DNA from: a virus
Length of the DNA: 64,000 nucleotides
IMG/VR virus record: IMGVR_UViG_3300048919_000265
Strand: one strand, 5' to 3'
The translations under genes were made by a program, and so were the position numbers. The stretch's first letter is position 1, and each line of letters starts with the position of its first letter. Below the pieces are notes generated by a model. The model worked only from the letters and a program-made list of their open reading frames with translations, was not told the origin of the DNA and made no database searches. Positions 1-64,000 of this stretch are shown piece by piece.

Positions 1-417
1 CTTACCTGCAATTCTACTTTGCATGGCAGCCATTGGTTTTACGTTATGATTATTATACACCAAGCATAACACCCGATTACCATACAATTTATTTCCCGTA
101 GCAAGTTGATGAATAACTTTTCGTTTAGCAATTTTTGCTTGTGTTTGTGTTGTCTTACCTCCACCAGCAGGAGCTATTATAAGTTGAAATTGTGGCTCAG
201 CAGTCATAGCTAACGCAGCATCAGGGGACAGATCAAATCCTAATAACTTATAGAAAAGCTTCACTAGATTTAATTGCGCTGCCGGTGCCGGCAACCTACA
301 GTCATATTGTGGAGGTATATATTTTAAAACATCATCAATGGCCATTTCGTCTATATTATAAGGGGTTACAGTCTCAAATTTTTTACCAATTCCATTATTC
401 ATTCCCGCTTCTTCCAA
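1..417 (-). CDS. UvrD/PcrA-like SF1 helicase, N-terminal part (truncated at window edge; not in ORF track)
   Basis: Manual translation from TTG at 417 (RBS AGGAGTGA) gives ...QLIIAPAGGGKTTQ (Walker A)...RVLCLVYNNHN (motif Ia-like); the frame stays open to base 1. Confidence 0.75.
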   Translation of the reverse strand, partial: MEEAGMNNGIGKKFETVTPYNIDEMAIDDVLKYIPPQYDCRLPAPAAQLNLVKLFYKLLGFDLSPDAALAMTAEPQFQLIIAPAGGGKTTQTQAKIAKRKVIHQLATGNKLYGNRVLCLVYNNHNVKPMAAMQSRIAGK

Positions 418-422
418 TGCTA

Positions 423-2057
423 TCACTCCTGAAGAAATTCTTCTGTTATGTCAAACGACTCCCGAAGCAAGGGGTGAGGTCCTCCAAAAACAGAGATATA
501 CTTACTTCTTTTTCTAAACTCCTGTAGCTCTATAATTCTACTGAGGCGCTTGACTATAAACGAACGATGTTTATAAGTTTCTTCCCACCATAATCCCAAG
601 GTTACAAAATTTAAACCTTCCGGATTCAGTAAATAAGGTCCTCTATTATTAAAGTATGAGATAGGTAGACCTAATGCGTGCTGATGGTGATAGGGCTTCA
701 CGCGAGAAACTCGATATCCTGTCTTTGACACCTCGATAATAGCATTTCTAACAAATTCCTTGAATCCCGGTAAAATATTAATTGGATAAAAAGAAGATAC
801 ATCATTAATATTAAACGTATGATAAACCCTCGTTAATTCATTGTGTACAGGATACACTAATCCTGGAAGCTGTAAGCTAAAAGAGTCTATGTGGCCTACA
901 AATTTGACTCCATCACTCTCGAACAGAAATGAATTAGTAACATCTACGGTACTATCAAACTTATTTATCTTGCGCTCTAGTATTTTAAATAATTCTAAAA
1001 GAGCGTCATGCTCAGGTCTAACCAACAGTGGATTTGCATCATTCATATTATATTCGGATTCCAGAGGAATAACATGAATTTTATCTAAATCAAATTCTGC
1101 TTGTTCTACATTAGAAACTTCTGGTAAGTTAGCATCAATATAACTTACTCTTACTTTAGCTCTCATGTCCTGTTTATTCAAGAAAATCAAAAATTGAAAT
1201 CCGTCATTAAATCGCAACATTACGTCCGGCAATTCTAAAATATACTTAAACTGATCTTCAACAAGCATCCTACTTCTATTAAACAACAGCAATGACAGTC
1301 TGTTTAAGAAACTAACAGTGTCATTAAACGACAAATGAGAAACTATTCCATGTTTATAGTATAAATAAGCTGCAACCACTGACACATGCTTTCCACTAGA
1401 AGTAATAAGTACTTCATTACCCGTATACTTAGAAAGTACTTCTTTTTCCAGCTCAGATAATTTCAACATTGTAGCGGAATTGTTGTTATCATAAGCCTCC
1501 GCCAATTTTTCTAACGAGCTTGTTATATCTATAGCCTCTAGGCCTAACTCCACAAGATCTTCTTTAATTCCTTGAATACCGGCCTCTTTACTACGTTGTT
1601 TTTTCAAATCACCGTTAGTGGCAAAAGGTAAACTTTCTGGATAAGCACTTAATATCAAGTTATTCCATTTAACCATTTCCTCATAACTGGTAAAACTTTT
1701 ATTCACCACAAAATAATCAGGTGCGACTCCAGCGGGCATGTTTTCTTTTATAAACTGCTCACATTGATTTAACACTTCCTGATCGTCTTCATCCGGCTCA
1801 ATAAGTAATAAATAGTTACGAGCATCAAGATCGCGTGAAAGTCTAGTCCGATCCACTAAGATTCCGAAGCTTTCATACAATTCCTTATTAGTATCTGATT
1901 CATAACTTTCGAAATCAACTAAATAATTATTAGTTTGGTCTGGATATTTCTTGATGATATTATAAATATGCCTGTGTATAGAATAATCAAAACCTTCTAT
2001 ACTTTCTTCATTTTTTAATGATTTAAACTCTTCCTCAGATATAATGATATCCTGCAA
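423..2057 (-). CDS. Hypothetical protein (544 aa)
   Basis: Long ORF, RBS AAGGTGG, no recognised motif. Confidence 0.8.
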   Translation of the reverse strand: MQDIIISEEEFKSLKNEESIEGFDYSIHRHIYNIIKKYPDQTNNYLVDFESYESDTNKELYESFGILVDRTRLSRDLDARNYLLLIEPDEDDQEVLNQCEQFIKENMPAGVAPDYFVVNKSFTSYEEMVKWNNLILSAYPESLPFATNGDLKKQRSKEAGIQGIKEDLVELGLEAIDITSSLEKLAEAYDNNNSATMLKLSELEKEVLSKYTGNEVLITSSGKHVSVVAAYLYYKHGIVSHLSFNDTVSFLNRLSLLLFNRSRMLVEDQFKYILELPDVMLRFNDGFQFLIFLNKQDMRAKVRVSYIDANLPEVSNVEQAEFDLDKIHVIPLESEYNMNDANPLLVRPEHDALLELFKILERKINKFDSTVDVTNSFLFESDGVKFVGHIDSFSLQLPGLVYPVHNELTRVYHTFNINDVSSFYPINILPGFKEFVRNAIIEVSKTGYRVSRVKPYHHQHALGLPISYFNNRGPYLLNPEGLNFVTLGLWWEETYKHRSFIVKRLSRIIELQEFRKRSKYISVFGGPHPLLRESFDITEEFLQE

Positions 2058-2071
2058 ATTTTACACCACCT

Positions 2072-2755
2072 TTAATAATCCGTCACTTCCACCAGAGAAG
2101 TAATTTCAGTCGCATGATTTTTTTCTAATCTGAATTCTCGACGAGGCAAGTTTTTATATCCATCTGCAGATTGTTCTACCATCATTATCTGCATACCTTT
2201 ACTAATAGCCAATTCTATTAACTCCGCCAGTTTACCTAAGTTATCCGAATCACTAGCAGCAAAAGCTTCATCCATTGGAATTATCACACAACCAGCACTC
2301 TCATTTATACCAATAGCACTAGAAAAACTTATCAATTCTTGTAATAATTTTCCTTCATTAATATGTGGTAGACGAGTCCTTCCTTTTTTATCAATAATCT
2401 CTAAGGTTGTTTTAGAGTTACGATTTTTAAAATCACTTTTAACCTTAACTTTAAAACCTTCATACGGAAAAACGTATGAGACATTTTCAGTTATCCGCTC
2501 GGACAAAAACAAAAGACGTCTGTCCTTAAATGCTAAATCTTCGGATATGAACTTCTTATGTAGCCTAACAAGGGCTGTCGCGTAAATATCCGTGTCTCTA
2601 CGCAATTTAGTCGCCTTGCTCAAACGGGCCTGTATCTCTTTTCTTTCACGATTAGCTTGTATCCCCTTCTCGAGAGAATACTGTAAGCTACTTAACTTAT
2701 TCCTAAAGGACTGTAGTATAGCCCGTGAGGCGGTAATATCAATATCAGGCAGCAA
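2072..2755 (-). CDS. sbcC: SbcC/Rad50-like ABC-ATPase, C-terminal half
   Basis: N-terminal coiled coil, degenerate signature (INEGK), Walker B/D-loop IIPMDEAFAASD, switch region IMMVEQ. Confidence 0.75.
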   Translation of the reverse strand: MLPDIDITASRAILQSFRNKLSSLQYSLEKGIQANRERKEIQARLSKATKLRRDTDIYATALVRLHKKFISEDLAFKDRRLLFLSERITENVSYVFPYEGFKVKVKSDFKNRNSKTTLEIIDKKGRTRLPHINEGKLLQELISFSSAIGINESAGCVIIPMDEAFAASDSDNLGKLAELIELAISKGMQIMMVEQSADGYKNLPRREFRLEKNHATEITSLVEVTDY

Positions 2756-3839
2756 AGTCCTTCCTCCTTATAACAACAATAAATGTCCCATTCTCTAATT
2801 CCAACTGCACAAAAGTTCGCTTTATCTTAATAGTAATAAAGTCATTAGTTATAGCACCTACAACATCTTTCAGAACTTTAGTTGGAAAAACTAGTGTAGG
2901 TATTGCATGTACTGACCCTAGCTCAACTGGTACTGCGGACCCTAATGTCAACTCCTCCAATCCTGAAATTTCGCTTCTCTTTGCGTTGATGGATTCCACA
3001 TCACTATCCACTTTAAATTTAGCAGAAAATCTGATCGACCCTTCCACCACGCGTGCCACCTCTTGCTCGAAATCAAGAACGATAGTATCAGTAAATCCAC
3101 ATGATTTAACTAAGTTACACACATTGGACAACTTAGTCTTCAATTTATGACTATATTTCTCCCTGAGAACCATACTTAAATCGGATTCTATACTAGCCCT
3201 CGATTGCTTAGCAATAATGACTGTATCTTGTCCTCGACCTATTATAAAATTCTGATACCCATAAACATCGTCTGAGAATTTGAGCAAAAAATTAGCAACA
3301 TTGGTATCTAGATTAAAATTCTCGCACCCTGCTTTATAGTACAGTTGCATACCTTTCAATTCTACAACCACCATACCATTATTTACGTTGATAACTGAAG
3401 TTAAATTCTTGATGACTTTTAATGCGCGTTCAACCTTGAATAAATTTATAGGAACAAAATTACCACTGTTCTCCATCAACTCAAGTCTACTATAAATGGT
3501 AGATATGTCACTTGCTTGATAAGTACTATACATATTATACTCTCCACCGCGAGTAGGTTTAATTGTTAATTCAACATTATTGTTTTCCCCGACAAATAAA
3601 TTTACTACACCATCACTGATTAAGGACATAAAATAATTACGGTCAACTCTAACACAAACATTCTCTGTGAAATCCTCTCTAGATATTACCTCTAATGAAT
3701 AGTGAGAGTAAACTTCCACATTATTAGCGATAATCAATACATTATGCTTTAATATTAAGAAATCCAAGAAATCAACTAGTCCTTGTGAAAAGAAAGATTG
3801 TAATTCTCTCGCATTGCGTACATTAAATGTCACCTGCAT
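2745..3839 (-). CDS. Putative sliding clamp (DnaN/beta-clamp-like)
   Basis: 364 aa, the size of DnaN. The N-terminal pattern LIIANNVEVYSHYSL...VCVRVDRNYFMSLISDGVVNLFV...VELTIK parallels beta-clamp domain I. Replication-gene context. Confidence 0.5.
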   Translation of the reverse strand: MQVTFNVRNARELQSFFSQGLVDFLDFLILKHNVLIIANNVEVYSHYSLEVISREDFTENVCVRVDRNYFMSLISDGVVNLFVGENNNVELTIKPTRGGEYNMYSTYQASDISTIYSRLELMENSGNFVPINLFKVERALKVIKNLTSVINVNNGMVVVELKGMQLYYKAGCENFNLDTNVANFLLKFSDDVYGYQNFIIGRGQDTVIIAKQSRASIESDLSMVLREKYSHKLKTKLSNVCNLVKSCGFTDTIVLDFEQEVARVVEGSIRFSAKFKVDSDVESINAKRSEISGLEELTLGSAVPVELGSVHAIPTLVFPTKVLKDVVGAITNDFITIKIKRTFVQLELENGTFIVVIRRKDFAA

Positions 3840-3841
3840 GC

Positions 3842-4162
3842 TTAATCACCACTTTCACGTAGCAAAAATAATTCTATGTCCTTCAAAACTTTTATGAATA
3901 ATTCCCGGAACTCCTTGTGATACTCTTCTTCTATATAAACCCTATCCAAGTCGTATCCCAGAAGAGTTCTGATTGCTATCCCTTTACTTTCTAAGATTGC
4001 TATTTTATCCTCATTAAAAGCGGCAAAATACTGCTTAAGATCCTCGATTCTTTGATCAGCTTTCAATCGATTTTGATCGCTAAGTGCTTTCTTAGTTGTT
4101 AATTTATGACGTAGTTCCTTAATATTAATCCCACCATCTGTAACATTACTCACCGTTTCCAC
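3842..4162 (-). CDS. Hypothetical helical protein (106 aa)
   Basis: ORF with RBS GAGGAAG, coupled to neighbours. Confidence 0.75.
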   Translation of the reverse strand: METVSNVTDGGINIKELRHKLTTKKALSDQNRLKADQRIEDLKQYFAAFNEDKIAILESKGIAIRTLLGYDLDRVYIEEEYHKEFRELFIKVLKDIELFLLRESGD

Positions 4163-5283
4163 CGCACTTCCTCTAATAATTTACTCAATTCCCTCTCATA
4201 CGTTGTAAATCCTTTATCCAATAATTCTTCAAAAAGATCCAAATACGCAGGATGGGCAGTAAGAGATATTCTAAGATTCTCTATTGGATCATCCACAACT
4301 GGCACATACTCACCAACGAAGTACTTAGTCTCCTTAGCTTCCATTCGCTTAGATTGCTTCATCTCTATAATTTCTTCGTTAACACAGGCTTCCCTTGGTA
4401 GAAGATCGAACTTGTTATGTTTTATCTCTTTAAGTTCTCCGTCTTCCACAACAACAACTGGAATGTTGCGCTCTAACCTAGCATTGTTAATCTCTAAGTG
4501 GTTTGTTCTGCCCAAAGTAGATAAGTAATGCAGCCAGGTGGAAAAGCCTGTCGACTCGTCTGTATACTTGTATTGTCCATACAGCATATGCATATGCGCT
4601 AAAAATGCGTAATGATATCCCTGCAAAGCCTGTGTGTTATCGAAATAAACAGGGGTATGCTCAAAAATCTTTATACCCATTTCTCGTTCAGAATCTTCTA
4701 GAATAGCCTTAGCATACAGATCCATATGAAAAACGCCAATATTGGTCTTACCATCTAACCGAGGCCTTGTTATTGGACACCCATAATGATTAAATAAAAA
4801 TCGCACATTTCCATCTTCTAATTCATCAACTAATTCAAAAACATTCATTCTTCCTCGTGGTTGCCATATCTTATGGCTAAGACTTTTCATTATCTTAGAA
4901 GACTTTACTTCTCTAATTAATGTCCAGAAAGGATTATCTTTATAATATGTTAATTCGTGATTACCAAGGGTAACATATATACCAGTAACTTCATTCCTCA
5001 ATTGAATCATCTTATTGTTCTCAGAAATTGCCATAAATAAATCATTGTATGATCTATCCCAAATATCCCCTGCAAAAATAGGGAACACTTGATCGGCATA
5101 TTCATAGCAACTTCTATTAATTTTCACTACTTGCTCGAACGCATGTTCCATTTCTTCCAAGTAATTAACTCTGCCATCGAAGTTTTTATTTCTTCTATGC
5201 AAGTCAGTTACTATAGGGTATGCATTGACCGTCAATGTGTTGTACCTCCCCATAAATAACGCAAGGAACTCTTTTCCCGACAC
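4150..5283 (-). CDS. Hypothetical protein (true start probably downstream of 5283)
   Basis: Long ORF; the longest start overlaps the upstream gene by 80 nt and has no clear RBS. Confidence 0.75.
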   Translation of the reverse strand: MSGKEFLALFMGRYNTLTVNAYPIVTDLHRRNKNFDGRVNYLEEMEHAFEQVVKINRSCYEYADQVFPIFAGDIWDRSYNDLFMAISENNKMIQLRNEVTGIYVTLGNHELTYYKDNPFWTLIREVKSSKIMKSLSHKIWQPRGRMNVFELVDELEDGNVRFLFNHYGCPITRPRLDGKTNIGVFHMDLYAKAILEDSEREMGIKIFEHTPVYFDNTQALQGYHYAFLAHMHMLYGQYKYTDESTGFSTWLHYLSTLGRTNHLEINNARLERNIPVVVVEDGELKEIKHNKFDLLPREACVNEEIIEMKQSKRMEAKETKYFVGEYVPVVDDPIENLRISLTAHPAYLDLFEELLDKGFTTYERELSKLLEEVRWKR

Positions 5284-6409
5284 TGTTGATAAAATTTCTT
5301 ATCTCCGATAAATCCACATCGAGTTCCTTGACCGACTGTAGATTTGTATTTGCCTTCTCAAATTCCACATGAACTGGTATGAGCTCCTCATAAATATCAA
5401 GCATGGTTAGAATCGAACCCACATCGGATTTGACAACTTCTGCTTCTAGAAAGGCTGCACACAGATCAACCAACTCTAAACTACATTCCAATTCTAATGA
5501 TAAGTCTGGTAACATTCTACTAATTCCGTCCATTGAATCTTGCATTTCTGCATAAATATCTAAAACCTGTAACAACTCACCCTCATTATTTTCAGAAAAT
5601 AAATACTCACTACCCTCACAAAACAATCTTCCTTCTTCAACAAAATCTAGTAACCAAAGTAAATTATCATAATTCTTGTTATCAAATACAGAATAATCTA
5701 CTTGTTGCATACCTCTATACGCGTCCAGTAAATTTTGATAGGTATCAATTCCTGCCCCCATATTCACAATTCTTTGTGCCAATCTGTCCGTATCTACATA
5801 CTGATAGCTCTTTAATTGATGCTCTAAGCTTAGCACTATATCATCCAACACATGCATATTTTCGCCTTGTAATTTGGATTTCTCTGCAGTAGTGGCAATC
5901 AAATGATTAAGAGTCTCATTACTGGTAAGCAATTTTACCAGGTTATGATTCGCTTTAGTATTACTGTTAACTAATAACAAACTCTGATCTAAATCTAGAA
6001 TATTAGCAATATAAGATTCCTCTGGATCAACAATCAACGAAAGATTCCTAACCATCCTAGGGTCTGGAGTCCGTGACACGGTGAAAGGATGCACATTGAA
6101 TTCCTCGGTAAAATAATATTGAGGACCGTTACGATAAACTTTAACAGCAGCACAACTGTTATCACTAAATAGATATACCGCCATAGCATGATCTGCACCA
6201 AACGCTATCAATTCTCCTAATTCTTTACGAGTATAAAAAGTAGGACAACCTGCTACCTTGAGCATTTTAAAATATACGCTCTTACCTGTATTATTAGGTG
6301 CTGTTATAATATTAAGTCCCTCACTAAATTCAAATTCAACATTACCTAATGATTGACAATTAATTAACCTACATCGGGAAATTTTTACTGGTTTAATATA
6401 ATCTAACAT
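5204..6409 (-). CDS. sbcC: SbcC/Rad50-like ABC-ATPase, N-terminal half
   Basis: ISRCRLINCQSLGNVEFEFSEGLNIITAPNNTGKS (SMC-family N-terminus with Walker A), then helical/coiled-coil region ending in PCVIYG...C. Confidence 0.85.
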   Translation of the reverse strand: MLDYIKPVKISRCRLINCQSLGNVEFEFSEGLNIITAPNNTGKSVYFKMLKVAGCPTFYTRKELGELIAFGADHAMAVYLFSDNSCAAVKVYRNGPQYYFTEEFNVHPFTVSRTPDPRMVRNLSLIVDPEESYIANILDLDQSLLLVNSNTKANHNLVKLLTSNETLNHLIATTAEKSKLQGENMHVLDDIVLSLEHQLKSYQYVDTDRLAQRIVNMGAGIDTYQNLLDAYRGMQQVDYSVFDNKNYDNLLWLLDFVEEGRLFCEGSEYLFSENNEGELLQVLDIYAEMQDSMDGISRMLPDLSLELECSLELVDLCAAFLEAEVVKSDVGSILTMLDIYEELIPVHVEFEKANTNLQSVKELDVDLSEIRNFINSVGKRVPCVIYGEVQHIDGQCIPYSN

Positions 6410-6454
6410 AACAAAAGTTATTCCTCCTTCCTATGCAATTTTAGTAACGTTTAT

Positions 6455-6493
6455 AAAAGAAGGGTGAGCCCACTTGCAGCTCACCCTTCTTTT
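6455..6493 (-). terminator. Intrinsic terminator (potentially bidirectional)
   Basis: AAAAGAAGGGTGAGC-9 nt-GCTCACCCTTCTTTT, a perfect 15-bp inverted repeat including A/T tails, just after the stop at 6501. Confidence 0.85.
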
Positions 6494-6500
6494 TCATCTC

Positions 6501-8006
6501 CTATTCGCTCAATTCAATAACTTCTGCATCCAAATTAAGCGTTTCCGGTTTAATCTCTTCAATACCGTCTGTCGCATCAAGTGTCTGACCTGCCGTGCCA
6601 TTCATGACCTCTTCGAGATTTAATTTAGCCTCAGTGGCAGCTTTAGCTTCGTCAAGGCTTCCTGCATCTTTATCGGACATTCCATGCTCCGCAGCAGTAA
6701 TCAAATTCATGACTTCCTCTCCGCCATAAATCAGCGACAAAATATCAGAATTGCTTTCCAGAACTTTCTCAGTCATAAAAGTATTTTCCAACTCTTTATT
6801 AGCATCAACAGCAGCCAACAATTTCTTCTCAATAGTTTCGTCAAATTTACGAATATAAACTGAATACATAAACTGACTTTCCATATCTTGAGATTCATCC
6901 AGAGCTTGTCTAACTGCTGTAACAAACTTATCATAGAACGCTTCATCTTTCAATTTGGAATCAGCTATAGCATAGCGAGTTCCTTTACCAATTGCCATAG
7001 CATCATTTGGATCATCAACTGTAACCGGACAAATCATATCCAACTCTAAGAAATCCCAATGAATATCATGCTTATTTGAAGTGCCGTTAGTAAAGTTAGC
7101 AAAAGGCTCATCAAATTCACTGGTCTTCTTAGTAGTATGGTACAATTTCTTAACTTCTTCAGCCGTGATAGTTTTATACATCTCACTATCTTTCAAAGTC
7201 AAGTCGTTTTCCAGCAGCATAGCCATTACAACCATATAGTTAGAAGGTCTATCTTCACTAATGATGATTTCATCATAAACTTTCTTGATATTATCTTTAA
7301 AATCCTTTTCAAGAATGTTAGCCAAATCAGGAGCCGTCTTAAAGAAAGGAATATTAGTTTTCAGCTCATATGGTTCACCAGCTTTAGCCTTTTCAATACA
7401 ATCTTCAATATTAACTCTGTGTTCATACGCAATATCTCGATACAACTTATGCACCTTGAGTGCAACAGGCCACTCACCAATAACCTGATTCGTGACAGGA
7501 TCACGATCAACTTCAATCGCATAATCGTTAGCATACTGATTACCTGTAATACGTGGATCTGAAATAGAAACAACTGGGACCGTCATGATTCGTGGGAATC
7601 TGTATAACCGGAAAACTTTCCAATCTTCTTTCGTAAATACGGTATAATCACTTGTATTCCATTCGTCAACACCTGAACGACGCATCAAGGCCTTCTTGGT
7701 AATTTCACTCTTCTCTGCCATACGTTTAACAATCAACGCAGCAGAAGTTGCAGAAATCGGTGGACGCCATTTATTATCTTCATTCCATTGTTCGTTTGCT
7801 TCACCTGTACCTGGATCAAAATCCAGTGCAAGATCCATAATAACTAGAATCTTCTCGCGCAATTTAAGCGCACGTTTAATTCTAGGCAACCGCTTCAACT
7901 GGATTCTAGACTGGGCTTTCTCATTCCGTAATTTTAATGCAGAAGAAGGCTTAATCTTCCCCGCATCCATATCCTCAAAAATCTGATCAATCAAACTCGA
8001 ACTCAT
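6501..8006 (-). CDS. Hypothetical acidic protein (501 aa), possible ssDNA-binding protein
   Basis: Strong RBS AGGAGGT, own terminator, acidic low-complexity C-tail, located between primase and SbcC. The SSB function is inference only. Confidence 0.35.
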   Translation of the reverse strand: MSSSLIDQIFEDMDAGKIKPSSALKLRNEKAQSRIQLKRLPRIKRALKLREKILVIMDLALDFDPGTGEANEQWNEDNKWRPPISATSAALIVKRMAEKSEITKKALMRRSGVDEWNTSDYTVFTKEDWKVFRLYRFPRIMTVPVVSISDPRITGNQYANDYAIEVDRDPVTNQVIGEWPVALKVHKLYRDIAYEHRVNIEDCIEKAKAGEPYELKTNIPFFKTAPDLANILEKDFKDNIKKVYDEIIISEDRPSNYMVVMAMLLENDLTLKDSEMYKTITAEEVKKLYHTTKKTSEFDEPFANFTNGTSNKHDIHWDFLELDMICPVTVDDPNDAMAIGKGTRYAIADSKLKDEAFYDKFVTAVRQALDESQDMESQFMYSVYIRKFDETIEKKLLAAVDANKELENTFMTEKVLESNSDILSLIYGGEEVMNLITAAEHGMSDKDAGSLDEAKAATEAKLNLEEVMNGTAGQTLDATDGIEEIKPETLNLDAEVIELSE

Positions 8007-8089
8007 TTTTCACTACCTCCTACTAATTATGGAATGAGTTTCTTCCCTTCTCACTCTCTCACACTAATATAATTCGTTAATCAATCATT

Positions 8090-8869
8090 TTATGGTTTGA
8101 ATCTTAGGACTAAATCAGCCTTATTGATTATAGCCTCTTTAAGTTTACGTTGATACTCTTCCGCATAATCCGTCTTTAGAATATCATCTACATCCTTTTT
8201 AATGTTCTGTGTCACAAGTTTGAACCCAGGATGAATCTTTTTAAGGCGTTCTCTAACCTTTATCCCCGCCTCGTCATTATCTTGTAAAAGAAATACATTT
8301 TCTATAAACCTCAATTGAAAACACACTTCTTCACTCAAACTTGAACCTAGCAAACAACCGGCATTAAATCCACATGAATCTAAAGACCACATGTCAAACA
8401 CACCGTCCACTAATAATATGTACCCGTCCTTAACCGCTTTTTCAAACCCCTTAGGAGGAAAATACATATACTTACCGCGATTAAATACTGAGGATCGGGA
8501 ATACCTATAATAATGTCCCACACTCCGCTCGTTAGGGTCCTTACTCTTCATTTTCTCAAATGGCTCGAACCCAACGAAGCCTACGATACTTCCTGCTACA
8601 TTACTGATAGGTAGAACAATATAATTTTGCCAAACGCATTCTCCACCATACGTATACATATCTAAGAATGGATCAGTACACCCCTCCCCAAACATGTCTT
8701 TCATATAATCTTCGTGTGGAACGAAGAATGCTCTAGCCTTGAAAAGAGAATCTGCATTTTCCATGCCACGAACCTTTTTAGCAAATAAAGATAAGTAATA
8801 CTGTAAAGTGTCCAAATCCTCGGTGTATATCTTTTCTATACCTTTGGTAACAATTTCTGTAAAGCTCAT
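8090..8869 (-). CDS. dnaG: DnaG-type primase catalytic core (TOPRIM), no zinc-binding domain
   Basis: IVLPISNVAGSIVGF, YSRSSVFNRGKYMY, ILLVDGVFD, LGSSLS, LQDNDEAG. Start reassigned to ATG 8869 (ATGA overlap). Confidence 0.85.
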   Translation of the reverse strand: MSFTEIVTKGIEKIYTEDLDTLQYYLSLFAKKVRGMENADSLFKARAFFVPHEDYMKDMFGEGCTDPFLDMYTYGGECVWQNYIVLPISNVAGSIVGFVGFEPFEKMKSKDPNERSVGHYYRYSRSSVFNRGKYMYFPPKGFEKAVKDGYILLVDGVFDMWSLDSCGFNAGCLLGSSLSEEVCFQLRFIENVFLLQDNDEAGIKVRERLKKIHPGFKLVTQNIKKDVDDILKTDYAEEYQRKLKEAIINKADLVLRFKP

Positions 8870-9663
8870 GATATACAATACACTGGTGTTTCGAGGAAAG
8901 TATTTGTGTGGGCACAAGTTAATACATTCACTCCACCAATGCTCTCCTTCCCTTCGTACTTAAGTTCTAATTTTTTCTTACCTAATACAAAATTAACTTT
9001 TTCACTCCTGTGAGTATAATGTTCTTTACTAAGAAACACGACAAATGAAGGCATCTTCTTACTATTAGTAAGTTCTCTAATAACATCGAAACATTTATTC
9101 ATAAATTCATTATCAGGCTTATAACTGTCAACGAATTCTTTAATTGATAATGATGATTTCAAAACCACAATGCCTTCTACTTCAAAACCTTTGACATTAT
9201 TAGTAACAACCTTACCATCAACTAATCTTGTGACATCAGTTACAAAACCACATTCCAACACATGTTCAATAAGACCCAAATGCTTTCCTAATGTGGGAGA
9301 ACAATAGGGATTAGTTCTTGCTAAGATGTCATTATAATCAATGCTAACACTTCTCCCTTTAGAAACTTCCGCACTATTAACCATGTCCCCAACAAACACA
9401 TCTAAGTCCTCTATCTCACCAACATCAGATAAATTACTTTGAGCAAGGGCATCAAAAATCTTAGTCAATAAGTCACACTTATCCTCATTACCTACATAGT
9501 TGTCTAAAACTTTTGACTTTAATACATCTAGTTTATGGTTACCTTTCTCGTTCATCGCAATTAATTTGAACAAAAACTGCTTGCGAGAAAGATTACTTCC
9601 TTTATCCGCGTAAGAAGCTTCTAAGTCTTTCCAAATATCGAAGATACTATCAATAACACTCAT
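8866..9663 (-). CDS. Hypothetical protein (265 aa)
   Basis: ORF with ATGA coupling at both ends. Confidence 0.8.
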   Translation of the reverse strand: MSVIDSIFDIWKDLEASYADKGSNLSRKQFLFKLIAMNEKGNHKLDVLKSKVLDNYVGNEDKCDLLTKIFDALAQSNLSDVGEIEDLDVFVGDMVNSAEVSKGRSVSIDYNDILARTNPYCSPTLGKHLGLIEHVLECGFVTDVTRLVDGKVVTNNVKGFEVEGIVVLKSSLSIKEFVDSYKPDNEFMNKCFDVIRELTNSKKMPSFVVFLSKEHYTHRSEKVNFVLGKKKLELKYEGKESIGGVNVLTCAHTNTFLETPVYCIS

Positions 9664-10190
9664 GACATCGCCTCCACTACATTATTGACTAAATCAACCT
9701 TATATTTAATTCCATTAACAATCACCCACGTGTACATGTGATCGATCCCCAGATCTAAACCTAACCCAGTCTTCAGCTTGTTCTTTTTAAAAGTGTCATA
9801 TAAATAAAGAGAAACAGCTTGGCAATTACCACCCGCACTAAATAACAGATTAGGGTCGGATTGTGCTGCCTTATAACTGAATTTAGAGGAATCAATTATC
9901 TTCTCAAACTTATCTCTTTCATCTTTAATTGAGAAGATTGGCGCATTTTTAACTGGTTCATAATACTTCAATTTAACAAGATTCCAATCTCCACCAAGTT
10001 CCACCCATTGATATGATAAAACTTTACCAAAGTCTTCACCTTTACGATCCGCTAATTCTTTTTCAACATTTCCATGAACCAAGATTAGGCTTTTTGCTAT
10101 GGTGAAGAGAAGTAACATAACTAAGATGCTTAGAAACAAAAAACTCGCGATCCTTTTGTATAAGCTCGACGGCTTTCTTACAATATTCAA
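9660..10190 (-). CDS. Membrane-anchored transglutaminase-like (Cys-His-Asp) protein
   Basis: N-terminal TM helix; GNCQAVS...DHMYTWV...YKVD triad pattern; RBS AGGAGG 9 nt before TTG. Confidence 0.65.
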   Translation of the reverse strand: MNIVRKPSSLYKRIASFLFLSILVMLLLFTIAKSLILVHGNVEKELADRKGEDFGKVLSYQWVELGGDWNLVKLKYYEPVKNAPIFSIKDERDKFEKIIDSSKFSYKAAQSDPNLLFSAGGNCQAVSLYLYDTFKKNKLKTGLGLDLGIDHMYTWVIVNGIKYKVDLVNNVVEAMS

Positions 10191-10833
10191 TCATCCAAAC
10201 CTCCTCGCCTCTGCATTTTGAGCTAAGGAAGTTAGACATATCACTAATCTCTAAAAATGGTAACTCTTTCTTCCACTCATTAGACCTAATATCTTCCAAT
10301 AGTCCAGGAGAAAAACTAAACGCTGCCATCTGGTAGCTAGTGCATTCTTCATACTCCTGTTTGCGGAAACTATCAAAATTCTTTTTAAAAACGTTCAGGT
10401 GATTCACATGCTGATTATAGACATCAAATTTCTTTTTGCCAGCCCTAACAATTGTTCCTCTATCTGTTATCCTTTTATCGCCAATGTACCCCTTACACTC
10501 AAATAAATATATTACTTGAGGTGTAAAAAGGATAAAATCTACTTCGGTTAAAAATTCAGTATCAGCTGTGTCTAAATCCTTCAACACTAACCCTTTCGCA
10601 TAAAACCATTTTTCAGTCAACTTTTGATTAAGATTCATAAACTCCAAGATAGCGATTTCCAATACTGTTTCGCAAACCTCACCCGCAACCGTATTCCTAG
10701 TCTTAACCCGAGGATCAGCCTTCTTTAATTCCTCAGATCCAATTATTTTACTAGCAAGTGAAACCGAAAAATTATACCCCCGGTCTCTATACACTTCCAA
10801 CAATGTTTCACGCGTCTTGTCCTTGAATAACAT
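10063..10833 (-). CDS. NERD-domain PD-(D/E)xK nuclease-like protein
   Basis: GEVCE...TEVDFILFTPQVIYLFECKGY...NQHVNHL, typical NERD motifs. Confidence 0.75.
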   Translation of the reverse strand: MLFKDKTRETLLEVYRDRGYNFSVSLASKIIGSEELKKADPRVKTRNTVAGEVCETVLEIAILEFMNLNQKLTEKWFYAKGLVLKDLDTADTEFLTEVDFILFTPQVIYLFECKGYIGDKRITDRGTIVRAGKKKFDVYNQHVNHLNVFKKNFDSFRKQEYEECTSYQMAAFSFSPGLLEDIRSNEWKKELPFLEISDMSNFLSSKCRGEEVWMIEYCKKAVELIQKDREFFVSKHLSYVTSLHHSKKPNLGSWKC

Positions 10834-12595
10834 CTAATACCCCCACAGATCTTATAAAGACCGAATTGCTGTCAACATCTAATTTGAGTGAATCAAATCC
10901 ATCCATTTGAATATTTTCTCTAGTAGCGTATTTAATTGCTGCATAAGATGCTAAAACTTTCGCTAGACTCCTATGTTTATTACTTGTATTAATAAATTTG
11001 AAGAACATAACTTCATCATAAAACTCTTCTCTAATCATGTCATTATAAATCACAACACCACGATAGCCTGCTTCCGCATATTGGTGCTGTACTTGTAATA
11101 CCTTCTGCTTTAGCACATTGACTATGTCTTCCTTGATAGTGCTATCTGCCAGAAAGTATGCAACCTCATTAGCCTTATCACTATAAATACTCAATACAGT
11201 CTTTTCACCAACAACTTCCGTTCCGGCATATAAGGTATATGTTTCTGGAACTGGCCAATACTCTTCCCCTGCTTCATCCGGAACACAGATACTTATCTTA
11301 TCTGCATTTGCAGTATAGCTAGCTTCTGCTAACTGTTGTAAATCAGTATCAACTTCTTTATAATAAGTACCGTACTCAAAAGATAGGGCAAGAGGTGTCC
11401 AATCATCAACAATAATCGAAGATGCTTGATTAAAAACCCAAGCGTCCTTAAGAACTTCTTTCTTCATCTTAAACACCGGCTCATCATGACGGACAATATA
11501 AAGGCTAACATCCTCTTTCGTGTATCCTAGATCGTAAAACATATCTAAGATGGCATTACAAGTTAAGATAACTATCTGACTTGTACCTGTTTGTACAGGC
11601 GTATTCAAACATTTATTTATAGCGTCTTTCTTTGTATACATAGTAACAGGCTGTTCATACCCAAAATACCCTGTAACAGGGATCATCAGCCCTAGATCAA
11701 AACAATCAGATATTCTACGATAATACTCCGAATATCTCGGACAGGTATCTAAATACTTAGCAAATCTTCCTATAAACTCTTGGTCTCGCGGTGTCTGTCC
11801 GTGTCTTTGTCCATACAAAGTTTGGAGCACGTTAACCTTATACAAATCTCTCTCTGCCATAAACTTGTCGTGATTATGCGGCACATTTTCCCACTCATCA
11901 AGGATTGCTGAAATACCCTCGTACTTATCATCATACTTATCCATGATAGGTCCATTCCAACTATCACGTAATAGTAGATTATACGCAATCCGTAAGTCAG
12001 ACTGTTCAAAATCTCCCCAAGCTAACACATATCCATCTTCGGCAGCATAACAGCTAGTGTACTCTCGGGGAATACTAACCAAGTCAGAATCATGATAATT
12101 AAATCTTAAGTTCTGCTGTTGCTCTGCTATAAAGTGTAACTTATACAAAGTTGAACCGGTAGAACTAACTTTATCTGATTCAGAAAATAACCGTGGCAAT
12201 TTTTCCATCCTTGCGCATCTTGATTTTAATGATGAGTAAGTCATATAATAACCCAAAAACTCCTGAGCATAACCATTCTCGTACAAAGGACCTAGCACTT
12301 TTTTCATATCCAGACTTGCGCGCTCCACACCTTTTTTACTGAACCGCTCGTATGGACATCCTTCTACATTCACCAAGTAAGGAAAGACTGACTCGGAGTT
12401 AAGACTATTATATTCATAACTAGAATTAGCAGCCATAGTTCTCTTTGCTAAAGTTAAATTAGTATCTCTTCTCGCCTCTTCGTGCTTTAGTGTCAGCATC
12501 AACTTATTCTTATCCACATAAACGAATTGCTCATGATTAATTCGTTCTAAATACAGATCTAAATCTATCATACTACTCCTAGTAAGCTTAAGCAT
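10808..12595 (-). CDS. Family A DNA polymerase-like protein lacking a 3'-5' exonuclease domain (595 aa)
   Basis: Motif A WGDFEQSDLRIA, motif B RDLYKVNVLQTLYG, motif C IVRHDEPVF, LNTPVQTG. No exo motifs N-terminally. Confidence 0.85.
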   Translation of the reverse strand: MLKLTRSSMIDLDLYLERINHEQFVYVDKNKLMLTLKHEEARRDTNLTLAKRTMAANSSYEYNSLNSESVFPYLVNVEGCPYERFSKKGVERASLDMKKVLGPLYENGYAQEFLGYYMTYSSLKSRCARMEKLPRLFSESDKVSSTGSTLYKLHFIAEQQQNLRFNYHDSDLVSIPREYTSCYAAEDGYVLAWGDFEQSDLRIAYNLLLRDSWNGPIMDKYDDKYEGISAILDEWENVPHNHDKFMAERDLYKVNVLQTLYGQRHGQTPRDQEFIGRFAKYLDTCPRYSEYYRRISDCFDLGLMIPVTGYFGYEQPVTMYTKKDAINKCLNTPVQTGTSQIVILTCNAILDMFYDLGYTKEDVSLYIVRHDEPVFKMKKEVLKDAWVFNQASSIIVDDWTPLALSFEYGTYYKEVDTDLQQLAEASYTANADKISICVPDEAGEEYWPVPETYTLYAGTEVVGEKTVLSIYSDKANEVAYFLADSTIKEDIVNVLKQKVLQVQHQYAEAGYRGVVIYNDMIREEFYDEVMFFKFINTSNKHRSLAKVLASYAAIKYATRENIQMDGFDSLKLDVDSNSVFIRSVGVLDVIQGQDA

Positions 12596-12604
12596 AGCTT
12601 CCTC

Positions 12605-13210
12605 CTAAACGGCTCTATCAGGTTTTAGTTGTACAAACTCCTTACGAAGTACACCTGCTAGTGCACGTTTTTCATCTATGAATCTTCTGTAATCTAAAAA
12701 AGCTGGTAGTTTATCCACTGTTAATATCCGATAATCTCTGTCTGTCTGAGCAAGTTTATACAGATCGGTTCCATGCACTACCAATTGTTTTTCGTTCTCA
12801 ACAACATACAGGACCTTGCCTTCCAAATACCAGGCATCTACATACTTACCATTCAGCTTCATCGTAAAGAATGCCCGTTCTCTAACAATTCTAAACAATT
12901 CTACAAATAATTGTGCGTCGAAATGTAAATTAGAATGTTGCTCTCTATAAATACTACCGTCAGAAGCAAAAGAAACTTGACTCCATTTAGTCATATTAAG
13001 ATATGGAGGTAAATTCAAACATTCTATATCCGTAATAGAATGAATTCCTTCCAGTTCCCCAACCGAAATTTTGACATCTATGCGATCGACATGAATATCA
13101 AATTTATAAATCCGATTACTCTTTGGATCTATTCCCTGCAGGCTTATGATGGACTTATTAACATTAAGAGACGCTAATTTTATAACCGATTTAAGAGTAT
13201 GCGCAAACAT
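12605..13210 (-). CDS. Hypothetical protein (201 aa)
   Basis: ORF in operon, RBS GGGGTGA. Confidence 0.75.
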   Translation of the reverse strand: MFAHTLKSVIKLASLNVNKSIISLQGIDPKSNRIYKFDIHVDRIDVKISVGELEGIHSITDIECLNLPPYLNMTKWSQVSFASDGSIYREQHSNLHFDAQLFVELFRIVRERAFFTMKLNGKYVDAWYLEGKVLYVVENEKQLVVHGTDLYKLAQTDRDYRILTVDKLPAFLDYRRFIDEKRALAGVLRKEFVQLKPDRAV

Positions 13211-13584
13211 TAAATCACCCCTTTAAACTTTTCCTTCACATTCAATCCCTGTTCATATATAAGGATGATATGCTCCGTAAAGCTGTTTTTAGAAACCGGG
13301 TTAAATAGTCTTGATTTAGCCACCGTGAAAACAAAATCTCCATTAATTTTCTTCCGAGGATACACGCACACACTTCCATTATACGTCACAACCCAACTAT
13401 CAATAACTTCATATCCATCATGATCTGACATACCAGTCTCAAGTGAATGTTTAAAAGCAGACAAACTTCTAGTATACTTTATCTTATAATTAACGGAACC
13501 ATCCAAAACATGCAATATTTCTTCCAACCGTTTATGATTAGGCTTGCTGATCTTTCCAGCAAGCAATGAAAATAAGCTAGCCAT
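13210..13584 (-). CDS. Hypothetical protein (124 aa)
   Basis: ORF with RBS AGGAGGAG. Confidence 0.75.
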   Translation of the reverse strand: MASLFSLLAGKISKPNHKRLEEILHVLDGSVNYKIKYTRSLSAFKHSLETGMSDHDGYEVIDSWVVTYNGSVCVYPRKKINGDFVFTVAKSRLFNPVSKNSFTEHIILIYEQGLNVKEKFKGVI

Positions 13585-13602
13585 ACGTACTCCTCCTAAT
13601 TA

Positions 13603-15732
13603 TCACTCATCCATAAAAATCATCTTTTTAAACTTTAATGGTTCTTTAGATCCTTCCGCATACCGATCAAACAAAACTCCCAATTTACTACTTACAGTTT
13701 CTGGGAATTCTTCAGCACCCACCTTACGGGCTTGTGTATCTGTTACACCTTCCATAAGATAATACCGTATTCCACTAGCCAAGCCATTTAAATCTGTTAT
13801 AGTGGTAGTAGTCAATATGAATCGTATATTAGCCGCGGAACAGTCTTGCAATACCTTCTTAAAATTTTCTATTTTATTATTCTTAGAATCACGTCCCCAT
13901 CCAAGAACCTTGTCTAATCCAACAATCCAATTAAACACGGGCTTCAAATGGTTATATGTCATCATTTGATCTTTACAACCATTAGCTTCTGCTAATTTTA
14001 TATAATTAATAATTAACTTTTTGCGAGCCTCCAATAAATCTTCACCACTAAGGCCCCCTAACTTTAAACCTTGCACATAAGAATTCTCAGTACTCAGAGT
14101 TAAAACATGATAGCAACGATACCTATTTAACATAGTATCATAAGAAGATCCCTTATCAAAACACATATAGAAAATTGTGTCAGTATTATCATCAGTATGA
14201 CGTTGTTGAGAGAACACCTGTTCCTCGGCTTCCAGCGCTATTTTTCTATAATAGACTGCACCGAGATATGCAGTTATTGCAGGACTATCTGCATCCCTAC
14301 CATCTAGGATTTTAGGATTTAACTCTTCAAGACCTATTTTAGTGGTCACCTTTTTATCCGCAGAAATGACATTCACGAACACTGATGATCCCATAGCCTT
14401 AAGGTTCTCTTTAATCATTTTGGAGTACCTGACGACATTAAGAGAATTATCGCACCACACCATCATATTCTCTATCTCATCACCTGTAAATTCAAGTCTG
14501 ACATAGTTATCGTCATCTTTATCCCGCATAACAAACGATGGTTCCCCTAAATAAATCTTTTTGTTGCTTCCACCCTTAGAAGAAATAAGTTCTCTGAACT
14601 CTTCTTCATTCAACAAGGACTCTTCATTATAAAATGAGAATTTATGTCTAAACCCAACTTCTGTACCAATGCGATCCAGCTCCAATAGCATTTCTTTGAA
14701 TTCTTGATCCCCTTGGTATGGAACCCTATAATGCACATTATCTTTTTTATCTGCGTTACCTGGTTTAGTGTTTATAATTAATCGACCTTTGGCACCGAGA
14801 TTCATGTTAGCTTCGGTGTTACCAAGCAGTTTATTAGAAACATCAGGCATACATCCAAGTGCCATGCGAACGTTGATATTGTTCAACGTAGCAGTTGGTA
14901 TTTCCCCTGGTTCCTGTGAAGCCAACAACAAGTGATAACCTGTACTACGACCAAGACGGGCAAAATCATCCAAAAGGTCTTGAATTATTTTTGCTTTCTT
15001 AGCTGCATTTTTAAAGAGAGTTTGGAATTCGTCTACAACAATAAGATTACGCGGATAGTTTAAACCCGTGTACTCACGGAACTTTATTAAGTTATCTGTG
15101 CCACCATGCTCCGAAAACATAGCATTTACTTGTATCATCTCATCGCGCAATTCTGTGAGCACACTAATTATATATTCCGCATCAGTAGTTGCCGCTATAG
15201 ACGAAGTATGGGGAAGTATTCCTCCTGAAACCGCATACTTCTTAAAACCCGCTATCTTGGCATCTGCTAATGTGATCTTTAGCTCCCAAGGTGCGTACTT
15301 TAGTGCTAGTGCCTGTATAATACTATCAAGTAAAACAGATTTACCACCACCTGTCATGCCACCGGCAATGGCATGGATGTCCTTATCATTGAGTTCAGCA
15401 CTAGATGGATACCGGCTATCCCCATTTTTATAACCCAGTCCAAGAAGATTTATCCCCTTATGGGAATTACCCTCCCAAATTGGGAAATTATTTTTATACA
15501 GAATAGGGCCGTCAAAACGTAATATCCTCTCTGGCTCTGCATCTCCTTTTTTAAGTCTGCTAAGTGGTTTAGGAATCCTGACTTCTCTAGGATATTGACT
15601 TTCCTGAGAGTGTTTCAGAAAATACTTCGCTACAAACTCATCAAACATTAAGGGGGAAGAACCCCCACGTATAAAGTCTTCCTCTACCAACTTTGTTTGT
15701 TCTAAGATGCTAGTTTCATCAATGGAGTACAT
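13603..15732 (-). CDS. Soluble FtsK/SpoIIIE-family ATPase (EssC/EccC-like), one intact and one degenerate domain
   Basis: HAIAGGMTGGGKS (Walker A), LIVVDEFQTLF (Walker B), ARLGRSTGYHLLLASQ, NINVRMALG. No TM segment. Confidence 0.9.
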   Translation of the reverse strand: MYSIDETSILEQTKLVEEDFIRGGSSPLMFDEFVAKYFLKHSQESQYPREVRIPKPLSRLKKGDAEPERILRFDGPILYKNNFPIWEGNSHKGINLLGLGYKNGDSRYPSSAELNDKDIHAIAGGMTGGGKSVLLDSIIQALALKYAPWELKITLADAKIAGFKKYAVSGGILPHTSSIAATTDAEYIISVLTELRDEMIQVNAMFSEHGGTDNLIKFREYTGLNYPRNLIVVDEFQTLFKNAAKKAKIIQDLLDDFARLGRSTGYHLLLASQEPGEIPTATLNNINVRMALGCMPDVSNKLLGNTEANMNLGAKGRLIINTKPGNADKKDNVHYRVPYQGDQEFKEMLLELDRIGTEVGFRHKFSFYNEESLLNEEEFRELISSKGGSNKKIYLGEPSFVMRDKDDDNYVRLEFTGDEIENMMVWCDNSLNVVRYSKMIKENLKAMGSSVFVNVISADKKVTTKIGLEELNPKILDGRDADSPAITAYLGAVYYRKIALEAEEQVFSQQRHTDDNTDTIFYMCFDKGSSYDTMLNRYRCYHVLTLSTENSYVQGLKLGGLSGEDLLEARKKLIINYIKLAEANGCKDQMMTYNHLKPVFNWIVGLDKVLGWGRDSKNNKIENFKKVLQDCSAANIRFILTTTTITDLNGLASGIRYYLMEGVTDTQARKVGAEEFPETVSSKLGVLFDRYAEGSKEPLKFKKMIFMDE

Positions 15733-15734
15733 CT

Positions 15735-18365
15735 TTACTTTCCTCCTGCTCTTCGCTGCTTCTCCTCATTCCATATTTGGGCGAACATAGTTTTCAAATC
15801 CTTAGCTGCTTGCACACTGCTAAACCGAACTTGTGACTCTGCTTCCTTAAATTCCAGGACCTTAACAACCCAATCCAGAATGAGCGGTTCCAGGGATGAT
15901 AACGTATTTTGTGAAGGTCGAATGTTCTCCGGGACATCACTTGATCCACCAATAATATACTTTTTAACCCCATTAATTTCTCTACTTGCGAAACAGCCGA
16001 TAACCTTCCCATTGTGCGTAAAGGCTACCTTGTTATCCGTTTCTTGGAAATGTACTATAGAAGGGTGTGTTGTATCTTCAATCAGCTCAATTGGTTTATC
16101 TGACGCGGGTACCACTGATTCCTTCTCAACAGTATTAGTTACAATAGGCGCTTTGCTTTCTTCTATCTTTGTCTCAGTTGCACCAGCGAAAGAATTCATA
16201 CCAGCCAATCTAGACGCTATTCCCTCAGCAATGGCAGCACTCTTAGTTTCTTGCTCTACTGAGACATTACTCCACAATTGACCTTCGTTAACGTAACCAT
16301 TACTTAACATTGTTTCTAAGTAAATATTGGCGGACTCTGTCAATTGTACATCCTCCGACATAAATTCGATTTCTCGTTCATCGAATTTGGCAGAAGCCTT
16401 CAAAACGATAGGTGCAAGCAAAGTAGCAATATTAGTTCTGACGTAAAGTTCTTTGGGTACATTCGCAACCTCAGTCATCTTATACTGCAACTCTTCTTTA
16501 TTACGGAAGGCTAGCATTTCTCCCCATTTAGATAATTTAGTATCTGAATACAGATACTCAAACAATATACTTAGGGTGGACAAATTGCTAACACTATATT
16601 CTAATTTTAAACCTTTAACTGTATCAGACTCATAAAAAACAGCTTCCTTAGCGGTGGAAGCTTCTGCTGACTCATTTGCAAGTCGGAGAGCTATTTTGCT
16701 GTTAAGCACATCACTACCTGCATTAACAACTAATTTACCGTTGTTATACTCAATACCTTTAATCCAATCAGAGTTGTTTTCTTTCAGACGACTGATAACA
16801 TCAAGGAAACTCAAATAAACAACCTGTCTTGTTCCACCTTCAAAATATTTCTCACACGCGAGACCAATAGGAATGTTTATTTTTGCATTACTGATATTTA
16901 ACTTCTTTCTATACTCGAGGTCTCGGAATTTATCATCATACGTGATAACTCCCTTAATTCCCATCTCATATAAACCATCGATCAATACAGGCTTCATATT
17001 ACTAATATTGCCTGTATTGCTTCTTATGATGAATTTGTTCATATCTAAGTAGTTATTGAAGTCACCTAATTTAAGCACAGTTGGTTTCATTTCGCCCCAA
17101 CGGGATAATTTGATTATTGCTTCGACATGAGCAGCGAAACCCATGCCACCTTGCTCGGCAGCCAACATGATAAACTTATTAAGCAACAACGGTCCGTCTA
17201 CTATACCCGTACTTTGATTTGGGAAATACTCTGCGCTTCCATATTCTCCATCGGAAGATGCAGCTCTTTCATCATCCTCATCCTCATCCGCGTAAGACAA
17301 TGGGAAATTTCCACAATGCATCCAATTTAATGTGGAAACTCGGTTAACAAATTCAGACAATAATTCTACCATTCTAGGTGAAGCAACGCATCTAGAAAAT
17401 AGATCTTCTGGATTATGATCAGGGAAAGTCTGCTTAATATCAAACATAATCAATTCAGTCAGTGCATGCATAAAATCTTGCTCATTTGGTTGCACTTCTA
17501 AATCATTATTATCTACAGACCCCTCAACTAATCTGAAATCTATTCTCGGGATATCCTCTAATTCTTCCTTGGTAGGGTTTATCCCTAAAAGGGACGCAGC
17601 AGAAACTAACTGCTCTCTCATTTGACTTCTGTTATATCGGAAGATGTCCTTATAATAAGGAGTAAAATAAATAAAGTGTGGATAGGGTTTAGCTAAGTCT
17701 TTTCCAGTTGGGACGAGTTGCGCTATCGAAACATCCATACTTCGCAATCTATCATAAGAAGGCAGTTCCATAAAAAATGTATCATAGGGACTACGCATAA
17801 ATTGCGTCCTATTTATGTCTGAGCGAATATACTTAAACTGTGGCCCCATCTTACTGTTCCAGTCACGTACCGCAGGAATAGTAACTGCTGGATTTATGTA
17901 CGTCATTTCTGGAGCCAGCACTTTAAACTTTTCTTCGCCCTTGATATAATTGTCAAGTAATAAATAAGTCTCTTGAAACTTGATAACTACATCTGCATCA
18001 ATGCCTGTATTAGTAGACGATTTAGTTAATTGTGCTGCAATTTGGGACGCGTATTCTTTAGTAAAAGTAGGTTTGTTTTTACAAAAATTATACAACGTGG
18101 TTATATCCAACGTACCATTAGGACTACCTGAATCTGGGACAACCGATAATGGCAGTCCTGCTCCTAGGCGAGGTTCCTTTGCAGGGTCCAAAGTCGTAAT
18201 GTTTACACGCTCGCCATAAGTTTGTAAAGTAGTTAAAACTTGCTCCTTACCCAGCATCTCCCTAAAGTCTACCAAACGAACTTCTCCATCAATATTAACT
18301 TTACTCAGAAAAACTACATTCACTGAGCTTCCTTTATACAAAGGCAAAGGAACATAATAAAGCAC
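15735..18365 (-). CDS. Hypothetical protein (876 aa) inside the T7SS-like module
   Basis: Long ORF with RBS GAGGAGG, 2 nt from the ATPase start; no recognised domain. Confidence 0.8.
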   Translation of the reverse strand: MLYYVPLPLYKGSSVNVVFLSKVNIDGEVRLVDFREMLGKEQVLTTLQTYGERVNITTLDPAKEPRLGAGLPLSVVPDSGSPNGTLDITTLYNFCKNKPTFTKEYASQIAAQLTKSSTNTGIDADVVIKFQETYLLLDNYIKGEEKFKVLAPEMTYINPAVTIPAVRDWNSKMGPQFKYIRSDINRTQFMRSPYDTFFMELPSYDRLRSMDVSIAQLVPTGKDLAKPYPHFIYFTPYYKDIFRYNRSQMREQLVSAASLLGINPTKEELEDIPRIDFRLVEGSVDNNDLEVQPNEQDFMHALTELIMFDIKQTFPDHNPEDLFSRCVASPRMVELLSEFVNRVSTLNWMHCGNFPLSYADEDEDDERAASSDGEYGSAEYFPNQSTGIVDGPLLLNKFIMLAAEQGGMGFAAHVEAIIKLSRWGEMKPTVLKLGDFNNYLDMNKFIIRSNTGNISNMKPVLIDGLYEMGIKGVITYDDKFRDLEYRKKLNISNAKINIPIGLACEKYFEGGTRQVVYLSFLDVISRLKENNSDWIKGIEYNNGKLVVNAGSDVLNSKIALRLANESAEASTAKEAVFYESDTVKGLKLEYSVSNLSTLSILFEYLYSDTKLSKWGEMLAFRNKEELQYKMTEVANVPKELYVRTNIATLLAPIVLKASAKFDEREIEFMSEDVQLTESANIYLETMLSNGYVNEGQLWSNVSVEQETKSAAIAEGIASRLAGMNSFAGATETKIEESKAPIVTNTVEKESVVPASDKPIELIEDTTHPSIVHFQETDNKVAFTHNGKVIGCFASREINGVKKYIIGGSSDVPENIRPSQNTLSSLEPLILDWVVKVLEFKEAESQVRFSSVQAAKDLKTMFAQIWNEEKQRRAGGK

Positions 18366-18415
18366 ATTAATAGCCTCCTCATAATCCGATTAAAATCGTA
18401 CCCTAAATAACAATA

Positions 18416-18443
18416 GGGAGAGGCGCAAAATCGCACCCCTCCC
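18416..18443 (-). terminator. Intrinsic terminator after the two small helical-hairpin genes
   Basis: Minus strand GGGAGGGGTGC-GATTTT-GCGCCTCTCCC (11 bp with 2 G:U) followed by TATTGTTATTT. Confidence 0.65.
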
Positions 18444-18534
18444 CGGTCTTCCTTCCTATTCCCACAAGACAGTGGATAAGAGCTGTTCATGCCGTTAGCC
18501 TCCTTAATCTTGGCTAAACCAACACTACTAAATC

Positions 18535-18879
18535 TTACTGAATAACATCGGAAGCATCAAGCTTTGAACCCGAGAAACTCAGATCTTGCTTACTAACTTC
18601 CCCAACAGTAGCACGTTTTGCCAGCCATTCGGAAACATCATAAGCATTAGTAATATCTGAAACTACTTCCTGCACACCCTCACGGATGCTGTTATAGTTA
18701 TTCTGGAAATTAACACAGGCTTCCAAAACTTGCTCCGTCAAAGGATTATCATCCCCTGTATTTTTCATAAGGGCTGCCAACTCTTCAACACTATTAAGTA
18801 CGTCTTCATTCATATTCTTCATAATAATTCCCAAGCTATTATCCAACTTAGCAGAATCTAATTTAACTACTCCAGCCAT
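18535..18879 (-). CDS. WXG100-like helical hairpin protein (114 aa)
   Basis: Amphipathic helix, G/D/N/P turn at about 41-46, second helix, then Y80-D-V-S-E84; next to FtsK-domain genes. No canonical WxG. Confidence 0.6.
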   Translation of the reverse strand: MAGVVKLDSAKLDNSLGIIMKNMNEDVLNSVEELAALMKNTGDDNPLTEQVLEACVNFQNNYNSIREGVQEVVSDITNAYDVSEWLAKRATVGEVSKQDLSFSGSKLDASDVIQ

Positions 18880-18903
18880 TCTTAATTCCTCCTTTCTTTT
18901 CTA

Positions 18904-19167
18904 TTAGTTACCTGAAAATCCTTCAAGAGCTTTATAATGCCCGCTCCATGCATCCAATGCTTCAACCAGTTGGTTAACACTCTTAACAAAACCAGGAGAC
19001 GCTTGCTCCAAGTTAGATGTAGAAGCAATCAACTTAGCAACGTTAGAATCACGTCCAACCTCAACCGTGTTTTCAACGCCACGTTGCCAGTACGTAGTAA
19101 TCTCAGCTACTTGCTCAGAAGTTGATTTAACTTTATTAATGATATCAAAATTAACTGTATTTCCCAT
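18904..19167 (-). CDS. WXG100-like helical hairpin protein (87 aa)
   Basis: Start reassigned to ATG 19167 (RBS GGAGGTG). Helix-turn(G38)-helix with Y78-K-A-L-E82. No canonical WxG. Confidence 0.6.
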   Translation of the reverse strand: MGNTVNFDIINKVKSTSEQVAEITTYWQRGVENTVEVGRDSNVAKLIASTSNLEQASPGFVKSVNQLVEALDAWSGHYKALEGFSGN

Positions 19168-19226
19168 GTCCTTCACCTCCATTTCATTCATCTTAGTATA
19201 ATGCAAGCAAGCTTAAAAAGAAGGTT

Positions 19227-21008
19227 TTAATTTTTGAACTTATTCAACTCTTCTATGGCCCAGTCTCTAGCTTTAGTGCTCACTTTACCATTACTTATAG
19301 TGTAAATCATCACATTCTTCTCAAACAATGTAATATGAGACTTATTTAATCTCTCCATGGGCAAAAATAAATTTGTAAATAATCCAATAGCAGGACCAAC
19401 ACTAATCATTTGATTAAACAATTCATCATTAAGCAAACTGTCTGACAAGTCTAAAACAAAAGTGAAGAAGTAAGACTCCGGTAAGCTATCTAATGACAAC
19501 ATAACTTCATTATACGCGGTGAGGTTTTTATATTCTTTAATAACTATCTCATTACGCTTAATAATTAGGTCATTCATTTCCTCTAATGTTGCAGTTATAT
19601 CTTGCTGACTTGCAATAATCTTAAACAAATCTGGTTCATTAATGACAAACCTTGTAAAATTAACACCCATTTTTTCTTTATCCCATAGCCTTAGCCTTAG
19701 GCTATGAGGATTCATACGCACCCGTAATTGCACAAGTAGTAACTTTATAAAATCATAAACGGTTTCCGCTTCATCCTCATTATATAGGAAAATGCATGAC
19801 TGTTCTTCCGGATATTCAAACATAACAGGCTTATCATCTTTAATATCCAACAAAAATATACGATCCAAAATTGCTTGCTTCTCCATTTTAGTTAAGTCGA
19901 AGAATCTACTTTTTATATCTTCCACTTCCGCACTCAACGAACGCTCTAATTCCGCTAATTCATCTTTGATCAATTCCATAGCGGAAAGGCTCTTTCGGAT
20001 GGTTTCCTCTAAAACCGTTCTCCTGCTTTCCATTTCAGCAATAGTCGTTTGAGCAGTTTTTTCTAATGTAGATGCATCAAATTTAAAGCTAACAATGGCT
20101 TGTGTCCTAGCACTTGATATCTCGTCCTCTGCAAGGAGTAACTCTTGTAACGCCGCCTCTTTACTATCCGCAAAGTTTAATTCCATTGCCTGCAATTTTG
20201 CGGAAAACTCCTCCTTAGCTAATTCTCTCATCTGTGTTTCATACAACTCAAGGTTGTCCGACACTGCTTTATACTCTATTAAAGTCCTGGAATATAAAGC
20301 TCCCAACTTCACGTTTCTAAAAGCCGTGTAAAATAAGAAACTCAAATAAATAGGAAATGTGATCCAAGCAGTAGCTATCACTAAAACTGACAAAACTGCT
20401 GTCAATATGAGGGCACCCTTGGCATCACCTTTTATCTTTTCAGAACTGAAAGATCTTATAGCATCCTCTAACTTTTCTATTAAAGAAAGTCTCTCTTTCC
20501 TTTGGACTTGTTCAATTCTTTCCTTTAATGAATTGAAATTGGACAACAACGTTTGTATATCAGAGTCACTCAAGATAATAGTCGAAGAATTCAATTGCTT
20601 AACATACACATCAGCAAAACGAGAACCAATATCTCGACTTATCATTTCCTTAACTTCTAAACTTGACTCCTTTATTTCGAGCAAAGTTTTATTCTCGCTA
20701 GCCAGGCTATCATAGATATTATTTTCATCCAGAGAGTCCTTAGCTCTTCTGTACTGCTCCTCTAGTTCCTGTAAATCGTGGGCTACCTTGTCTCTCCGTG
20801 CTTGAGCCGAAATGGTGCTTTCACGCAAGTATCTTTCCTTCTCTAGTTGCTCGTTTTCTTCTATATCAAGCGCCAACTGTTGCTTAACCTGATTGATACT
20901 GCTGTCTATAACAGCGAGATCATCTTTACAACTCTGAATCTTCCTAGAATGCGTTATTTTTTCCCTCGTCTTTAATTTTATTTCTTCTTTTATGTTTTCA
21001 TAGCTCAT
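19227..21008 (-). CDS. Membrane-anchored coiled-coil protein with a degenerate C-terminal FtsK-like domain (EccCa/EssC N-part-like)
   Basis: Long coiled coils flanking a hydrophobic segment (ALILTAVLSVLVIATAWITFPIYLSFLFYTAF). The C-terminal ITATLEEMNDLIIKRNE...YKNLTAYNE...LPESYFFTFVLD follows the FtsK domain pattern but has no Walker A. Confidence 0.65.
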   Translation of the reverse strand: MSYENIKEEIKLKTREKITHSRKIQSCKDDLAVIDSSINQVKQQLALDIEENEQLEKERYLRESTISAQARRDKVAHDLQELEEQYRRAKDSLDENNIYDSLASENKTLLEIKESSLEVKEMISRDIGSRFADVYVKQLNSSTIILSDSDIQTLLSNFNSLKERIEQVQRKERLSLIEKLEDAIRSFSSEKIKGDAKGALILTAVLSVLVIATAWITFPIYLSFLFYTAFRNVKLGALYSRTLIEYKAVSDNLELYETQMRELAKEEFSAKLQAMELNFADSKEAALQELLLAEDEISSARTQAIVSFKFDASTLEKTAQTTIAEMESRRTVLEETIRKSLSAMELIKDELAELERSLSAEVEDIKSRFFDLTKMEKQAILDRIFLLDIKDDKPVMFEYPEEQSCIFLYNEDEAETVYDFIKLLLVQLRVRMNPHSLRLRLWDKEKMGVNFTRFVINEPDLFKIIASQQDITATLEEMNDLIIKRNEIVIKEYKNLTAYNEVMLSLDSLPESYFFTFVLDLSDSLLNDELFNQMISVGPAIGLFTNLFLPMERLNKSHITLFEKNVMIYTISNGKVSTKARDWAIEELNKFKN

Positions 21009-21646
21009 GTATAGATCATCTTCTTGTTACTGTATAACAAATACCATACCAAAAAAACATCATACAGAGCATTATGAGTAACATGCGCACTAGCATCATA
21101 ATTTACGAGTTTACAAAACTCTACGTATTTCTGTTTTATAGCAGCAGGACTATCTTTAGCCTTCAGTCTAATTAATTGCTCTAATTTAACAACCTTACCA
21201 TAATTAAGAGCCTTAGCTAGCATCTGCATGGCACATAGATTGTATCGTCCCTTAGTCAAACCTCTTTTGAGAGTTTCAATCTTATCCCCGAATTTAATAG
21301 TATCAAGACCTTGCAACGCTAAAGTATTATTAACTGCCCTAGAATCGAAGTTGTGATTATAGGTGATACTTATCATGTCAGGTAGCTCGAGAATTGAATT
21401 GCCATTAATTTGAATCTTATCCAATACGTCTTCTAAAAATTCACCACCCGATAACTTTAGAAGCAATTCTTTATTTAAGCCATGAACTGCCTCTGCTCCA
21501 AGGGCTATACTTGAATTTGTATAGCAATAACGATTAAATGCAAATTGAGCTTTCAAGTTAATATCCGTAACAATACCGGCTATTTGGATCACTTCAGCAT
21601 TCCCGTTTTTATCCGTAGTCTCCGTATCCCATATAACAAGCTTCAT
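21005..21646 (-). CDS. DEDDh (DnaQ-like) 3'-5' exonuclease
   Basis: VIWDTETT, AEAVHGL, YNHNFDSRAV, HNALYDV. Confidence 0.9.
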   Translation of the reverse strand: MKLVIWDTETTDKNGNAEVIQIAGIVTDINLKAQFAFNRYCYTNSSIALGAEAVHGLNKELLLKLSGGEFLEDVLDKIQINGNSILELPDMISITYNHNFDSRAVNNTLALQGLDTIKFGDKIETLKRGLTKGRYNLCAMQMLAKALNYGKVVKLEQLIRLKAKDSPAAIKQKYVEFCKLVNYDASAHVTHNALYDVFLVWYLLYSNKKMIYT

Positions 21647-21648
21647 CT

Positions 21649-22725
21649 TTATCCTCCACTATAATCGTTTTCTGCAGATTCCCTGTACCATTCCTTCAAG
21701 TATACCTTGTTACCTACGAAAATAGAGGCACCTTTCTTATCCCAATTTAGTGTTTTCAATGCTCCTACTTCAATAAATCCGCCCAACTGTGACTCTGAAA
21801 GAATCACGAAATTGTTTCTCTCTTTCGAGTTAGTGGCAAAAATTAAAAACTTGTTAGGACCCAATCTGTAAAATATACCACCTGTTTGTTGGTATATTTC
21901 TAAATTATCAACGTGGCTAAGTCCACAAAGTTCGAACAGTTGTTTGACCGAAACTCCTAAATTATTTGCATAATCTATCATCTGCAAGTACACACCTGTA
22001 TGCAAGTGATAACTTGCAGCATTATCAACTACGAATAGATATACCTTTTCGGGAACGTCTAAGATCTTCAGTACACAATGGGAGACCGCAGCATTAACAA
22101 CCTGCTTCATTTCCTCAGCAGTGATCATCTTAGATAGGAAAAATACATTCTGAGAAATACAATTTTCTTTTCCCTCTTTGACTACAAATTGAGGTAGAGA
22201 AAACTGTATTATCTTTTTGAACGTATCACTATTCAATAAAGTAGAAAGCACTGACTTATCTGTCACGTATTGATAATTCTTCATATATGAACTTAACGAA
22301 ACGGCACCCGAGGTAGAATTAAGTATCTTCTCCTCAGTATTACTAAAGTAATCACTTAGTATTCTAGCCAGTTCTTCTAAATATGGAGATAATCCTAAAC
22401 TCTTCTTTGCATAAAGGGAATCCCCGCTCTTTATACAATCTAGTGATTTCAACGCCTTGACTAGTGTCACGTCACTATTAACTTTCAGTAGCTTACGTAG
22501 CTCTTTCTTTTGTCCCGTATAATACATCTTTCTGTACTTAAACCTATCAGATGCAGACAAAGAGTTATCATGAGGGTAACCCATCAAACTATAGTAAGCA
22601 TCTTCCCGTGAAAGATTACACTTTTGAGCATATTCATCCAACATGCGCAAAAACTCTATAGGACCCTCACCTTTGAACATGTCAAAGTGAGTCCTAACTA
22701 ATTTCTCTAAGATCATATTCAACAC
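21649..22725 (-). CDS. Hypothetical protein (358 aa)
   Basis: Long ORF, RBS AGGGAG. Confidence 0.8.
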   Translation of the reverse strand: MLNMILEKLVRTHFDMFKGEGPIEFLRMLDEYAQKCNLSREDAYYSLMGYPHDNSLSASDRFKYRKMYYTGQKKELRKLLKVNSDVTLVKALKSLDCIKSGDSLYAKKSLGLSPYLEELARILSDYFSNTEEKILNSTSGAVSLSSYMKNYQYVTDKSVLSTLLNSDTFKKIIQFSLPQFVVKEGKENCISQNVFFLSKMITAEEMKQVVNAAVSHCVLKILDVPEKVYLFVVDNAASYHLHTGVYLQMIDYANNLGVSVKQLFELCGLSHVDNLEIYQQTGGIFYRLGPNKFLIFATNSKERNNFVILSESQLGGFIEVGALKTLNWDKKGASIFVGNKVYLKEWYRESAENDYSGG

Positions 22726-22728
22726 TCC

Positions 22729-23808
22729 CTATACTAAGGCTGCGTGTCGCATAACCTCTAGTAAATTTCCTACATTTGTATATCCATGTCTTCTAAAGAA
22801 ATTAACATTCCTACGCAAGAAGACATTATAGGTTGTAGATTCAACATAAAATCCTTGTTCATACTCACTCATCCCGCGGTATGCACTTTCGGTAACATAA
22901 GGATCCATATCTTCTTGAATACTCTCTAATCGGTACATTTTATTTGTTTTGTGCGGAATGTCACTATCCAACGCTTCAGCAGGCATTATCAGCCCCACCA
23001 AAATTCTGATTAGGATTTGGAAATTAAATGGAACCTTTTCACTCAAGCCCAACCCTTCTTTAATCTGTGTACTGGTTAAATGCGAGACTAACATTCCTAA
23101 GTCTCTAACTTCTGCCATGTCTTTAGAGATGAATTGAAACAGCTTGCGATCTTTTATAGACTCATAAATCTGAACATCATCATAAAATGGATTGAATAAA
23201 TCATGCGTTCTAACCATAGCAGGGAAAAATACCCCGCCTATTTTGTAAATGTCTCTACTTTTAAAATTGATTGAACGATTAAACCTATTCTCCATAATAT
23301 CCAATATTCCAGTAAATCCATTCATTCTAAACTTGTTTAACAAACTTGCAAGATCACCAGGTTTGAGTTCTTGCCCATTAGCTTTAGGTTCGAACTTGAC
23401 ATTCAAACTACTCTTATTAGGGATATTGACCCTAAACAAATTATACATATCACTCTCTGCATATAGAATTCGTAATGCCGGATTTGTTCTTATCTTCACA
23501 CTAAAAGCTGACTTACTCTTGCTCCACTCGTTAGTCCAGTCAGTGAAATCCCAGCCAAAAAGTTCACTACTAGCTATCTCATTTAAAATGCTAGTGTGTA
23601 TTTCAGGAGCAGGTATATCTATCCACATGTCTCCAACCTTACTCTTGGTATAAAACTCTAACTGATCCTCTACTATCTTAACATACACCTGCAACCCATT
23701 ACGGCGCTTAATCTGCCCATTTATAATCACAGCATATTTAGAGTTACCAACCAAATCCTTGATTGTCTTCTGTATGAATCTTATTTTGTCATTCACTAGT
23801 ATTACCAC
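22729..23808 (-). CDS. Hypothetical protein (359 aa)
   Basis: Long ORF in operon. Confidence 0.8.
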   Translation of the reverse strand: MVILVNDKIRFIQKTIKDLVGNSKYAVIINGQIKRRNGLQVYVKIVEDQLEFYTKSKVGDMWIDIPAPEIHTSILNEIASSELFGWDFTDWTNEWSKSKSAFSVKIRTNPALRILYAESDMYNLFRVNIPNKSSLNVKFEPKANGQELKPGDLASLLNKFRMNGFTGILDIMENRFNRSINFKSRDIYKIGGVFFPAMVRTHDLFNPFYDDVQIYESIKDRKLFQFISKDMAEVRDLGMLVSHLTSTQIKEGLGLSEKVPFNFQILIRILVGLIMPAEALDSDIPHKTNKMYRLESIQEDMDPYVTESAYRGMSEYEQGFYVESTTYNVFLRRNVNFFRRHGYTNVGNLLEVMRHAALV

Positions 23809-25061
23809 CTCTTAAGCTTCTTTTGAATAACAGAAATAAACGGTACATTACCCCCAGCAATTTCGTAACTGTCTGCACCATATGGTAACTTGTAATCACC
23901 AAAATAGATGTAAGAGCGCAAAACAAACAGTTCTAAATCTTGCTTTAGTTTGGCTTGTTTTATTTTTGTACGCATTGTTTTAGCGCATTCTACTCTGTCC
24001 AATAATCCAGTATTAGTAGTAGCTAATGCCTGCAATAACACGATACAAGCGTAGTCACGCAAGCTATCAAATCCAAACTTTTTGATCTCTTTCATTATTT
24101 CTGGCAATGTTAATTTTTCAGTGTACGCCTTTTCAAATAGCCAGATTGTTTTATTTAACATAACCTCACGATCGCGAACTGTTGGAGCCTTATACTTTAA
24201 TTTAAAAAGCACTCCATATTTCCTATCTTCATTAACCGGAGCTGCCGGTTGTTCCTTCACAAACTCTTCAACTTCTTCTTCCTCTTTGGGAAACAAAGCA
24301 TTTAATGTCGCAGTAACAAAATGCTCTAAGAAATCTGCAGCCACTTTACTACATTCCGCCTGATAAATTTTATAATTAAGAACTGGATCGAACAACTTAA
24401 AATAGGGTGTCATTAAAGGATAAATACTAAGTCCATCTTTTAACCTAAACACTCCTACTCTTTTACCATATAACGCGGCTATAGTCAAAAACTCTAGGGG
24501 ATATTTGCTTTCAAAGTAAGAAATATCTGATTCATTAATCGCAATATTTATATCCCCTAATTCAATAATCCCATCCTTCATTCTGATGACGGTTCTGGTT
24601 CTAAACCCTTCATCTGTAACAACTGAAAAATACACCGTCATTGTGCTTTTAGAAATCTCCAAGCTACTAAACTTAGCTACTCCCTTACCCTCTGGGGAAA
24701 TATCTTCATCTCCAGAAGGAACTGTATTATAATCCAGGTAATAACATTCTTTATCAACTAGATCAAGAATCAAGTCATAAATTGTAGTGATAGAGTTGGA
24801 AAATACTACCTTCTTTGTTCGTAAAAATTCTTGCAATACCTCAGGCTTATCTTCAACCTGTTTATTATTTATTCCCCACAGTACAAACCCATTTTTCACG
24901 CCGAAGTCAAAGCGATACTGATTTGCTTCCACCAAGTCAGCTAGTCCTTGTTCATCATGATATTCTACCGTACTTTCTAACATGTGGTCTCCAAACTTGA
25001 CGACCTCGTATACTTTGTTTTCTCCATCAGTAAAGGTAGAGTTTAAAAAGCAATTGTCCAA
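23802..25061 (-). CDS. Hypothetical protein (419 aa)
   Basis: Long ORF, RBS GAGGTGA. Confidence 0.8.
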   Translation of the reverse strand: MDNCFLNSTFTDGENKVYEVVKFGDHMLESTVEYHDEQGLADLVEANQYRFDFGVKNGFVLWGINNKQVEDKPEVLQEFLRTKKVVFSNSITTIYDLILDLVDKECYYLDYNTVPSGDEDISPEGKGVAKFSSLEISKSTMTVYFSVVTDEGFRTRTVIRMKDGIIELGDINIAINESDISYFESKYPLEFLTIAALYGKRVGVFRLKDGLSIYPLMTPYFKLFDPVLNYKIYQAECSKVAADFLEHFVTATLNALFPKEEEEVEEFVKEQPAAPVNEDRKYGVLFKLKYKAPTVRDREVMLNKTIWLFEKAYTEKLTLPEIMKEIKKFGFDSLRDYACIVLLQALATTNTGLLDRVECAKTMRTKIKQAKLKQDLELFVLRSYIYFGDYKLPYGADSYEIAGGNVPFISVIQKKLKRW

Positions 25062-25079
25062 GACTGTATCACCTCTCTA

Positions 25080-25325
25080 TTACTTAGTATTGATTTTTTG
25101 ATTGCTAGGTTCTTTTATATCTTTTGTTTCAATTGTATCATCCTTAGTTTCCTTTTCGCCATCTTTAGCAACTTCGCCTATAGCCGGCTTCTTCACGTCC
25201 AATGGATATAACCTAAAATCATTCTCATTAGTATCCAACCTCCAAGTCCAACGATGAGAAGGACCGCATCCTCCTAATAAAGAAACTACACTAATGAGTA
25301 AGATTATTTTTAGTATCTTGCTAAT
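25080..25325 (-). CDS. Unannotated small lipoprotein (81 aa), apparent ATT start
   Basis: Manual translation: (M)SKILKIILLISVVSLLGG|CGPSHRWTW...KINTK*. Lipoprotein signal with LGGC lipobox, SD GGGTG 7 nt upstream of ATT, fills the whole intergenic gap. Confidence 0.6.
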   Translation of the reverse strand: MSKILKIILLISVVSLLGGCGPSHRWTWRLDTNENDFRLYPLDVKKPAIGEVAKDGEKETKDDTIETKDIKEPSNQKINTK

Positions 25326-26188
25326 AGTTGATCACCCTTTGTCTTCGCTGATCCTTCCACAACCAATGGATACTCATAAGAATATCCCAACAACTCTTGT
25401 GTATTTATCAACATTTTATTTATAATATGCGCATACAAATGCTGTGGTTTACCGAAGCCCAACACTGCTGACATAGCATCTGTATAGATATTTCTCATAC
25501 GTAAATCCTCAATTCCTTGGGAGGCGTTATAAATAAGCTGCAAGAAATTATGCTTCAATTGTAAATTTATACGGTCCTGTAATTCTAAATATTCTGCGTA
25601 AGTATTCAGAACTTTAGAGGCCACAAAAAGCAAATCCTTAATAACAACTCCCGGGGTACCTGAGAACGCGACAATACTATTAGACACCATTTGTATAAGT
25701 TTAACATAACCACCTACCAAGCTACCGCAAACATTGGTGTAAGTATCATGCACAAAAGTGCTAGGGAATGCTCCTGTTATCCCTGCATGTTTCTCATAAA
25801 TACTGTTGACTGATACCAAAATCTCTTCTGCACGAGCTAATTTCCCCAAAAATAAGCTGTAATCAAAATCATTACCACTATAGGCTTGTATAGTAGATAT
25901 AATTAAGCTTAAGCCTCCATTAAACTCTTGTGCTATAAATTCCACTTCAACCGCTTGTTTCCTTAAATTGGCCAATGCCCTACCACTCTCTAAGAAATTT
26001 TGCACGTCGAACATTCTGCCTGTAATAGTATATTGATTAATATCCTTTAAATAAAATGATATAAATCCAGCATCAGTTTTAGCTGTACCATAATTAGTTC
26101 CCATTAGGTAGGCCAATGCCTTATTTTTACCATAATAATTTACCTTTTTTCCGTCCAAATACGCATTCTCTAAAACTCTCTCAAGCAT
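25310..26188 (-). CDS. YhaM/Cbf1-like protein (OB fold plus degenerate HD-like domain)
   Basis: TAKTDAGFISFYLKDINQYTITGRMF...EVEFIAQEFNGGLSLIISTI resembles the YhaM OB fold; GSLVGGYVKL sits where HHAY.GGL.H is expected. Confidence 0.5.
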   Translation of the reverse strand: MLERVLENAYLDGKKVNYYGKNKALAYLMGTNYGTAKTDAGFISFYLKDINQYTITGRMFDVQNFLESGRALANLRKQAVEVEFIAQEFNGGLSLIISTIQAYSGNDFDYSLFLGKLARAEEILVSVNSIYEKHAGITGAFPSTFVHDTYTNVCGSLVGGYVKLIQMVSNSIVAFSGTPGVVIKDLLFVASKVLNTYAEYLELQDRINLQLKHNFLQLIYNASQGIEDLRMRNIYTDAMSAVLGFGKPQHLYAHIINKMLINTQELLGYSYEYPLVVEGSAKTKGDQLLARY

Positions 26189-26239
26189 TGGTTACAACCT
26201 CCTATTAGTTAAGAACTTACCACCGATCCTAGAATAAAA

Positions 26240-26305
26240 TAAATAAGGAAGGGTTTGTATTAGGGTTTTATGTTACTAGCCCTAATACAAACCCTTCCTT
26301 ATTTA
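26240..26305. repeat. Perfect 26-bp inverted repeat with 14-nt spacer
   Basis: TAAATAAGGAAGGGTTTGTATTAGGG (26240-26265) and its exact reverse complement (26280-26305). Confidence 0.95.
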
Positions 26306-26357
26306 AACCATAATTTATGAGCTATAACATTCGCATTTAGAAATATTTTTAAGACAT

Positions 26358-26368
26358 ATTATAACATA
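26358..26368 (-). promoter_or_regulatory. Extended -10 promoter (sigma-A type)
   Basis: Minus strand TATG-T-TATAAT, a perfect TRTGnTATAAT, in an AT-rich intergenic region; no clear -35. Confidence 0.55.
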
Positions 26369-26416
26369 CTCAGAATTCCAAGAGTTAATTGACTGTTTCT
26401 ATAAAAACAATCTTTC

Positions 26417-26812
26417 TTACATGGCTTCGTAATAATATCTACTCTTATCCAAATACAACACAAGTACGAAAAGGAAATCTATAATCAATACTATTGTAAA
26501 AATCGGCCAATTCAAACTTGTGAATCCTATAGGTATAAGCTGATACCACACAACTTGTGCAATTCTTACCAATGCAACTGCAACGAGTGGAACCTTTTGA
26601 CCTAGGATTTGTCCTAAGCCATTTAGTAACCCATAGAAATGAATGAGCACAATGGCCCATTGAAAAATACTACCTATCCCAATTCCTGTAGGAGACAGTA
26701 TAGGTAATACAAAATTTAACACAAGCAATACAACAAACACGCCGCGCATTATATCTTGATTAACCAATAATTCCTTCTCATGCTTATTTAACCGTTTCCT
26801 AAATTTAGACAT
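26417..26812 (-). CDS. Small polytopic membrane protein (131 aa)
   Basis: Basic N-terminus followed by about 4 hydrophobic segments. Confidence 0.75.
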   Translation of the reverse strand: MSKFRKRLNKHEKELLVNQDIMRGVFVVLLVLNFVLPILSPTGIGIGSIFQWAIVLIHFYGLLNGLGQILGQKVPLVAVALVRIAQVVWYQLIPIGFTSLNWPIFTIVLIIDFLFVLVLYLDKSRYYYEAM

Positions 26813-26814
26813 AT

Positions 26815-27078
26815 CTACCCCTGCCCATTGTTGTGGTTCTCCTTACTGTATATTCGACTAATAGCATCTAGAACATCTTCCTGGGTGGCCTCTTCCGAAA
26901 TCTCTTCTGGCAATCTTACCTCTAAGGCCTGATTCTCACTAGGGGTACGTACAGTATTTATTTCTTGTCCCTCGTTCTGCACATATAACAGTTCTTCCAT
27001 GCGAGAATCTAGATTCCAGCTACTCAGATCTGCGAAAATAACCACTGCAGCTAGTAAAATAAAAGGTAAAATCAGCAC
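26815..27078 (-). CDS. Small protein with N-terminal TM/signal segment (87 aa)
   Basis: MLILPFILLAAVVIFA followed by an acidic tail. Confidence 0.65.
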   Translation of the reverse strand: MLILPFILLAAVVIFADLSSWNLDSRMEELLYVQNEGQEINTVRTPSENQALEVRLPEEISEEATQEDVLDAISRIYSKENHNNGQG

Positions 27079-27099
27079 AGAATATTCGCCACTTTCAAA

Positions 27100-27612
27100 T
27101 TAATCTAACTTGCTTAAACCTACTGCATAAAGTAAACCATTACCAAATCCTTGTCGTTTATCATCACAGTTAATAGCATTAACAAGTTCCAAAGCCTGCG
27201 ACAATTTGCTTGCTTCTCTACAAACTAACACCCATTCTGTTGTAAAGCCAGAAAAATGGATTTCCTTTGAGTCCAGAAATGTAGGTAGATTTTCCTTAAA
27301 ATACACTTCAACCGCAGGCTTATTCAAAACAACAAGGCTTGTCGATTCCACTGAATATTCAGCGGCCACGTCTGTTGTCTTTTCATCACCAAGCACTGAA
27401 CTCTTCCCTCTTTTAACATTTCCCTTTTTCCTTCTCGGAAGATCAAATTCCTTGATCAGCGCATTAAACTTGGGGAGTGCTAACCCTAACTCCTCTCCAA
27501 GTTCTTTGTTACTTAGGGGCAATTCACGATATTTAATCAACATTTCCTTTTGTTCTTCCTTAGATAATCTACATAAATCTGAATACTTCAAGACACCTGT
27601 GAAATTAGTCAT
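27100..27612 (-). CDS. Hypothetical protein with possible N-terminal HTH
   Basis: LSNKELGEELGLALPKFNALIKEFDL is HTH-like; start moved to ATG 27612 for RBS spacing. Confidence 0.5.
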   Translation of the reverse strand: MTNFTGVLKYSDLCRLSKEEQKEMLIKYRELPLSNKELGEELGLALPKFNALIKEFDLPRRKKGNVKRGKSSVLGDEKTTDVAAEYSVESTSLVVLNKPAVEVYFKENLPTFLDSKEIHFSGFTTEWVLVCREASKLSQALELVNAINCDDKRQGFGNGLLYAVGLSKLD

Positions 27613-27641
27613 TCTAAACAACTCCTGTTATAGTATCAACA

Positions 27642-27980
27642 CTACGGGTTAAATAGGCCTAAAATCTTCATTTTTTCTTTTTCAACCTTTTTTATATCCC
27701 CAAACAGTAACACATGAACCTTAATTAATCCATCCCGAGCTCCTTCCCAAAATTCATCAGAATATCCTCTATCTCGACCCTTTTGCAACTTAACATCAAG
27801 ACTCTGGATAGAAGCTTTAAAATCTTCCACACCAGCTTCCACATCGTATAATACTAATCCTTCTCCGACACCCTTTACAAATCCGGCAGTTTTATCGGCT
27901 TCGCTGTTATCAGCTAATGCAGCTCGATATTTAGCAATTGCTTCTTCTTCTATCTTTTCAATATCCTTTCTGCCTACCAC
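27642..27980 (-). CDS. Hypothetical protein (112 aa)
   Basis: ORF in operon. Confidence 0.7.
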   Translation of the reverse strand: MVGRKDIEKIEEEAIAKYRAALADNSEADKTAGFVKGVGEGLVLYDVEAGVEDFKASIQSLDVKLQKGRDRGYSDEFWEGARDGLIKVHVLLFGDIKKVEKEKMKILGLFNP

Positions 27981-27982
27981 GA

Positions 27983-28189
27983 CTAACCCCCAACATAATG
28001 ATATTTAAAAATATTAAAAACCGTACGAATGTACAAAACAAACGCAACCAATAAACCATCAAGCGCTGCAAAGTCTTCTTTAATCCCAGGGTTTAACCTA
28101 CTCCCACCCACAGCAAAACTTAACACACAAACTATTACACAAAGAGCTACCAACAACCCTTGTAACCCGCGTCTATTCTTTTTAAACAA
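27983..28189 (-). CDS. Small 2-TM membrane protein (68 aa)
   Basis: Two hydrophobic segments. Confidence 0.6.
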   Translation of the reverse strand: MFKKNRRGLQGLLVALCVIVCVLSFAVGGSRLNPGIKEDFAALDGLLVAFVLYIRTVFNIFKYHYVGG

Positions 28190-28192
28190 ATA

Positions 28193-28486
28193 TTACTTTA
28201 CTCTTTTGAAATAATCATGCTTGACACCCTCAGAGATCTCTTCTTTACGGGATACTAACAAAGAAATGACAAACATCCAGAGAAGTCCGAATACACTACA
28301 AGTCCCATAAATAAAATAATCCAATGTCATATAAATACCGAAGTCCCCATCCTGCCACTCCACCAATGCAATTACCGTAGCCGTTAAAGTAATAAGAACC
28401 GCAGCTGTAACTCCAATACCTTGAAAAAATTTACCGATATCCACCGGACTTTCTTGAACTTTATTAACATTAACTTCGTTATTCAT
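28193..28486 (-). CDS. Small 2-TM membrane protein (97 aa)
   Basis: RBS AGGAGGT; two hydrophobic segments. Confidence 0.75.
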   Translation of the reverse strand: MNNEVNVNKVQESPVDIGKFFQGIGVTAAVLITLTATVIALVEWQDGDFGIYMTLDYFIYGTCSVFGLLWMFVISLLVSRKEEISEGVKHDYFKRVK

Positions 28487-28518
28487 TTTTATTACCTCCT
28501 ATTATTCACTGTTTTATA

Positions 28519-29310
28519 TCATTTAATACTGAATCCACCATCAACTAAATAAAATCCACCAATACAGGATTTAGATAAATCACTAGCTAAGAATAAAATC
28601 ATGTTTGCCACATCTTCAGCCGGAACAGGCACACCTGTGGGTTGTATCTCTTTGATATGCTTCATTACTTCTTCCCGCCCACCATCAACCTTATCATGAT
28701 GTGCATCATTAAACCCTGTATTAACTAGTCCTGGTCCAACCGAATTAACACGAATTCCGTAAGGTGCATTATCTAACCCATCAAACATAGTTTGCTGCCG
28801 ATCTGCACCTTTAGTCATTCCATAACCAACGAGACGTTTCTCTGCTACAATTGCATTCGCAGAACTAACATTAACAATACTACCTGAGCACTCTTTCCGC
28901 ATGTGTGGTAGTACTTCCCGGTTAAGTAAATATCTAGCATAAACGTTTACTTCAAAATGCTTTTTAAAATTTTCAGGACTTAATTCCAAACTATCCCCTG
29001 GAATATTAACTGCTGCATTATTAACAAGAACGTCAATTTTACCTGTAATACCCAACGCCTGTCGAACTATAAGCTCCACAAACTCACTATTCGTAATATC
29101 CCCAACGGTAACAACAATCTTCGCCTCTGGAAACTCACGACTAAGCTCTTCCCATCTATTTACTACCCCTTTGGATACATCAGTTAAAACCAAACCTTCT
29201 ACGCCATACTCCAAGAACTTTCTAGCTGTAGTATAGCCAATACCTTCTGAATTAGCAGCACCTGTGATAATTGCAACCTTACCTTTTAAATCCATTTCTA
29301 AGTCCCTCAA
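28519..29310 (-). CDS. Short-chain dehydrogenase/reductase (classical SDR)
   Basis: GKVAIITGAANSEGIG, VLVNNAA, NVSS, YGMTK (YxxxK), IRVNSVGPG, VDGG. Confidence 0.95.
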   Translation of the reverse strand: MRDLEMDLKGKVAIITGAANSEGIGYTTARKFLEYGVEGLVLTDVSKGVVNRWEELSREFPEAKIVVTVGDITNSEFVELIVRQALGITGKIDVLVNNAAVNIPGDSLELSPENFKKHFEVNVYARYLLNREVLPHMRKECSGSIVNVSSANAIVAEKRLVGYGMTKGADRQQTMFDGLDNAPYGIRVNSVGPGLVNTGFNDAHHDKVDGGREEVMKHIKEIQPTGVPVPAEDVANMILFLASDLSKSCIGGFYLVDGGFSIK

Positions 29311-29341
29311 TTCTATTTTTTTTAATTAATTTGTTGTATCC

Positions 29342-29524
29342 TTAACACCACCAGGGCTTCCACAATTGCTCACCACACCAAGGACAATATTTAATCGTCC
29401 GGGCCTGATCACTGTTAGTCAGACTTAACTCCCATTCATCCCTTAGCTCTATCTTATCGCCATCTATGATAAGTCCCGCCATAAAGTCACATTTATGGTC
29501 ATTTTCCAATTTTATTACCTCCAC
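29342..29524 (-). CDS. Small putative zinc-binding protein (60 aa)
   Basis: HKC...IKYCPWCG; RBS GGAGGT. Confidence 0.65.
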   Translation of the reverse strand: MEVIKLENDHKCDFMAGLIIDGDKIELRDEWELSLTNSDQARTIKYCPWCGEQLWKPWWC

Positions 29525-29553
29525 GTGCCACGCTTGTTAGAATAATTTATTAA

Positions 29554-29862
29554 TTACAAACCCAGCAAGCTGATAAGTATATTTCCATTATTCCAAACTT
29601 TATTAAGTATATCAACGTCTAAAGGAAGATTGGCCAGTCTATAATCTTCTATCAGTCCTAACCCCTTCGACTTTGCGGACAGCTTATCATAGTGAGCTTG
29701 CACCTTGTCCTTGTTTCCCAATTTACAGATGGTAACTCCCAGTTTTCCGTTATACTCATCAACTAAAAACAAGACAGCCGGTTCGGTCAACTCACACAGA
29801 ATGTCATTACTTTTAGAATCTTTCATATACATTGATCCGCAATATTCATAGATTTCGCACAT
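29554..29862 (-). CDS. Hypothetical protein (about 102 aa)
   Basis: Start moved to ATG 29862 (SD GGGGTGG). Confidence 0.65.
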   Translation of the reverse strand: MCEIYEYCGSMYMKDSKSNDILCELTEPAVLFLVDEYNGKLGVTICKLGNKDKVQAHYDKLSAKSKGLGLIEDYRLANLPLDVDILNKVWNNGNILISLLGL

Positions 29863-29887
29863 TGTGCATCCACCCCATGCTCTTCGG

Positions 29888-30109
29888 TCATGATTGCTTA
29901 ACAATATCAATTCTCAAGAAATCGTTATCTGTGTTCCTGCGTCTTTCCACGAACACCCAATCGTCAGACAACTTGGTCCGTAGATGCTCCAACACATCTT
30001 CAAAAATGCCTAGTGCCAGGATTTCCCCATCTCCGAGGGTGTAATCGTGCATTGAGCTAAACCAATATGGTTTAGCTTGTAATACGGCAATCACTTCTTC
30101 AAATGTCAT
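29888..30109 (-). CDS. Hypothetical protein (73 aa)
   Basis: ORF with SD-like GGTGA upstream. Confidence 0.6.
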   Translation of the reverse strand: MTFEEVIAVLQAKPYWFSSMHDYTLGDGEILALGIFEDVLEHLRTKLSDDWVFVERRRNTDNDFLRIDIVKQS

Positions 30110-30187
30110 TCACCATCACCGCAGTTCCTCTAATATAGATACATGCGTTCATATATCGCTTTTCCATTGTAGTGTACGACAACTAGA

Positions 30188-30445
30188 TTAAGACTTCCTC
30201 CCTGAATCCTTATAATCTCCCAAAGAGTGCGTTGAACCCATACTTTTATTTTGCTTATACCAAGCACGTTGCTCTTCCGTTACATGCTTTGGTTTTATCC
30301 CGAAATGCTTTGCAGCCCCTTCAGTGTGAAAATCTAACGAGGGATCTTGTAACTTCTTGAGTAGCTCTTCCGTTACGGGCTTTGCAGCCCCTTCAGTGTG
30401 AAAATCTAATAAGTGGTCTTGTAGTTTCTTGAATTTGTTATCCAT
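30188..30445 (-). CDS. Small protein (85 aa) with internal duplication resembling the PolA fingers/O-helix segment
   Basis: Start ATG 30445 (RBS AGGAGA); DFHTEGAAKHFGIKPKHVTEEQRAWYK. Confidence 0.6.
   Translation of the reverse strand: MDNKFKKLQDHLLDFHTEGAAKPVTEELLKKLQDPSLDFHTEGAAKHFGIKPKHVTEEQRAWYKQNKSMGSTHSLGDYKDSGRKS
30307..30409. repeat. 31-bp perfect direct repeat, 72-bp period (in-frame duplication)
   Basis: GCTTTGCAGCCCCTTCAGTGTGAAAATCTAA at 30307-30337 and 30379-30409; also GCTCTTCCGTTAC at 30271-30283 and 30364-30376. Confidence 0.95.
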
Positions 30446-30534
30446 GTAAATGTCTCCTATCAATTAAATTTCTATACTTATTAAATAGCCTAAACTTAAA
30501 GATAAATCTACTGCTAAACATCAAGATATTAGTC

Positions 30535-30939
30535 CTAATAATATGACTGCCTTTGCCCAGAACTCAGCTCTACATAAATCTTACTCAATGTGGACCACAA
30601 CCCCTCCACATCCCCTGACATTCCAAGCCAAGTTGCACACAAGTCTTCCGAATACGCAGTCCAAATTTCCCAACACTCTTTAAGAGTCAAAAGAACATCA
30701 TGCTTTTCAAACAAATCTGCAATCAGATCGCAATCGCTAATCTCATTCGGCTCAGGCAACCAAAATCCCACAGCTCCCTCCTTAAACACGTACTCTTTAG
30801 GTACACTCTTGGCACCCTTATTCAGTTCTATAACAAGCTCTACTGGAGTGTCAATCTTTAGGTGCCAACCGCTTCCATAGACGTCACCATCCCGACCAAA
30901 TCTCTTACCATATGCTTTTTGAAATCTTTGTTGAATCAT
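30535..30939 (-). CDS. Hypothetical protein
   Basis: Start moved to ATG 30939 (RBS GGAGGG). Confidence 0.7.
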   Translation of the reverse strand: MIQQRFQKAYGKRFGRDGDVYGSGWHLKIDTPVELVIELNKGAKSVPKEYVFKEGAVGFWLPEPNEISDCDLIADLFEKHDVLLTLKECWEIWTAYSEDLCATWLGMSGDVEGLWSTLSKIYVELSSGQRQSYY

Positions 30940-31005
30940 GTTCAACCCTCCAATATGTAGTGTTGCAGTCAAACCCAGCCTATCTTTTATTCAACTTGAA
31001 ATAAG

Positions 31006-31034
31006 GTGGGGACCTTTTAACTTTAGGTCCCCAC
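31006..31034 (-). terminator. Intrinsic terminator after the permease
   Basis: GTGGGGACCT-9 nt-AGGTCCCCAC perfect 10-bp stem with T-rich flanks. Confidence 0.75.
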
Positions 31035-31045
31035 TTTTAGGATTA

Positions 31046-32410
31046 CTAAACTTCTTCGATAACAGGAACCGCAGAAGAGAAATGTTTACGACGTGCTAGC
31101 AACACAACAATACCCAGCACCAACCAAATTAATCCAATAACCCATGTAAGATGATCGAATCCAGTAAACACATAAGCAATAATTCCTGCACCAATAGCCG
31201 GAAATAATCCATAAATAAGCAATGATTTCAGATCATACTGTTTCTTCTTAATCACAAAATACCAGATAACCGAAACATTCAACAAGAAATATGTCGACAT
31301 AGCGCCAAAATTAACAAGTCTAGAAAGAGTTTCTAAACTCAACAAGAAGGCAATAAAGATACTTAAAACTCCTACAAAAACTGTAGCATTAACAGGTGTC
31401 TTTGTCTTTTCGTTAACTTGTTTAAAGAATCCAGAAAAAGGAATGGCATTATCCCGACCCATAGCGAATAGTACTCGAGAAATCGCAGACAATACCGGAA
31501 TAGCATTAGCGATACCAACAAACAAGACACAAGCTCCAATTACTGTTGTATAAAATCCATGACCGCCTACAATTTTCATTACATCAAAATATCCCATATC
31601 AGGGCTAAGCGTTGTATAATCAGGGTGAACCAAGCTTGCGAAATATGACTGAGTCATGAAGATACAAACAATGCAAACAAGACTCAGCAATACCGCCTTA
31701 CCTACGCTCTTAGCTGCTTTCTTCGCTTCCTCACTTTGTGTTGCAATACTATCAAAGCCAATAAATCCTAGCAATCCTACCGAACATCCTTGTGCAATAG
31801 CATGGAAACTGAATGTATCTGCATTGAAAAACGGTTTCAAACTAAACGCTCCCAATCCAACTCCATCAACCAATACAGCTTTTGCTGCCAGCACAGCAAA
31901 CAACGCAATCATTGCCAACTGTCCATACAGGAACGTATAATTAACCCACTTCCAGATATTGCCGCCTCTTGCAACAACCACTGTAATGATCAAAGTAAAA
32001 AGAAGAATCACGATCCAAGCTGGAAAGTTCGGTGCAATTGCAGCTAACCAAGTGGTAGAAAACTTAACAAGCATACCCGGAATAATACTATAATCCATCA
32101 AAATCAACCAACCCGCTAAAAATCCAATACTAGCATGCATAGCTCTTTGCACATAACTATAAGAAGAGCCTGCAACTGGAAACTCTGATGACATCCATTT
32201 ATAACTAAGTGCAGTAAATAACATTGCACAACCACAAATCAAATAAACCAGTGTAGCATGACCTTGACTCAAAACCTGTGCAGAAGCCCAAACCTGCGTA
32301 GGTGCAAAAGGAAACATACAAAGCAACCCAAACATAACTAGCATACCAACCGTCAAATCACGGGACAACTCCTGCTTATACCCGCTACCTACTACTACCT
32401 TCTCTTCCAC
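31046..32410 (-). CDS. APC-family amino acid/polyamine permease (PuuP/PlaP-like)
   Basis: About 12 TMs; PVAGSSYSYV, GFLAGWLILMDY, FIGFDSIATQSEEAK, SRVLFAMGRD. Confidence 0.92.
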   Translation of the reverse strand: MEEKVVVGSGYKQELSRDLTVGMLVMFGLLCMFPFAPTQVWASAQVLSQGHATLVYLICGCAMLFTALSYKWMSSEFPVAGSSYSYVQRAMHASIGFLAGWLILMDYSIIPGMLVKFSTTWLAAIAPNFPAWIVILLFTLIITVVVARGGNIWKWVNYTFLYGQLAMIALFAVLAAKAVLVDGVGLGAFSLKPFFNADTFSFHAIAQGCSVGLLGFIGFDSIATQSEEAKKAAKSVGKAVLLSLVCIVCIFMTQSYFASLVHPDYTTLSPDMGYFDVMKIVGGHGFYTTVIGACVLFVGIANAIPVLSAISRVLFAMGRDNAIPFSGFFKQVNEKTKTPVNATVFVGVLSIFIAFLLSLETLSRLVNFGAMSTYFLLNVSVIWYFVIKKKQYDLKSLLIYGLFPAIGAGIIAYVFTGFDHLTWVIGLIWLVLGIVVLLARRKHFSSAVPVIEEV

Positions 32411-32518
32411 CTAAATCCCTCACTTTATTAGTTTTTATCTAGTTATTAACCCTTTTAATCCTTTTTAATCAAACCTCATGCATTTCCCCCTACTCCAGAA
32501 TAAGCCATAAAACAACCA

Positions 32519-32953
32519 TCAACCAAGAGTATTACGAGCATCCCTACTCAACTGAATCAACCCTATCGCCTTAATCAGAGCTAATTCATGTTTATTATTC
32601 CAATCTTGCACGCTATTACAAATAAATTCCTTATCCTTCTTCTCTAGCCTAGTAGGTAAGGTTAATTCCTCATCCAAACGTCCATACTCTGATCCTACAG
32701 TAAAGAAAAATTCCAAATCCTCTCCTCGAGACTTTGCTTTAGAAGAAGCGAGCGCAACTAACTTATTAGCAACTTCCCTATCCCAAGTGGCACAAATAGC
32801 ACCACTAATTAATCCTAATGGCAGACTATGTAACCAAACAATATAAAGTATTCCAGAACGGATCTTGGAAACATCTATGCTATTCTCGGATGTAATATTG
32901 CTAGTTTCATCTGATCCCTGTCCTGAATTAGTCTTAGTTATATAGGACTTCAT
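32519..32953 (-). CDS. Hypothetical protein (144 aa)
   Basis: ORF in operon. Confidence 0.65.
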   Translation of the reverse strand: MKSYITKTNSGQGSDETSNITSENSIDVSKIRSGILYIVWLHSLPLGLISGAICATWDREVANKLVALASSKAKSRGEDLEFFFTVGSEYGRLDEELTLPTRLEKKDKEFICNSVQDWNNKHELALIKAIGLIQLSRDARNTLG

Positions 32954-32975
32954 CAGTGCATCCTTTCAAAACTAG

Positions 32976-33485
32976 TTAGCGATTTGAGTACTTACGAATA
33001 AAATCAATCACCGTAAGATCTCTGTCAGCTCCAAATATAACTTTATCCATTTCAACCGCCAGTTTATTCTTAAGAGAATCATATATACTTCCTAGCATAC
33101 CACTTGGATCCTCTTCAAGCTGTTGATAATACGCAGACTTTAACATCTCAACGTCAGAAATTGCAGACTTGCTGCCAGCCTCAATTTCTGATAGTACACA
33201 CAAACTCTTACTTGTCTGTATGAAATAGGTGCCTGTGGTTTCGTCTTTCGAGATAGCGCAGGCCTCCGTAAAGATCACATTCATATTATGCATGGCTACT
33301 ATTACTTCTCCATCAGAAGTCGCAACAATGTTCTCCACTTCTTTGATGTTATCAGAGTACGCAAGAGAAATAAGAGTATTCTCATCCGAGATTCCTTTCT
33401 TAAACTCTTCAAATGTAACCTCTTTAATTTTCGGACTACCTTTAAATACAAGCCCCATCTTCTCAAAATTATTCATTTCTTTCAT
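32976..33485 (-). CDS. Hypothetical protein (169 aa)
   Basis: RBS GGGAGGTG. Confidence 0.75.
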   Translation of the reverse strand: MKEMNNFEKMGLVFKGSPKIKEVTFEEFKKGISDENTLISLAYSDNIKEVENIVATSDGEVIVAMHNMNVIFTEACAISKDETTGTYFIQTSKSLCVLSEIEAGSKSAISDVEMLKSAYYQQLEEDPSGMLGSIYDSLKNKLAVEMDKVIFGADRDLTVIDFIRKYSNR

Positions 33486-33517
33486 AGTATCACCTCCCTA
33501 AGTTAATAACTCCATAA

Positions 33518-33539
33518 AGTGGAGAAACGTTTCTCCACT
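33518..33539. repeat. Perfect 22-bp palindrome (terminator or operator)
   Basis: AGTGGAGAAACGTTTCTCCACT, intergenic. Confidence 0.85.
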
Positions 33540-33638
33540 CAAGCAATAATTAACTTTTCTTTCTTCCCATCATAAAACTTATTACGCAAATAATTATGAG
33601 TGCCACAAACCCCAACTTATCTGATAAATTATCAAACA

Positions 33639-33992
33639 TTACACGACCGACAATCTAAGAAAGTTCATCAACACTGAACTATCCTTTAAGTTTAATTGTC
33701 TTCCATCCTCATGCCACAGCGTTATTTTATACCCTAAACTAGCCATTAACAATAAACTATCAAGGGTTAAGTTCAACAACCCTATCTGCTCAACCTCATC
33801 ATTCAATTCTACATAAAGAGGAACACTAGTCTCCGCAGGGGTTTCTCGTTCTTGTAAAAATAATATTTCCTCTTTAATGCTGACACCAGAAATAACTACA
33901 CTAGGTCTCAAGATTGGACGACTTTTATCAACCGTGACTTCGAGTTCATCCTCAAAAAGTACAATCTCTTCAACCTCTATTAGATTATCCAT
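33639..33992 (-). CDS. Hypothetical protein
   Basis: Start moved to ATG 33992, coupled to the upstream stop. Confidence 0.7.
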   Translation of the reverse strand: MDNLIEVEEIVLFEDELEVTVDKSRPILRPSVVISGVSIKEEILFLQERETPAETSVPLYVELNDEVEQIGLLNLTLDSLLLMASLGYKITLWHEDGRQLNLKDSSVLMNFLRLSVV

Positions 33993-34815
33993 AAATATAA
34001 TCACCTGCTACGAGGAGTATATCTTCATTCCCAATAACAAATAAGTTTGCTCCGAAATTACTCAACAGCGTAGTAACATCACTCATCTCTGACTGTGTAA
34101 ATAGCAAAGTCCTATAATTAACTTTCTCATACTCGAACTCTTTAAACATGCTTCGTTTAACTACTTTGCCTTCCTTCAGATCTTTCATGACATTGTCAAT
34201 AAATTCATCAATCCGTTGTTGTGAATCTGAAGGCGACAACGGATAAAAATATCTAGAGCCATTAAGCTCGAAAACTCCATGTACTTTAGGTGTAACCCAA
34301 TTAGGTATATTGGTTATCTCAACTGGAACAATAGTAATTCCACATTGCTTCTGGTAATCATTAATAATTTCAGAAACGCGACCTGATGTGTCTTTAACTT
34401 CAATGCCTGGAAGAGGTTTAACTGTGCTCTTCTTGAGCTGCATTACCTTTATATCTTTTCCACTCTCGGCTTTAATGCCTAAGCTATCAAATAGATTACT
34501 AACTCTAAAATCATTAACCGCACTTGCCTTTTCAACCTTGATTACGAGTTCATCTCCCAAATAAGACACTGGTGTTTCAGAAACTACTTCTTTAACAACT
34601 GGAGGTTTAACCTCTTGTACAACAGGACTTGCTTTTTCTACTACAACTTCCTCTAATACCTCAGTTGAAGTATCTGCCTCACTAACCACTGCGGACCCGG
34701 GAATCTGATTACGCACAACTTCTAGTGCAGCACCTTCACTCTCGGGTTCTTTGGCAGTAGTAGCAGGAAAAGAACTCATTTCACTAAACATTCCTACGCG
34801 GTCGGACAAACTCAT
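33985..34815 (-). CDS. Hypothetical protein with low-complexity N-terminus (276 aa)
   Basis: ATGA-type coupling; E/V/P-rich N-half. Confidence 0.8.
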   Translation of the reverse strand: MSLSDRVGMFSEMSSFPATTAKEPESEGAALEVVRNQIPGSAVVSEADTSTEVLEEVVVEKASPVVQEVKPPVVKEVVSETPVSYLGDELVIKVEKASAVNDFRVSNLFDSLGIKAESGKDIKVMQLKKSTVKPLPGIEVKDTSGRVSEIINDYQKQCGITIVPVEITNIPNWVTPKVHGVFELNGSRYFYPLSPSDSQQRIDEFIDNVMKDLKEGKVVKRSMFKEFEYEKVNYRTLLFTQSEMSDVTTLLSNFGANLFVIGNEDILLVAGDYIYG

Positions 34816-35516
34816 AACGCATCCTCCTCAAAAAACTGCACATTCTTTGCAGCCCTCAAATCATTAAGTTCTACCATCTTTGACATGCGATCCCCCATAT
34901 ACTGCAGTGAAATCGTTCTTCCCCACGGAAAGAAAAACATCAAATATCGTAAGCCTTCAAAAACTCCACTAATTAATTCCGCACTCGTACGACTATACTG
35001 CTGCGCGTGAAGTATATTAACCTGTCTATTCATTTGAACAAACGCAAACCCCCGCACTACGTTCAACAACACATATGAAACTATTCCGTAAAATATTGTA
35101 TAAAAACTATAATTCATAGAAGCTGATTCGCCAAACACAGCATTGATCATAGGTGTGAATATTTCAATCCCCATCAGTGGGGTAAAACCAATAAAGATCA
35201 AAAGGGATGTAATGAGTCCACCCACCAATGTAATTAATCCCAAGACTGGAGTAAACATCGAGTACTCATTGTAAATTGGCAAGTACCGTGCCCACACACC
35301 GCTCGACTCCTCGTGCAATTCCAAATACAGCCTCTGTACTCGAGGCATCACATAAAATTGTTGCCCAAGAAACCAAGCAATTCCTATCCATAAAGGATTA
35401 ATATACTCATTAAATCCATATATAACAATCACAGAAATTAAAAACATCACAAAATAAAGTGCTACATAAATATTATTCTTATCTTTTTTATTCATGCCAC
35501 GAGATTTACTAGACAC
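34812..35516 (-). CDS. Polytopic membrane protein (234 aa)
   Basis: 4-5 hydrophobic segments. Confidence 0.8.
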   Translation of the reverse strand: MSSKSRGMNKKDKNNIYVALYFVMFLISVIVIYGFNEYINPLWIGIAWFLGQQFYVMPRVQRLYLELHEESSGVWARYLPIYNEYSMFTPVLGLITLVGGLITSLLIFIGFTPLMGIEIFTPMINAVFGESASMNYSFYTIFYGIVSYVLLNVVRGFAFVQMNRQVNILHAQQYSRTSAELISGVFEGLRYLMFFFPWGRTISLQYMGDRMSKMVELNDLRAAKNVQFFEEDAL

Positions 35517-35518
35517 TA

Positions 35519-36712
35519 CTATTCAACCCCCTCAAAATAAAACATTACCTCATTAAAGAATCTTGTAACCGTCTTTTTATCTCCATCATGCCATAGACGC
35601 TTAATGGCAAAATTATAAGCCTTCTTTACTTTATCTGCCTCAAAATTCCGCATAGCCTGCATTACTTGCTGATACAGTTCTTCATTAAGTTCTTCATCAT
35701 CCTCCATAATTTTGACAAATTTATCTCCAAAAATCATTGCCGACATTGTCATAAAACTTTCTCTAAATTGAGGCATGATCTCTGTCAATCTTGTAAAAGC
35801 CTCTAATGCATCGGCCACTACAACCGCTTGTTCTGCATTATTATAATCCACCATATCTCCAACAAGGGGTATACTACTTTCGATAGATAGTTGCTTTTCT
35901 TCTACCTCAATAGAATTTTGCTCCTGGGTCTCTTCCGACTTATCCTCAGTAGATTCCTTTGCCTCTAATTTTATCTCCTCAATAGATGACTCCTGTTCGG
36001 TTACGCCTATGAGCTGTTCGTCCTCTGTTTCTTTTATGTTTGTCGAATCTGCAGTTACCTCTTCCCTACTTTCGCTAGGGGTTTGATTTCTCTCATCACC
36101 CACATTTGAAACATTATTGGTTTCTTCGAACTCTTTCAAATCGCTCTCACTAGTGGTTTCTTTCGTTTTAATATCTTCCTCAGCTATTACCATTTCTTCT
36201 GCGAGAATCTCAGGTCCTCCACTCTTATTAGCAACAAATGATGGTGCCATAAACACTTCTTCTTCCTCTGAGTCATCAATATCCCACAACGAAAGATCAC
36301 TCATAAGAGATGTAGAATCTGCACTGTCAGGAGATACAGTTTCTTCTTCAACTACTGTTGACTCTTCTGTACCTCCTCCTAGCCCAAATGCTTGTAAAAC
36401 CCCATCAACACTTCCGGCGTACTTAAACAACTCTGCCGTGAAAGTAGTTCCATTTTGTGAGGCCAACAATCCCACCACTTTATGTGGGATCTGCCTAAAC
36501 AAGTTCTCAAACTTATTAATCTCCGCAATATTCCCACTATCGGGAACATACTGCGCGCGCAAATCATCTTTATTAGCAACCGGGAAATACAGATAATAAC
36601 CGCTCAACTCTTCTACGGCTGAACCGCAATCCTCAATAAAAATATAATCCAAATCCTCATCTTTACTTTTGTGCAAAGTCAAAAACTTCTTTGCATACTC
36701 CACAATACCCAT
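35519..36712 (-). CDS. Hypothetical acidic protein with a long E/S/T-rich linker (397 aa)
   Basis: Composition; RBS GGAGGG. Confidence 0.8.
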   Translation of the reverse strand: MGIVEYAKKFLTLHKSKDEDLDYIFIEDCGSAVEELSGYYLYFPVANKDDLRAQYVPDSGNIAEINKFENLFRQIPHKVVGLLASQNGTTFTAELFKYAGSVDGVLQAFGLGGGTEESTVVEEETVSPDSADSTSLMSDLSLWDIDDSEEEEVFMAPSFVANKSGGPEILAEEMVIAEEDIKTKETTSESDLKEFEETNNVSNVGDERNQTPSESREEVTADSTNIKETEDEQLIGVTEQESSIEEIKLEAKESTEDKSEETQEQNSIEVEEKQLSIESSIPLVGDMVDYNNAEQAVVVADALEAFTRLTEIMPQFRESFMTMSAMIFGDKFVKIMEDDEELNEELYQQVMQAMRNFEADKVKKAYNFAIKRLWHDGDKKTVTRFFNEVMFYFEGVE

Positions 36713-36722
36713 AATTACCCTC

Positions 36723-37646
36723 CTAATGTTCAGAAAGCCGCAGCAACTGGATCAATCCTGTTAGAGTTGCACCCTTCTCCAACTCCCTTTTATATACGTT
36801 TGATAAGTACCATAATTTTTCATAAGACACCATTGAAAACGAATTAATTATTTTCTTTAATAAATACTCACTAATATTTTTCATTTCTGACTTATTAACC
36901 TCATAAAAATTCAGGTAATTCTCTAAAGATAAATTACCTTCCATTAATTTATCATACACATATAAATATGAGTCAAACCTCTTAACTATAAATTTAAATA
37001 TGAAATCAGCCCCGTAACGGTAATTCTCCAGCAAGGAAGCTATCTTAGCAGGAGTAGCAGACTTACTATTACCCCACCGGTCTGATTTTCTTTCCACCCC
37101 TATGATATAATCAAACAACGAATTGAAAGAAATATCAGCTGACTTCCTAGTGTACTTCTTAATACTATCCCTAGAAATATCATCTAGATTACGTAAGATT
37201 TCAACGCTCTCAGTCACCTGTGGTAAATAATAATTATGGCGTTTGGCTATATATTCGGCTATATCCCGAGACACAGAAAGTTCCCGCATAACATAAGAGA
37301 CAATCGTCTTGTTATCAGGATTTAGGTTATTTACAACGTTATGGACTATCCCATTAATTGTAAACAACCTAGACACCTCAGCCAACGCATCTGCACTACG
37401 AACAATTATGACATTTAAATTTTCAGGAATATCAAAATCCTTCATAATTTGCGGCGTATAGTCTCTTAAAAAGAACAAAATCAACCACCCTTCTTTTAAT
37501 AGAGGCGGTGATTTTGCAATCTTCTTAATATCGTGTATGTTATTACTATTCACTGAAATTTGGCTCGTTCTGGGAAATCTAGAGCGAACCTTGTCTATAA
37601 AACTACCAATAGGATAGTTATAATCCTCAGCTAATATAATATTCAA
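36723..37646 (-). CDS. Putative clamp-loader delta (HolA-like) subunit
   Basis: 307 aa; SPPLLKEGWLILF (cf. PFFxxRLV), IAEYIAKR...VTESVEILR..DDISRDSIKKY...ISFNSLFDYI follows the HolA helical pattern. Confidence 0.5.
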   Translation of the reverse strand: MNIILAEDYNYPIGSFIDKVRSRFPRTSQISVNSNNIHDIKKIAKSPPLLKEGWLILFFLRDYTPQIMKDFDIPENLNVIIVRSADALAEVSRLFTINGIVHNVVNNLNPDNKTIVSYVMRELSVSRDIAEYIAKRHNYYLPQVTESVEILRNLDDISRDSIKKYTRKSADISFNSLFDYIIGVERKSDRWGNSKSATPAKIASLLENYRYGADFIFKFIVKRFDSYLYVYDKLMEGNLSLENYLNFYEVNKSEMKNISEYLLKKIINSFSMVSYEKLWYLSNVYKRELEKGATLTGLIQLLRLSEH

Positions 37647-40581
37647 TCACTTGCTCCCCAAACGTAGAAAAATATTTAAGACTTTCCTTAAAACCTTCGG
37701 GATCTTCTTTCAGCAAATCAACTAACGTATTCCCGCTCTCGTCCTCACCATTAGCTATATTGTTCATATCAACACTAGTGTAAATTAAATTATCCAATAT
37801 GAATCTATAACGATGATCCTCCAAAGTTGGTAACTTGGCTATCATCGCAGGATAACTGTCTTCAGTTGACACCGGTAACTTGACTAATCCTAACATATCA
37901 AACATGAATCGCTTACCAAAAAAGTACGAATAGTACACTACATCGTTCATCAGTACTTTGTTTTTGATGCGTTCCTTAGCTGCTCCACTACAGTACTTAA
38001 AATACTCGAACATTCCATAAATAGACAAGTAATAACCACTAACCTGCTTGAATTTCTCTCGATCTTTGTCCACAATCGAAATATTTTCCTCATACGTAGA
38101 ATTACGAAGCCTTTTGAGATAGTTACTAAAATTTTCACCATCCTCACGAGGTAAATAGTAATAAGGCTTCATAAAGCCATGCAACTCTTTACTGGCCTCT
38201 GTTATCTCCTCAAGACTGAACAGGTCTCCATAGTGATATCGATAATAATCCAGTGTATCACTACCTGTTGTTGTTTCTTTTAACTTATCAACAAATTCTT
38301 GACAATTCTTTCTCTCTTGCCTAAGCAATTCTTTAATACCTCTGAAACTATCTGATTTATGCTCAAATCCATCAGATAACTTAACAATCGCGTGAGCAAA
38401 ATTATAATAATCTAAACTCTCTACAGAGCTCTTCAAATCATAAACAGCAGATAACATTCTCATATCAGTAAAACTATAACTTAAAAAATCGGAGATCATA
38501 AATTTTGGTGAAGACTTTGATCCCAGTTCTTTATAGTTATTAGTATACTTACTAATCATTTCTCCTACTTGTTCTTGAGATGTTTTTGTTACCCGTTTTG
38601 ATTCCATTATTGATTTGTTTTTATACTCAAATATGCTCAAAGTCTTCCAAAAATCAGCTATGCTGTCAGATAGATAGTTTATTATCATCAAGATCGAAAC
38701 TTCGTCAATCCACGCACGTAGAGGCTCGCTCACTAACAATCCCTCTAGATCTTCTAAATCGGGACTGACTGTTTGCTTTATGTCAACAAATCTAAACAAA
38801 GTCTTGACAAACTCCAAACTTTCTATAGCTTGAACATAATTTCTCTCATCCTGCTCTAGCTTTTGTTCCAGTAACCTCAGCTCTTGATCAATCAATCCCT
38901 CGATTGCTTCCTTGGTCAGCGAATCAACTTCACCTTCGTACACAAATGAATCAAACTCCAAGCCAAGCTCTTTACACAAATTTTTATACACAAATTCTGC
39001 GTCGTAAGGATCTAATTCACCTTGTAGATATTCTCTATGCATAACTAGTGCCTGCTTCTTGTAAATATATTCCGTGTTCAGGCTATTCAATAGAGCTGGA
39101 TTATTCTTAAAATACAGAAGTAGAGAATTAACAGCTTGCGTTCTGAGAACTGAGAAATCTTCTCGCATCATATTACAATATAGAACCGCAACATCCCATA
39201 ACGTATCTCGCATGTCCACTTTATCATAAATGACCTTGCCTTCTTTCACACTGAATCCACCCTTATTGTCAATCATTCGAGAAGTAAGGCTTTGTACTGA
39301 TTTTAAAGTTTCCAAATACCAACGATACATTAACCCCGTACTATGTTCAGTGACTTCCTTAGGTTCTTCAACAACACTAGGTTCTTTTATGAAAACATCT
39401 GGTTTGACACTTGTCATCAAATCATTTTTAAATTCATAAGATATGACATTACCAAAGCTACTCAGCTTACGAGCACCCCTTCTCCAATCAACCATTAAAT
39501 TTTCATATCTCTTATTGAATTGATTATTAAGGCTTTGATGTTCCATAAAAGTGAAAATATTAAGGTGGCCACATGAAGAACAAACACACGCCAGTGGGAA
39601 CAAAGTTAAGTGTTCATTTCTGTTAAAGCTTCTCTCGCTAACTATAACTTTAAAGAAGCCTTTATCAGAAACATTAGTGTGGTCGCAATTCCCACACGCA
39701 AATTCTGTTTTATCCTTACCCGCCTTAACCCATTTAACATACGAGACAGTATCCAATCCAGCAAATTCTTTTAATGTTTCAAGTGCACTTGCACTACTCT
39801 CAACATATCTTTGAATAATGAATCTATTCATGCTACTTCGAATACTAGCAATAACTTCCGACTTTTCTAGATACAACCGATACCTTGCCATCACTTGTCT
39901 CACATAGGAAGACAATTCTAGTTGCTGCCTTTTATCTAGTCTAACGCTCGCAAGAAATACGTTAACTACTTGCTCCTCGGAGTCAAACCCTTCCACCAAG
40001 GTTAACAAGCGTGCTTGGTGTTCTGGTGTAAGAAATGGAAGCTCTCGAGAATCCATCACAGAATACAACATTTCTCTGCTATTGTTATCGTTATACGATA
40101 AATTACTATTTATCGATTCCTCCAGATATTGCAGCCTCATGGATGAAAAATCGATAAGACTATTTAAACTATCAGTAGGTGATATGTTTATACCTTCTCT
40201 AGTTCGAGAAACAGACTCTTCATTGGCAGGCATCTCCTCGTCTTCATCCAATAAAACTTCAATATCAGACATACCAGAAAAGAAATCATCTAAATCATCT
40301 TCTATTCTTTCTAATCCCGAGATTACTTCTTCATCGAAGAGCTCAATCAACTCTTCTTCCACGGATGGTTCATCTTCCTCAAGTTCGATTAAGGTCTCAT
40401 CGAACTCTTCCGCGGGACCTTCCTCATCCAGCAAAACTATCAATTCTTCGGGTTCTCTTTTATCTTCATCTAGTTCTATAAGCTCATCCTCAATTTCTTC
40501 TACTAGGTTTATCAACTCTTCTTGCCTATCTTCGTCTACAGAAGATAATGATTTGGCAGGGATTTCTCTTCCGTCACGCAT
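37627..40581 (-). CDS. Large hypothetical protein (984 aa) with acidic repetitive N-terminus and a CxxC...CxCxxC putative zinc site
   Basis: EELIxL repeats; FACGNC and CVCSSCG. Confidence 0.8.
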   Translation of the reverse strand: MRDGREIPAKSLSSVDEDRQEELINLVEEIEDELIELDEDKREPEELIVLLDEEGPAEEFDETLIELEEDEPSVEEELIELFDEEVISGLERIEDDLDDFFSGMSDIEVLLDEDEEMPANEESVSRTREGINISPTDSLNSLIDFSSMRLQYLEESINSNLSYNDNNSREMLYSVMDSRELPFLTPEHQARLLTLVEGFDSEEQVVNVFLASVRLDKRQQLELSSYVRQVMARYRLYLEKSEVIASIRSSMNRFIIQRYVESSASALETLKEFAGLDTVSYVKWVKAGKDKTEFACGNCDHTNVSDKGFFKVIVSERSFNRNEHLTLFPLACVCSSCGHLNIFTFMEHQSLNNQFNKRYENLMVDWRRGARKLSSFGNVISYEFKNDLMTSVKPDVFIKEPSVVEEPKEVTEHSTGLMYRWYLETLKSVQSLTSRMIDNKGGFSVKEGKVIYDKVDMRDTLWDVAVLYCNMMREDFSVLRTQAVNSLLLYFKNNPALLNSLNTEYIYKKQALVMHREYLQGELDPYDAEFVYKNLCKELGLEFDSFVYEGEVDSLTKEAIEGLIDQELRLLEQKLEQDERNYVQAIESLEFVKTLFRFVDIKQTVSPDLEDLEGLLVSEPLRAWIDEVSILMIINYLSDSIADFWKTLSIFEYKNKSIMESKRVTKTSQEQVGEMISKYTNNYKELGSKSSPKFMISDFLSYSFTDMRMLSAVYDLKSSVESLDYYNFAHAIVKLSDGFEHKSDSFRGIKELLRQERKNCQEFVDKLKETTTGSDTLDYYRYHYGDLFSLEEITEASKELHGFMKPYYYLPREDGENFSNYLKRLRNSTYEENISIVDKDREKFKQVSGYYLSIYGMFEYFKYCSGAAKERIKNKVLMNDVVYYSYFFGKRFMFDMLGLVKLPVSTEDSYPAMIAKLPTLEDHRYRFILDNLIYTSVDMNNIANGEDESGNTLVDLLKEDPEGFKESLKYFSTFGEQVIEYYIS

Positions 40582-41600
40582 GCTACCACCTCTTTCAAAT
40601 AAGCAATAAATTCATCAGCTGTGTATACAATTTTATGTGGTCTTTCTATAGCACTGACGTCCGTTCCGGCGGCTTTAGCTCTTTCCAAACGAATATTGTA
40701 ATAGTCTAAAGCCACCTGTTCTCTCGCTTTTGCAGTTTTGTATTTAGCGGTAGAAGAAGGATAATCCGCAAGTAAATAAGGGGTACTATTTATGGCAGTA
40801 TTCATCTCCACATCAAACAGTTGAATGCCGTTCGGAAGTTCGCCAATACTTTTGCATACTTCTATAAACTCACTTTTTGTCGCTCTTATACCTTCGACTG
40901 TGAGATTACCGGTAATACAAACAGTAATCTTCATTTTACCAGGAGCTCTTAATCTTTTAAACACATGATACTCCGCAAATCCAATATCCATTAGAAATTC
41001 ACCCAAATAAAAAGCTTTCATAGGATCATGCGCTCCGCGCAGACTCAAAAATGGGTGGATGCCACCAGCTTCCTTAATTCTTTCCACCAACTCTTTTGTT
41101 CCTGATATATTGGAAAACAAATTTAAGGCTGTGCTATCAAACTCCGGTATAGCCAATCTACTAACCATATCCGCAAATGTCATATATGTTCCACGGACCT
41201 TAGAAATTGCTTCTTTCAAATAAACAAAAGACATACCCCTCGTATCAGACACTAGGTGCTTATCCTCCATAGCTAGTACTTCAACGTGACTACCATAAGT
41301 CATGAAATTTTGGGCATACTTAATAACATTTCTACAAGCAGCCTCTCCTACATTCTTACAATTAAATCTAGTAATCATCTCGTGAAAAGATTTATAAACT
41401 TTTATATGGCACCTAGGATTACAACACATTAACCTTTTTCGATTTCTTGTTATAATCATATCCGATCCGCACTCACATCTATCTTGGAAATAATTAATAA
41501 ATGATTCTGGAATTATGCCACTCTCTTTTGCCTCCCTCACGGGAATAAAATCGAAAAACGCATTAAACGAATCTTTAGCTTTTAACTCCGAAAACTCCAT
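40536..41600 (-). CDS. ligA: NAD-dependent DNA ligase C-terminal part (Zn finger, HhH, BRCT-like)
   Basis: RCECGSDM...LMCCNPRC, CKNVGEAAC, RLAIPEFD, TVCITGNL...KSEF...YLLAD...TAKYKTAK. No adenylation domain. Confidence 0.75.
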   Translation of the reverse strand: MEFSELKAKDSFNAFFDFIPVREAKESGIIPESFINYFQDRCECGSDMIITRNRKRLMCCNPRCHIKVYKSFHEMITRFNCKNVGEAACRNVIKYAQNFMTYGSHVEVLAMEDKHLVSDTRGMSFVYLKEAISKVRGTYMTFADMVSRLAIPEFDSTALNLFSNISGTKELVERIKEAGGIHPFLSLRGAHDPMKAFYLGEFLMDIGFAEYHVFKRLRAPGKMKITVCITGNLTVEGIRATKSEFIEVCKSIGELPNGIQLFDVEMNTAINSTPYLLADYPSSTAKYKTAKAREQVALDYYNIRLERAKAAGTDVSAIERPHKIVYTADEFIAYLKEVVACVTEEKSLPNHYLL

Positions 41601-41627
41601 AAATACCTCCTATGGATTTGTCAATAG

Positions 41628-42464
41628 TCAATTATTATTGGTGTCATTCATCTTAGCCTCTTCCAACACCTTTTTATAGTCATCCCTCACGGTGAACCCT
41701 GTTATTATCTCATATGGGTCTTTACTAGGATCAGCATTAGGAATCTTGGTAACCTCCACATCCACAACAGTAACCCCGACAGGATCAAGCTCTTTAAATA
41801 TTCTAAAAGGAACTTGCACCTTTGCTTTACGTCCTTTGTATGTAGCATCCAGCCAATACAATTCAATACCAGCGTCCGTTGTAGCCCTTTTCTTTTTATA
41901 ACTAATGAAATCAATAACAGTACTAATATTCTCAACATCATAATGTTCTGGAACCTTATTGCCATTCAAGTCCTTAGTATACGTATCCTTCTCAAGATTA
42001 GAATAATTTTTGATATATCTATCTTTAGATGGATCCGTTATGCCAGGTGTAACTTTACTATCAGGTTTAGTTAATTTAACTGCAGGTTCCTTTGGTTCTG
42101 TACTCTCCGCAGTTGTAGTAGAACCCCCATCTGGAGTAGCATTTAACCAAGGAGTATCACTACTAGCAGCTGGAGCCGTACTTGCATCTGTTTCTCCTGT
42201 AGTAGATGCAACTGTTCCTTCTTGGGTTTCAGTTTTAGTGGTTACTTCCTCTTTAGATGCAACTGACTTGCCCCCTTCCCGAGAGTACATTACTACTGCT
42301 ACAACTAATACACCAACCACTACTGTCATGACACATCCTATTATAACTTTCTGGAACTTTCCAGTGGGTTTCTTACGTTTAGATGTAAGCTCTCCTTCTG
42401 GTGCTGATCCTTCTTCATTTTTATTGCTTAACGTCTTTTTCCTTAAGTCCATGATTAAGTTCAA
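41628..42464 (-). CDS. Single-pass membrane protein with T/S/A-rich linker and C-terminal domain
   Basis: Basic N-terminus, TM VIIGCVMTVVVGVLVVAVVMY, low-complexity stalk. Confidence 0.8.
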   Translation of the reverse strand: MNLIMDLRKKTLSNKNEEGSAPEGELTSKRKKPTGKFQKVIIGCVMTVVVGVLVVAVVMYSREGGKSVASKEEVTTKTETQEGTVASTTGETDASTAPAASSDTPWLNATPDGGSTTTAESTEPKEPAVKLTKPDSKVTPGITDPSKDRYIKNYSNLEKDTYTKDLNGNKVPEHYDVENISTVIDFISYKKKRATTDAGIELYWLDATYKGRKAKVQVPFRIFKELDPVGVTVVDVEVTKIPNADPSKDPYEIITGFTVRDDYKKVLEEAKMNDTNNN

Positions 42465-42510
42465 CTCCTCAGTACAATTAACTTCTTCCCTTTATTAGCA
42501 TAAAAAGAAA

Positions 42511-42530
42511 GGGGTGAGTCGCCTCACCCC
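42511..42530 (-). terminator. Intrinsic terminator overlapping the polymerase stop codon
   Basis: Minus strand GGGGTGAG-GCGA-CTCACCCC-TTTCTTTTT (GNRA loop). Confidence 0.85.
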
Positions 42531-45500
42531 AGAGTTTCAATGAATTTATCAATTTCTTCCAGATCTACACCCTTGTTAATCTTTATCCAACGGTCACGGG
42601 CAATAGGAGTATTAAATAAAACAGTATAACCAGTTCCGTCCTCTTTATCTAATAAAAAGGACTTGATCTTTTCTATATGCCTTCCTAATGTTACACTTAA
42701 GACCAATTGTTCATTAACAATCTTTACATTCTTATAAGCTGGAGCTTTGCTTATCCACAAACCAGCAACACTCTTGGCAGACGAATTATCAGAATCGAAC
42801 TGAGACAAAAACTCTTCTGTTTCATCAACATCTTCTTCCTCATAAGAAATGTACAATTCTTCTTGGGAATGACCAATATCTTCCTCGTCGAAATCCCAGA
42901 ATTCATCATCAACACGGTCTTCATCTTCGCTCTCACTTGCGAAGTCAAGTTCAACAAATTCGGTGTTGTCAACTCTTACACTTCTTCTGCTGCCGTCTGC
43001 GTAAATGGCTTCCTTGCCTTCACCAAAATAATCAATAATCCAGCTCTCAAACTTAGATATCCAAATATCATCCTCGTCTTCATTATATACTGGACTATTA
43101 ATCTTGAAGAAATCAGCAACATAAGAGCGTACCGTATAATTAGTAAAGTTCTCCATAATATGCGGGATGTTAACTGGAGCCGTATCAATATTTGGCTGCA
43201 ATTCCCGAACAACAGTACCTATTCTTCGTGTAATATAATCCTGTTTATGACGCAAAACATACGACTTCACATCACTCTGATAATCATCATCTCTAAACTC
43301 GCCTTTATCCCAACGCTTAACTGTTTCATCAACAAAATACATAGGAGCCTCATTACTGTCATACTTACAGTCAGCCCAAGTATTACCAATGTTTATTCCG
43401 ATAAAATATTTGGTATGACCTTCGATACTTACAACACAGCTTTCAAACAGCAACTTATACAAATAAAAAGGATGGATACTCTTATGAACACTAAACAGCA
43501 ATTCATCATGTATAAGCATATGCCAAATAATTTTATCCGCAATTCCTTCCTTGACGCATCTACGATAAAATCTCATCAGCACCATGCGGAACAATTCAGC
43601 TGCAAAATTTTGAATAGGATAGTTCCCAGCTGGTCGTTGAATTTTTCCTTTTTTCTTGCTATCTAAGTCTCGCAAGTCAAACAAGCGATAAAATCCTAAC
43701 ACACCTGTGACTTTTCCATATGGTATATCATCCGGATCTTCTTCTTTGACTTTTATAAATTTTTGTGTAGCAGGATCCAACTTAATAGGCTTGATCGCTT
43801 CAGTTTTATACTTATCTAGCATATCAATAATAGGCTTGTTAGCTTTTTTATAGTCATAAAGCATAAACCTTGTCTTAGTAAGATTCTCGTCACTGGCGTC
43901 GCCAAACAAATTCTCAGACATCTTGTGATCACCTAATCCATAAGGTACGCCAAAACTAATCCCCTTGGTCTGCTTACGCAAATACTTATCCACCTTATGC
44001 GCAGGCCTGTTATGCACCTGTGAGGCGGTTTCGGTATGATAATCCTTTTCTGGATTATTCATCTTATCAATTACTGATTTAAATCCTGACAAGCTAGCCA
44101 TAATCCTGTATTCTACCTGACTTTGGTCAAAATCACATAAATAGTAATCATCATTATACGGCTTAACTAGAGCCTTCAAATCACCTTTCATAGTCTGACC
44201 AGGATTCATTATCCGTCTAGTTTCAATACGAGCAAGACTATACCCTTTAAATATCTTACCCTCCAAATTCTGTTTACGGAGAGGCTGATAATAACTGGTC
44301 CATTCTTTATTCAGCTCTGCATATTTTGCTAATACGTAAGCCACTGGATACTTCATACTATTAAACTTGCTAGCTTCAATTAACTTAGTTCTTTTATCAG
44401 GAGGCTTATGCTCATTAGCAGGATCTGTGGAATAAACGTCCTCCTTTAAATTCTTAGTAGGAGTTTTCCATTTATAAGTTTGTAACTTCTTCATTGCAAA
44501 CTTATCAACACTAGGTACCCGTTTCTTCTCGTCCTTTGTCCAACTTTTCTTAGGGTACTCTAAGATATCATAGATGACTCTCCTGATAGCATTACCTTTA
44601 AACTCAAACTCATACTCTGCTTTTTTATCTGGTTTTACTTGACTTTCCAACGAAGCAAATTCCTCTGGTGTAATTTTACCTACTTCTAACTCAGTTAATA
44701 ATACTTTTCTTTTATTACGTGCGTCAACCGCTACACCAACATAGTTATACAAAAATTTGCGTATAACTTTTAAATCCTGTTCAACAATATCAGCTCTTAC
44801 CTTGAGCAGCTCTTCATCTGCGGTCATACCATGGTACTCTGACATATACAGCACATTCATTATATCAACATCTTGTTTACGATACTGGGCAAGCATTTTC
44901 TCGCCCATGAGCTTAGCCAGATGCTGATAAACCAACCTAGTATAATCGGTATCGGCACAACCATACAAAGTTGCGACTCTAATATCTTGAATGTACTTGT
45001 ATTTATCTTCATTTCCCTTCCCTAAGATATCGCTTAACTCCGGGGTCTCGTGGCCAAAAATCTTTCTAGTCAAAGTCTTGAGTTTGTTGCTACCTTTAGC
45101 GACTTTAGGGTTAAGATTAAACGCCATCTGCAAGGTGTCATGTGTCCATTCACTTTTCACACCATAGTGATAGAACACCCTGCCGTCAAATAGTATATTA
45201 TGACCGATCAACATTACGTGGTCGCGGTTATAAGGATAACTCCCCACCACTTCCCAAGTAGCATCATCGTCATCCAACCGTTCAGAATTAGTCCCAAACG
45301 CATGCATCTCTTCTAGCTTCCTAACACCTTTATTAAAATTACCTCGCTTCTCTATCTCAACATCTCCACGAGAAACCTCTAAAAATGCACGAAATCTGTG
45401 AATAACATAGTCCAAAGGAACATTATTAAAGTGCTCCATAGCAATAAATATAACAACACTCTGATTATCGCGCCATGAAACTGGTATCGCTACCAATTCA

Positions 45501-46312
45501 TCAAGTTCCTCATTATCTGCACTCAAGTCGTAGAATATAAAGCCAGTGGTCTCGGTATCGACTCCAAGTTTCAACTTCTCTCCGCGATTTACACAAGCTT
45601 GATACTCTTCCATCAGTGGTTCCATAACAAATTTTTCAAACTCTACAATACTAGTAATTGGACGATAATCTTTAAGCAACGTTCCATCAGCAGCTTCATA
45701 CCAGCTCAAATCTAAGACGTTCTTAAGTTCGTCATAACTAAGACTCTTGGTCGTATGAAAAATCTGCTTACCGACACCTTTGTTTTTAATCTCAAATAAG
45801 TTCAGTTTCTTAGTCGGAACTCTCAAGTTCCAGTCCGCATTAAGGCTTAGCTCAATATCGTCGTATTTTAATTCTAGCTCTGTGTAATGGGCTTGATTAA
45901 CACGTGTAAACTTAAACTGCATCCTATCATCGCGAGCTTCAAAATAATGCAGCATGTCTCCTTGAATATCTTCTTTACGTTGGGTTACCAATTCCGGTGC
46001 AAAATAATAAGCACTGGCATCAGCCAGTGCTTGGATGACTTCAGAGAGAACAACCTTTCGTTTATGCACCATGGTCTTGCCTGAAGTCTTAGCTTTATCT
46101 AAAGCCTCGATAACATACTCTACTGGAATCGGTTTGTTTCTAACAAACCGATCATCCAAAACCATAAATTCTACGGGTTCTCCGGTAACTCTAGTGGCTA
46201 AATCTTTCTCGTGAAGTTCGGATACCAAATACCAAGATATTTTGTTCTTAGTCTCAACCAAAGATAAATAATAAATAGTTCCTTGATATTTCAGAGTGCC
46301 ACCAATCTTCAA
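42524..46312 (-). CDS. polA: Family A DNA polymerase with 3'-5' exonuclease (1262 aa)
   Basis: Exo I GVDTETTG, Exo II GHNILFD, Exo III YGCADTDY; motif A CDFDQSQVEYR, motif B RKQTKGISFGVPYG, NYPIQ, motif C LIHDELLF. Confidence 0.93.
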   Translation of the reverse strand: MKIGGTLKYQGTIYYLSLVETKNKISWYLVSELHEKDLATRVTGEPVEFMVLDDRFVRNKPIPVEYVIEALDKAKTSGKTMVHKRKVVLSEVIQALADASAYYFAPELVTQRKEDIQGDMLHYFEARDDRMQFKFTRVNQAHYTELELKYDDIELSLNADWNLRVPTKKLNLFEIKNKGVGKQIFHTTKSLSYDELKNVLDLSWYEAADGTLLKDYRPITSIVEFEKFVMEPLMEEYQACVNRGEKLKLGVDTETTGFIFYDLSADNEELDELVAIPVSWRDNQSVVIFIAMEHFNNVPLDYVIHRFRAFLEVSRGDVEIEKRGNFNKGVRKLEEMHAFGTNSERLDDDDATWEVVGSYPYNRDHVMLIGHNILFDGRVFYHYGVKSEWTHDTLQMAFNLNPKVAKGSNKLKTLTRKIFGHETPELSDILGKGNEDKYKYIQDIRVATLYGCADTDYTRLVYQHLAKLMGEKMLAQYRKQDVDIMNVLYMSEYHGMTADEELLKVRADIVEQDLKVIRKFLYNYVGVAVDARNKRKVLLTELEVGKITPEEFASLESQVKPDKKAEYEFEFKGNAIRRVIYDILEYPKKSWTKDEKKRVPSVDKFAMKKLQTYKWKTPTKNLKEDVYSTDPANEHKPPDKRTKLIEASKFNSMKYPVAYVLAKYAELNKEWTSYYQPLRKQNLEGKIFKGYSLARIETRRIMNPGQTMKGDLKALVKPYNDDYYLCDFDQSQVEYRIMASLSGFKSVIDKMNNPEKDYHTETASQVHNRPAHKVDKYLRKQTKGISFGVPYGLGDHKMSENLFGDASDENLTKTRFMLYDYKKANKPIIDMLDKYKTEAIKPIKLDPATQKFIKVKEEDPDDIPYGKVTGVLGFYRLFDLRDLDSKKKGKIQRPAGNYPIQNFAAELFRMVLMRFYRRCVKEGIADKIIWHMLIHDELLFSVHKSIHPFYLYKLLFESCVVSIEGHTKYFIGINIGNTWADCKYDSNEAPMYFVDETVKRWDKGEFRDDDYQSDVKSYVLRHKQDYITRRIGTVVRELQPNIDTAPVNIPHIMENFTNYTVRSYVADFFKINSPVYNEDEDDIWISKFESWIIDYFGEGKEAIYADGSRRSVRVDNTEFVELDFASESEDEDRVDDEFWDFDEEDIGHSQEELYISYEEEDVDETEEFLSQFDSDNSSAKSVAGLWISKAPAYKNVKIVNEQLVLSVTLGRHIEKIKSFLLDKEDGTGYTVLFNTPIARDRWIKINKGVDLEEIDKFIETLG

Positions 46313-46327
46313 CCTTTACACCTCGAT

Positions 46328-47110
46328 TCACTCAGCATAGCGCAAATTCAAATTCTGAGCATACTCTTTTTTAGCAAAGCTTCTTACCTTAAGCTTATAA
46401 TTGCTATAACCCTCACTAACGATAACAATTTCACCATCTTGTCGTTCAGCTGTAGTTAATACAAAACTACAGAAACTTTTACCCCTGATAACACTAGTAC
46501 CTTTGGATTGAACACTATTATAATACAATCCTACATACTCTATAATGCTACACGATTCTAGAATCACACTCTTTACAAATTCAAGTAGAAACTCATTCTC
46601 AACTCCATCAGTATGTTCTGGAGTGTCTTTCACAAGACTTGCAATAAAAGCATCTAATTTAGGATCAACACCACACAAACTATCAACAGTGAATCCCAAC
46701 AACCCATCAAAGTTAAACTTCAACAGATTACGTGACAGCACGTCATATCCCTCAATACTACGAACAGCTTGAAGATCCGCACCACACTTACGATGAAGTA
46801 TATAATCCAAACTATCTTCCAAGCTTATGATAGTAGTATACTCTTTAGCATAACGGCAGACTCCCAGTTTCTCAATCTCCAGATGTGAATCTGATATCTT
46901 ACCCATAAACTCAGAATACTCCCGCTCTGAATCCTTAGCAGTTAAAACAGACCTAATGTGATAGTCTTCATCAACAGTACAAGCCACCTGACTTTCATAA
47001 CCACTCAGATCATCAATAACCTCGCAGCCTTTCTTCCTAAGCGATCCAAGCGTTTTGCTTCCTTCCCTAATCAACTTAGATTCACTATATAAATTTACTA
47101 ACAAATTCAT
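46328..47110 (-). CDS. Hypothetical protein (260 aa)
   Basis: ORF with RBS GAGGTGA. Confidence 0.75.
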   Translation of the reverse strand: MNLLVNLYSESKLIREGSKTLGSLRKKGCEVIDDLSGYESQVACTVDEDYHIRSVLTAKDSEREYSEFMGKISDSHLEIEKLGVCRYAKEYTTIISLEDSLDYILHRKCGADLQAVRSIEGYDVLSRNLLKFNFDGLLGFTVDSLCGVDPKLDAFIASLVKDTPEHTDGVENEFLLEFVKSVILESCSIIEYVGLYYNSVQSKGTSVIRGKSFCSFVLTTAERQDGEIVIVSEGYSNYKLKVRSFAKKEYAQNLNLRYAE

Positions 47111-47339
47111 TCACCTCACCAAGAATAGGCCGTTCTTCTGTAACAGCAACCTTAACAGCTGTACTAGTTGGAACCTCTACCCATTTCAATTTATCTAGGT
47201 CAAACAAAAATCCATCCCGTACACCACCTACGCTACTCAACATGTCTTCATTAAGTGTGGTTCTGAAAGTGATTGCACTCTTATCTGGATAGATAAAAGT
47301 AATCCACCCATCTCTATGTAGTAAATCATGTGAATCCAC
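47085..47339 (-). CDS. Hypothetical protein (84 aa)
   Basis: RBS GGAAGGA. Confidence 0.65.
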   Translation of the reverse strand: MDSHDLLHRDGWITFIYPDKSAITFRTTLNEDMLSSVGGVRDGFLFDLDKLKWVEVPTSTAVKVAVTEERPILGEVNEFVSKFI

Positions 47340-47360
47340 AAAATCATTCCTTCCCTGCCA

Positions 47361-47630
47361 CTATTTAAACCAGCTGAAAAATTTCTTAGCTGGTTTCAAA
47401 CCTTGTACAAAAAATTCACCATCTTCAATAGATCCCAACACAGTCTGATAACATTTCAGTTCACGTGGGGAAAGAGTACTCTTACGCGACATATTATAAA
47501 GTTTTCGTTTATGCACAATAAAAATAATAGAAGAACTTCCAAATTTAGCTACAACACCTTTGATCATAAACAAGCCTTCCTCCAATCTAGGGCTGGAAAT
47601 AAAATTATCCTTCCCAGCCCTAAAATTCAT
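47361..47630 (-). CDS. Hypothetical protein (89 aa)
   Basis: ORF in operon. Confidence 0.65.
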   Translation of the reverse strand: MNFRAGKDNFISSPRLEEGLFMIKGVVAKFGSSSIIFIVHKRKLYNMSRKSTLSPRELKCYQTVLGSIEDGEFFVQGLKPAKKFFSWFK

Positions 47631-50001
47631 CTCTCTGTCCTACGGTCATCTTGTAAGACTTACCATTACGAAACCAAATCCAATACCCATAAACATGTAA
47701 ATACCGCCAAGCCCCTATATGCTCCTTCTTATACAGTTTCCCTTTCCTAAATAAGAACCCGTATTTATCGGTATCACATAATTTTCTAAACCGGTTAAAG
47801 TTTTCAAACTCTGAAGAAGCTGGCTTCCCGCTTCTATAAATGTTAAAGCTTGCTTCTGCAAAAGAACTCTCCGGTAAATCATAAGGATTTTGCTCCACCA
47901 ACCTAAACTTATCATTAAGAGGCGCATACATCGTACTATACAATTCTTCTAGGTACCTGAATAACATTGAAAACTCATCATGCATTTTATTATACAACTT
48001 CACAAGATGTGAATTAATATCCTGTAATTCCCACCCAAAAGGAACATAATAGGACAAGCTAAAGTTATCTTGAAACCACTTGAACTCGTCATTATGTTTT
48101 GGTCTGATTGGCATAGTAAACAGTTCAATATTCTCACTCATAATAAGAAACGCTTTTAACTCTGTAGCAACTGCCTTATTCTTCGCCACGAGATCAATTG
48201 CCTTGGCAACAAACTTAGTGAAATTAGTTATAAAATCAATCGAGCGAAGAAACGAAAGAAACCTATCGCTATCTGTTTTATAAGGATAAATGAAATCGGA
48301 CAACCCATTATAAACCGCTTGTCCCCAATTCTCAACCACAAACTCCTCAAAATTGAAAAGCTCATCAACCTTCCAAAAAATATTATTAACAGTGCTCAAC
48401 ACCTTAGTATCTTGCACATGTTTTAATAACTTTGGTACTATCTTCTCTACCACAACACGGAAACTCTCAGCAAATTCAAACTTATCATGCTTATAATTTC
48501 CAGTCAAACGACCAAGTTTCTGATAAGACCCTGCCACTCGATTAGGATCAAATATCACATCAGACACCTTGCTTTTGATAGCCTGTCGCTTATTATTATA
48601 TTGATCAATCGCATCTTTAATATTAACCAACGGAATTGCTCTCACACCGGAAATCTTTTGACTGGCAATGATATCATCGTAAAATTGGTCGTTCGTCATA
48701 AGCTCGTGTTGATAATTTTCATCCTCTGCACTACGCAGTTCCTTAATCGTAGTGTACAGCTCCTGATACTCTCGGAATGTTTTGTGCCTACGAGTCAATA
48801 GCACGTCTTTAAAAACATCACTAGGAACCCTAAACACATTTATATTCATCTTCTCTAAATACTTAAGTAAGTCTCTAAGAGAAGACATCCCCACAATCAA
48901 AAGTTTGATTCTCGTGTCATTATTCAACCCGTCCTTTGGGTTATAATCTAAATAACTAAAAACAGGTCTTTGATCTCCCCCACGGGAATCTATATAAATC
49001 TGTTTATTTTGTTCCATCATGTTATCTATTACAACCGGTAAATCTTGTGGACCAATTTCATCCCGCAATAAAGGGTCCAACAGAGACAAGATCTTGTCTC
49101 TGTCTTTTGCCTTTGTATAAGCATACTTTTCTGTATTCATACTTATACCATTACTCACTTGGAAATTAATATCCACAAGAGAAGGCTTCCTGTAAACTCC
49201 AGCGTACTCAAAAGCGTTATTATAAATCGCTAAGATTTCATCAAACTTACGCTGAGCCAACTTAAATTTATACCGTGAAAATAAATCATAAAAAACTCGC
49301 TGATTGTGTCTATACATAAAATTAGACACCTGATAAATATCAAACGCTAGCTTATCAAATCCAACGAGATCTTCGAAATATGTAACTTCCACAGTGGTAT
49401 AATCAGCACGACTAAAATCAGAATTATCAAGATTTGTATTAACACCAGTAGTGTTAATAATCTTAGTTAGAAATGAAGACTTTGACTTCATGTAAAATGA
49501 AAAAGCCTTCACAATGAAAGGAACAATACCATTTGTAGAAGCGTCATAACTCCAATCATCACTATACTTCTCCAAGAAATTTGTGGAGAAATCGTGCATA
49601 ATAACTGACCAGTCAGCATCTGAAAAATCAGCACGTTTATTAGAAATATACTTACGAATATCACGCTCTAGTTTAGCCCGCAATTGCTTCTCCACATACT
49701 TGACCTTGCTATACTCATAAGGAAGATTAAAATCATTATAAGTAGTCATAGTCATAGTGAGTTGCTTATTAAACCAGCTAATAAAATCATCCTCAGAACG
49801 TAAATACTTCACATACTCCCGTATTTGATCAAATGTACTTTCTGTAAAAACATTGCGAGATTTTAGAGTGCTAACAATTTCTTCAGCACTTACTGTACGT
49901 AGTGTATTATAGAGATCTGAATCATTGCCTACAATAATCTCAGCAATGTGCTTTAGAACTGGTAAGCTATAACTAGTATTACGACTCTTACCAAATAGCA
50001 C
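47620..50001 (-). CDS. Large hypothetical helical protein (793 aa), weak sigma-region-2-like segment
   Basis: Long ORF, RBS GGAGGT; see findings. Confidence 0.75.
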   Translation of the reverse strand: MLFGKSRNTSYSLPVLKHIAEIIVGNDSDLYNTLRTVSAEEIVSTLKSRNVFTESTFDQIREYVKYLRSEDDFISWFNKQLTMTMTTYNDFNLPYEYSKVKYVEKQLRAKLERDIRKYISNKRADFSDADWSVIMHDFSTNFLEKYSDDWSYDASTNGIVPFIVKAFSFYMKSKSSFLTKIINTTGVNTNLDNSDFSRADYTTVEVTYFEDLVGFDKLAFDIYQVSNFMYRHNQRVFYDLFSRYKFKLAQRKFDEILAIYNNAFEYAGVYRKPSLVDINFQVSNGISMNTEKYAYTKAKDRDKILSLLDPLLRDEIGPQDLPVVIDNMMEQNKQIYIDSRGGDQRPVFSYLDYNPKDGLNNDTRIKLLIVGMSSLRDLLKYLEKMNINVFRVPSDVFKDVLLTRRHKTFREYQELYTTIKELRSAEDENYQHELMTNDQFYDDIIASQKISGVRAIPLVNIKDAIDQYNNKRQAIKSKVSDVIFDPNRVAGSYQKLGRLTGNYKHDKFEFAESFRVVVEKIVPKLLKHVQDTKVLSTVNNIFWKVDELFNFEEFVVENWGQAVYNGLSDFIYPYKTDSDRFLSFLRSIDFITNFTKFVAKAIDLVAKNKAVATELKAFLIMSENIELFTMPIRPKHNDEFKWFQDNFSLSYYVPFGWELQDINSHLVKLYNKMHDEFSMLFRYLEELYSTMYAPLNDKFRLVEQNPYDLPESSFAEASFNIYRSGKPASSEFENFNRFRKLCDTDKYGFLFRKGKLYKKEHIGAWRYLHVYGYWIWFRNGKSYKMTVGQRDEF

Positions 50002-50015
50002 CTAAATACCTCCAA

Positions 50016-50558
50016 TCATAATCGCGTAAAAAGGTAAATTCCAAAACCAACATAAGCTGCCACCACCAAAGCCTTAACATGCCACGGATTCTTCGCAATT
50101 AGTGGTTTAGCTAACAACTTGAGTCCATTACTAATAACAAAATATGATAGCTTTAATGCCAAACCCGTTCCAACAACTACAGCCCTTTGTGCAGAGAACA
50201 TGACCGTTTCAATAACTTGTGCTATACCAGCCTTAACGGTAACCACACCTATCTTATCACTTTTTCCACGGTTACACTCTTTACAACAAGCTACTAGATT
50301 AAAAGGACGATTCATAGCCTTAGCTAAGACACTATTGTTTTTAACAATTTGTCCGTGACGATTCCTCTTCTTCTTAGCAAAAAAGGAAGGAGGGAAGCCA
50401 TGATCGACTTCCACCTTATCCTTGCCAATGAGAGGTTTCCAACACTGAGAACAAAACCAAACCGCCCCAAACAACCCGGGCTTGCGTTTAAAATACTCAG
50501 AACGATAGTCATACTCATCACGCCAATGATCAACGTGTTGCGGATTGCCCACCTGCAC
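50016..50558 (-). CDS. HNH nuclease-like protein with hydrophobic C-terminus
   Basis: CSQC...EVDH...NLVACCKECNRGKSDK; C-terminal hydrophobic segments. Confidence 0.8.
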   Translation of the reverse strand: MQVGNPQHVDHWRDEYDYRSEYFKRKPGLFGAVWFCSQCWKPLIGKDKVEVDHGFPPSFFAKKKRNRHGQIVKNNSVLAKAMNRPFNLVACCKECNRGKSDKIGVVTVKAGIAQVIETVMFSAQRAVVVGTGLALKLSYFVISNGLKLLAKPLIAKNPWHVKALVVAAYVGFGIYLFTRL

Positions 50559-50563
50559 TCACC

Positions 50564-53500
50564 TCAAAATAACTTCATTTTATCCATCTTTTTATCTTCA
50601 CTATTAACCGTTTCTTCTTCCTTAGTTTCTTCCAAGGTAATATAATCTACAGACTCTTTATTTACGGGTTTTATATCATCAAAACTTAATAGGGCATCAA
50701 GGTCCATAAGACTATCATCCAGCACAATGTTCTGCGTTTCTTGTACTTGAACTAAGCTGGATGCTATTGTACCTTCTAACTCCCTCAGGTTATTATGCTC
50801 CTCATAAACTTCGTTTTTCGTCACCTTCATTTTCTTAGGCAACGACAGTATTTTAGTACGAGATCCAGTCACATCCTGCCCGTAGAATAATGATCCTATG
50901 GCTGACTTACCCGGGCTACGGGTTTGTTGAGTAACAAACAACCCTAAACTATCAGCTAGCTTCTCCCTTGCCATTTCAGTTTCCATACCACTAAAATGAA
51001 TAATAACAGGAGAGCTTCCGTTAATGTCAAACATATACTTCACACTACCGTTACTATTTTGCAAAATATCATTCAGTTCATACGTACGACCCTCTTTAAA
51101 ATTCTCGTCATCAGAATCGAGAACAATACCAAGAGAAGTCTGCAACTTAACAAAAATTTCAAAATGTCTAGCGTTAACTTTTATTTTACTAAGTTCAAAC
51201 GTTCTAAAGTAAAGCTCTAACAAAGCCATTTGTTTAAACCGCAGCACTTGTAAACTTGGACTATTTTCTAATTCTGAAGGAATAATGAATCCTGTTGTGA
51301 GTGGCGAAGTTTCTTCCACATACTCTCCACTTTCCACAATTAATTCATTTGCAGTCTGCAGCATTAGTTCTTCGCCATCGTCGGCTACTAGTCTAACATT
51401 ACCGTCACCGCTAGTGTAATGAACATAACCACTCTTAGGCGGCAAAACAGCACCAGTCAAACCTCTAGGTTTACCAGAATCGAGCAGATTCTTTAGTACA
51501 TCCACACCCTTATTAATGCTCGCCCCTGCTACACCACCTTGGTGAAACAAACTAAGCACCAATTGAGCCGCAGGCTCTCCAATACTCTGCGCTGATTCTA
51601 TACCTACGAGATCGTCTATCTCAGGTAATTTATTAACGTCATAACGCATACCATAACAATGTGCACATACTCCCCCAATACTTCTACAAGAAAGAATTGT
51701 ACGCAATGATATACTATCCAAATTCTCCTGCTCTATATACTTTATAGTAGCAGGGCTTATATAATGCCCTTGCAGCAAACTAGGTAGAGCCTCCGTCTTT
51801 CGACGTAACAAAAGACTCTTCATCAAGCTGTCAAGTTCATAATATAGCTTGAATTCTCCATCTGTAGTCTTAATACGCTTGACCTTATTCTTGATTAAGA
51901 GGTTAACGCATTTCTCATTAATTTCTAGATCCAAACCCAGAAAATTCAATAGCAACTTATTATTGGCATTATCACTAGTATCTAAGTGCTTGCCGAACAA
52001 TGCTTTACTTGCTACAAGTTCCCCACTAGGCCCTATTATCTTATCCGTGAATTTTCCATACCGTAGTTTGAAATCCTCAAATTCAACACCACAGTCATGC
52101 TCTACAATACGCAAACCTGAACTCATATAAACTGCAGTTCTAGTTAACTCACCCGAAATCGCAGTTTCATTCTGGGTACTAGCTACACCAGTTCTGGTCG
52201 AGAATGAGAGCAATAAAGTGTCAAAGCTACTAGTGCCTTTTGCGTAATTACTTAACACTGGCACTTCGAGTGTTTCATTCTTGGACTTTTGGAGAATACC
52301 AATAACACCACAGGCTTGCATTATTTGTCCTTCCGTACCCCGGGCGCCGGAATCAAACATAATAAAGATATTATTGTTACGATCAAAACTAGCTACGAAA
52401 GTCTTGGCTATATTGTCTTTACATCCATTGTAGATTTCGATCAATAAATTTTTGCGGACCTCGTTACTTAGCAACCCTTGATAATAATCACGGTTAACTA
52501 TTTCTGCATACTGTTTTGCTTTCGCAATTTTAGCATGCATAGTAGGATCTTCAACAAAATCCTCCAGGTACAAGGAAATACCACTAATGTCGGAATACTT
52601 AAATCCAAATTCCGATATTGCTTGGAAAACTTGCAAATTTTCGTCTGCGTTCAGATCGTTATAACTCCAAGAGGTAACATCACTCAACGCCACGTAAACT
52701 GGCTCTTTCCTGCTACCGCCATTTCCGGAAACTAACCCATCGAATCTGAGGTCACAATAATTATTTGCATTAATGCCTTCAATTCCTAACACATTAGTAT
52801 AAGGCTCATCTGTAAACCCTAACCCGCTCACTAATAGTCCATTAAACAGCACTCTACCAGCAGTTGACAAATACCTGCGGCCATTGGTACTATAACAAAC
52901 GAGGTCATGCAATGCCAAGAAATCCAAATCAATATCCGTTTCCAGCTGCCCTAAATCTGTGTAAAATCTTAGATTAGACAGAGAATACCTCGAGTCTTTG
53001 GTTATGCTATCCACATTGTTGTGTAACATAGTTGCAAAATAAACACCCAACTTCATGTCTTGCGAATGATCCAAAACAACACTATTGTCCTTAGGATTAA
53101 TAACCCCATACTTAGGACTTAGCTTCTCCATAGCTTCTTCACAAGCTGCATTGTTAACTAATCCGATGATCCACATTTGGTCACCATCATAGTCAGCGTT
53201 ATAACCCTTAGCCACCAATGGATGCAGCTCAATACACTTCTTATTAGTAATAATAGGTGTATAAGCTCTAATATTGAATTTGTGGAGAGAGGGCTGTCTA
53301 CCTGCTAAAACGACTCTAGGTTTAATAACCCATTCATCTGAATTAGGATTCTTATACCCTTCGATATAGGCACTAATAACGCCATAAATCTTATCATAAA
53401 TCTCAATAGCAGAAAGTCCCTTGTTAATCATAACTTTGCCAACTTTGGAACGGAAAGCAGCCATATTACTTCCCATAACCTCTAAAACATGTTCCCATTC

Positions 53501-56500
53501 TCTCTTGTCCATATCATAGTCACTTAAGTTTTGAGATAGTAAACTCACTAACTGTGGTTTCCATATCTCTAAACACAACAAGAATGGCAACCCTATTTGG
53601 GTAGGAAGTCTTTTTGGATTACGAGAAGGAATGATAACTGTACGACCGGAGAAGTTAACCCGCTTCTTCAACATATTCTCGCGAATACGGCCGTGCTTCT
53701 TATCTTGATTCTCACGCTTAGCGAAATACTTGAGAATAGGAGTGTACCCTTTATTCTCCTTAATTTCACTGCCATAAGTCAACCCACATAACTCAACAAT
53801 TCGTAAATAGATACTATAAATACCTACAGGATCTTCTTTACCCAACGCTTTATATTTAGACACTTCGTCTATAATGCGTCTATAATAATAATCAAAGTCC
53901 TGAAAAGTATTCTTAAACATAGCCTGCGGTCTAAAACTTAACGGCATAACAGGAAGACTACTAATAACAAAATCTTGCAAAGTCAAGCCAGCTGCCTCGA
54001 AATCGAGAACACCTCGTAAATATCTTTTATGCTCAAGACGTTTATCATCCTTTTGAGCATTCTCAATTTTCTTTTGGTAGAACTCTTTAATTGGTTCGAA
54101 ACTCGTTCTCTTCAACATATGAACCAAAGCTGGCATTCCTGTCAACTTGCCTTCCGTGCTGCCCCTACGGAATACAAACACCTTATCTTCCTTCACAAAC
54201 TCTTCTTCTATATAATACTTGCACGCAATGAGTTCCTTAAGCATACCCATTTGAGCAACCATTACTTTCACTTTGCCACTTTCGTTCTCTTCCTTACCAA
54301 TCAGTAAAAACCGATGTATCTTACCCTTGGTAATCCACATAGGATGGACAAGCTCTGCATGTAAAGGCATCCAACTCCAGCCTTTACGATTCTTAAACCT
54401 CTCCCTATCATTAGTTGTTATCCCAAAAATATTAGTAGAGCGCAAACTATCTTTATCATTAATATCTACTGATCTACTGTTCATTCCACGAATCATGCTA
54501 TCAGTCAAAGGTTTGAAACTAAACCCTTCCATTTCATCAATAGTAGCTTCTGTACAAAGACTACGCATAATAACCTGGAACAAATCATCATTATGATTTT
54601 CGCCTTCGACGTCAACTTCACTTGGGTTTTCAGCAAAACTTTCTTCGAGAGCCTCGATACTTTCTAAATCATCACTTTGTACACTTTGTAAATCTTGTAA
54701 TATACGTTTGCCTCCAACCGCCATTATACACCATGTCTCATACTCACCGAAGGCTTGACCACCTGCATGACCCGCACCTTTATTAGGCTGATTAAACACA
54801 GGATCAGTCTTCTTACTCAATCCAATACCTCTAATCTTATGATCAACCATATGCTCTAATTTAAGCATATACATAACCACAACATTAATAGGTCTCTTCA
54901 ACCACTGACCTGTTCTACCATCTCTCATTCGTAACGGTTTAGTATTAGTCTTCTCCGCCATATTTCTTACAAACTCTAAGGTGTTTCCTTTATAAGGGGA
55001 AACAATAGCAATTTTTCCTAGCTTTTTCATAGCAAATCCTAAAACCCCTTCTAGGATTTGACTAATGTTAGAGCGAGAAGGAACACCCAAGGGACTGATA
55101 ATAATATCAGGAACTACACCGCTAACTGGATCAAATGGCATATCAGATTTTGGAACAATTTTTGCAACTACGCCTTTATTACCATAGCGACCTGCTAATT
55201 TATCTCCTTCTTCGATAGGTTTCAACACACCCAACATTACAACAGCTTCATTACCCTCAATGTAAGAATATATTACTTCACCCTGAACAGTTCCTTCCAG
55301 TCTCTTAACTGCATCAAAGACTCCTAAAACTGTTGTCTCTTTCTTCGTATACTCATTCTTTATTCTCCGAATGCCTAGTACTACATCCCCAGGTTTAAGG
55401 ATACTACCTTCTTTTGGCAAACCTTCATCCGTCATGTGTGGTAGAATTGATTTACCCTTGAAACCAAACTCTTCAAAAGATTTAGTCCCTTTGTCTTCAT
55501 CAATCACAGGTTCTGCCAGTTTATACGAAAATCTGTGCAGTTCTACAGTAGTCAGACCATCAGTACCTACTAACTCGCTACTTAATAAAATAGCATCATC
55601 AATAGTAGAACTTTCATAAGTTTTGTAGCCCACAACCAAATTTCTAGCAATGGCAATGCCACTATTAAACACTTTCGGGTCCACATTCATATTGCCGAAA
55701 TCAGTATGATGGAAAATGTCGTAGCTCCGTGTGTCTATATCGCTACTATGCGTAACAATATCATCACCGGAGTATTTTACACCATTACTTGTATTAACCT
55801 GGTACGAAAACATAACACCACTCGACGCCTTTTGAATAAAGGGCACATTCACAACAGGTGTATGATTAGGTACACCCTCAATGCGGAAATATAAATCTCT
55901 GCTTCCGTTATTAATATCAATATTAGTAAGCTCTATTTCTTTAGTAAGAAAGTCTTCTCTACTTATACCAGAGAGCAATTCAGTATTACTATCGTAATAC
56001 TCCACCAATATCTCAGACGCTCTGATAAACCCTTCCTGTAATAAACTATCACCACCAGAGCTGACAAGAGGTCTCTCGTTCCTTATTGGCACAGCGGTTT
56101 GTTTGTGATGATTACTACCCATCAGCAAACGTTTTGGATTACTATGTTCCTGAAACGGAATTTGCATTCTTGCAGGAGACATTGTTTGATAAGGAGAATA
56201 CTCCATATACAAAACATCTTTAACCGGAACCTCTAACATTGTATCATTATACAACACCAAAACCTTATCTTTCAATACCTCGGTACCATCTTCTAATTTC
56301 TCAAAAAAAGTCTCTCTCCACTCAGCAATATACTGATCCTCTTTTTCTGCAGCAGTAAGATAGACTGGTTCCTTGCTAACGACTCTTCCGTTTTTAACTT
56401 TAATATACGGGGCTTGCAAAAATCCATAGCTATCTGTTTTTGCTAACCAAGTCTTGGCGTGCACAGTACCAATCTTGCTACTCTCAGGACTTTCAATTGG

Positions 56501-58012
56501 ATCAAGCAAACCAAATTGACCTTCTCTAACACTAGTCATCTCAACCGAACTACGTTTAACTTGCTTAGTAACTCGATGTTCTTTAGCCTTTTTCTGAATA
56601 GTGTTATTCAGCTCAGATTGCTGACTCTCCACTGATTCTACGCTTGTAATCTTGTCCATCAAGCTATTAGTATCGAATCCGTGCAGCTCTATAACTCGCT
56701 TCAACAAATCTGAATCTTCTGAACTTTCCTCTACATACTTGGCTATATAATAATTAACAACTTTGCAACTAGATCTTATTGCATTAAGTGCTGTGATTTC
56801 TATAGTCACCAAATTCTGATTAGTCAATTCATAAACGTTATCATAATTATCCAACCCGCTTAACGTGTCAATGAAAACTTGAATCATACCCAAGATATCA
56901 AAAACCTCTAAGTTACCGCTATAAAGTTTGCGATAACATGTATAAGTTTTTCCTTCATTGGAAACTAAGATATTATCCACTAAACTTTGATCAAGCTGTT
57001 TTAGAACTTCTACGGTTAGAACAGTGCCCTTCGAAACAATACTATTACCAACACGTACATCTTCCTCCAACACACACCCTAATGCTCTAAAATTGAAGAT
57101 AGATGTCTTACGAACAATATAGACTTTCTTATTACTATCATAAACTTTTAAAAAGTCAACTGAACAATAATCCAACTCTTCTAACGTCCGAGGATCTAAA
57201 ACCATGCCTTCCCTGTAAATCTTTTCACCTACGGTAAGAGTCTCGCCTAAAAACAAATTTCTGCAACGCTCTTTAAAACTCAACGTGTTTTTCATACGAA
57301 CACCCGCGATATCCCCTAAAACCATTAGGTGAGGGCTGAAAAGACTCTGCTTAGCTAACTCAAACTTATCTTGAATACTCATGTTTTTCAATTCTACATC
57401 TCGTCGATTATTCTTAAACCCTTCGAAAAAGTTGGTGATCACTTGATCAACACAATCTGATTTTAAAGGTTCCCTTTGAGAAAAAGAATGTATAACGTAA
57501 ATACTATCAGTACCCAGTTTGTTAGCTAATTCTGCATAACTCAAACCCGTAAAGGCTTTCAGGAAAACAGCAAGCGGTATTTCACAATCCCCAACCTTAT
57601 TACTTGTTGTAATATACAACTTATAGTCCTTCTCATAAATAAGAAGATTTTTACCTAACTCTGACTTCATCTGTAAATGCGGAATCTTCACCTTACTGGC
57701 ACTCTTCAAAACATACCAACCATAAGACAGAGTATAGATATCTATAACTTGTCTATTTTTTCCATTAATAATAAAACCAGTTTCACCATAGTGAGGTAAT
57801 TTTAAAAGATCCATCGGAAAAATAATTTGTTCACCCGTAGTCTTAACCTTCACATCAACATTAGCCTTAACCATTACCAACCGACTACCGTTTTCTTCAT
57901 AAACACTCTTGTTGTTTATAGGATACATCGAATACTTAACACTATGTGTATCCGTATCGACAGACATATCTTGCAACAAATTCTGTACTTTACTATACTC
58001 AACCTTTCCCAA
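50564..58012 (-). CDS. rpoBC: Fused beta-beta' multisubunit-type RNA polymerase (2482 aa)
   Basis: Beta motifs: GFIINGKNRQV, PIESPES, IPFQEH..KRLLMGSN..KQ, GDKLAGRYGNKG, PLGVPSR, GGQAFGEYE. Beta' motifs: KRVNFSGRTVI, RQPSLH, HPLVAKGYNADYDGDQM, SGARG, bridge helix, CxxxxGVCxxCYG, AQSIGEPAAQL..FH.GG. One uninterrupted frame. Confidence 0.95.
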   Translation of the reverse strand: MGKVEYSKVQNLLQDMSVDTDTHSVKYSMYPINNKSVYEENGSRLVMVKANVDVKVKTTGEQIIFPMDLLKLPHYGETGFIINGKNRQVIDIYTLSYGWYVLKSASKVKIPHLQMKSELGKNLLIYEKDYKLYITTSNKVGDCEIPLAVFLKAFTGLSYAELANKLGTDSIYVIHSFSQREPLKSDCVDQVITNFFEGFKNNRRDVELKNMSIQDKFELAKQSLFSPHLMVLGDIAGVRMKNTLSFKERCRNLFLGETLTVGEKIYREGMVLDPRTLEELDYCSVDFLKVYDSNKKVYIVRKTSIFNFRALGCVLEEDVRVGNSIVSKGTVLTVEVLKQLDQSLVDNILVSNEGKTYTCYRKLYSGNLEVFDILGMIQVFIDTLSGLDNYDNVYELTNQNLVTIEITALNAIRSSCKVVNYYIAKYVEESSEDSDLLKRVIELHGFDTNSLMDKITSVESVESQQSELNNTIQKKAKEHRVTKQVKRSSVEMTSVREGQFGLLDPIESPESSKIGTVHAKTWLAKTDSYGFLQAPYIKVKNGRVVSKEPVYLTAAEKEDQYIAEWRETFFEKLEDGTEVLKDKVLVLYNDTMLEVPVKDVLYMEYSPYQTMSPARMQIPFQEHSNPKRLLMGSNHHKQTAVPIRNERPLVSSGGDSLLQEGFIRASEILVEYYDSNTELLSGISREDFLTKEIELTNIDINNGSRDLYFRIEGVPNHTPVVNVPFIQKASSGVMFSYQVNTSNGVKYSGDDIVTHSSDIDTRSYDIFHHTDFGNMNVDPKVFNSGIAIARNLVVGYKTYESSTIDDAILLSSELVGTDGLTTVELHRFSYKLAEPVIDEDKGTKSFEEFGFKGKSILPHMTDEGLPKEGSILKPGDVVLGIRRIKNEYTKKETTVLGVFDAVKRLEGTVQGEVIYSYIEGNEAVVMLGVLKPIEEGDKLAGRYGNKGVVAKIVPKSDMPFDPVSGVVPDIIISPLGVPSRSNISQILEGVLGFAMKKLGKIAIVSPYKGNTLEFVRNMAEKTNTKPLRMRDGRTGQWLKRPINVVVMYMLKLEHMVDHKIRGIGLSKKTDPVFNQPNKGAGHAGGQAFGEYETWCIMAVGGKRILQDLQSVQSDDLESIEALEESFAENPSEVDVEGENHNDDLFQVIMRSLCTEATIDEMEGFSFKPLTDSMIRGMNSRSVDINDKDSLRSTNIFGITTNDRERFKNRKGWSWMPLHAELVHPMWITKGKIHRFLLIGKEENESGKVKVMVAQMGMLKELIACKYYIEEEFVKEDKVFVFRRGSTEGKLTGMPALVHMLKRTSFEPIKEFYQKKIENAQKDDKRLEHKRYLRGVLDFEAAGLTLQDFVISSLPVMPLSFRPQAMFKNTFQDFDYYYRRIIDEVSKYKALGKEDPVGIYSIYLRIVELCGLTYGSEIKENKGYTPILKYFAKRENQDKKHGRIRENMLKKRVNFSGRTVIIPSRNPKRLPTQIGLPFLLCLEIWKPQLVSLLSQNLSDYDMDKREWEHVLEVMGSNMAAFRSKVGKVMINKGLSAIEIYDKIYGVISAYIEGYKNPNSDEWVIKPRVVLAGRQPSLHKFNIRAYTPIITNKKCIELHPLVAKGYNADYDGDQMWIIGLVNNAACEEAMEKLSPKYGVINPKDNSVVLDHSQDMKLGVYFATMLHNNVDSITKDSRYSLSNLRFYTDLGQLETDIDLDFLALHDLVCYSTNGRRYLSTAGRVLFNGLLVSGLGFTDEPYTNVLGIEGINANNYCDLRFDGLVSGNGGSRKEPVYVALSDVTSWSYNDLNADENLQVFQAISEFGFKYSDISGISLYLEDFVEDPTMHAKIAKAKQYAEIVNRDYYQGLLSNEVRKNLLIEIYNGCKDNIAKTFVASFDRNNNIFIMFDSGARGTEGQIMQACGVIGILQKSKNETLEVPVLSNYAKGTSSFDTLLLSFSTRTGVASTQNETAISGELTRTAVYMSSGLRIVEHDCGVEFEDFKLRYGKFTDKIIGPSGELVASKALFGKHLDTSDNANNKLLLNFLGLDLEINEKCVNLLIKNKVKRIKTTDGEFKLYYELDSLMKSLLLRRKTEALPSLLQGHYISPATIKYIEQENLDSISLRTILSCRSIGGVCAHCYGMRYDVNKLPEIDDLVGIESAQSIGEPAAQLVLSLFHQGGVAGASINKGVDVLKNLLDSGKPRGLTGAVLPPKSGYVHYTSGDGNVRLVADDGEELMLQTANELIVESGEYVEETSPLTTGFIIPSELENSPSLQVLRFKQMALLELYFRTFELSKIKVNARHFEIFVKLQTSLGIVLDSDDENFKEGRTYELNDILQNSNGSVKYMFDINGSSPVIIHFSGMETEMAREKLADSLGLFVTQQTRSPGKSAIGSLFYGQDVTGSRTKILSLPKKMKVTKNEVYEEHNNLRELEGTIASSLVQVQETQNIVLDDSLMDLDALLSFDDIKPVNKESVDYITLEETKEEETVNSEDKKMDKMKLF

Positions 58013-58023
58013 ATCACAACCTC

Positions 58024-58260
58024 CTAACTTTCCAGTAGTCCCGTGATCTCCAGTAAATGTTGCACTGTATCCTCTCCCAAAATACTTTGCATCACTTCCA
58101 ACAACATACCATAATTTTCTTTATCAGATTCTCGAGCGCTATCATTACGTACATAGAATTTAAACATCCCCAAATACACAGACCACCTAAGTTCCAATGG
58201 TTCCCTACCGTTCCTAATGGAAACACAGGAATAAATAATAGCTTGTCTATCAGGCTTCAA
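58024..58260 (-). CDS. Hypothetical protein (78 aa)
   Basis: ORF directly upstream of RNAP. Confidence 0.65.
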   Translation of the reverse strand: MKPDRQAIIYSCVSIRNGREPLELRWSVYLGMFKFYVRNDSARESDKENYGMLLEVMQSILGEDTVQHLLEITGLLES

Positions 58261-58291
58261 TGGGTCAGTCTTATTATACAGTTCAACAACA

Positions 58292-58567
58292 TCAGAGTCT
58301 ATGATGATAACCCATCTCCTTTCTAACCGGTACCTCTGGCAATCCTACCTTAAAATTCCTCTTCTCATAAGTCAGACCAGGCTCGATTTCATTCCCTAGT
58401 CTATCAATAAGAAGCACTTCTACATCTAATTGTTCTAACAATGCTAATCGTATATCCTTGTCTCGAGATAGTGATACATAGTCCTCGTCTTTAACATAAA
58501 AAATTTGAGTGGCTGGATCTACCTCTGTATCTACCAGTGTTGCAGATACTCTCGTTAGCTTTAACAT
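58292..58567 (-). CDS. Hypothetical protein
   Basis: Start ATG 58567, RBS GAGGGGTGAGG. Confidence 0.7.
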   Translation of the reverse strand: MLKLTRVSATLVDTEVDPATQIFYVKDEDYVSLSRDKDIRLALLEQLDVEVLLIDRLGNEIEPGLTYEKRNFKVGLPEVPVRKEMGYHHRL

Positions 58568-58581
58568 TATCCTCACCCCTC

Positions 58582-58818
58582 TTAAAACATATTCATACCA
58601 GTAACCTTAGCTCCGCTTTTCTCAACATTTTCCTTAGTTCTATTTACTGGTTGATTGTTGTTAGAATCCTGCCCACTCCCACGAGCTTCACCCTCATATA
58701 AATTAAAGAGCTTAATTTCTCTGTTTTTAATATTCACCGTTTTCACTAAACGAGCTTCGATTTCTGTATGATCGTCCTCGATTAAACGTCCTTCACTTCC
58801 TGCTATTCTAATAATCAT
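58582..58818 (-). CDS. Hypothetical protein (78 aa) ending KVTGMNMF
   Basis: Start ATG 58818 in ATGA overlap, RBS GGGAG. Confidence 0.7.
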   Translation of the reverse strand: MIIRIAGSEGRLIEDDHTEIEARLVKTVNIKNREIKLFNLYEGEARGSGQDSNNNQPVNRTKENVEKSGAKVTGMNMF

Positions 58819-59945
58819 TGATATTTCTCCCTTCCCATCTGTCGATAATCGAGGTATTCCGTAGTAGATATGATACCAAACTCTTGTAGAGTTTCTAAAT
58901 TTTCCATTAAAGAAGTCCACAGCTTTTGCTTTACTTCTATTGAGTGATCAAATCTATTAAGATCAACTTCTAATTTCCTAGTAATCATCTGATACACTAG
59001 GAAATCGTTCCTTAGTGTACCATAGAACTCTCTAGCAAATTCCATCGCTTTCATGATTTGTTTCTCTGTATAAACTAAGCACTCACCTAATGATATTCCT
59101 TTAGATATGCACCAATAATATCGTATAATTGGATCAAATGCTCTAGTTTTAGCAATTTCCATAGGATAATACGTATATTCTGCCAAAGCCGAATTATACT
59201 TCGCATATGTGGCCCTATTAATTTGCCCATTGTTGAACATTTCTAATAAGGCTGCATGCGCAGACTTGGCTTTATCTTCGAATTCATAACGATTAGTTAA
59301 AAACAAAAACATTAAATTAATGCCGATTGCCTCAATATCCAGATTTACTTCACTAACCTCATCAACGATAGCCATCTTCTTGAAATCTCGAGCAGGTAAT
59401 GATCTTTCTACTTTCAACTTGTAAATCATACCCGCTTTTAAAACTTCCGCTATAGATACCATATGGACCCTGCTAGTTATCTCTCTAACCATACTCATAA
59501 CAGCGTTTGTACGAAGCGCATCAAGATTTCTCCAAAGCTCTTCATTTGGATCTCGCATCCCCTCTAGCACCTTGGACGCAAGCTCTTTTAAATATTTTAT
59601 AATATGTGGATTATTATACCGGTGTCTGCCTAAATCAACCCACTTATTAAACTCTGCACAAGTATGGCGTGCTAGTAACAGCGACCTCATTTCTTCTTTA
59701 TTAAAATGAATATTATAAAACCCTTTTTTCTTTATGGTGTCAAAACGAATCAAAGAGCTGCTAATCTTTTCTTCTAGTTGACCGCTTTTTATGGCCATCA
59801 TCCGATCCACATAATGCATATACTTATTATGGGAAATCTCCTGATTGTCCCGGGCAACTGCCAATTGATACAAAACATAGTCATAATCCGCTTTAAATTC
59901 TGGATTATATCTACTCATAATGAGATATTTATCAATATCTATCAT
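58815..59945 (-). CDS. Hypothetical helical protein (376 aa) with SHOCT-like repeats
   Basis: Three segments of the L..L...G.I...Y type. Confidence 0.75.
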   Translation of the reverse strand: MIDIDKYLIMSRYNPEFKADYDYVLYQLAVARDNQEISHNKYMHYVDRMMAIKSGQLEEKISSSLIRFDTIKKKGFYNIHFNKEEMRSLLLARHTCAEFNKWVDLGRHRYNNPHIIKYLKELASKVLEGMRDPNEELWRNLDALRTNAVMSMVREITSRVHMVSIAEVLKAGMIYKLKVERSLPARDFKKMAIVDEVSEVNLDIEAIGINLMFLFLTNRYEFEDKAKSAHAALLEMFNNGQINRATYAKYNSALAEYTYYPMEIAKTRAFDPIIRYYWCISKGISLGECLVYTEKQIMKAMEFAREFYGTLRNDFLVYQMITRKLEVDLNRFDHSIEVKQKLWTSLMENLETLQEFGIISTTEYLDYRQMGREKYQ

Positions 59946-59962
59946 ACTTACCCCTCCAAGTC

Positions 59963-61204
59963 TTATTCCAAGGAGAGTTTCTTCAATCTAGCTCCTCGGA
60001 TTATACTATTTATTGCACCACTATTACGTTCAAATACAGCAACTTGACCAGGTCGGAGGTCCTCTGTTATAATTATGTCTGGATTAAATCCGTTCAACAT
60101 TCTTGCTTCTGTCCGATCCTTCGCTAGTAGCGGCTCTAGTTGCAATCTAACTGACGCTTCTACTCTCTGCTGCTCTACCAATATTCCCTTGATTGTAGCA
60201 TAGTAGTAATTAAACGACCAGTACTCCATTTTCAAAGCCACATTCCTATTAGAATATTGATTAGATATAACTTCACTGTACGTCATGTCGTCAACATCAA
60301 CAACTATCCCATCTGACGGTATTCCATTCGACATATTGAACATCATATCAAATTTTTCCTTCAACCACTCTACAAATTTATCATATATAATAGGAACTTC
60401 GCCTCTTGCTATCTTTATATATGGGACCGTATTAAATCCGCTAGTCTGCAGAACGTCTAAAGTCTCGCTTAACTTTGTGCTCAAGCCTTCCGCTGTAAAT
60501 GCCAAGCTCTTTAGATGCTTGTAATCCTCGGCATCATGCTTGACACGTAACATAGAAATAGCACTACTCTTCTCTGTTTTATAAGCCGCAGGATCATACT
60601 TTTGTCTCAGATATGGTAAAGTATCACTTTCCACATAACTTTCGGAGTAAATTTTCACTTCAGAAGGAAAACCCTTAAAATATCTAGGGACAATATTCAA
60701 AATCGTATCTGTAAAATCATAACCTTTACCCCGTCTTCCGCGAGAAAGTGTTAATTTTAACTCAGATAAACCACCTTCTGTTTCCAGCACAAGACTCTTA
60801 TTATTAATACCGTCAACCTTCAGCGACATAATAAGATCCTGATCACTAAGTCGCATGAAATAAGAGTATGCATCTTCATATTCTGTAATAGCCTCAATAC
60901 TTAAAGACTTCTCCTCATCCAAATAAGGTATATACTCTGAGCGACTCTCATTAGGTGCGGGAGCGTACTTTCCCAAATCAAATTCCTGCAACACTTCAAC
61001 AGGAACTGGATCATCGTCATAGGTTCTATTCAGAAATTCAGAAATACCTGGTAACGCTTCCCGATTATCTTTACAATAATCTTCTAACTTCCCATAAAAA
61101 GTGTCATTAACTATTGGTTGACCTATTCTGTACATATACCTGGTCAAGGCAAAAGCATCCACAACCCGTTTGTCTTTTAAAAGGTCCTGCAAAATATCTA
61201 ACAT
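59963..61204 (-). CDS. ligA: NAD-dependent DNA ligase N-terminal part (Ia, adenylation and OB domains)
   Basis: YMYRIGQPIVNDTFY (Ia), LSIE, SLKVDG (motif I Lys), LSRGRRGKGYDFT, PSDGIVV, VALK, OB strands. Ends before the Zn finger. Start probably ATG 61204. Confidence 0.85.
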   Translation of the reverse strand: MLDILQDLLKDKRVVDAFALTRYMYRIGQPIVNDTFYGKLEDYCKDNREALPGISEFLNRTYDDDPVPVEVLQEFDLGKYAPAPNESRSEYIPYLDEEKSLSIEAITEYEDAYSYFMRLSDQDLIMSLKVDGINNKSLVLETEGGLSELKLTLSRGRRGKGYDFTDTILNIVPRYFKGFPSEVKIYSESYVESDTLPYLRQKYDPAAYKTEKSSAISMLRVKHDAEDYKHLKSLAFTAEGLSTKLSETLDVLQTSGFNTVPYIKIARGEVPIIYDKFVEWLKEKFDMMFNMSNGIPSDGIVVDVDDMTYSEVISNQYSNRNVALKMEYWSFNYYYATIKGILVEQQRVEASVRLQLEPLLAKDRTEARMLNGFNPDIIITEDLRPGQVAVFERNSGAINSIIRGARLKKLSLE

Positions 61205-61217
61205 AACCTTGCCACCT

Positions 61218-61763
61218 TTACTGATATTTATAACTTCCAACTAAAATAAACTTATCCAAATCAGCATAATCTACCCTAAATCCGTTCCGGTAGTATCCAT
61301 TAATATAAGTTAGTGCTTCCCCTACAATTATCTTGTTGCCTTCGACCGTGCCACAAGACCTAATAACTTGTTTTCCTTCCGGTGTTACTAAGAAATCTAT
61401 ATCATAATTCCCAAGAGGTACGCTTTCTACCCAAAATATCGTGTCTTCATATCCTGTAACAGATTTATAAATCTCCTTGGCTGCTAATGCCCCTAACTTC
61501 CTACTAAAGAACCACATCCAAGATATTAATTCCATTTCAGTATGCTTTCTCAAATTGAGAAACTCAAATATAAATTTGAAGTCTTCTACTTTTAAGTTAG
61601 GATTATACATATTATCTAGAGCAACTTTTCTCATAATTTGAAATTGTTTACTAGTAAGCAATTTTAATCTTAGTGCTTTAGATATTTGTGCTTCCACCTC
61701 ACGGTCAATTGCTTTCTTCTTTACTACAAAATCAGTTAGGTATTCAACACCCAAGCATAACAC
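61218..61763 (-). CDS. Hypothetical protein (181 aa)
   Basis: ORF with RBS GAGGTG. Confidence 0.7.
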   Translation of the reverse strand: MLCLGVEYLTDFVVKKKAIDREVEAQISKALRLKLLTSKQFQIMRKVALDNMYNPNLKVEDFKFIFEFLNLRKHTEMELISWMWFFSRKLGALAAKEIYKSVTGYEDTIFWVESVPLGNYDIDFLVTPEGKQVIRSCGTVEGNKIIVGEALTYINGYYRNGFRVDYADLDKFILVGSYKYQ

Positions 61764-61770
61764 CTCTCTT

Positions 61771-62397
61771 TTAATCTGAGATTACGAGTACATTTTTGTC
61801 AGGGTAATAAAACTCTACGTTGGAAACTTCGCTTCTTATCGCAGAAATCAATCTTTCATAATTAACGTCCTTAACTCCTACCTCTTTACCTATCCTAATT
61901 GTATAACCCTTATGCTGATATTCTATCAACTGATGATTTTCAGAAACCTTAGCTATTTCAAGTGCGCATGAAATGCCTTTCCTTCCGATTCCCAATTTAA
62001 ACCTATCGCTCTCCGTAAACAGGTTAGCATCACTGAGACAACCGTATATAATCTTTTGTAAGATAAATTTGCTAGAATGATGCTTAAACATGTTTCTAAA
62101 AGCAACAGTTCCCCACTCCCCAGTATAGTATTTAACTAAGGCCACTACATCTTTTTCCTGATAACCCGTCATATTAAATTGCTTAAAAACAATAGCCAAA
62201 TCTGTAGCCATCAAATCGGGCTCCAATAAGGTATTGTTCAAAACTCTTCGTAACAAATTTTCCTTTTGGCTGTTCAATTTACCTTGCAATTCCCAATACC
62301 CTCGAATTTTTTCAAATCTTATCTCATAACTTTTCATACTCTCGAGAAAATTATTTATACATGCAGTACCTTCCATCAACTCACCCCTTAATACCAA
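61771..62397 (-). CDS. Hypothetical protein (start may be ATG 62376)
   Basis: ORF in operon. Confidence 0.7.
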   Translation of the reverse strand: MVLRGELMEGTACINNFLESMKSYEIRFEKIRGYWELQGKLNSQKENLLRRVLNNTLLEPDLMATDLAIVFKQFNMTGYQEKDVVALVKYYTGEWGTVAFRNMFKHHSSKFILQKIIYGCLSDANLFTESDRFKLGIGRKGISCALEIAKVSENHQLIEYQHKGYTIRIGKEVGVKDVNYERLISAIRSEVSNVEFYYPDKNVLVISD

Positions 62398-62987
62398 ATA
62401 ACCCCACCCGTGATATTAGTTATTAATTCTACAAACTGTGCATACTCGTTTGTTATATTACCAAAGTTATATTTCCTAACAGCAGAGACTTCACCTAAAT
62501 TTATACGTAAAGGTAACATGTGTTCTCCGACAACACTATAACTTATAGACAAGACCGCTATTGTGGCACTAGGGATGCTCACACTTTCTACTCTAAAATG
62601 TTCAGTTGAAATCCCATACAAGATATTCATCACTTGCGTAAGATATCTATTAATCATCCGATCTAAGTCATCCTTATTCACTTCAACGACAGAATTTGCA
62701 TTGAAGTCCTTTAGGCTGTCCCAAGACTTCAACAACCCTTCCAACATCTGCGAAAGTATAGGAGGTCCATCACTACTTCCTTCTCTACCCATTAACCTTA
62801 ATCCGTTCAAAGATGAAACACTACCTAGCACTCTGCAATCACTATAAACTACATCCAAACTATAATACTTTCCATCCAACCCACGAAATCTGAAATATTC
62901 ATACGTAAATAAACTTGTGACCTTACCATGACCTAACCATATTTTTATGCCTTTATTTTTTAGCCAAGACAATATCAATTCCTTCAT
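62388..62987 (-). CDS. Hypothetical protein (199 aa)
   Basis: RBS AGGGGGT. Confidence 0.75.
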   Translation of the reverse strand: MKELILSWLKNKGIKIWLGHGKVTSLFTYEYFRFRGLDGKYYSLDVVYSDCRVLGSVSSLNGLRLMGREGSSDGPPILSQMLEGLLKSWDSLKDFNANSVVEVNKDDLDRMINRYLTQVMNILYGISTEHFRVESVSIPSATIAVLSISYSVVGEHMLPLRINLGEVSAVRKYNFGNITNEYAQFVELITNITGGVIWY

Positions 62988-62998
62988 GTTAATAACCC

Positions 62999-63688
62999 CT
63001 AAACATTTACGCTTAGTGACTTCCCAATACTTCTATTAATAAACGAAAAGTCTTCAATATCATTGTCAGCCAAGTCCAAATATCTTAAAGACCTAGACTT
63101 AAACAAACCAGAAGGCACCTCTCTGATCTTGTTCTTAGAAAAGTTTAAAGTTACGCAACTTCCAAAATCATTCTTAGTATTTGCTATATCTACTAAATCA
63201 TTAGATGAAACGTCTAACGTAAGCAATGCCGGAGGAGTAACCAGATCCCCTAGACTATCGATCTTATTCTCGGATAAGTTAAGCTCTATCAGACTAATTG
63301 CCAAATCCAAGCCCTTCGGCATGGCTCTTATTTTATTCTGTACCAAGTATAAATATTTTAGGCTTCTTGTTGCTCCAAGTGTATCGTCTTTGAGTTCAAA
63401 ACCCTTTAATTCATTGTTAGATAAGTTTAAAGTTACCAAACTACTTGGAAACAAATCAGACCCTATTACACCGTGCACAAAATTATCCGACAAATCTAAA
63501 AACTTAAGGTTACCCATATCCTTAATGAACTCAGGTACAATAGATAAATTGCACTCACTAAGATCTAAATAGTTTATCCCTGCCAAAAACTCATCTTTAC
63601 TTGCCATTGGAACTTTTTTATTCTGTACCTTTAACCTAGATTTAATAGACATAGGCAAGGTAGAAAACCACATATCTGAGCTCTTCAT
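62999..63688 (-). CDS. Leucine-rich repeat protein (229 aa)
   Basis: About 7 LxxLxLxxNxL repeats (YLDLSECNL, FLDLSDNFV, TLNLSNNEL, YLYLVQNKI, ELNLSENKI, TLDVSSNDL, TLNFSKNKI, YLDLADNDI); no signal peptide. Confidence 0.9.
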   Translation of the reverse strand: MKSSDMWFSTLPMSIKSRLKVQNKKVPMASKDEFLAGINYLDLSECNLSIVPEFIKDMGNLKFLDLSDNFVHGVIGSDLFPSSLVTLNLSNNELKGFELKDDTLGATRSLKYLYLVQNKIRAMPKGLDLAISLIELNLSENKIDSLGDLVTPPALLTLDVSSNDLVDIANTKNDFGSCVTLNFSKNKIREVPSGLFKSRSLRYLDLADNDIEDFSFINRSIGKSLSVNV

Positions 63689-63697
63689 ATTGTCCTC

Positions 63698-64000
63698 CTA
63701 ATTATTGAATTCTGTTGTTTGTACCAATTCTAATACATCTCCGACTATACCGGTTTTATAGTCTGTCTCTTTATCATCTGCGCCAATTGTAGTTAAATAA
63801 ATAACAGTTGCTATTTGATCATCACCGGGCGAATCCGTAAATGCTTGAGGCGCAGGTGAACCTTTAACACGCAATACATTACCATCCAACCTCACTTGAG
63901 CGTTCTTTAATAATATATCTTTGCGAACATTAACCAGTGTTGCCCCGTCGCCTTTTAGCTTTAATCCAAACAAACCTTGTGTTTCTTTAGTTGTGTAAAT
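63698..64000 (-). CDS. C-terminal fragment of a gene entering from the right edge
   Basis: The frame of ORF 63698..63973 is open to base 64000 (IYTTKETQGLFGLK...). Confidence 0.7.
   Translation of the reverse strand: MYTTKETQGLFGLKLKGDGATLVNVRKDILLKNAQVRLDGNVLRVKGSPAPQAFTDSPGDDQIATVIYLTTIGADDKETDYKTGIVGDVLELVQTTEFNN

Follow-up and report, generated by a model that had tools for sequence, protein, structure and literature searches.

The window, by which the whole 64,000-nt stretch of IMG/VR record IMGVR_UViG_3300048919_000265 is meant here, is part of a 212-kb extrachromosomal element of gut-type Clostridia and contains on its minus strand a single long gene in which RNA polymerase beta- and beta'-like modules follow each other (Table 1). 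The original prediction of a bacterial-type, single-chain beta-beta' polymerase on a mobile element was borne out by this extrachromosomal context and by the order of the Pfam domains: Rpb2_45, Rpb2_6 (E 4e-50) and Rpb2_7 within residues 536–1117 were followed by Rpb1_2, Rpb1_3, Rpb1_4 and Rpb1_5 within residues 1450–2178. The TTG start at 58012 was supported by a strong ribosome-binding site, AGGAGG, 8 nt upstream and by the conserved N-terminus, whose first 12 residues were shared with the relatives P0003 and P0004. When 61 sequences were aligned, the final block of beta, corresponding to E. coli beta 1320–1342, stopped at residue 1159 and the first beta' block (approximately 15–30 of E. coli beta') began about 6 residues later, which puts the junction at window position ~54535, within the 54520–54600 region where a seamless transition had been proposed. 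The cellular order of the blocks in one reading frame also agreed with the proposal, while the expected near-complete set of blocks lacked the N-terminal zinc ribbon of beta'.

The element DNA searched in this work comprised 135 kb out of 212 kb, i.e., the window plus 71 kb beyond the window start. Collinearity was scored on 83.5 kb (the window and 19.5 kb past its start), which proved collinear with contig C37, a 250-kb contig of the Wujia MAG, at 19–49% amino-acid identity; 133 of the 136 C37 ORFs of at least 200 aa were located on one strand. The polymerase gene is flanked by an HNH-like gene, a ligase-like gene and PolA and not by rplL or rpsL. Its 180-aa downstream neighbour starts 5 nt past the polymerase stop codon, with a Wujia homologue in the same position (34% identity). 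The element also encodes a clamp loader and DnaG-type zinc-ribbon/primase-like genes, and has a strong and constant GC skew suggesting one direction of replication. A 7-mer enrichment analysis of the intergenic gaps revealed no element-specific promoter motif, only ribosome-binding-site and T-run k-mers being enriched.

Table 1. Features of the fused polymerase locus and of other genes of the element considered in the text (window positions, except for the gene on L004)
Feature	Position	Strand	Basis and remarks
Fused beta-beta' RNA polymerase gene	50564..58012	-	2482 aa, TTG start, TGA stop; ORF list and translation
Ribosome-binding site AGGAGG	58021..58026	-	8 nt 5' of the TTG start; read from the sequence
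Beta-like module, residues 1–1159	54536..58012	-	Alignment to E. coli, B. subtilis and C. difficile beta; Pfam Rpb2_45/6/7; PDB phmmer matches to beta chains
Beta'-like module, residues 1160–2334	51011..54535	-	Alignments; Pfam Rpb1_2-5; PDB matches to beta' chains, E 4e-87
Catalytic Mg-binding motif NADYDGD, residues 1605–1611	53180..53200	-	Motif search and alignment
Family-specific C-terminal extension, 148 aa	50567..51010	-	Alignment; composition
Terminal putative docking tail M-D-K-M-K-L-F-COOH, pattern h-x-x-[ML]-x-x-F	50567..50587	-	Tail statistics
Translationally coupled downstream neighbour, 180 aa, weak HNH-like match	50016..50558	-	Pfam HNH E 0.004, below cut-off
Conserved protein two genes downstream, 793 aa	47620..50001	-	Syntenic Wujia homologue, 20% identity
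Upstream protein with the same tail (..V-T-G-M-N-M-F), 112 aa	58582..58920	-	Tail scan
DnaN-type sliding clamp, 364 aa, candidate tail receptor	2745..3839	-	AF2 fold and Foldseek
FtsK/SpoIIIE-family ATPase, 709 aa, candidate tail receptor	13603..15732	-	Pfam FtsK_SpoIIIE E 1.9e-17
Alpha-NTD-like gene, 12.8 kb beyond the window start	L004:14682-15377		PDB phmmer and Pfam

Active site and altered regions

The active-site residues are intact, including the GNKG lysines, the NADYDGD motif, the bridge helix and the second zinc site. NADYDGD was found exactly at the predicted position (53180–53200), and its residues N1605, A1606, D1607, D1609, G1610 and D1611 were invariant across 36 family members, as were K938, G944, N945, K946 and G947 of the GDK..GNKG block; the pattern NAD[FY]DGD was present in 119 of the 121 listed sequences. 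The double-psi barrel of beta is likewise recognisable: GDKLAGRYGNKGVV aligns to E. coli positions 1060–1075 and ..IDDAI to 813–814, the E813/D814 acidic pair. In the beta-like module the GDK..GNKG and C-terminal clamp blocks are conserved, the N-terminal lobes are diverged and the rifampicin-pocket region is rewritten. In the beta'-like module the alignment shows a retained lid, clamp helices and trigger loop, along with the bridge helix. The second zinc site is retained too: its cysteines align with C814, C888, C895 and C898 of E. coli, C1974, C2109 and C2116 being invariant and C2119 nearly so.

Several regions are changed. The trigger loop reads LSLFH, in which the equivalent of R933 is replaced and H936 is kept within its subclade, while some family members have no H936 equivalent; the catalytic rate may therefore be altered. 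The changes in the rifampicin pocket correspond to H526K, S531T and D516E, from which a rifamycin-insensitive transcription can be predicted. The beta' zinc ribbon (E. coli C70, C72, C85 and C88) is deleted, with no cysteines in its place, in the alignments of every family member examined. The coiled coil of the clamp helices is retained, but its sigma-contacting residues are replaced, and the flap-tip segment is rewritten, the alignment being uncertain there. The loss of the zinc ribbon together with the rewritten clamp-helix contacts and flap tip suggests that host sigma-A would not be the initiation factor.

Accessory subunits

A Pfam search at E ≤ 0.01–0.1 found no alpha, omega or sigma among the 45 ORFs of the window, just as originally stated, but this did not hold for the whole element, since an alpha-NTD-like gene is located beyond the window start. 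All 37 PDB matches of its product were to RpoA (best E 1.3e-4), while Pfam RNA_pol_L remained below the cut-off (E 0.011), both scores being weak. The protein lacks a CTD, its AF2 model built from a 2-sequence alignment had a pLDDT of 41.9, too low for use, and a homologue occupies the syntenic place in C37. With such a gene conserved on both elements, the suggestion that the enzyme is alpha-independent or borrows host alpha was not supported and is unlikely. A GreA gene (GreA_GreB_N) is present on the same element 39 kb beyond the window start.

No sigma or sigma-like factor and no omega were found in the 135 kb searched. Two C37 genes had Sigma70_r4 above the cut-off, and one of these passed it for RNA_pol_A_CTD as well; judging from these domains, C37 encodes a sigma70-type protein and a fusion of sigma region 4 with alpha-CTD. 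An HMM made from the C37 sigma and 8 homologues (the word-based homologue search reached 8 close relatives only) had no match in the 135 kb of the present element. Omega (PF01192) was found neither on C37 nor among the window ORFs, although small divergent proteins could be missed by this model. PF01000 had no match in four phage genomes with fused polymerases; since this model also misses the element's own alpha-like gene, the negative is uninformative.

The 793-aa downstream ORF was considered as a sigma candidate and rejected: it had no Pfam or PDB match and all its Atlas matches were <0.9. The nearest Pfam-bearing Atlas cluster, with Sigma70_r2 in 48% of its members, scored 0.88, below the lead threshold.

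Family size and relatives

The beta-beta' fusion is common to at least 790 protein clusters (90% identity) of 2350–2900 aa on contigs of up to 310 kb, forming a deeply diverged family carried on 130–310-kb elements. Its preservation in hundreds of independent assemblies rules out mis-assembly as the origin of the fusion. No close relatives with split subunits were found, the best shorter matches being ordinary Bacillota beta' with 25–30% identity. The Wujia MAG has, in addition, separate normal rpoB and rpoC on another contig. One family member is present in RefSeq (WP_394861647.1, under Paraclostridium bifermentans), and none was found among 50,697 phage records. Exact-match queries with the called polymerase protein (P0002) and with one window ORF retrieved no record. 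The matches in the plasmid collection, together with the strongest and most complete ones in the phage collection, proved to be mislabelled chromosomal rpoBC with 26–30% identity; the remaining phage-collection matches were genuine but distant phage polymerase genes, for example those of Arash and Rhizobium phages. No account of this large family, nor of any fused polymerase carried by a plasmid-like element, was found in the literature searched; a preprint on megaplasmids makes no mention of RNA polymerase (PMC12934698).

Phylogenetic position

Trees were built with FastTree (61 and 72 sequences) and IQ-TREE (40 sequences), using a bacterial sample of 12 bacteria from 7 phyla that was without Helicobacter or Wolbachia sequences. 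The 12 bacteria formed one tight clade (support 1.0, aLRT 100) with the monophyletic fused family outside, so that the polymerase did not fall within any sampled chromosomal RpoBC lineage. The mean distance within the family was 2.17 as compared to 0.94 among the 12 bacteria. The polymerase of the window (P0001) was as distant from Clostridia as from other phyla, and the family had no Clostridia affinity.

The nearest group was another fused clade without the zinc ribbon, which belongs to phages and is called Arash-type here. The two fused clades were reciprocally monophyletic (1.0/100), and their grouping had moderate support (aLRT 93.7). The branch joining them was short (0.12) and placed between long branches, and P0001 had 22% identity to the Arash-type clade vs 26% to bacteria, so that long-branch attraction may underlie the grouping. 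An independent fusion event, as initially suggested, is only half supported: the fusion is independent of any sampled bacterial lineage, but the same junction and the same lack of the zinc ribbon occur in the phage clade that groups with the family. The IMG/VR group with split subunits (beta' before beta) fell on the bacterial side of the tree, away from the family.

C-terminal extension and putative docking tail

The C-terminal extension is mildly acidic (D+E 18%, K+R 12%) and has no counterpart in bacterial beta'. A terminal F was present in 70 of the 118 full-length family members vs an overall F frequency of 3.9%. The same tail ends 19 of the 228 coding-strand ORFs of C37 (~8%), including those of a DnaG-type zinc-ribbon protein, LRR protein(s) and clusters of small proteins, while the family-A polymerase is without it. 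The 112-aa tail-bearing protein upstream of the polymerase gene belongs to no Pfam family.

Two candidate receptors are encoded in the window. The sliding clamp had no match by sequence, either with phmmer, with a 40-sequence profile against PDB or with Pfam, and is DnaN-like by its predicted fold only: the AF2 model had a pLDDT of 91.5, the 50 Foldseek PDB matches listed were all DnaN (E 4.5e-15, TM 0.57–0.67), and the Atlas TM was 0.75, with most of the Atlas relatives labelled viral. The FtsK/SpoIIIE-family ATPase belongs to a secretion/transfer-like module and is conserved in the Wujia element (37% identity). Known clamp-binding peptides include QL[SD]LF and PIP-like h-x-x-F motifs, which the polymerase tail resembles. 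Tails of this kind are known to act in other systems: in T4 late transcription the gp45 clamp is bound by the C-terminal tails of gp33 and gp55, and in type VII secretion FtsK-type ATPases read C-terminal signals, such as ..L-x-x-x-M-x-F of CFP-10. By analogy, the tail described here may be of the same sort, i.e., a short hydrophobic peptide ending with Phe, placed on a flexible linker and shared by several unrelated proteins, but, in contrast to the T4 and type VII cases, it is located on the catalytic polymerase chain itself and its receptor binding is putative.

Comparison with known polymerases

In Helicobacter and Wolbachia, a head-to-tail fusion of beta and beta' still makes a working bacterial core enzyme; these RpoBC fusions are ordinary members of their own lineages within the rplKAJL-rpoBC context. 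The polymerase of the element, in contrast, is placed outside the clade of the 12 bacteria and amid mobile-element genes.

The closest similarity is to the Arash-type clade, which comes from phages of 130–190 kb and includes large myoviruses: Salmonella phage Arash (Gp206+Gp216), Vibrio phages D69, D148 and D181, and IMG/VR genomes (130–190 kb), among them viral genomes of 160–193 kb that were 91–100% complete, two of these with terminal repeats. When four fused proteins from IMG/VR were aligned with P0001, P0054 and P0118, both groups showed beta followed by beta' in one chain, the same seamless junction and no beta' zinc ribbon. Sigma70-type genes accompany both polymerases, in the present family on the related C37. 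The Arash-type proteins differ from the family in their length (~2050–2200 aa), a flap tip of bacterial length, the trigger-loop sequence MRTFH and a ..x-Y end instead of ..M-x-x-F, and their genomes have portal, capsid and tail genes without a detectable relative on this element. In the Arash virion, Gp206, Gp216 and a sigma factor rank with the most abundant proteins, and Gp206 and Gp216 were named only as beta and beta' (PMC10585845); no literature description of the Arash-type fusion was found.

The phiKZ and AR9 polymerases consist of 4–5 polypeptides, have no alpha and are much more divergent (PMC7598289). The initial statement that phage polymerases are split and highly divergent is correct for these two, but as a rule for phages it overlooked the fused Arash-type clade. 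Similar to phiKZ and AR9, where transcription is independent of the host enzyme and insensitive to rifampicin, the mobile element has its own two-barrel polymerase, although here it is a single chain accompanied by an alpha-like gene. The mReC phages, known from contigs matching both subunit models and having T4-like Gp23 capsids (Weinheimer and Aylward, 2020, PMC7481178), also combine cellular-type beta and beta' on a mobile genome with a branching position outside the cellular lineages; in contrast to their separate beta and beta' genes, a single fused gene is present here and Gp23 (PF07068) is missing from C37. We infer that the split IMG/VR group (beta' before beta) represents mReC.

Proposed function and alternatives

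It seems probable that the element encodes a bacterial-type RNA polymerase for the transcription of its own genes, with the fused chain as its catalytic core, and that elements of this family probably transcribe themselves in general. As in bacteria, the fused chain would be joined by two alpha-like subunits, and GreA would rescue the polymerase on the very long one-strand operons. Initiation would proceed without host sigma-A, using element-encoded factors for which the sigma70-type protein and the sigma-region-4/alpha-CTD fusion of C37 may serve as a precedent. The C-terminal tail, carried by its flexible extension, may dock the enzyme on a receptor shared with the other tail-bearing proteins, either the FtsK-type transfer/secretion ATPase, so that polymerase and DNA would be delivered together, or the sliding clamp of the element, so that transcription would be coupled to replication. 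The former variant, in which the polymerase is a cargo with the tail as a putative transfer signal for the FtsK/SpoIIIE-type ATPase and enters a new host pre-assembled along with the DNA, is tentative and rather unlikely; if true, it would make the enzyme a plasmid-world counterpart of the virion-packaged Arash, N4 and phiKZ polymerases and explain the start-up of an element with promoters unreadable to the host.

The element might, alternatively, be an unrecognised giant phage, with an Arash-type polymerase packaged into the virion, injected for early gene transcription and having the tail as packaging signal. Such an identity is unlikely, even though the nearest clade consists of fused, zinc-ribbon-less phage polymerases, including those from the cultured Vibrio D69/D148/D181 and Salmonella Arash, the Arash polymerase and sigma are abundant in virions (PMC10585845), the Atlas relatives of the clamp are mostly viral by label, and the one-strand gene order and the replication gene set are typical of large phages. 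Against it, phmmer comparison of the Arash portal, capsid, tail and other virion proteins with the 250-kb C37 and 135 kb of the element matched the polymerase only, a Gp23-type capsid is missing from C37, the 50,697 phage records contained no family member and the IMG/VR fused proteins in the tree form a separate clade; the short branch (0.12) and the lower identity to the Arash-type clade than to bacteria (22% vs 26%) point in the same direction. That the gene is an ordinary rpoB-rpoC from the chromosome of some unusual bacterium, or two genes joined by mis-assembly, might have been suggested by the cellular order of the beta and beta' blocks, but is refuted by the non-ribosomal flanks, the hundreds of independent assemblies with the fusion, the separate rpoB and rpoC of the Wujia MAG and the position outside the bacterial clade.

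The remaining alternatives concern the mode of action. That the fused chain works without accessory subunits of its own, either alpha-independently as in phiKZ/AR9 or with borrowed host alpha and sigma, would agree with the lack of Pfam-detectable alpha, omega and sigma in the window and of sigma in 135 kb of the element, and with the retained clamp-helix coiled coil and lid. This is nevertheless very unlikely, given the alpha-NTD-like gene conserved on the element and its relative, the sigma70-type genes of C37, the lost zinc ribbon and the replaced clamp-helix sigma contacts; moreover, at 26% identity to host beta/beta' the docking surfaces for host alpha are unlikely to be conserved. A specialised RNA synthase, making replication primers or R-loops at the origin and tethered to the clamp by its tail, appears highly improbable: the tail does resemble clamp-binding peptides, and the DnaN-type clamp, the clamp loader and the strong constant GC skew would suit such a function, but DnaG-type zinc-ribbon/primase-like genes are already present, GreA, the alpha-like subunit and the sigma factors in relatives fit transcription, and the tail is found on LRR and many small proteins and not on the family-A polymerase.

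To our knowledge, multisubunit RNA polymerases encoded by mobile DNA have so far been known from phages. The set described here (fused beta-beta', alpha-NTD-like protein and GreA, with sigma and the sigma4/alpha-CTD protein in relatives) is the most complete bacterial-type polymerase set seen outside a chromosome, and it is located on 130–310-kb elements of gut Clostridia without detected virion genes, where a plasmid-like element is likely to be autonomous in its transcription. The family exceeds the 12 sampled bacteria (7 phyla) in internal diversity and adds a new deep branch to polymerase evolution. It also offers a natural experiment, with changes in the zinc ribbon, in omega, in the linkage of the alpha-CTD and in the rifampicin pocket. 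The system would be within experimental reach if the WP_394861647.1 record stems from a cultured Paraclostridium bifermentans isolate.

Structure of the fused polymerase gene

The TTG start of the fused beta-beta' RNA polymerase (P0001) is supported by an AGGAGG motif 8 nt upstream and by conservation of the resulting N-terminus in relatives, and only 5 nt separate its stop codon from the following gene. Pfam domains of beta (Rpb2_45, Rpb2_6 with E 4e-50, and Rpb2_7) occupied residues 536–1117 and those of beta' (Rpb1_2, Rpb1_3, Rpb1_4 and Rpb1_5) residues 1450–2178, and the closest solved structures were those of bacterial beta' (C. difficile 7l7b_D, E 4e-87) and of bacterial beta. Alignment of 61 sequences placed the end of the C-terminal beta block at residue 1159, with the first beta' block about 6 residues further on. 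The positions originally predicted for the ORF, the junction and NADYDGD proved exact, since the alignment and the motif coincide with them.

In the beta part, the GDK..GNKG block and the ED pair (as DD) were conserved; in the beta' part, so were the lid, NADYDGD, the bridge helix, the second zinc site and a somewhat shortened clamp-helix coiled coil, with the trigger-loop histidine retained in the subclade of P0001. Throughout the family, i.e., the fused element relatives of P0001, the N-terminal zinc ribbon of beta' was deleted, the clamp-helix residues contacting sigma region 2 in E. coli and the trigger-loop R933 were replaced, the rifampicin-pocket region was rewritten (equivalents of D516E, H526K and S531T), the flap-tip segment was shorter and not conserved (the alignment being uncertain there), and an extension of 148 residues followed the last conserved beta' block. 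The region is flanked by a 1262-aa family-A DNA polymerase that includes a 3'-5' exonuclease domain and by a protein weakly matching the NAD-ligase adenylation domain, both also present in the related element C37 (39 and 44% identity, respectively).

Coordinates of the polymerase and of other features (window positions unless a sequence piece is named)
Feature	Location	Strand	Description
Fused beta-beta' polymerase ORF	50564..58012	-	single uninterrupted ORF, 2482 codons
Beta/beta' junction	~54535		61-sequence alignment
NADYDGD	53180-53200		residues 1605-1611 of the fused chain
Predicted DnaN-type clamp	2745-3839	-	364 aa; fold match
FtsK/SpoIIIE ATPase	13603-15732	-	709 aa
Short-chain dehydrogenase and amino-acid permease	28519-32410	-	adh_short_C2, E 1e-48; permease, E 3e-34
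Family-A DNA polymerase	42524-46312	-	
NAD-ligase-like gene	59963-61240	-	
Alpha-like gene	L004:14682-15377 (beyond window start, same Logan contig)		231 aa; PDB matches
Macro-domain, Hsp70 and PemK-type genes	L037:18128-19719, L038:16595-17260 (own element)		precomputed Pfam
Sigma4/alpha-CTD protein	C37:98562-99149 (= L024:18562-19149)	-	195 aa; Pfam
Eight small ORFs with shared tail	C37:67822-73569		111-192 aa, within 6 kb
Arash Gp206	L017:5705-10282		1525 aa; beta and N-terminal half of beta'
Arash Gp216	L017:15053-16873		606 aa; second piece of fused-type polymerase
Fused polymerase of a viral locus (example)	L060:8777-15181		IMG/VR

Distribution of the family and the collinear element

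Among 5.8 billion protein clusters, 790 homologues were identified (E <= 0.001, proteins of 1365–4344 aa), and nearly all of the 120 matches listed were 2350–2900 aa long with both beta and beta' Pfam domains, so the fusion is neither an assembly artefact nor a one-off. The contigs carrying the listed matches reached 310 kb; that containing the window had 212.5 kb. No split close relatives were present among the shorter proteins of the same search, which included only ordinary Bacillota beta' (25–30% identity, ~275 bits). One member was found in RefSeq (WP_394861647.1 of Paraclostridium bifermentans, annotated as hypothetical protein) and one among species-representative genomes, on a 250,423-bp contig (C37) of a Wujia sp. 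(Lachnospiraceae) MAG whose normal, separate rpoB and rpoC were located on another contig. The family was not described in any paper reached by full-text literature searches.

The window and 19.5 kb beyond its start were collinear with C37:123–202 kb at 19–49% amino-acid identity, and the collinearity extended 40 kb further before dissolving in a region of small ORFs. Coding in C37 was confined almost to one strand (133/136 ORFs of >= 200 aa), and the GC skew of the window was constant at about -0.25. The short-chain dehydrogenase and permease genes lay in a synteny gap relative to C37 and look like recently acquired host-type cargo. Genes for a pair of Macro-domain proteins, an Hsp70 and a PemK-type toxin were located on the element containing the window, 48–56 kb beyond the window start.

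When the portal, capsid, tail and other virion proteins of Salmonella phage Arash were compared with all ORFs of C37 and 135 kb of the element containing the window, only the polymerase matched. The own element had a T2SSE-type ATPase (precomputed Pfam) besides the FtsK-type ATPase. Phage and plasmid reference records held no family members, their strongest and most complete matches being mislabelled chromosomal rpoBC. Dozens of such records, including C. difficile 'plasmids' of ~100 kb and 'Staphylococcus phage SA 1306 Kay', held rpoB-rpoC of the ordinary chromosomal kind together with genes for ribosomal proteins and look like mislabelled pieces of chromosome.

Phylogenetic position

The core of the original prediction stands: P0001, encoded on a mobile element, is a polymerase of the bacterial type made as one chain, and it belongs outside all sampled bacterial lineages. 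The references were beta plus beta' pairs of 12 bacteria from 7 phyla, taken mostly from the chromosomal pieces mislabelled as plasmids. In the FastTree phylogeny (61 sequences, 2037 columns) the bacteria formed one clade (support 1.0, stem of 1.03 substitutions per site), with 49/49 fused proteins on the opposite side. Because of this separation, because P0001 was equally far from Clostridia (3.32) and from other bacteria (3.28), and because its identity to bacterial enzymes over 1700 conserved columns was only 25.5–27% (E. coli vs C. difficile, 62%), the clustering inside a chromosomal lineage that would have refuted the prediction is not seen. Members of the core family were on average 2.17 apart, more than twice the mean distance among the 12 bacteria (0.94).

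The profile-guided scan of IMG/VR yielded 480 relatives, and among the best 80 loci (L040–L119) at least 38 had a single ORF of 1900–2900 aa with the beta lysine motif ahead of NADFDGD; the remainder mostly had separate genes in the order beta' then beta, and one locus was host contamination. This fused viral group resembles the element family in its seamless junction and in the absence of the zinc ribbon; most of 16 fused IMG/VR proteins examined shared a conserved ..x-Y-COOH end. Four of its genomes were 160–193 kb and 91–100% complete (CheckV), with terminal repeats in 2/4 and a Gp23 capsid match in 0/4. Sigma70_r4 genes were present in fused-polymerase phage genomes. Its cultured relatives were Arash and Vibrio phages D69, D148 and D181, the polymerase genes of the latter three being annotated as hypothetical proteins; in D148 and D181 a homing endonuclease lay under the polymerase match. 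In Arash the fused-type gene was split in two, with nine other genes in the ~4.8 kb between Gp206 and Gp216, and both pieces and a sigma factor are among its most abundant virion proteins (PMC10585845). The deep-branching phage polymerases termed mReC, detected through matches to both beta and beta' models, accompany T4-like capsids (PMC7481178), and in the phiKZ/AR9 enzymes the chains are divided further and alpha is missing (PMC7598289).

Four groups were recovered as monophyletic (1.0 in a 72-sequence tree, aLRT 100 in a 40-sequence IQ-TREE phylogeny): the element family, the fused viral proteins, the split viral proteins and the bacteria. The family grouped with the fused viral proteins against bacteria plus split viral proteins (aLRT 93.7), the branch that joins them being short (0.12). 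The fused phage clade may thus be the sister of the element family. Long-branch attraction could, on the other hand, create this grouping, since P0001 is less identical to the fused phage clade (22%) than to bacteria (26%), and a fusion at the natural contact of the beta end with the beta' start could have arisen twice. Of the predicted independent fusion, the position outside the sampled bacterial lineages speaks in favor, while the same kind of fusion in a possibly sister phage clade speaks against it.

Candidate transcription partners

As predicted, no alpha, omega or sigma gene was detectable in the 45 window ORFs. The suggestion that the enzyme is alpha-independent or borrows host alpha had to be corrected: judged by sequence, the element probably supplies an alpha-like subunit of its own, along with further transcription factors. 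The alpha-like gene is located 12.8 kb beyond the window start; 37/37 PDB matches of its product were RNA polymerase alpha (best E 1.3e-4), the alignments covering the N-terminal domain, and its RNA_pol_L match was sub-threshold. It had no C-terminal domain and had a syntenic homologue in C37 (30% identity). Further along, a 183-aa GreA_GreB_N protein was encoded.

C37 had no omega match. One of its proteins (211 aa) matched Sigma70_r4 above the cut-off and sigma region 2 weakly. A second, 195-aa protein combined Sigma70_r4 (residues 49–93) with RNA_pol_A_CTD (117–175), both at 28.5 bits and above Pfam cut-offs; the alpha-like gene of this element, C37, has no C-terminal domain. No other fusion of sigma70 region 4 with alpha-CTD is known to us. 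Homologues of either protein were not detectable in 135 kb of the window's own element. The predicted function of the polymerase is most likely autonomous, probably rifamycin-insensitive transcription of the long one-strand operons of the element.

C-terminal tail and candidate receptors

The polymerase ended in M-D-K-M-K-L-F. Phe was the last residue in 70/118 full-length family members (its overall frequency being 3.9%), and 65/118 had [LMIV]-x-x-F within the last three residues. The same tail, mostly M-[DNEKS]-[LIMV]-F, terminated 19/228 C37 ORFs on the coding strand vs 5/196 on the other. Among the tagged proteins were one with a DnaG-type zinc ribbon, one of the LRR/DUF285 type and the products of the eight clustered small ORFs, which end in M-[DNE]-[LIMV]-F like the polymerase. 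In the window, it was also present in the 112-aa product of the gene just upstream of the polymerase and absent from the family-A polymerase.

Plausible receptors of the tail are the FtsK/SpoIIIE ATPase and a 364-aa protein which, according to its predicted structure, is the element's own DnaN-type sliding clamp. The latter gave no sequence-level signal and was recognizable by fold only (AF2 pLDDT 91.5), all 50/50 listed Foldseek matches being DnaN (E 4.5e-15, TM 0.57–0.67). Clustering at 50% gave 68 representative relatives of this protein, and its nearest Atlas clusters were labelled mostly viral.
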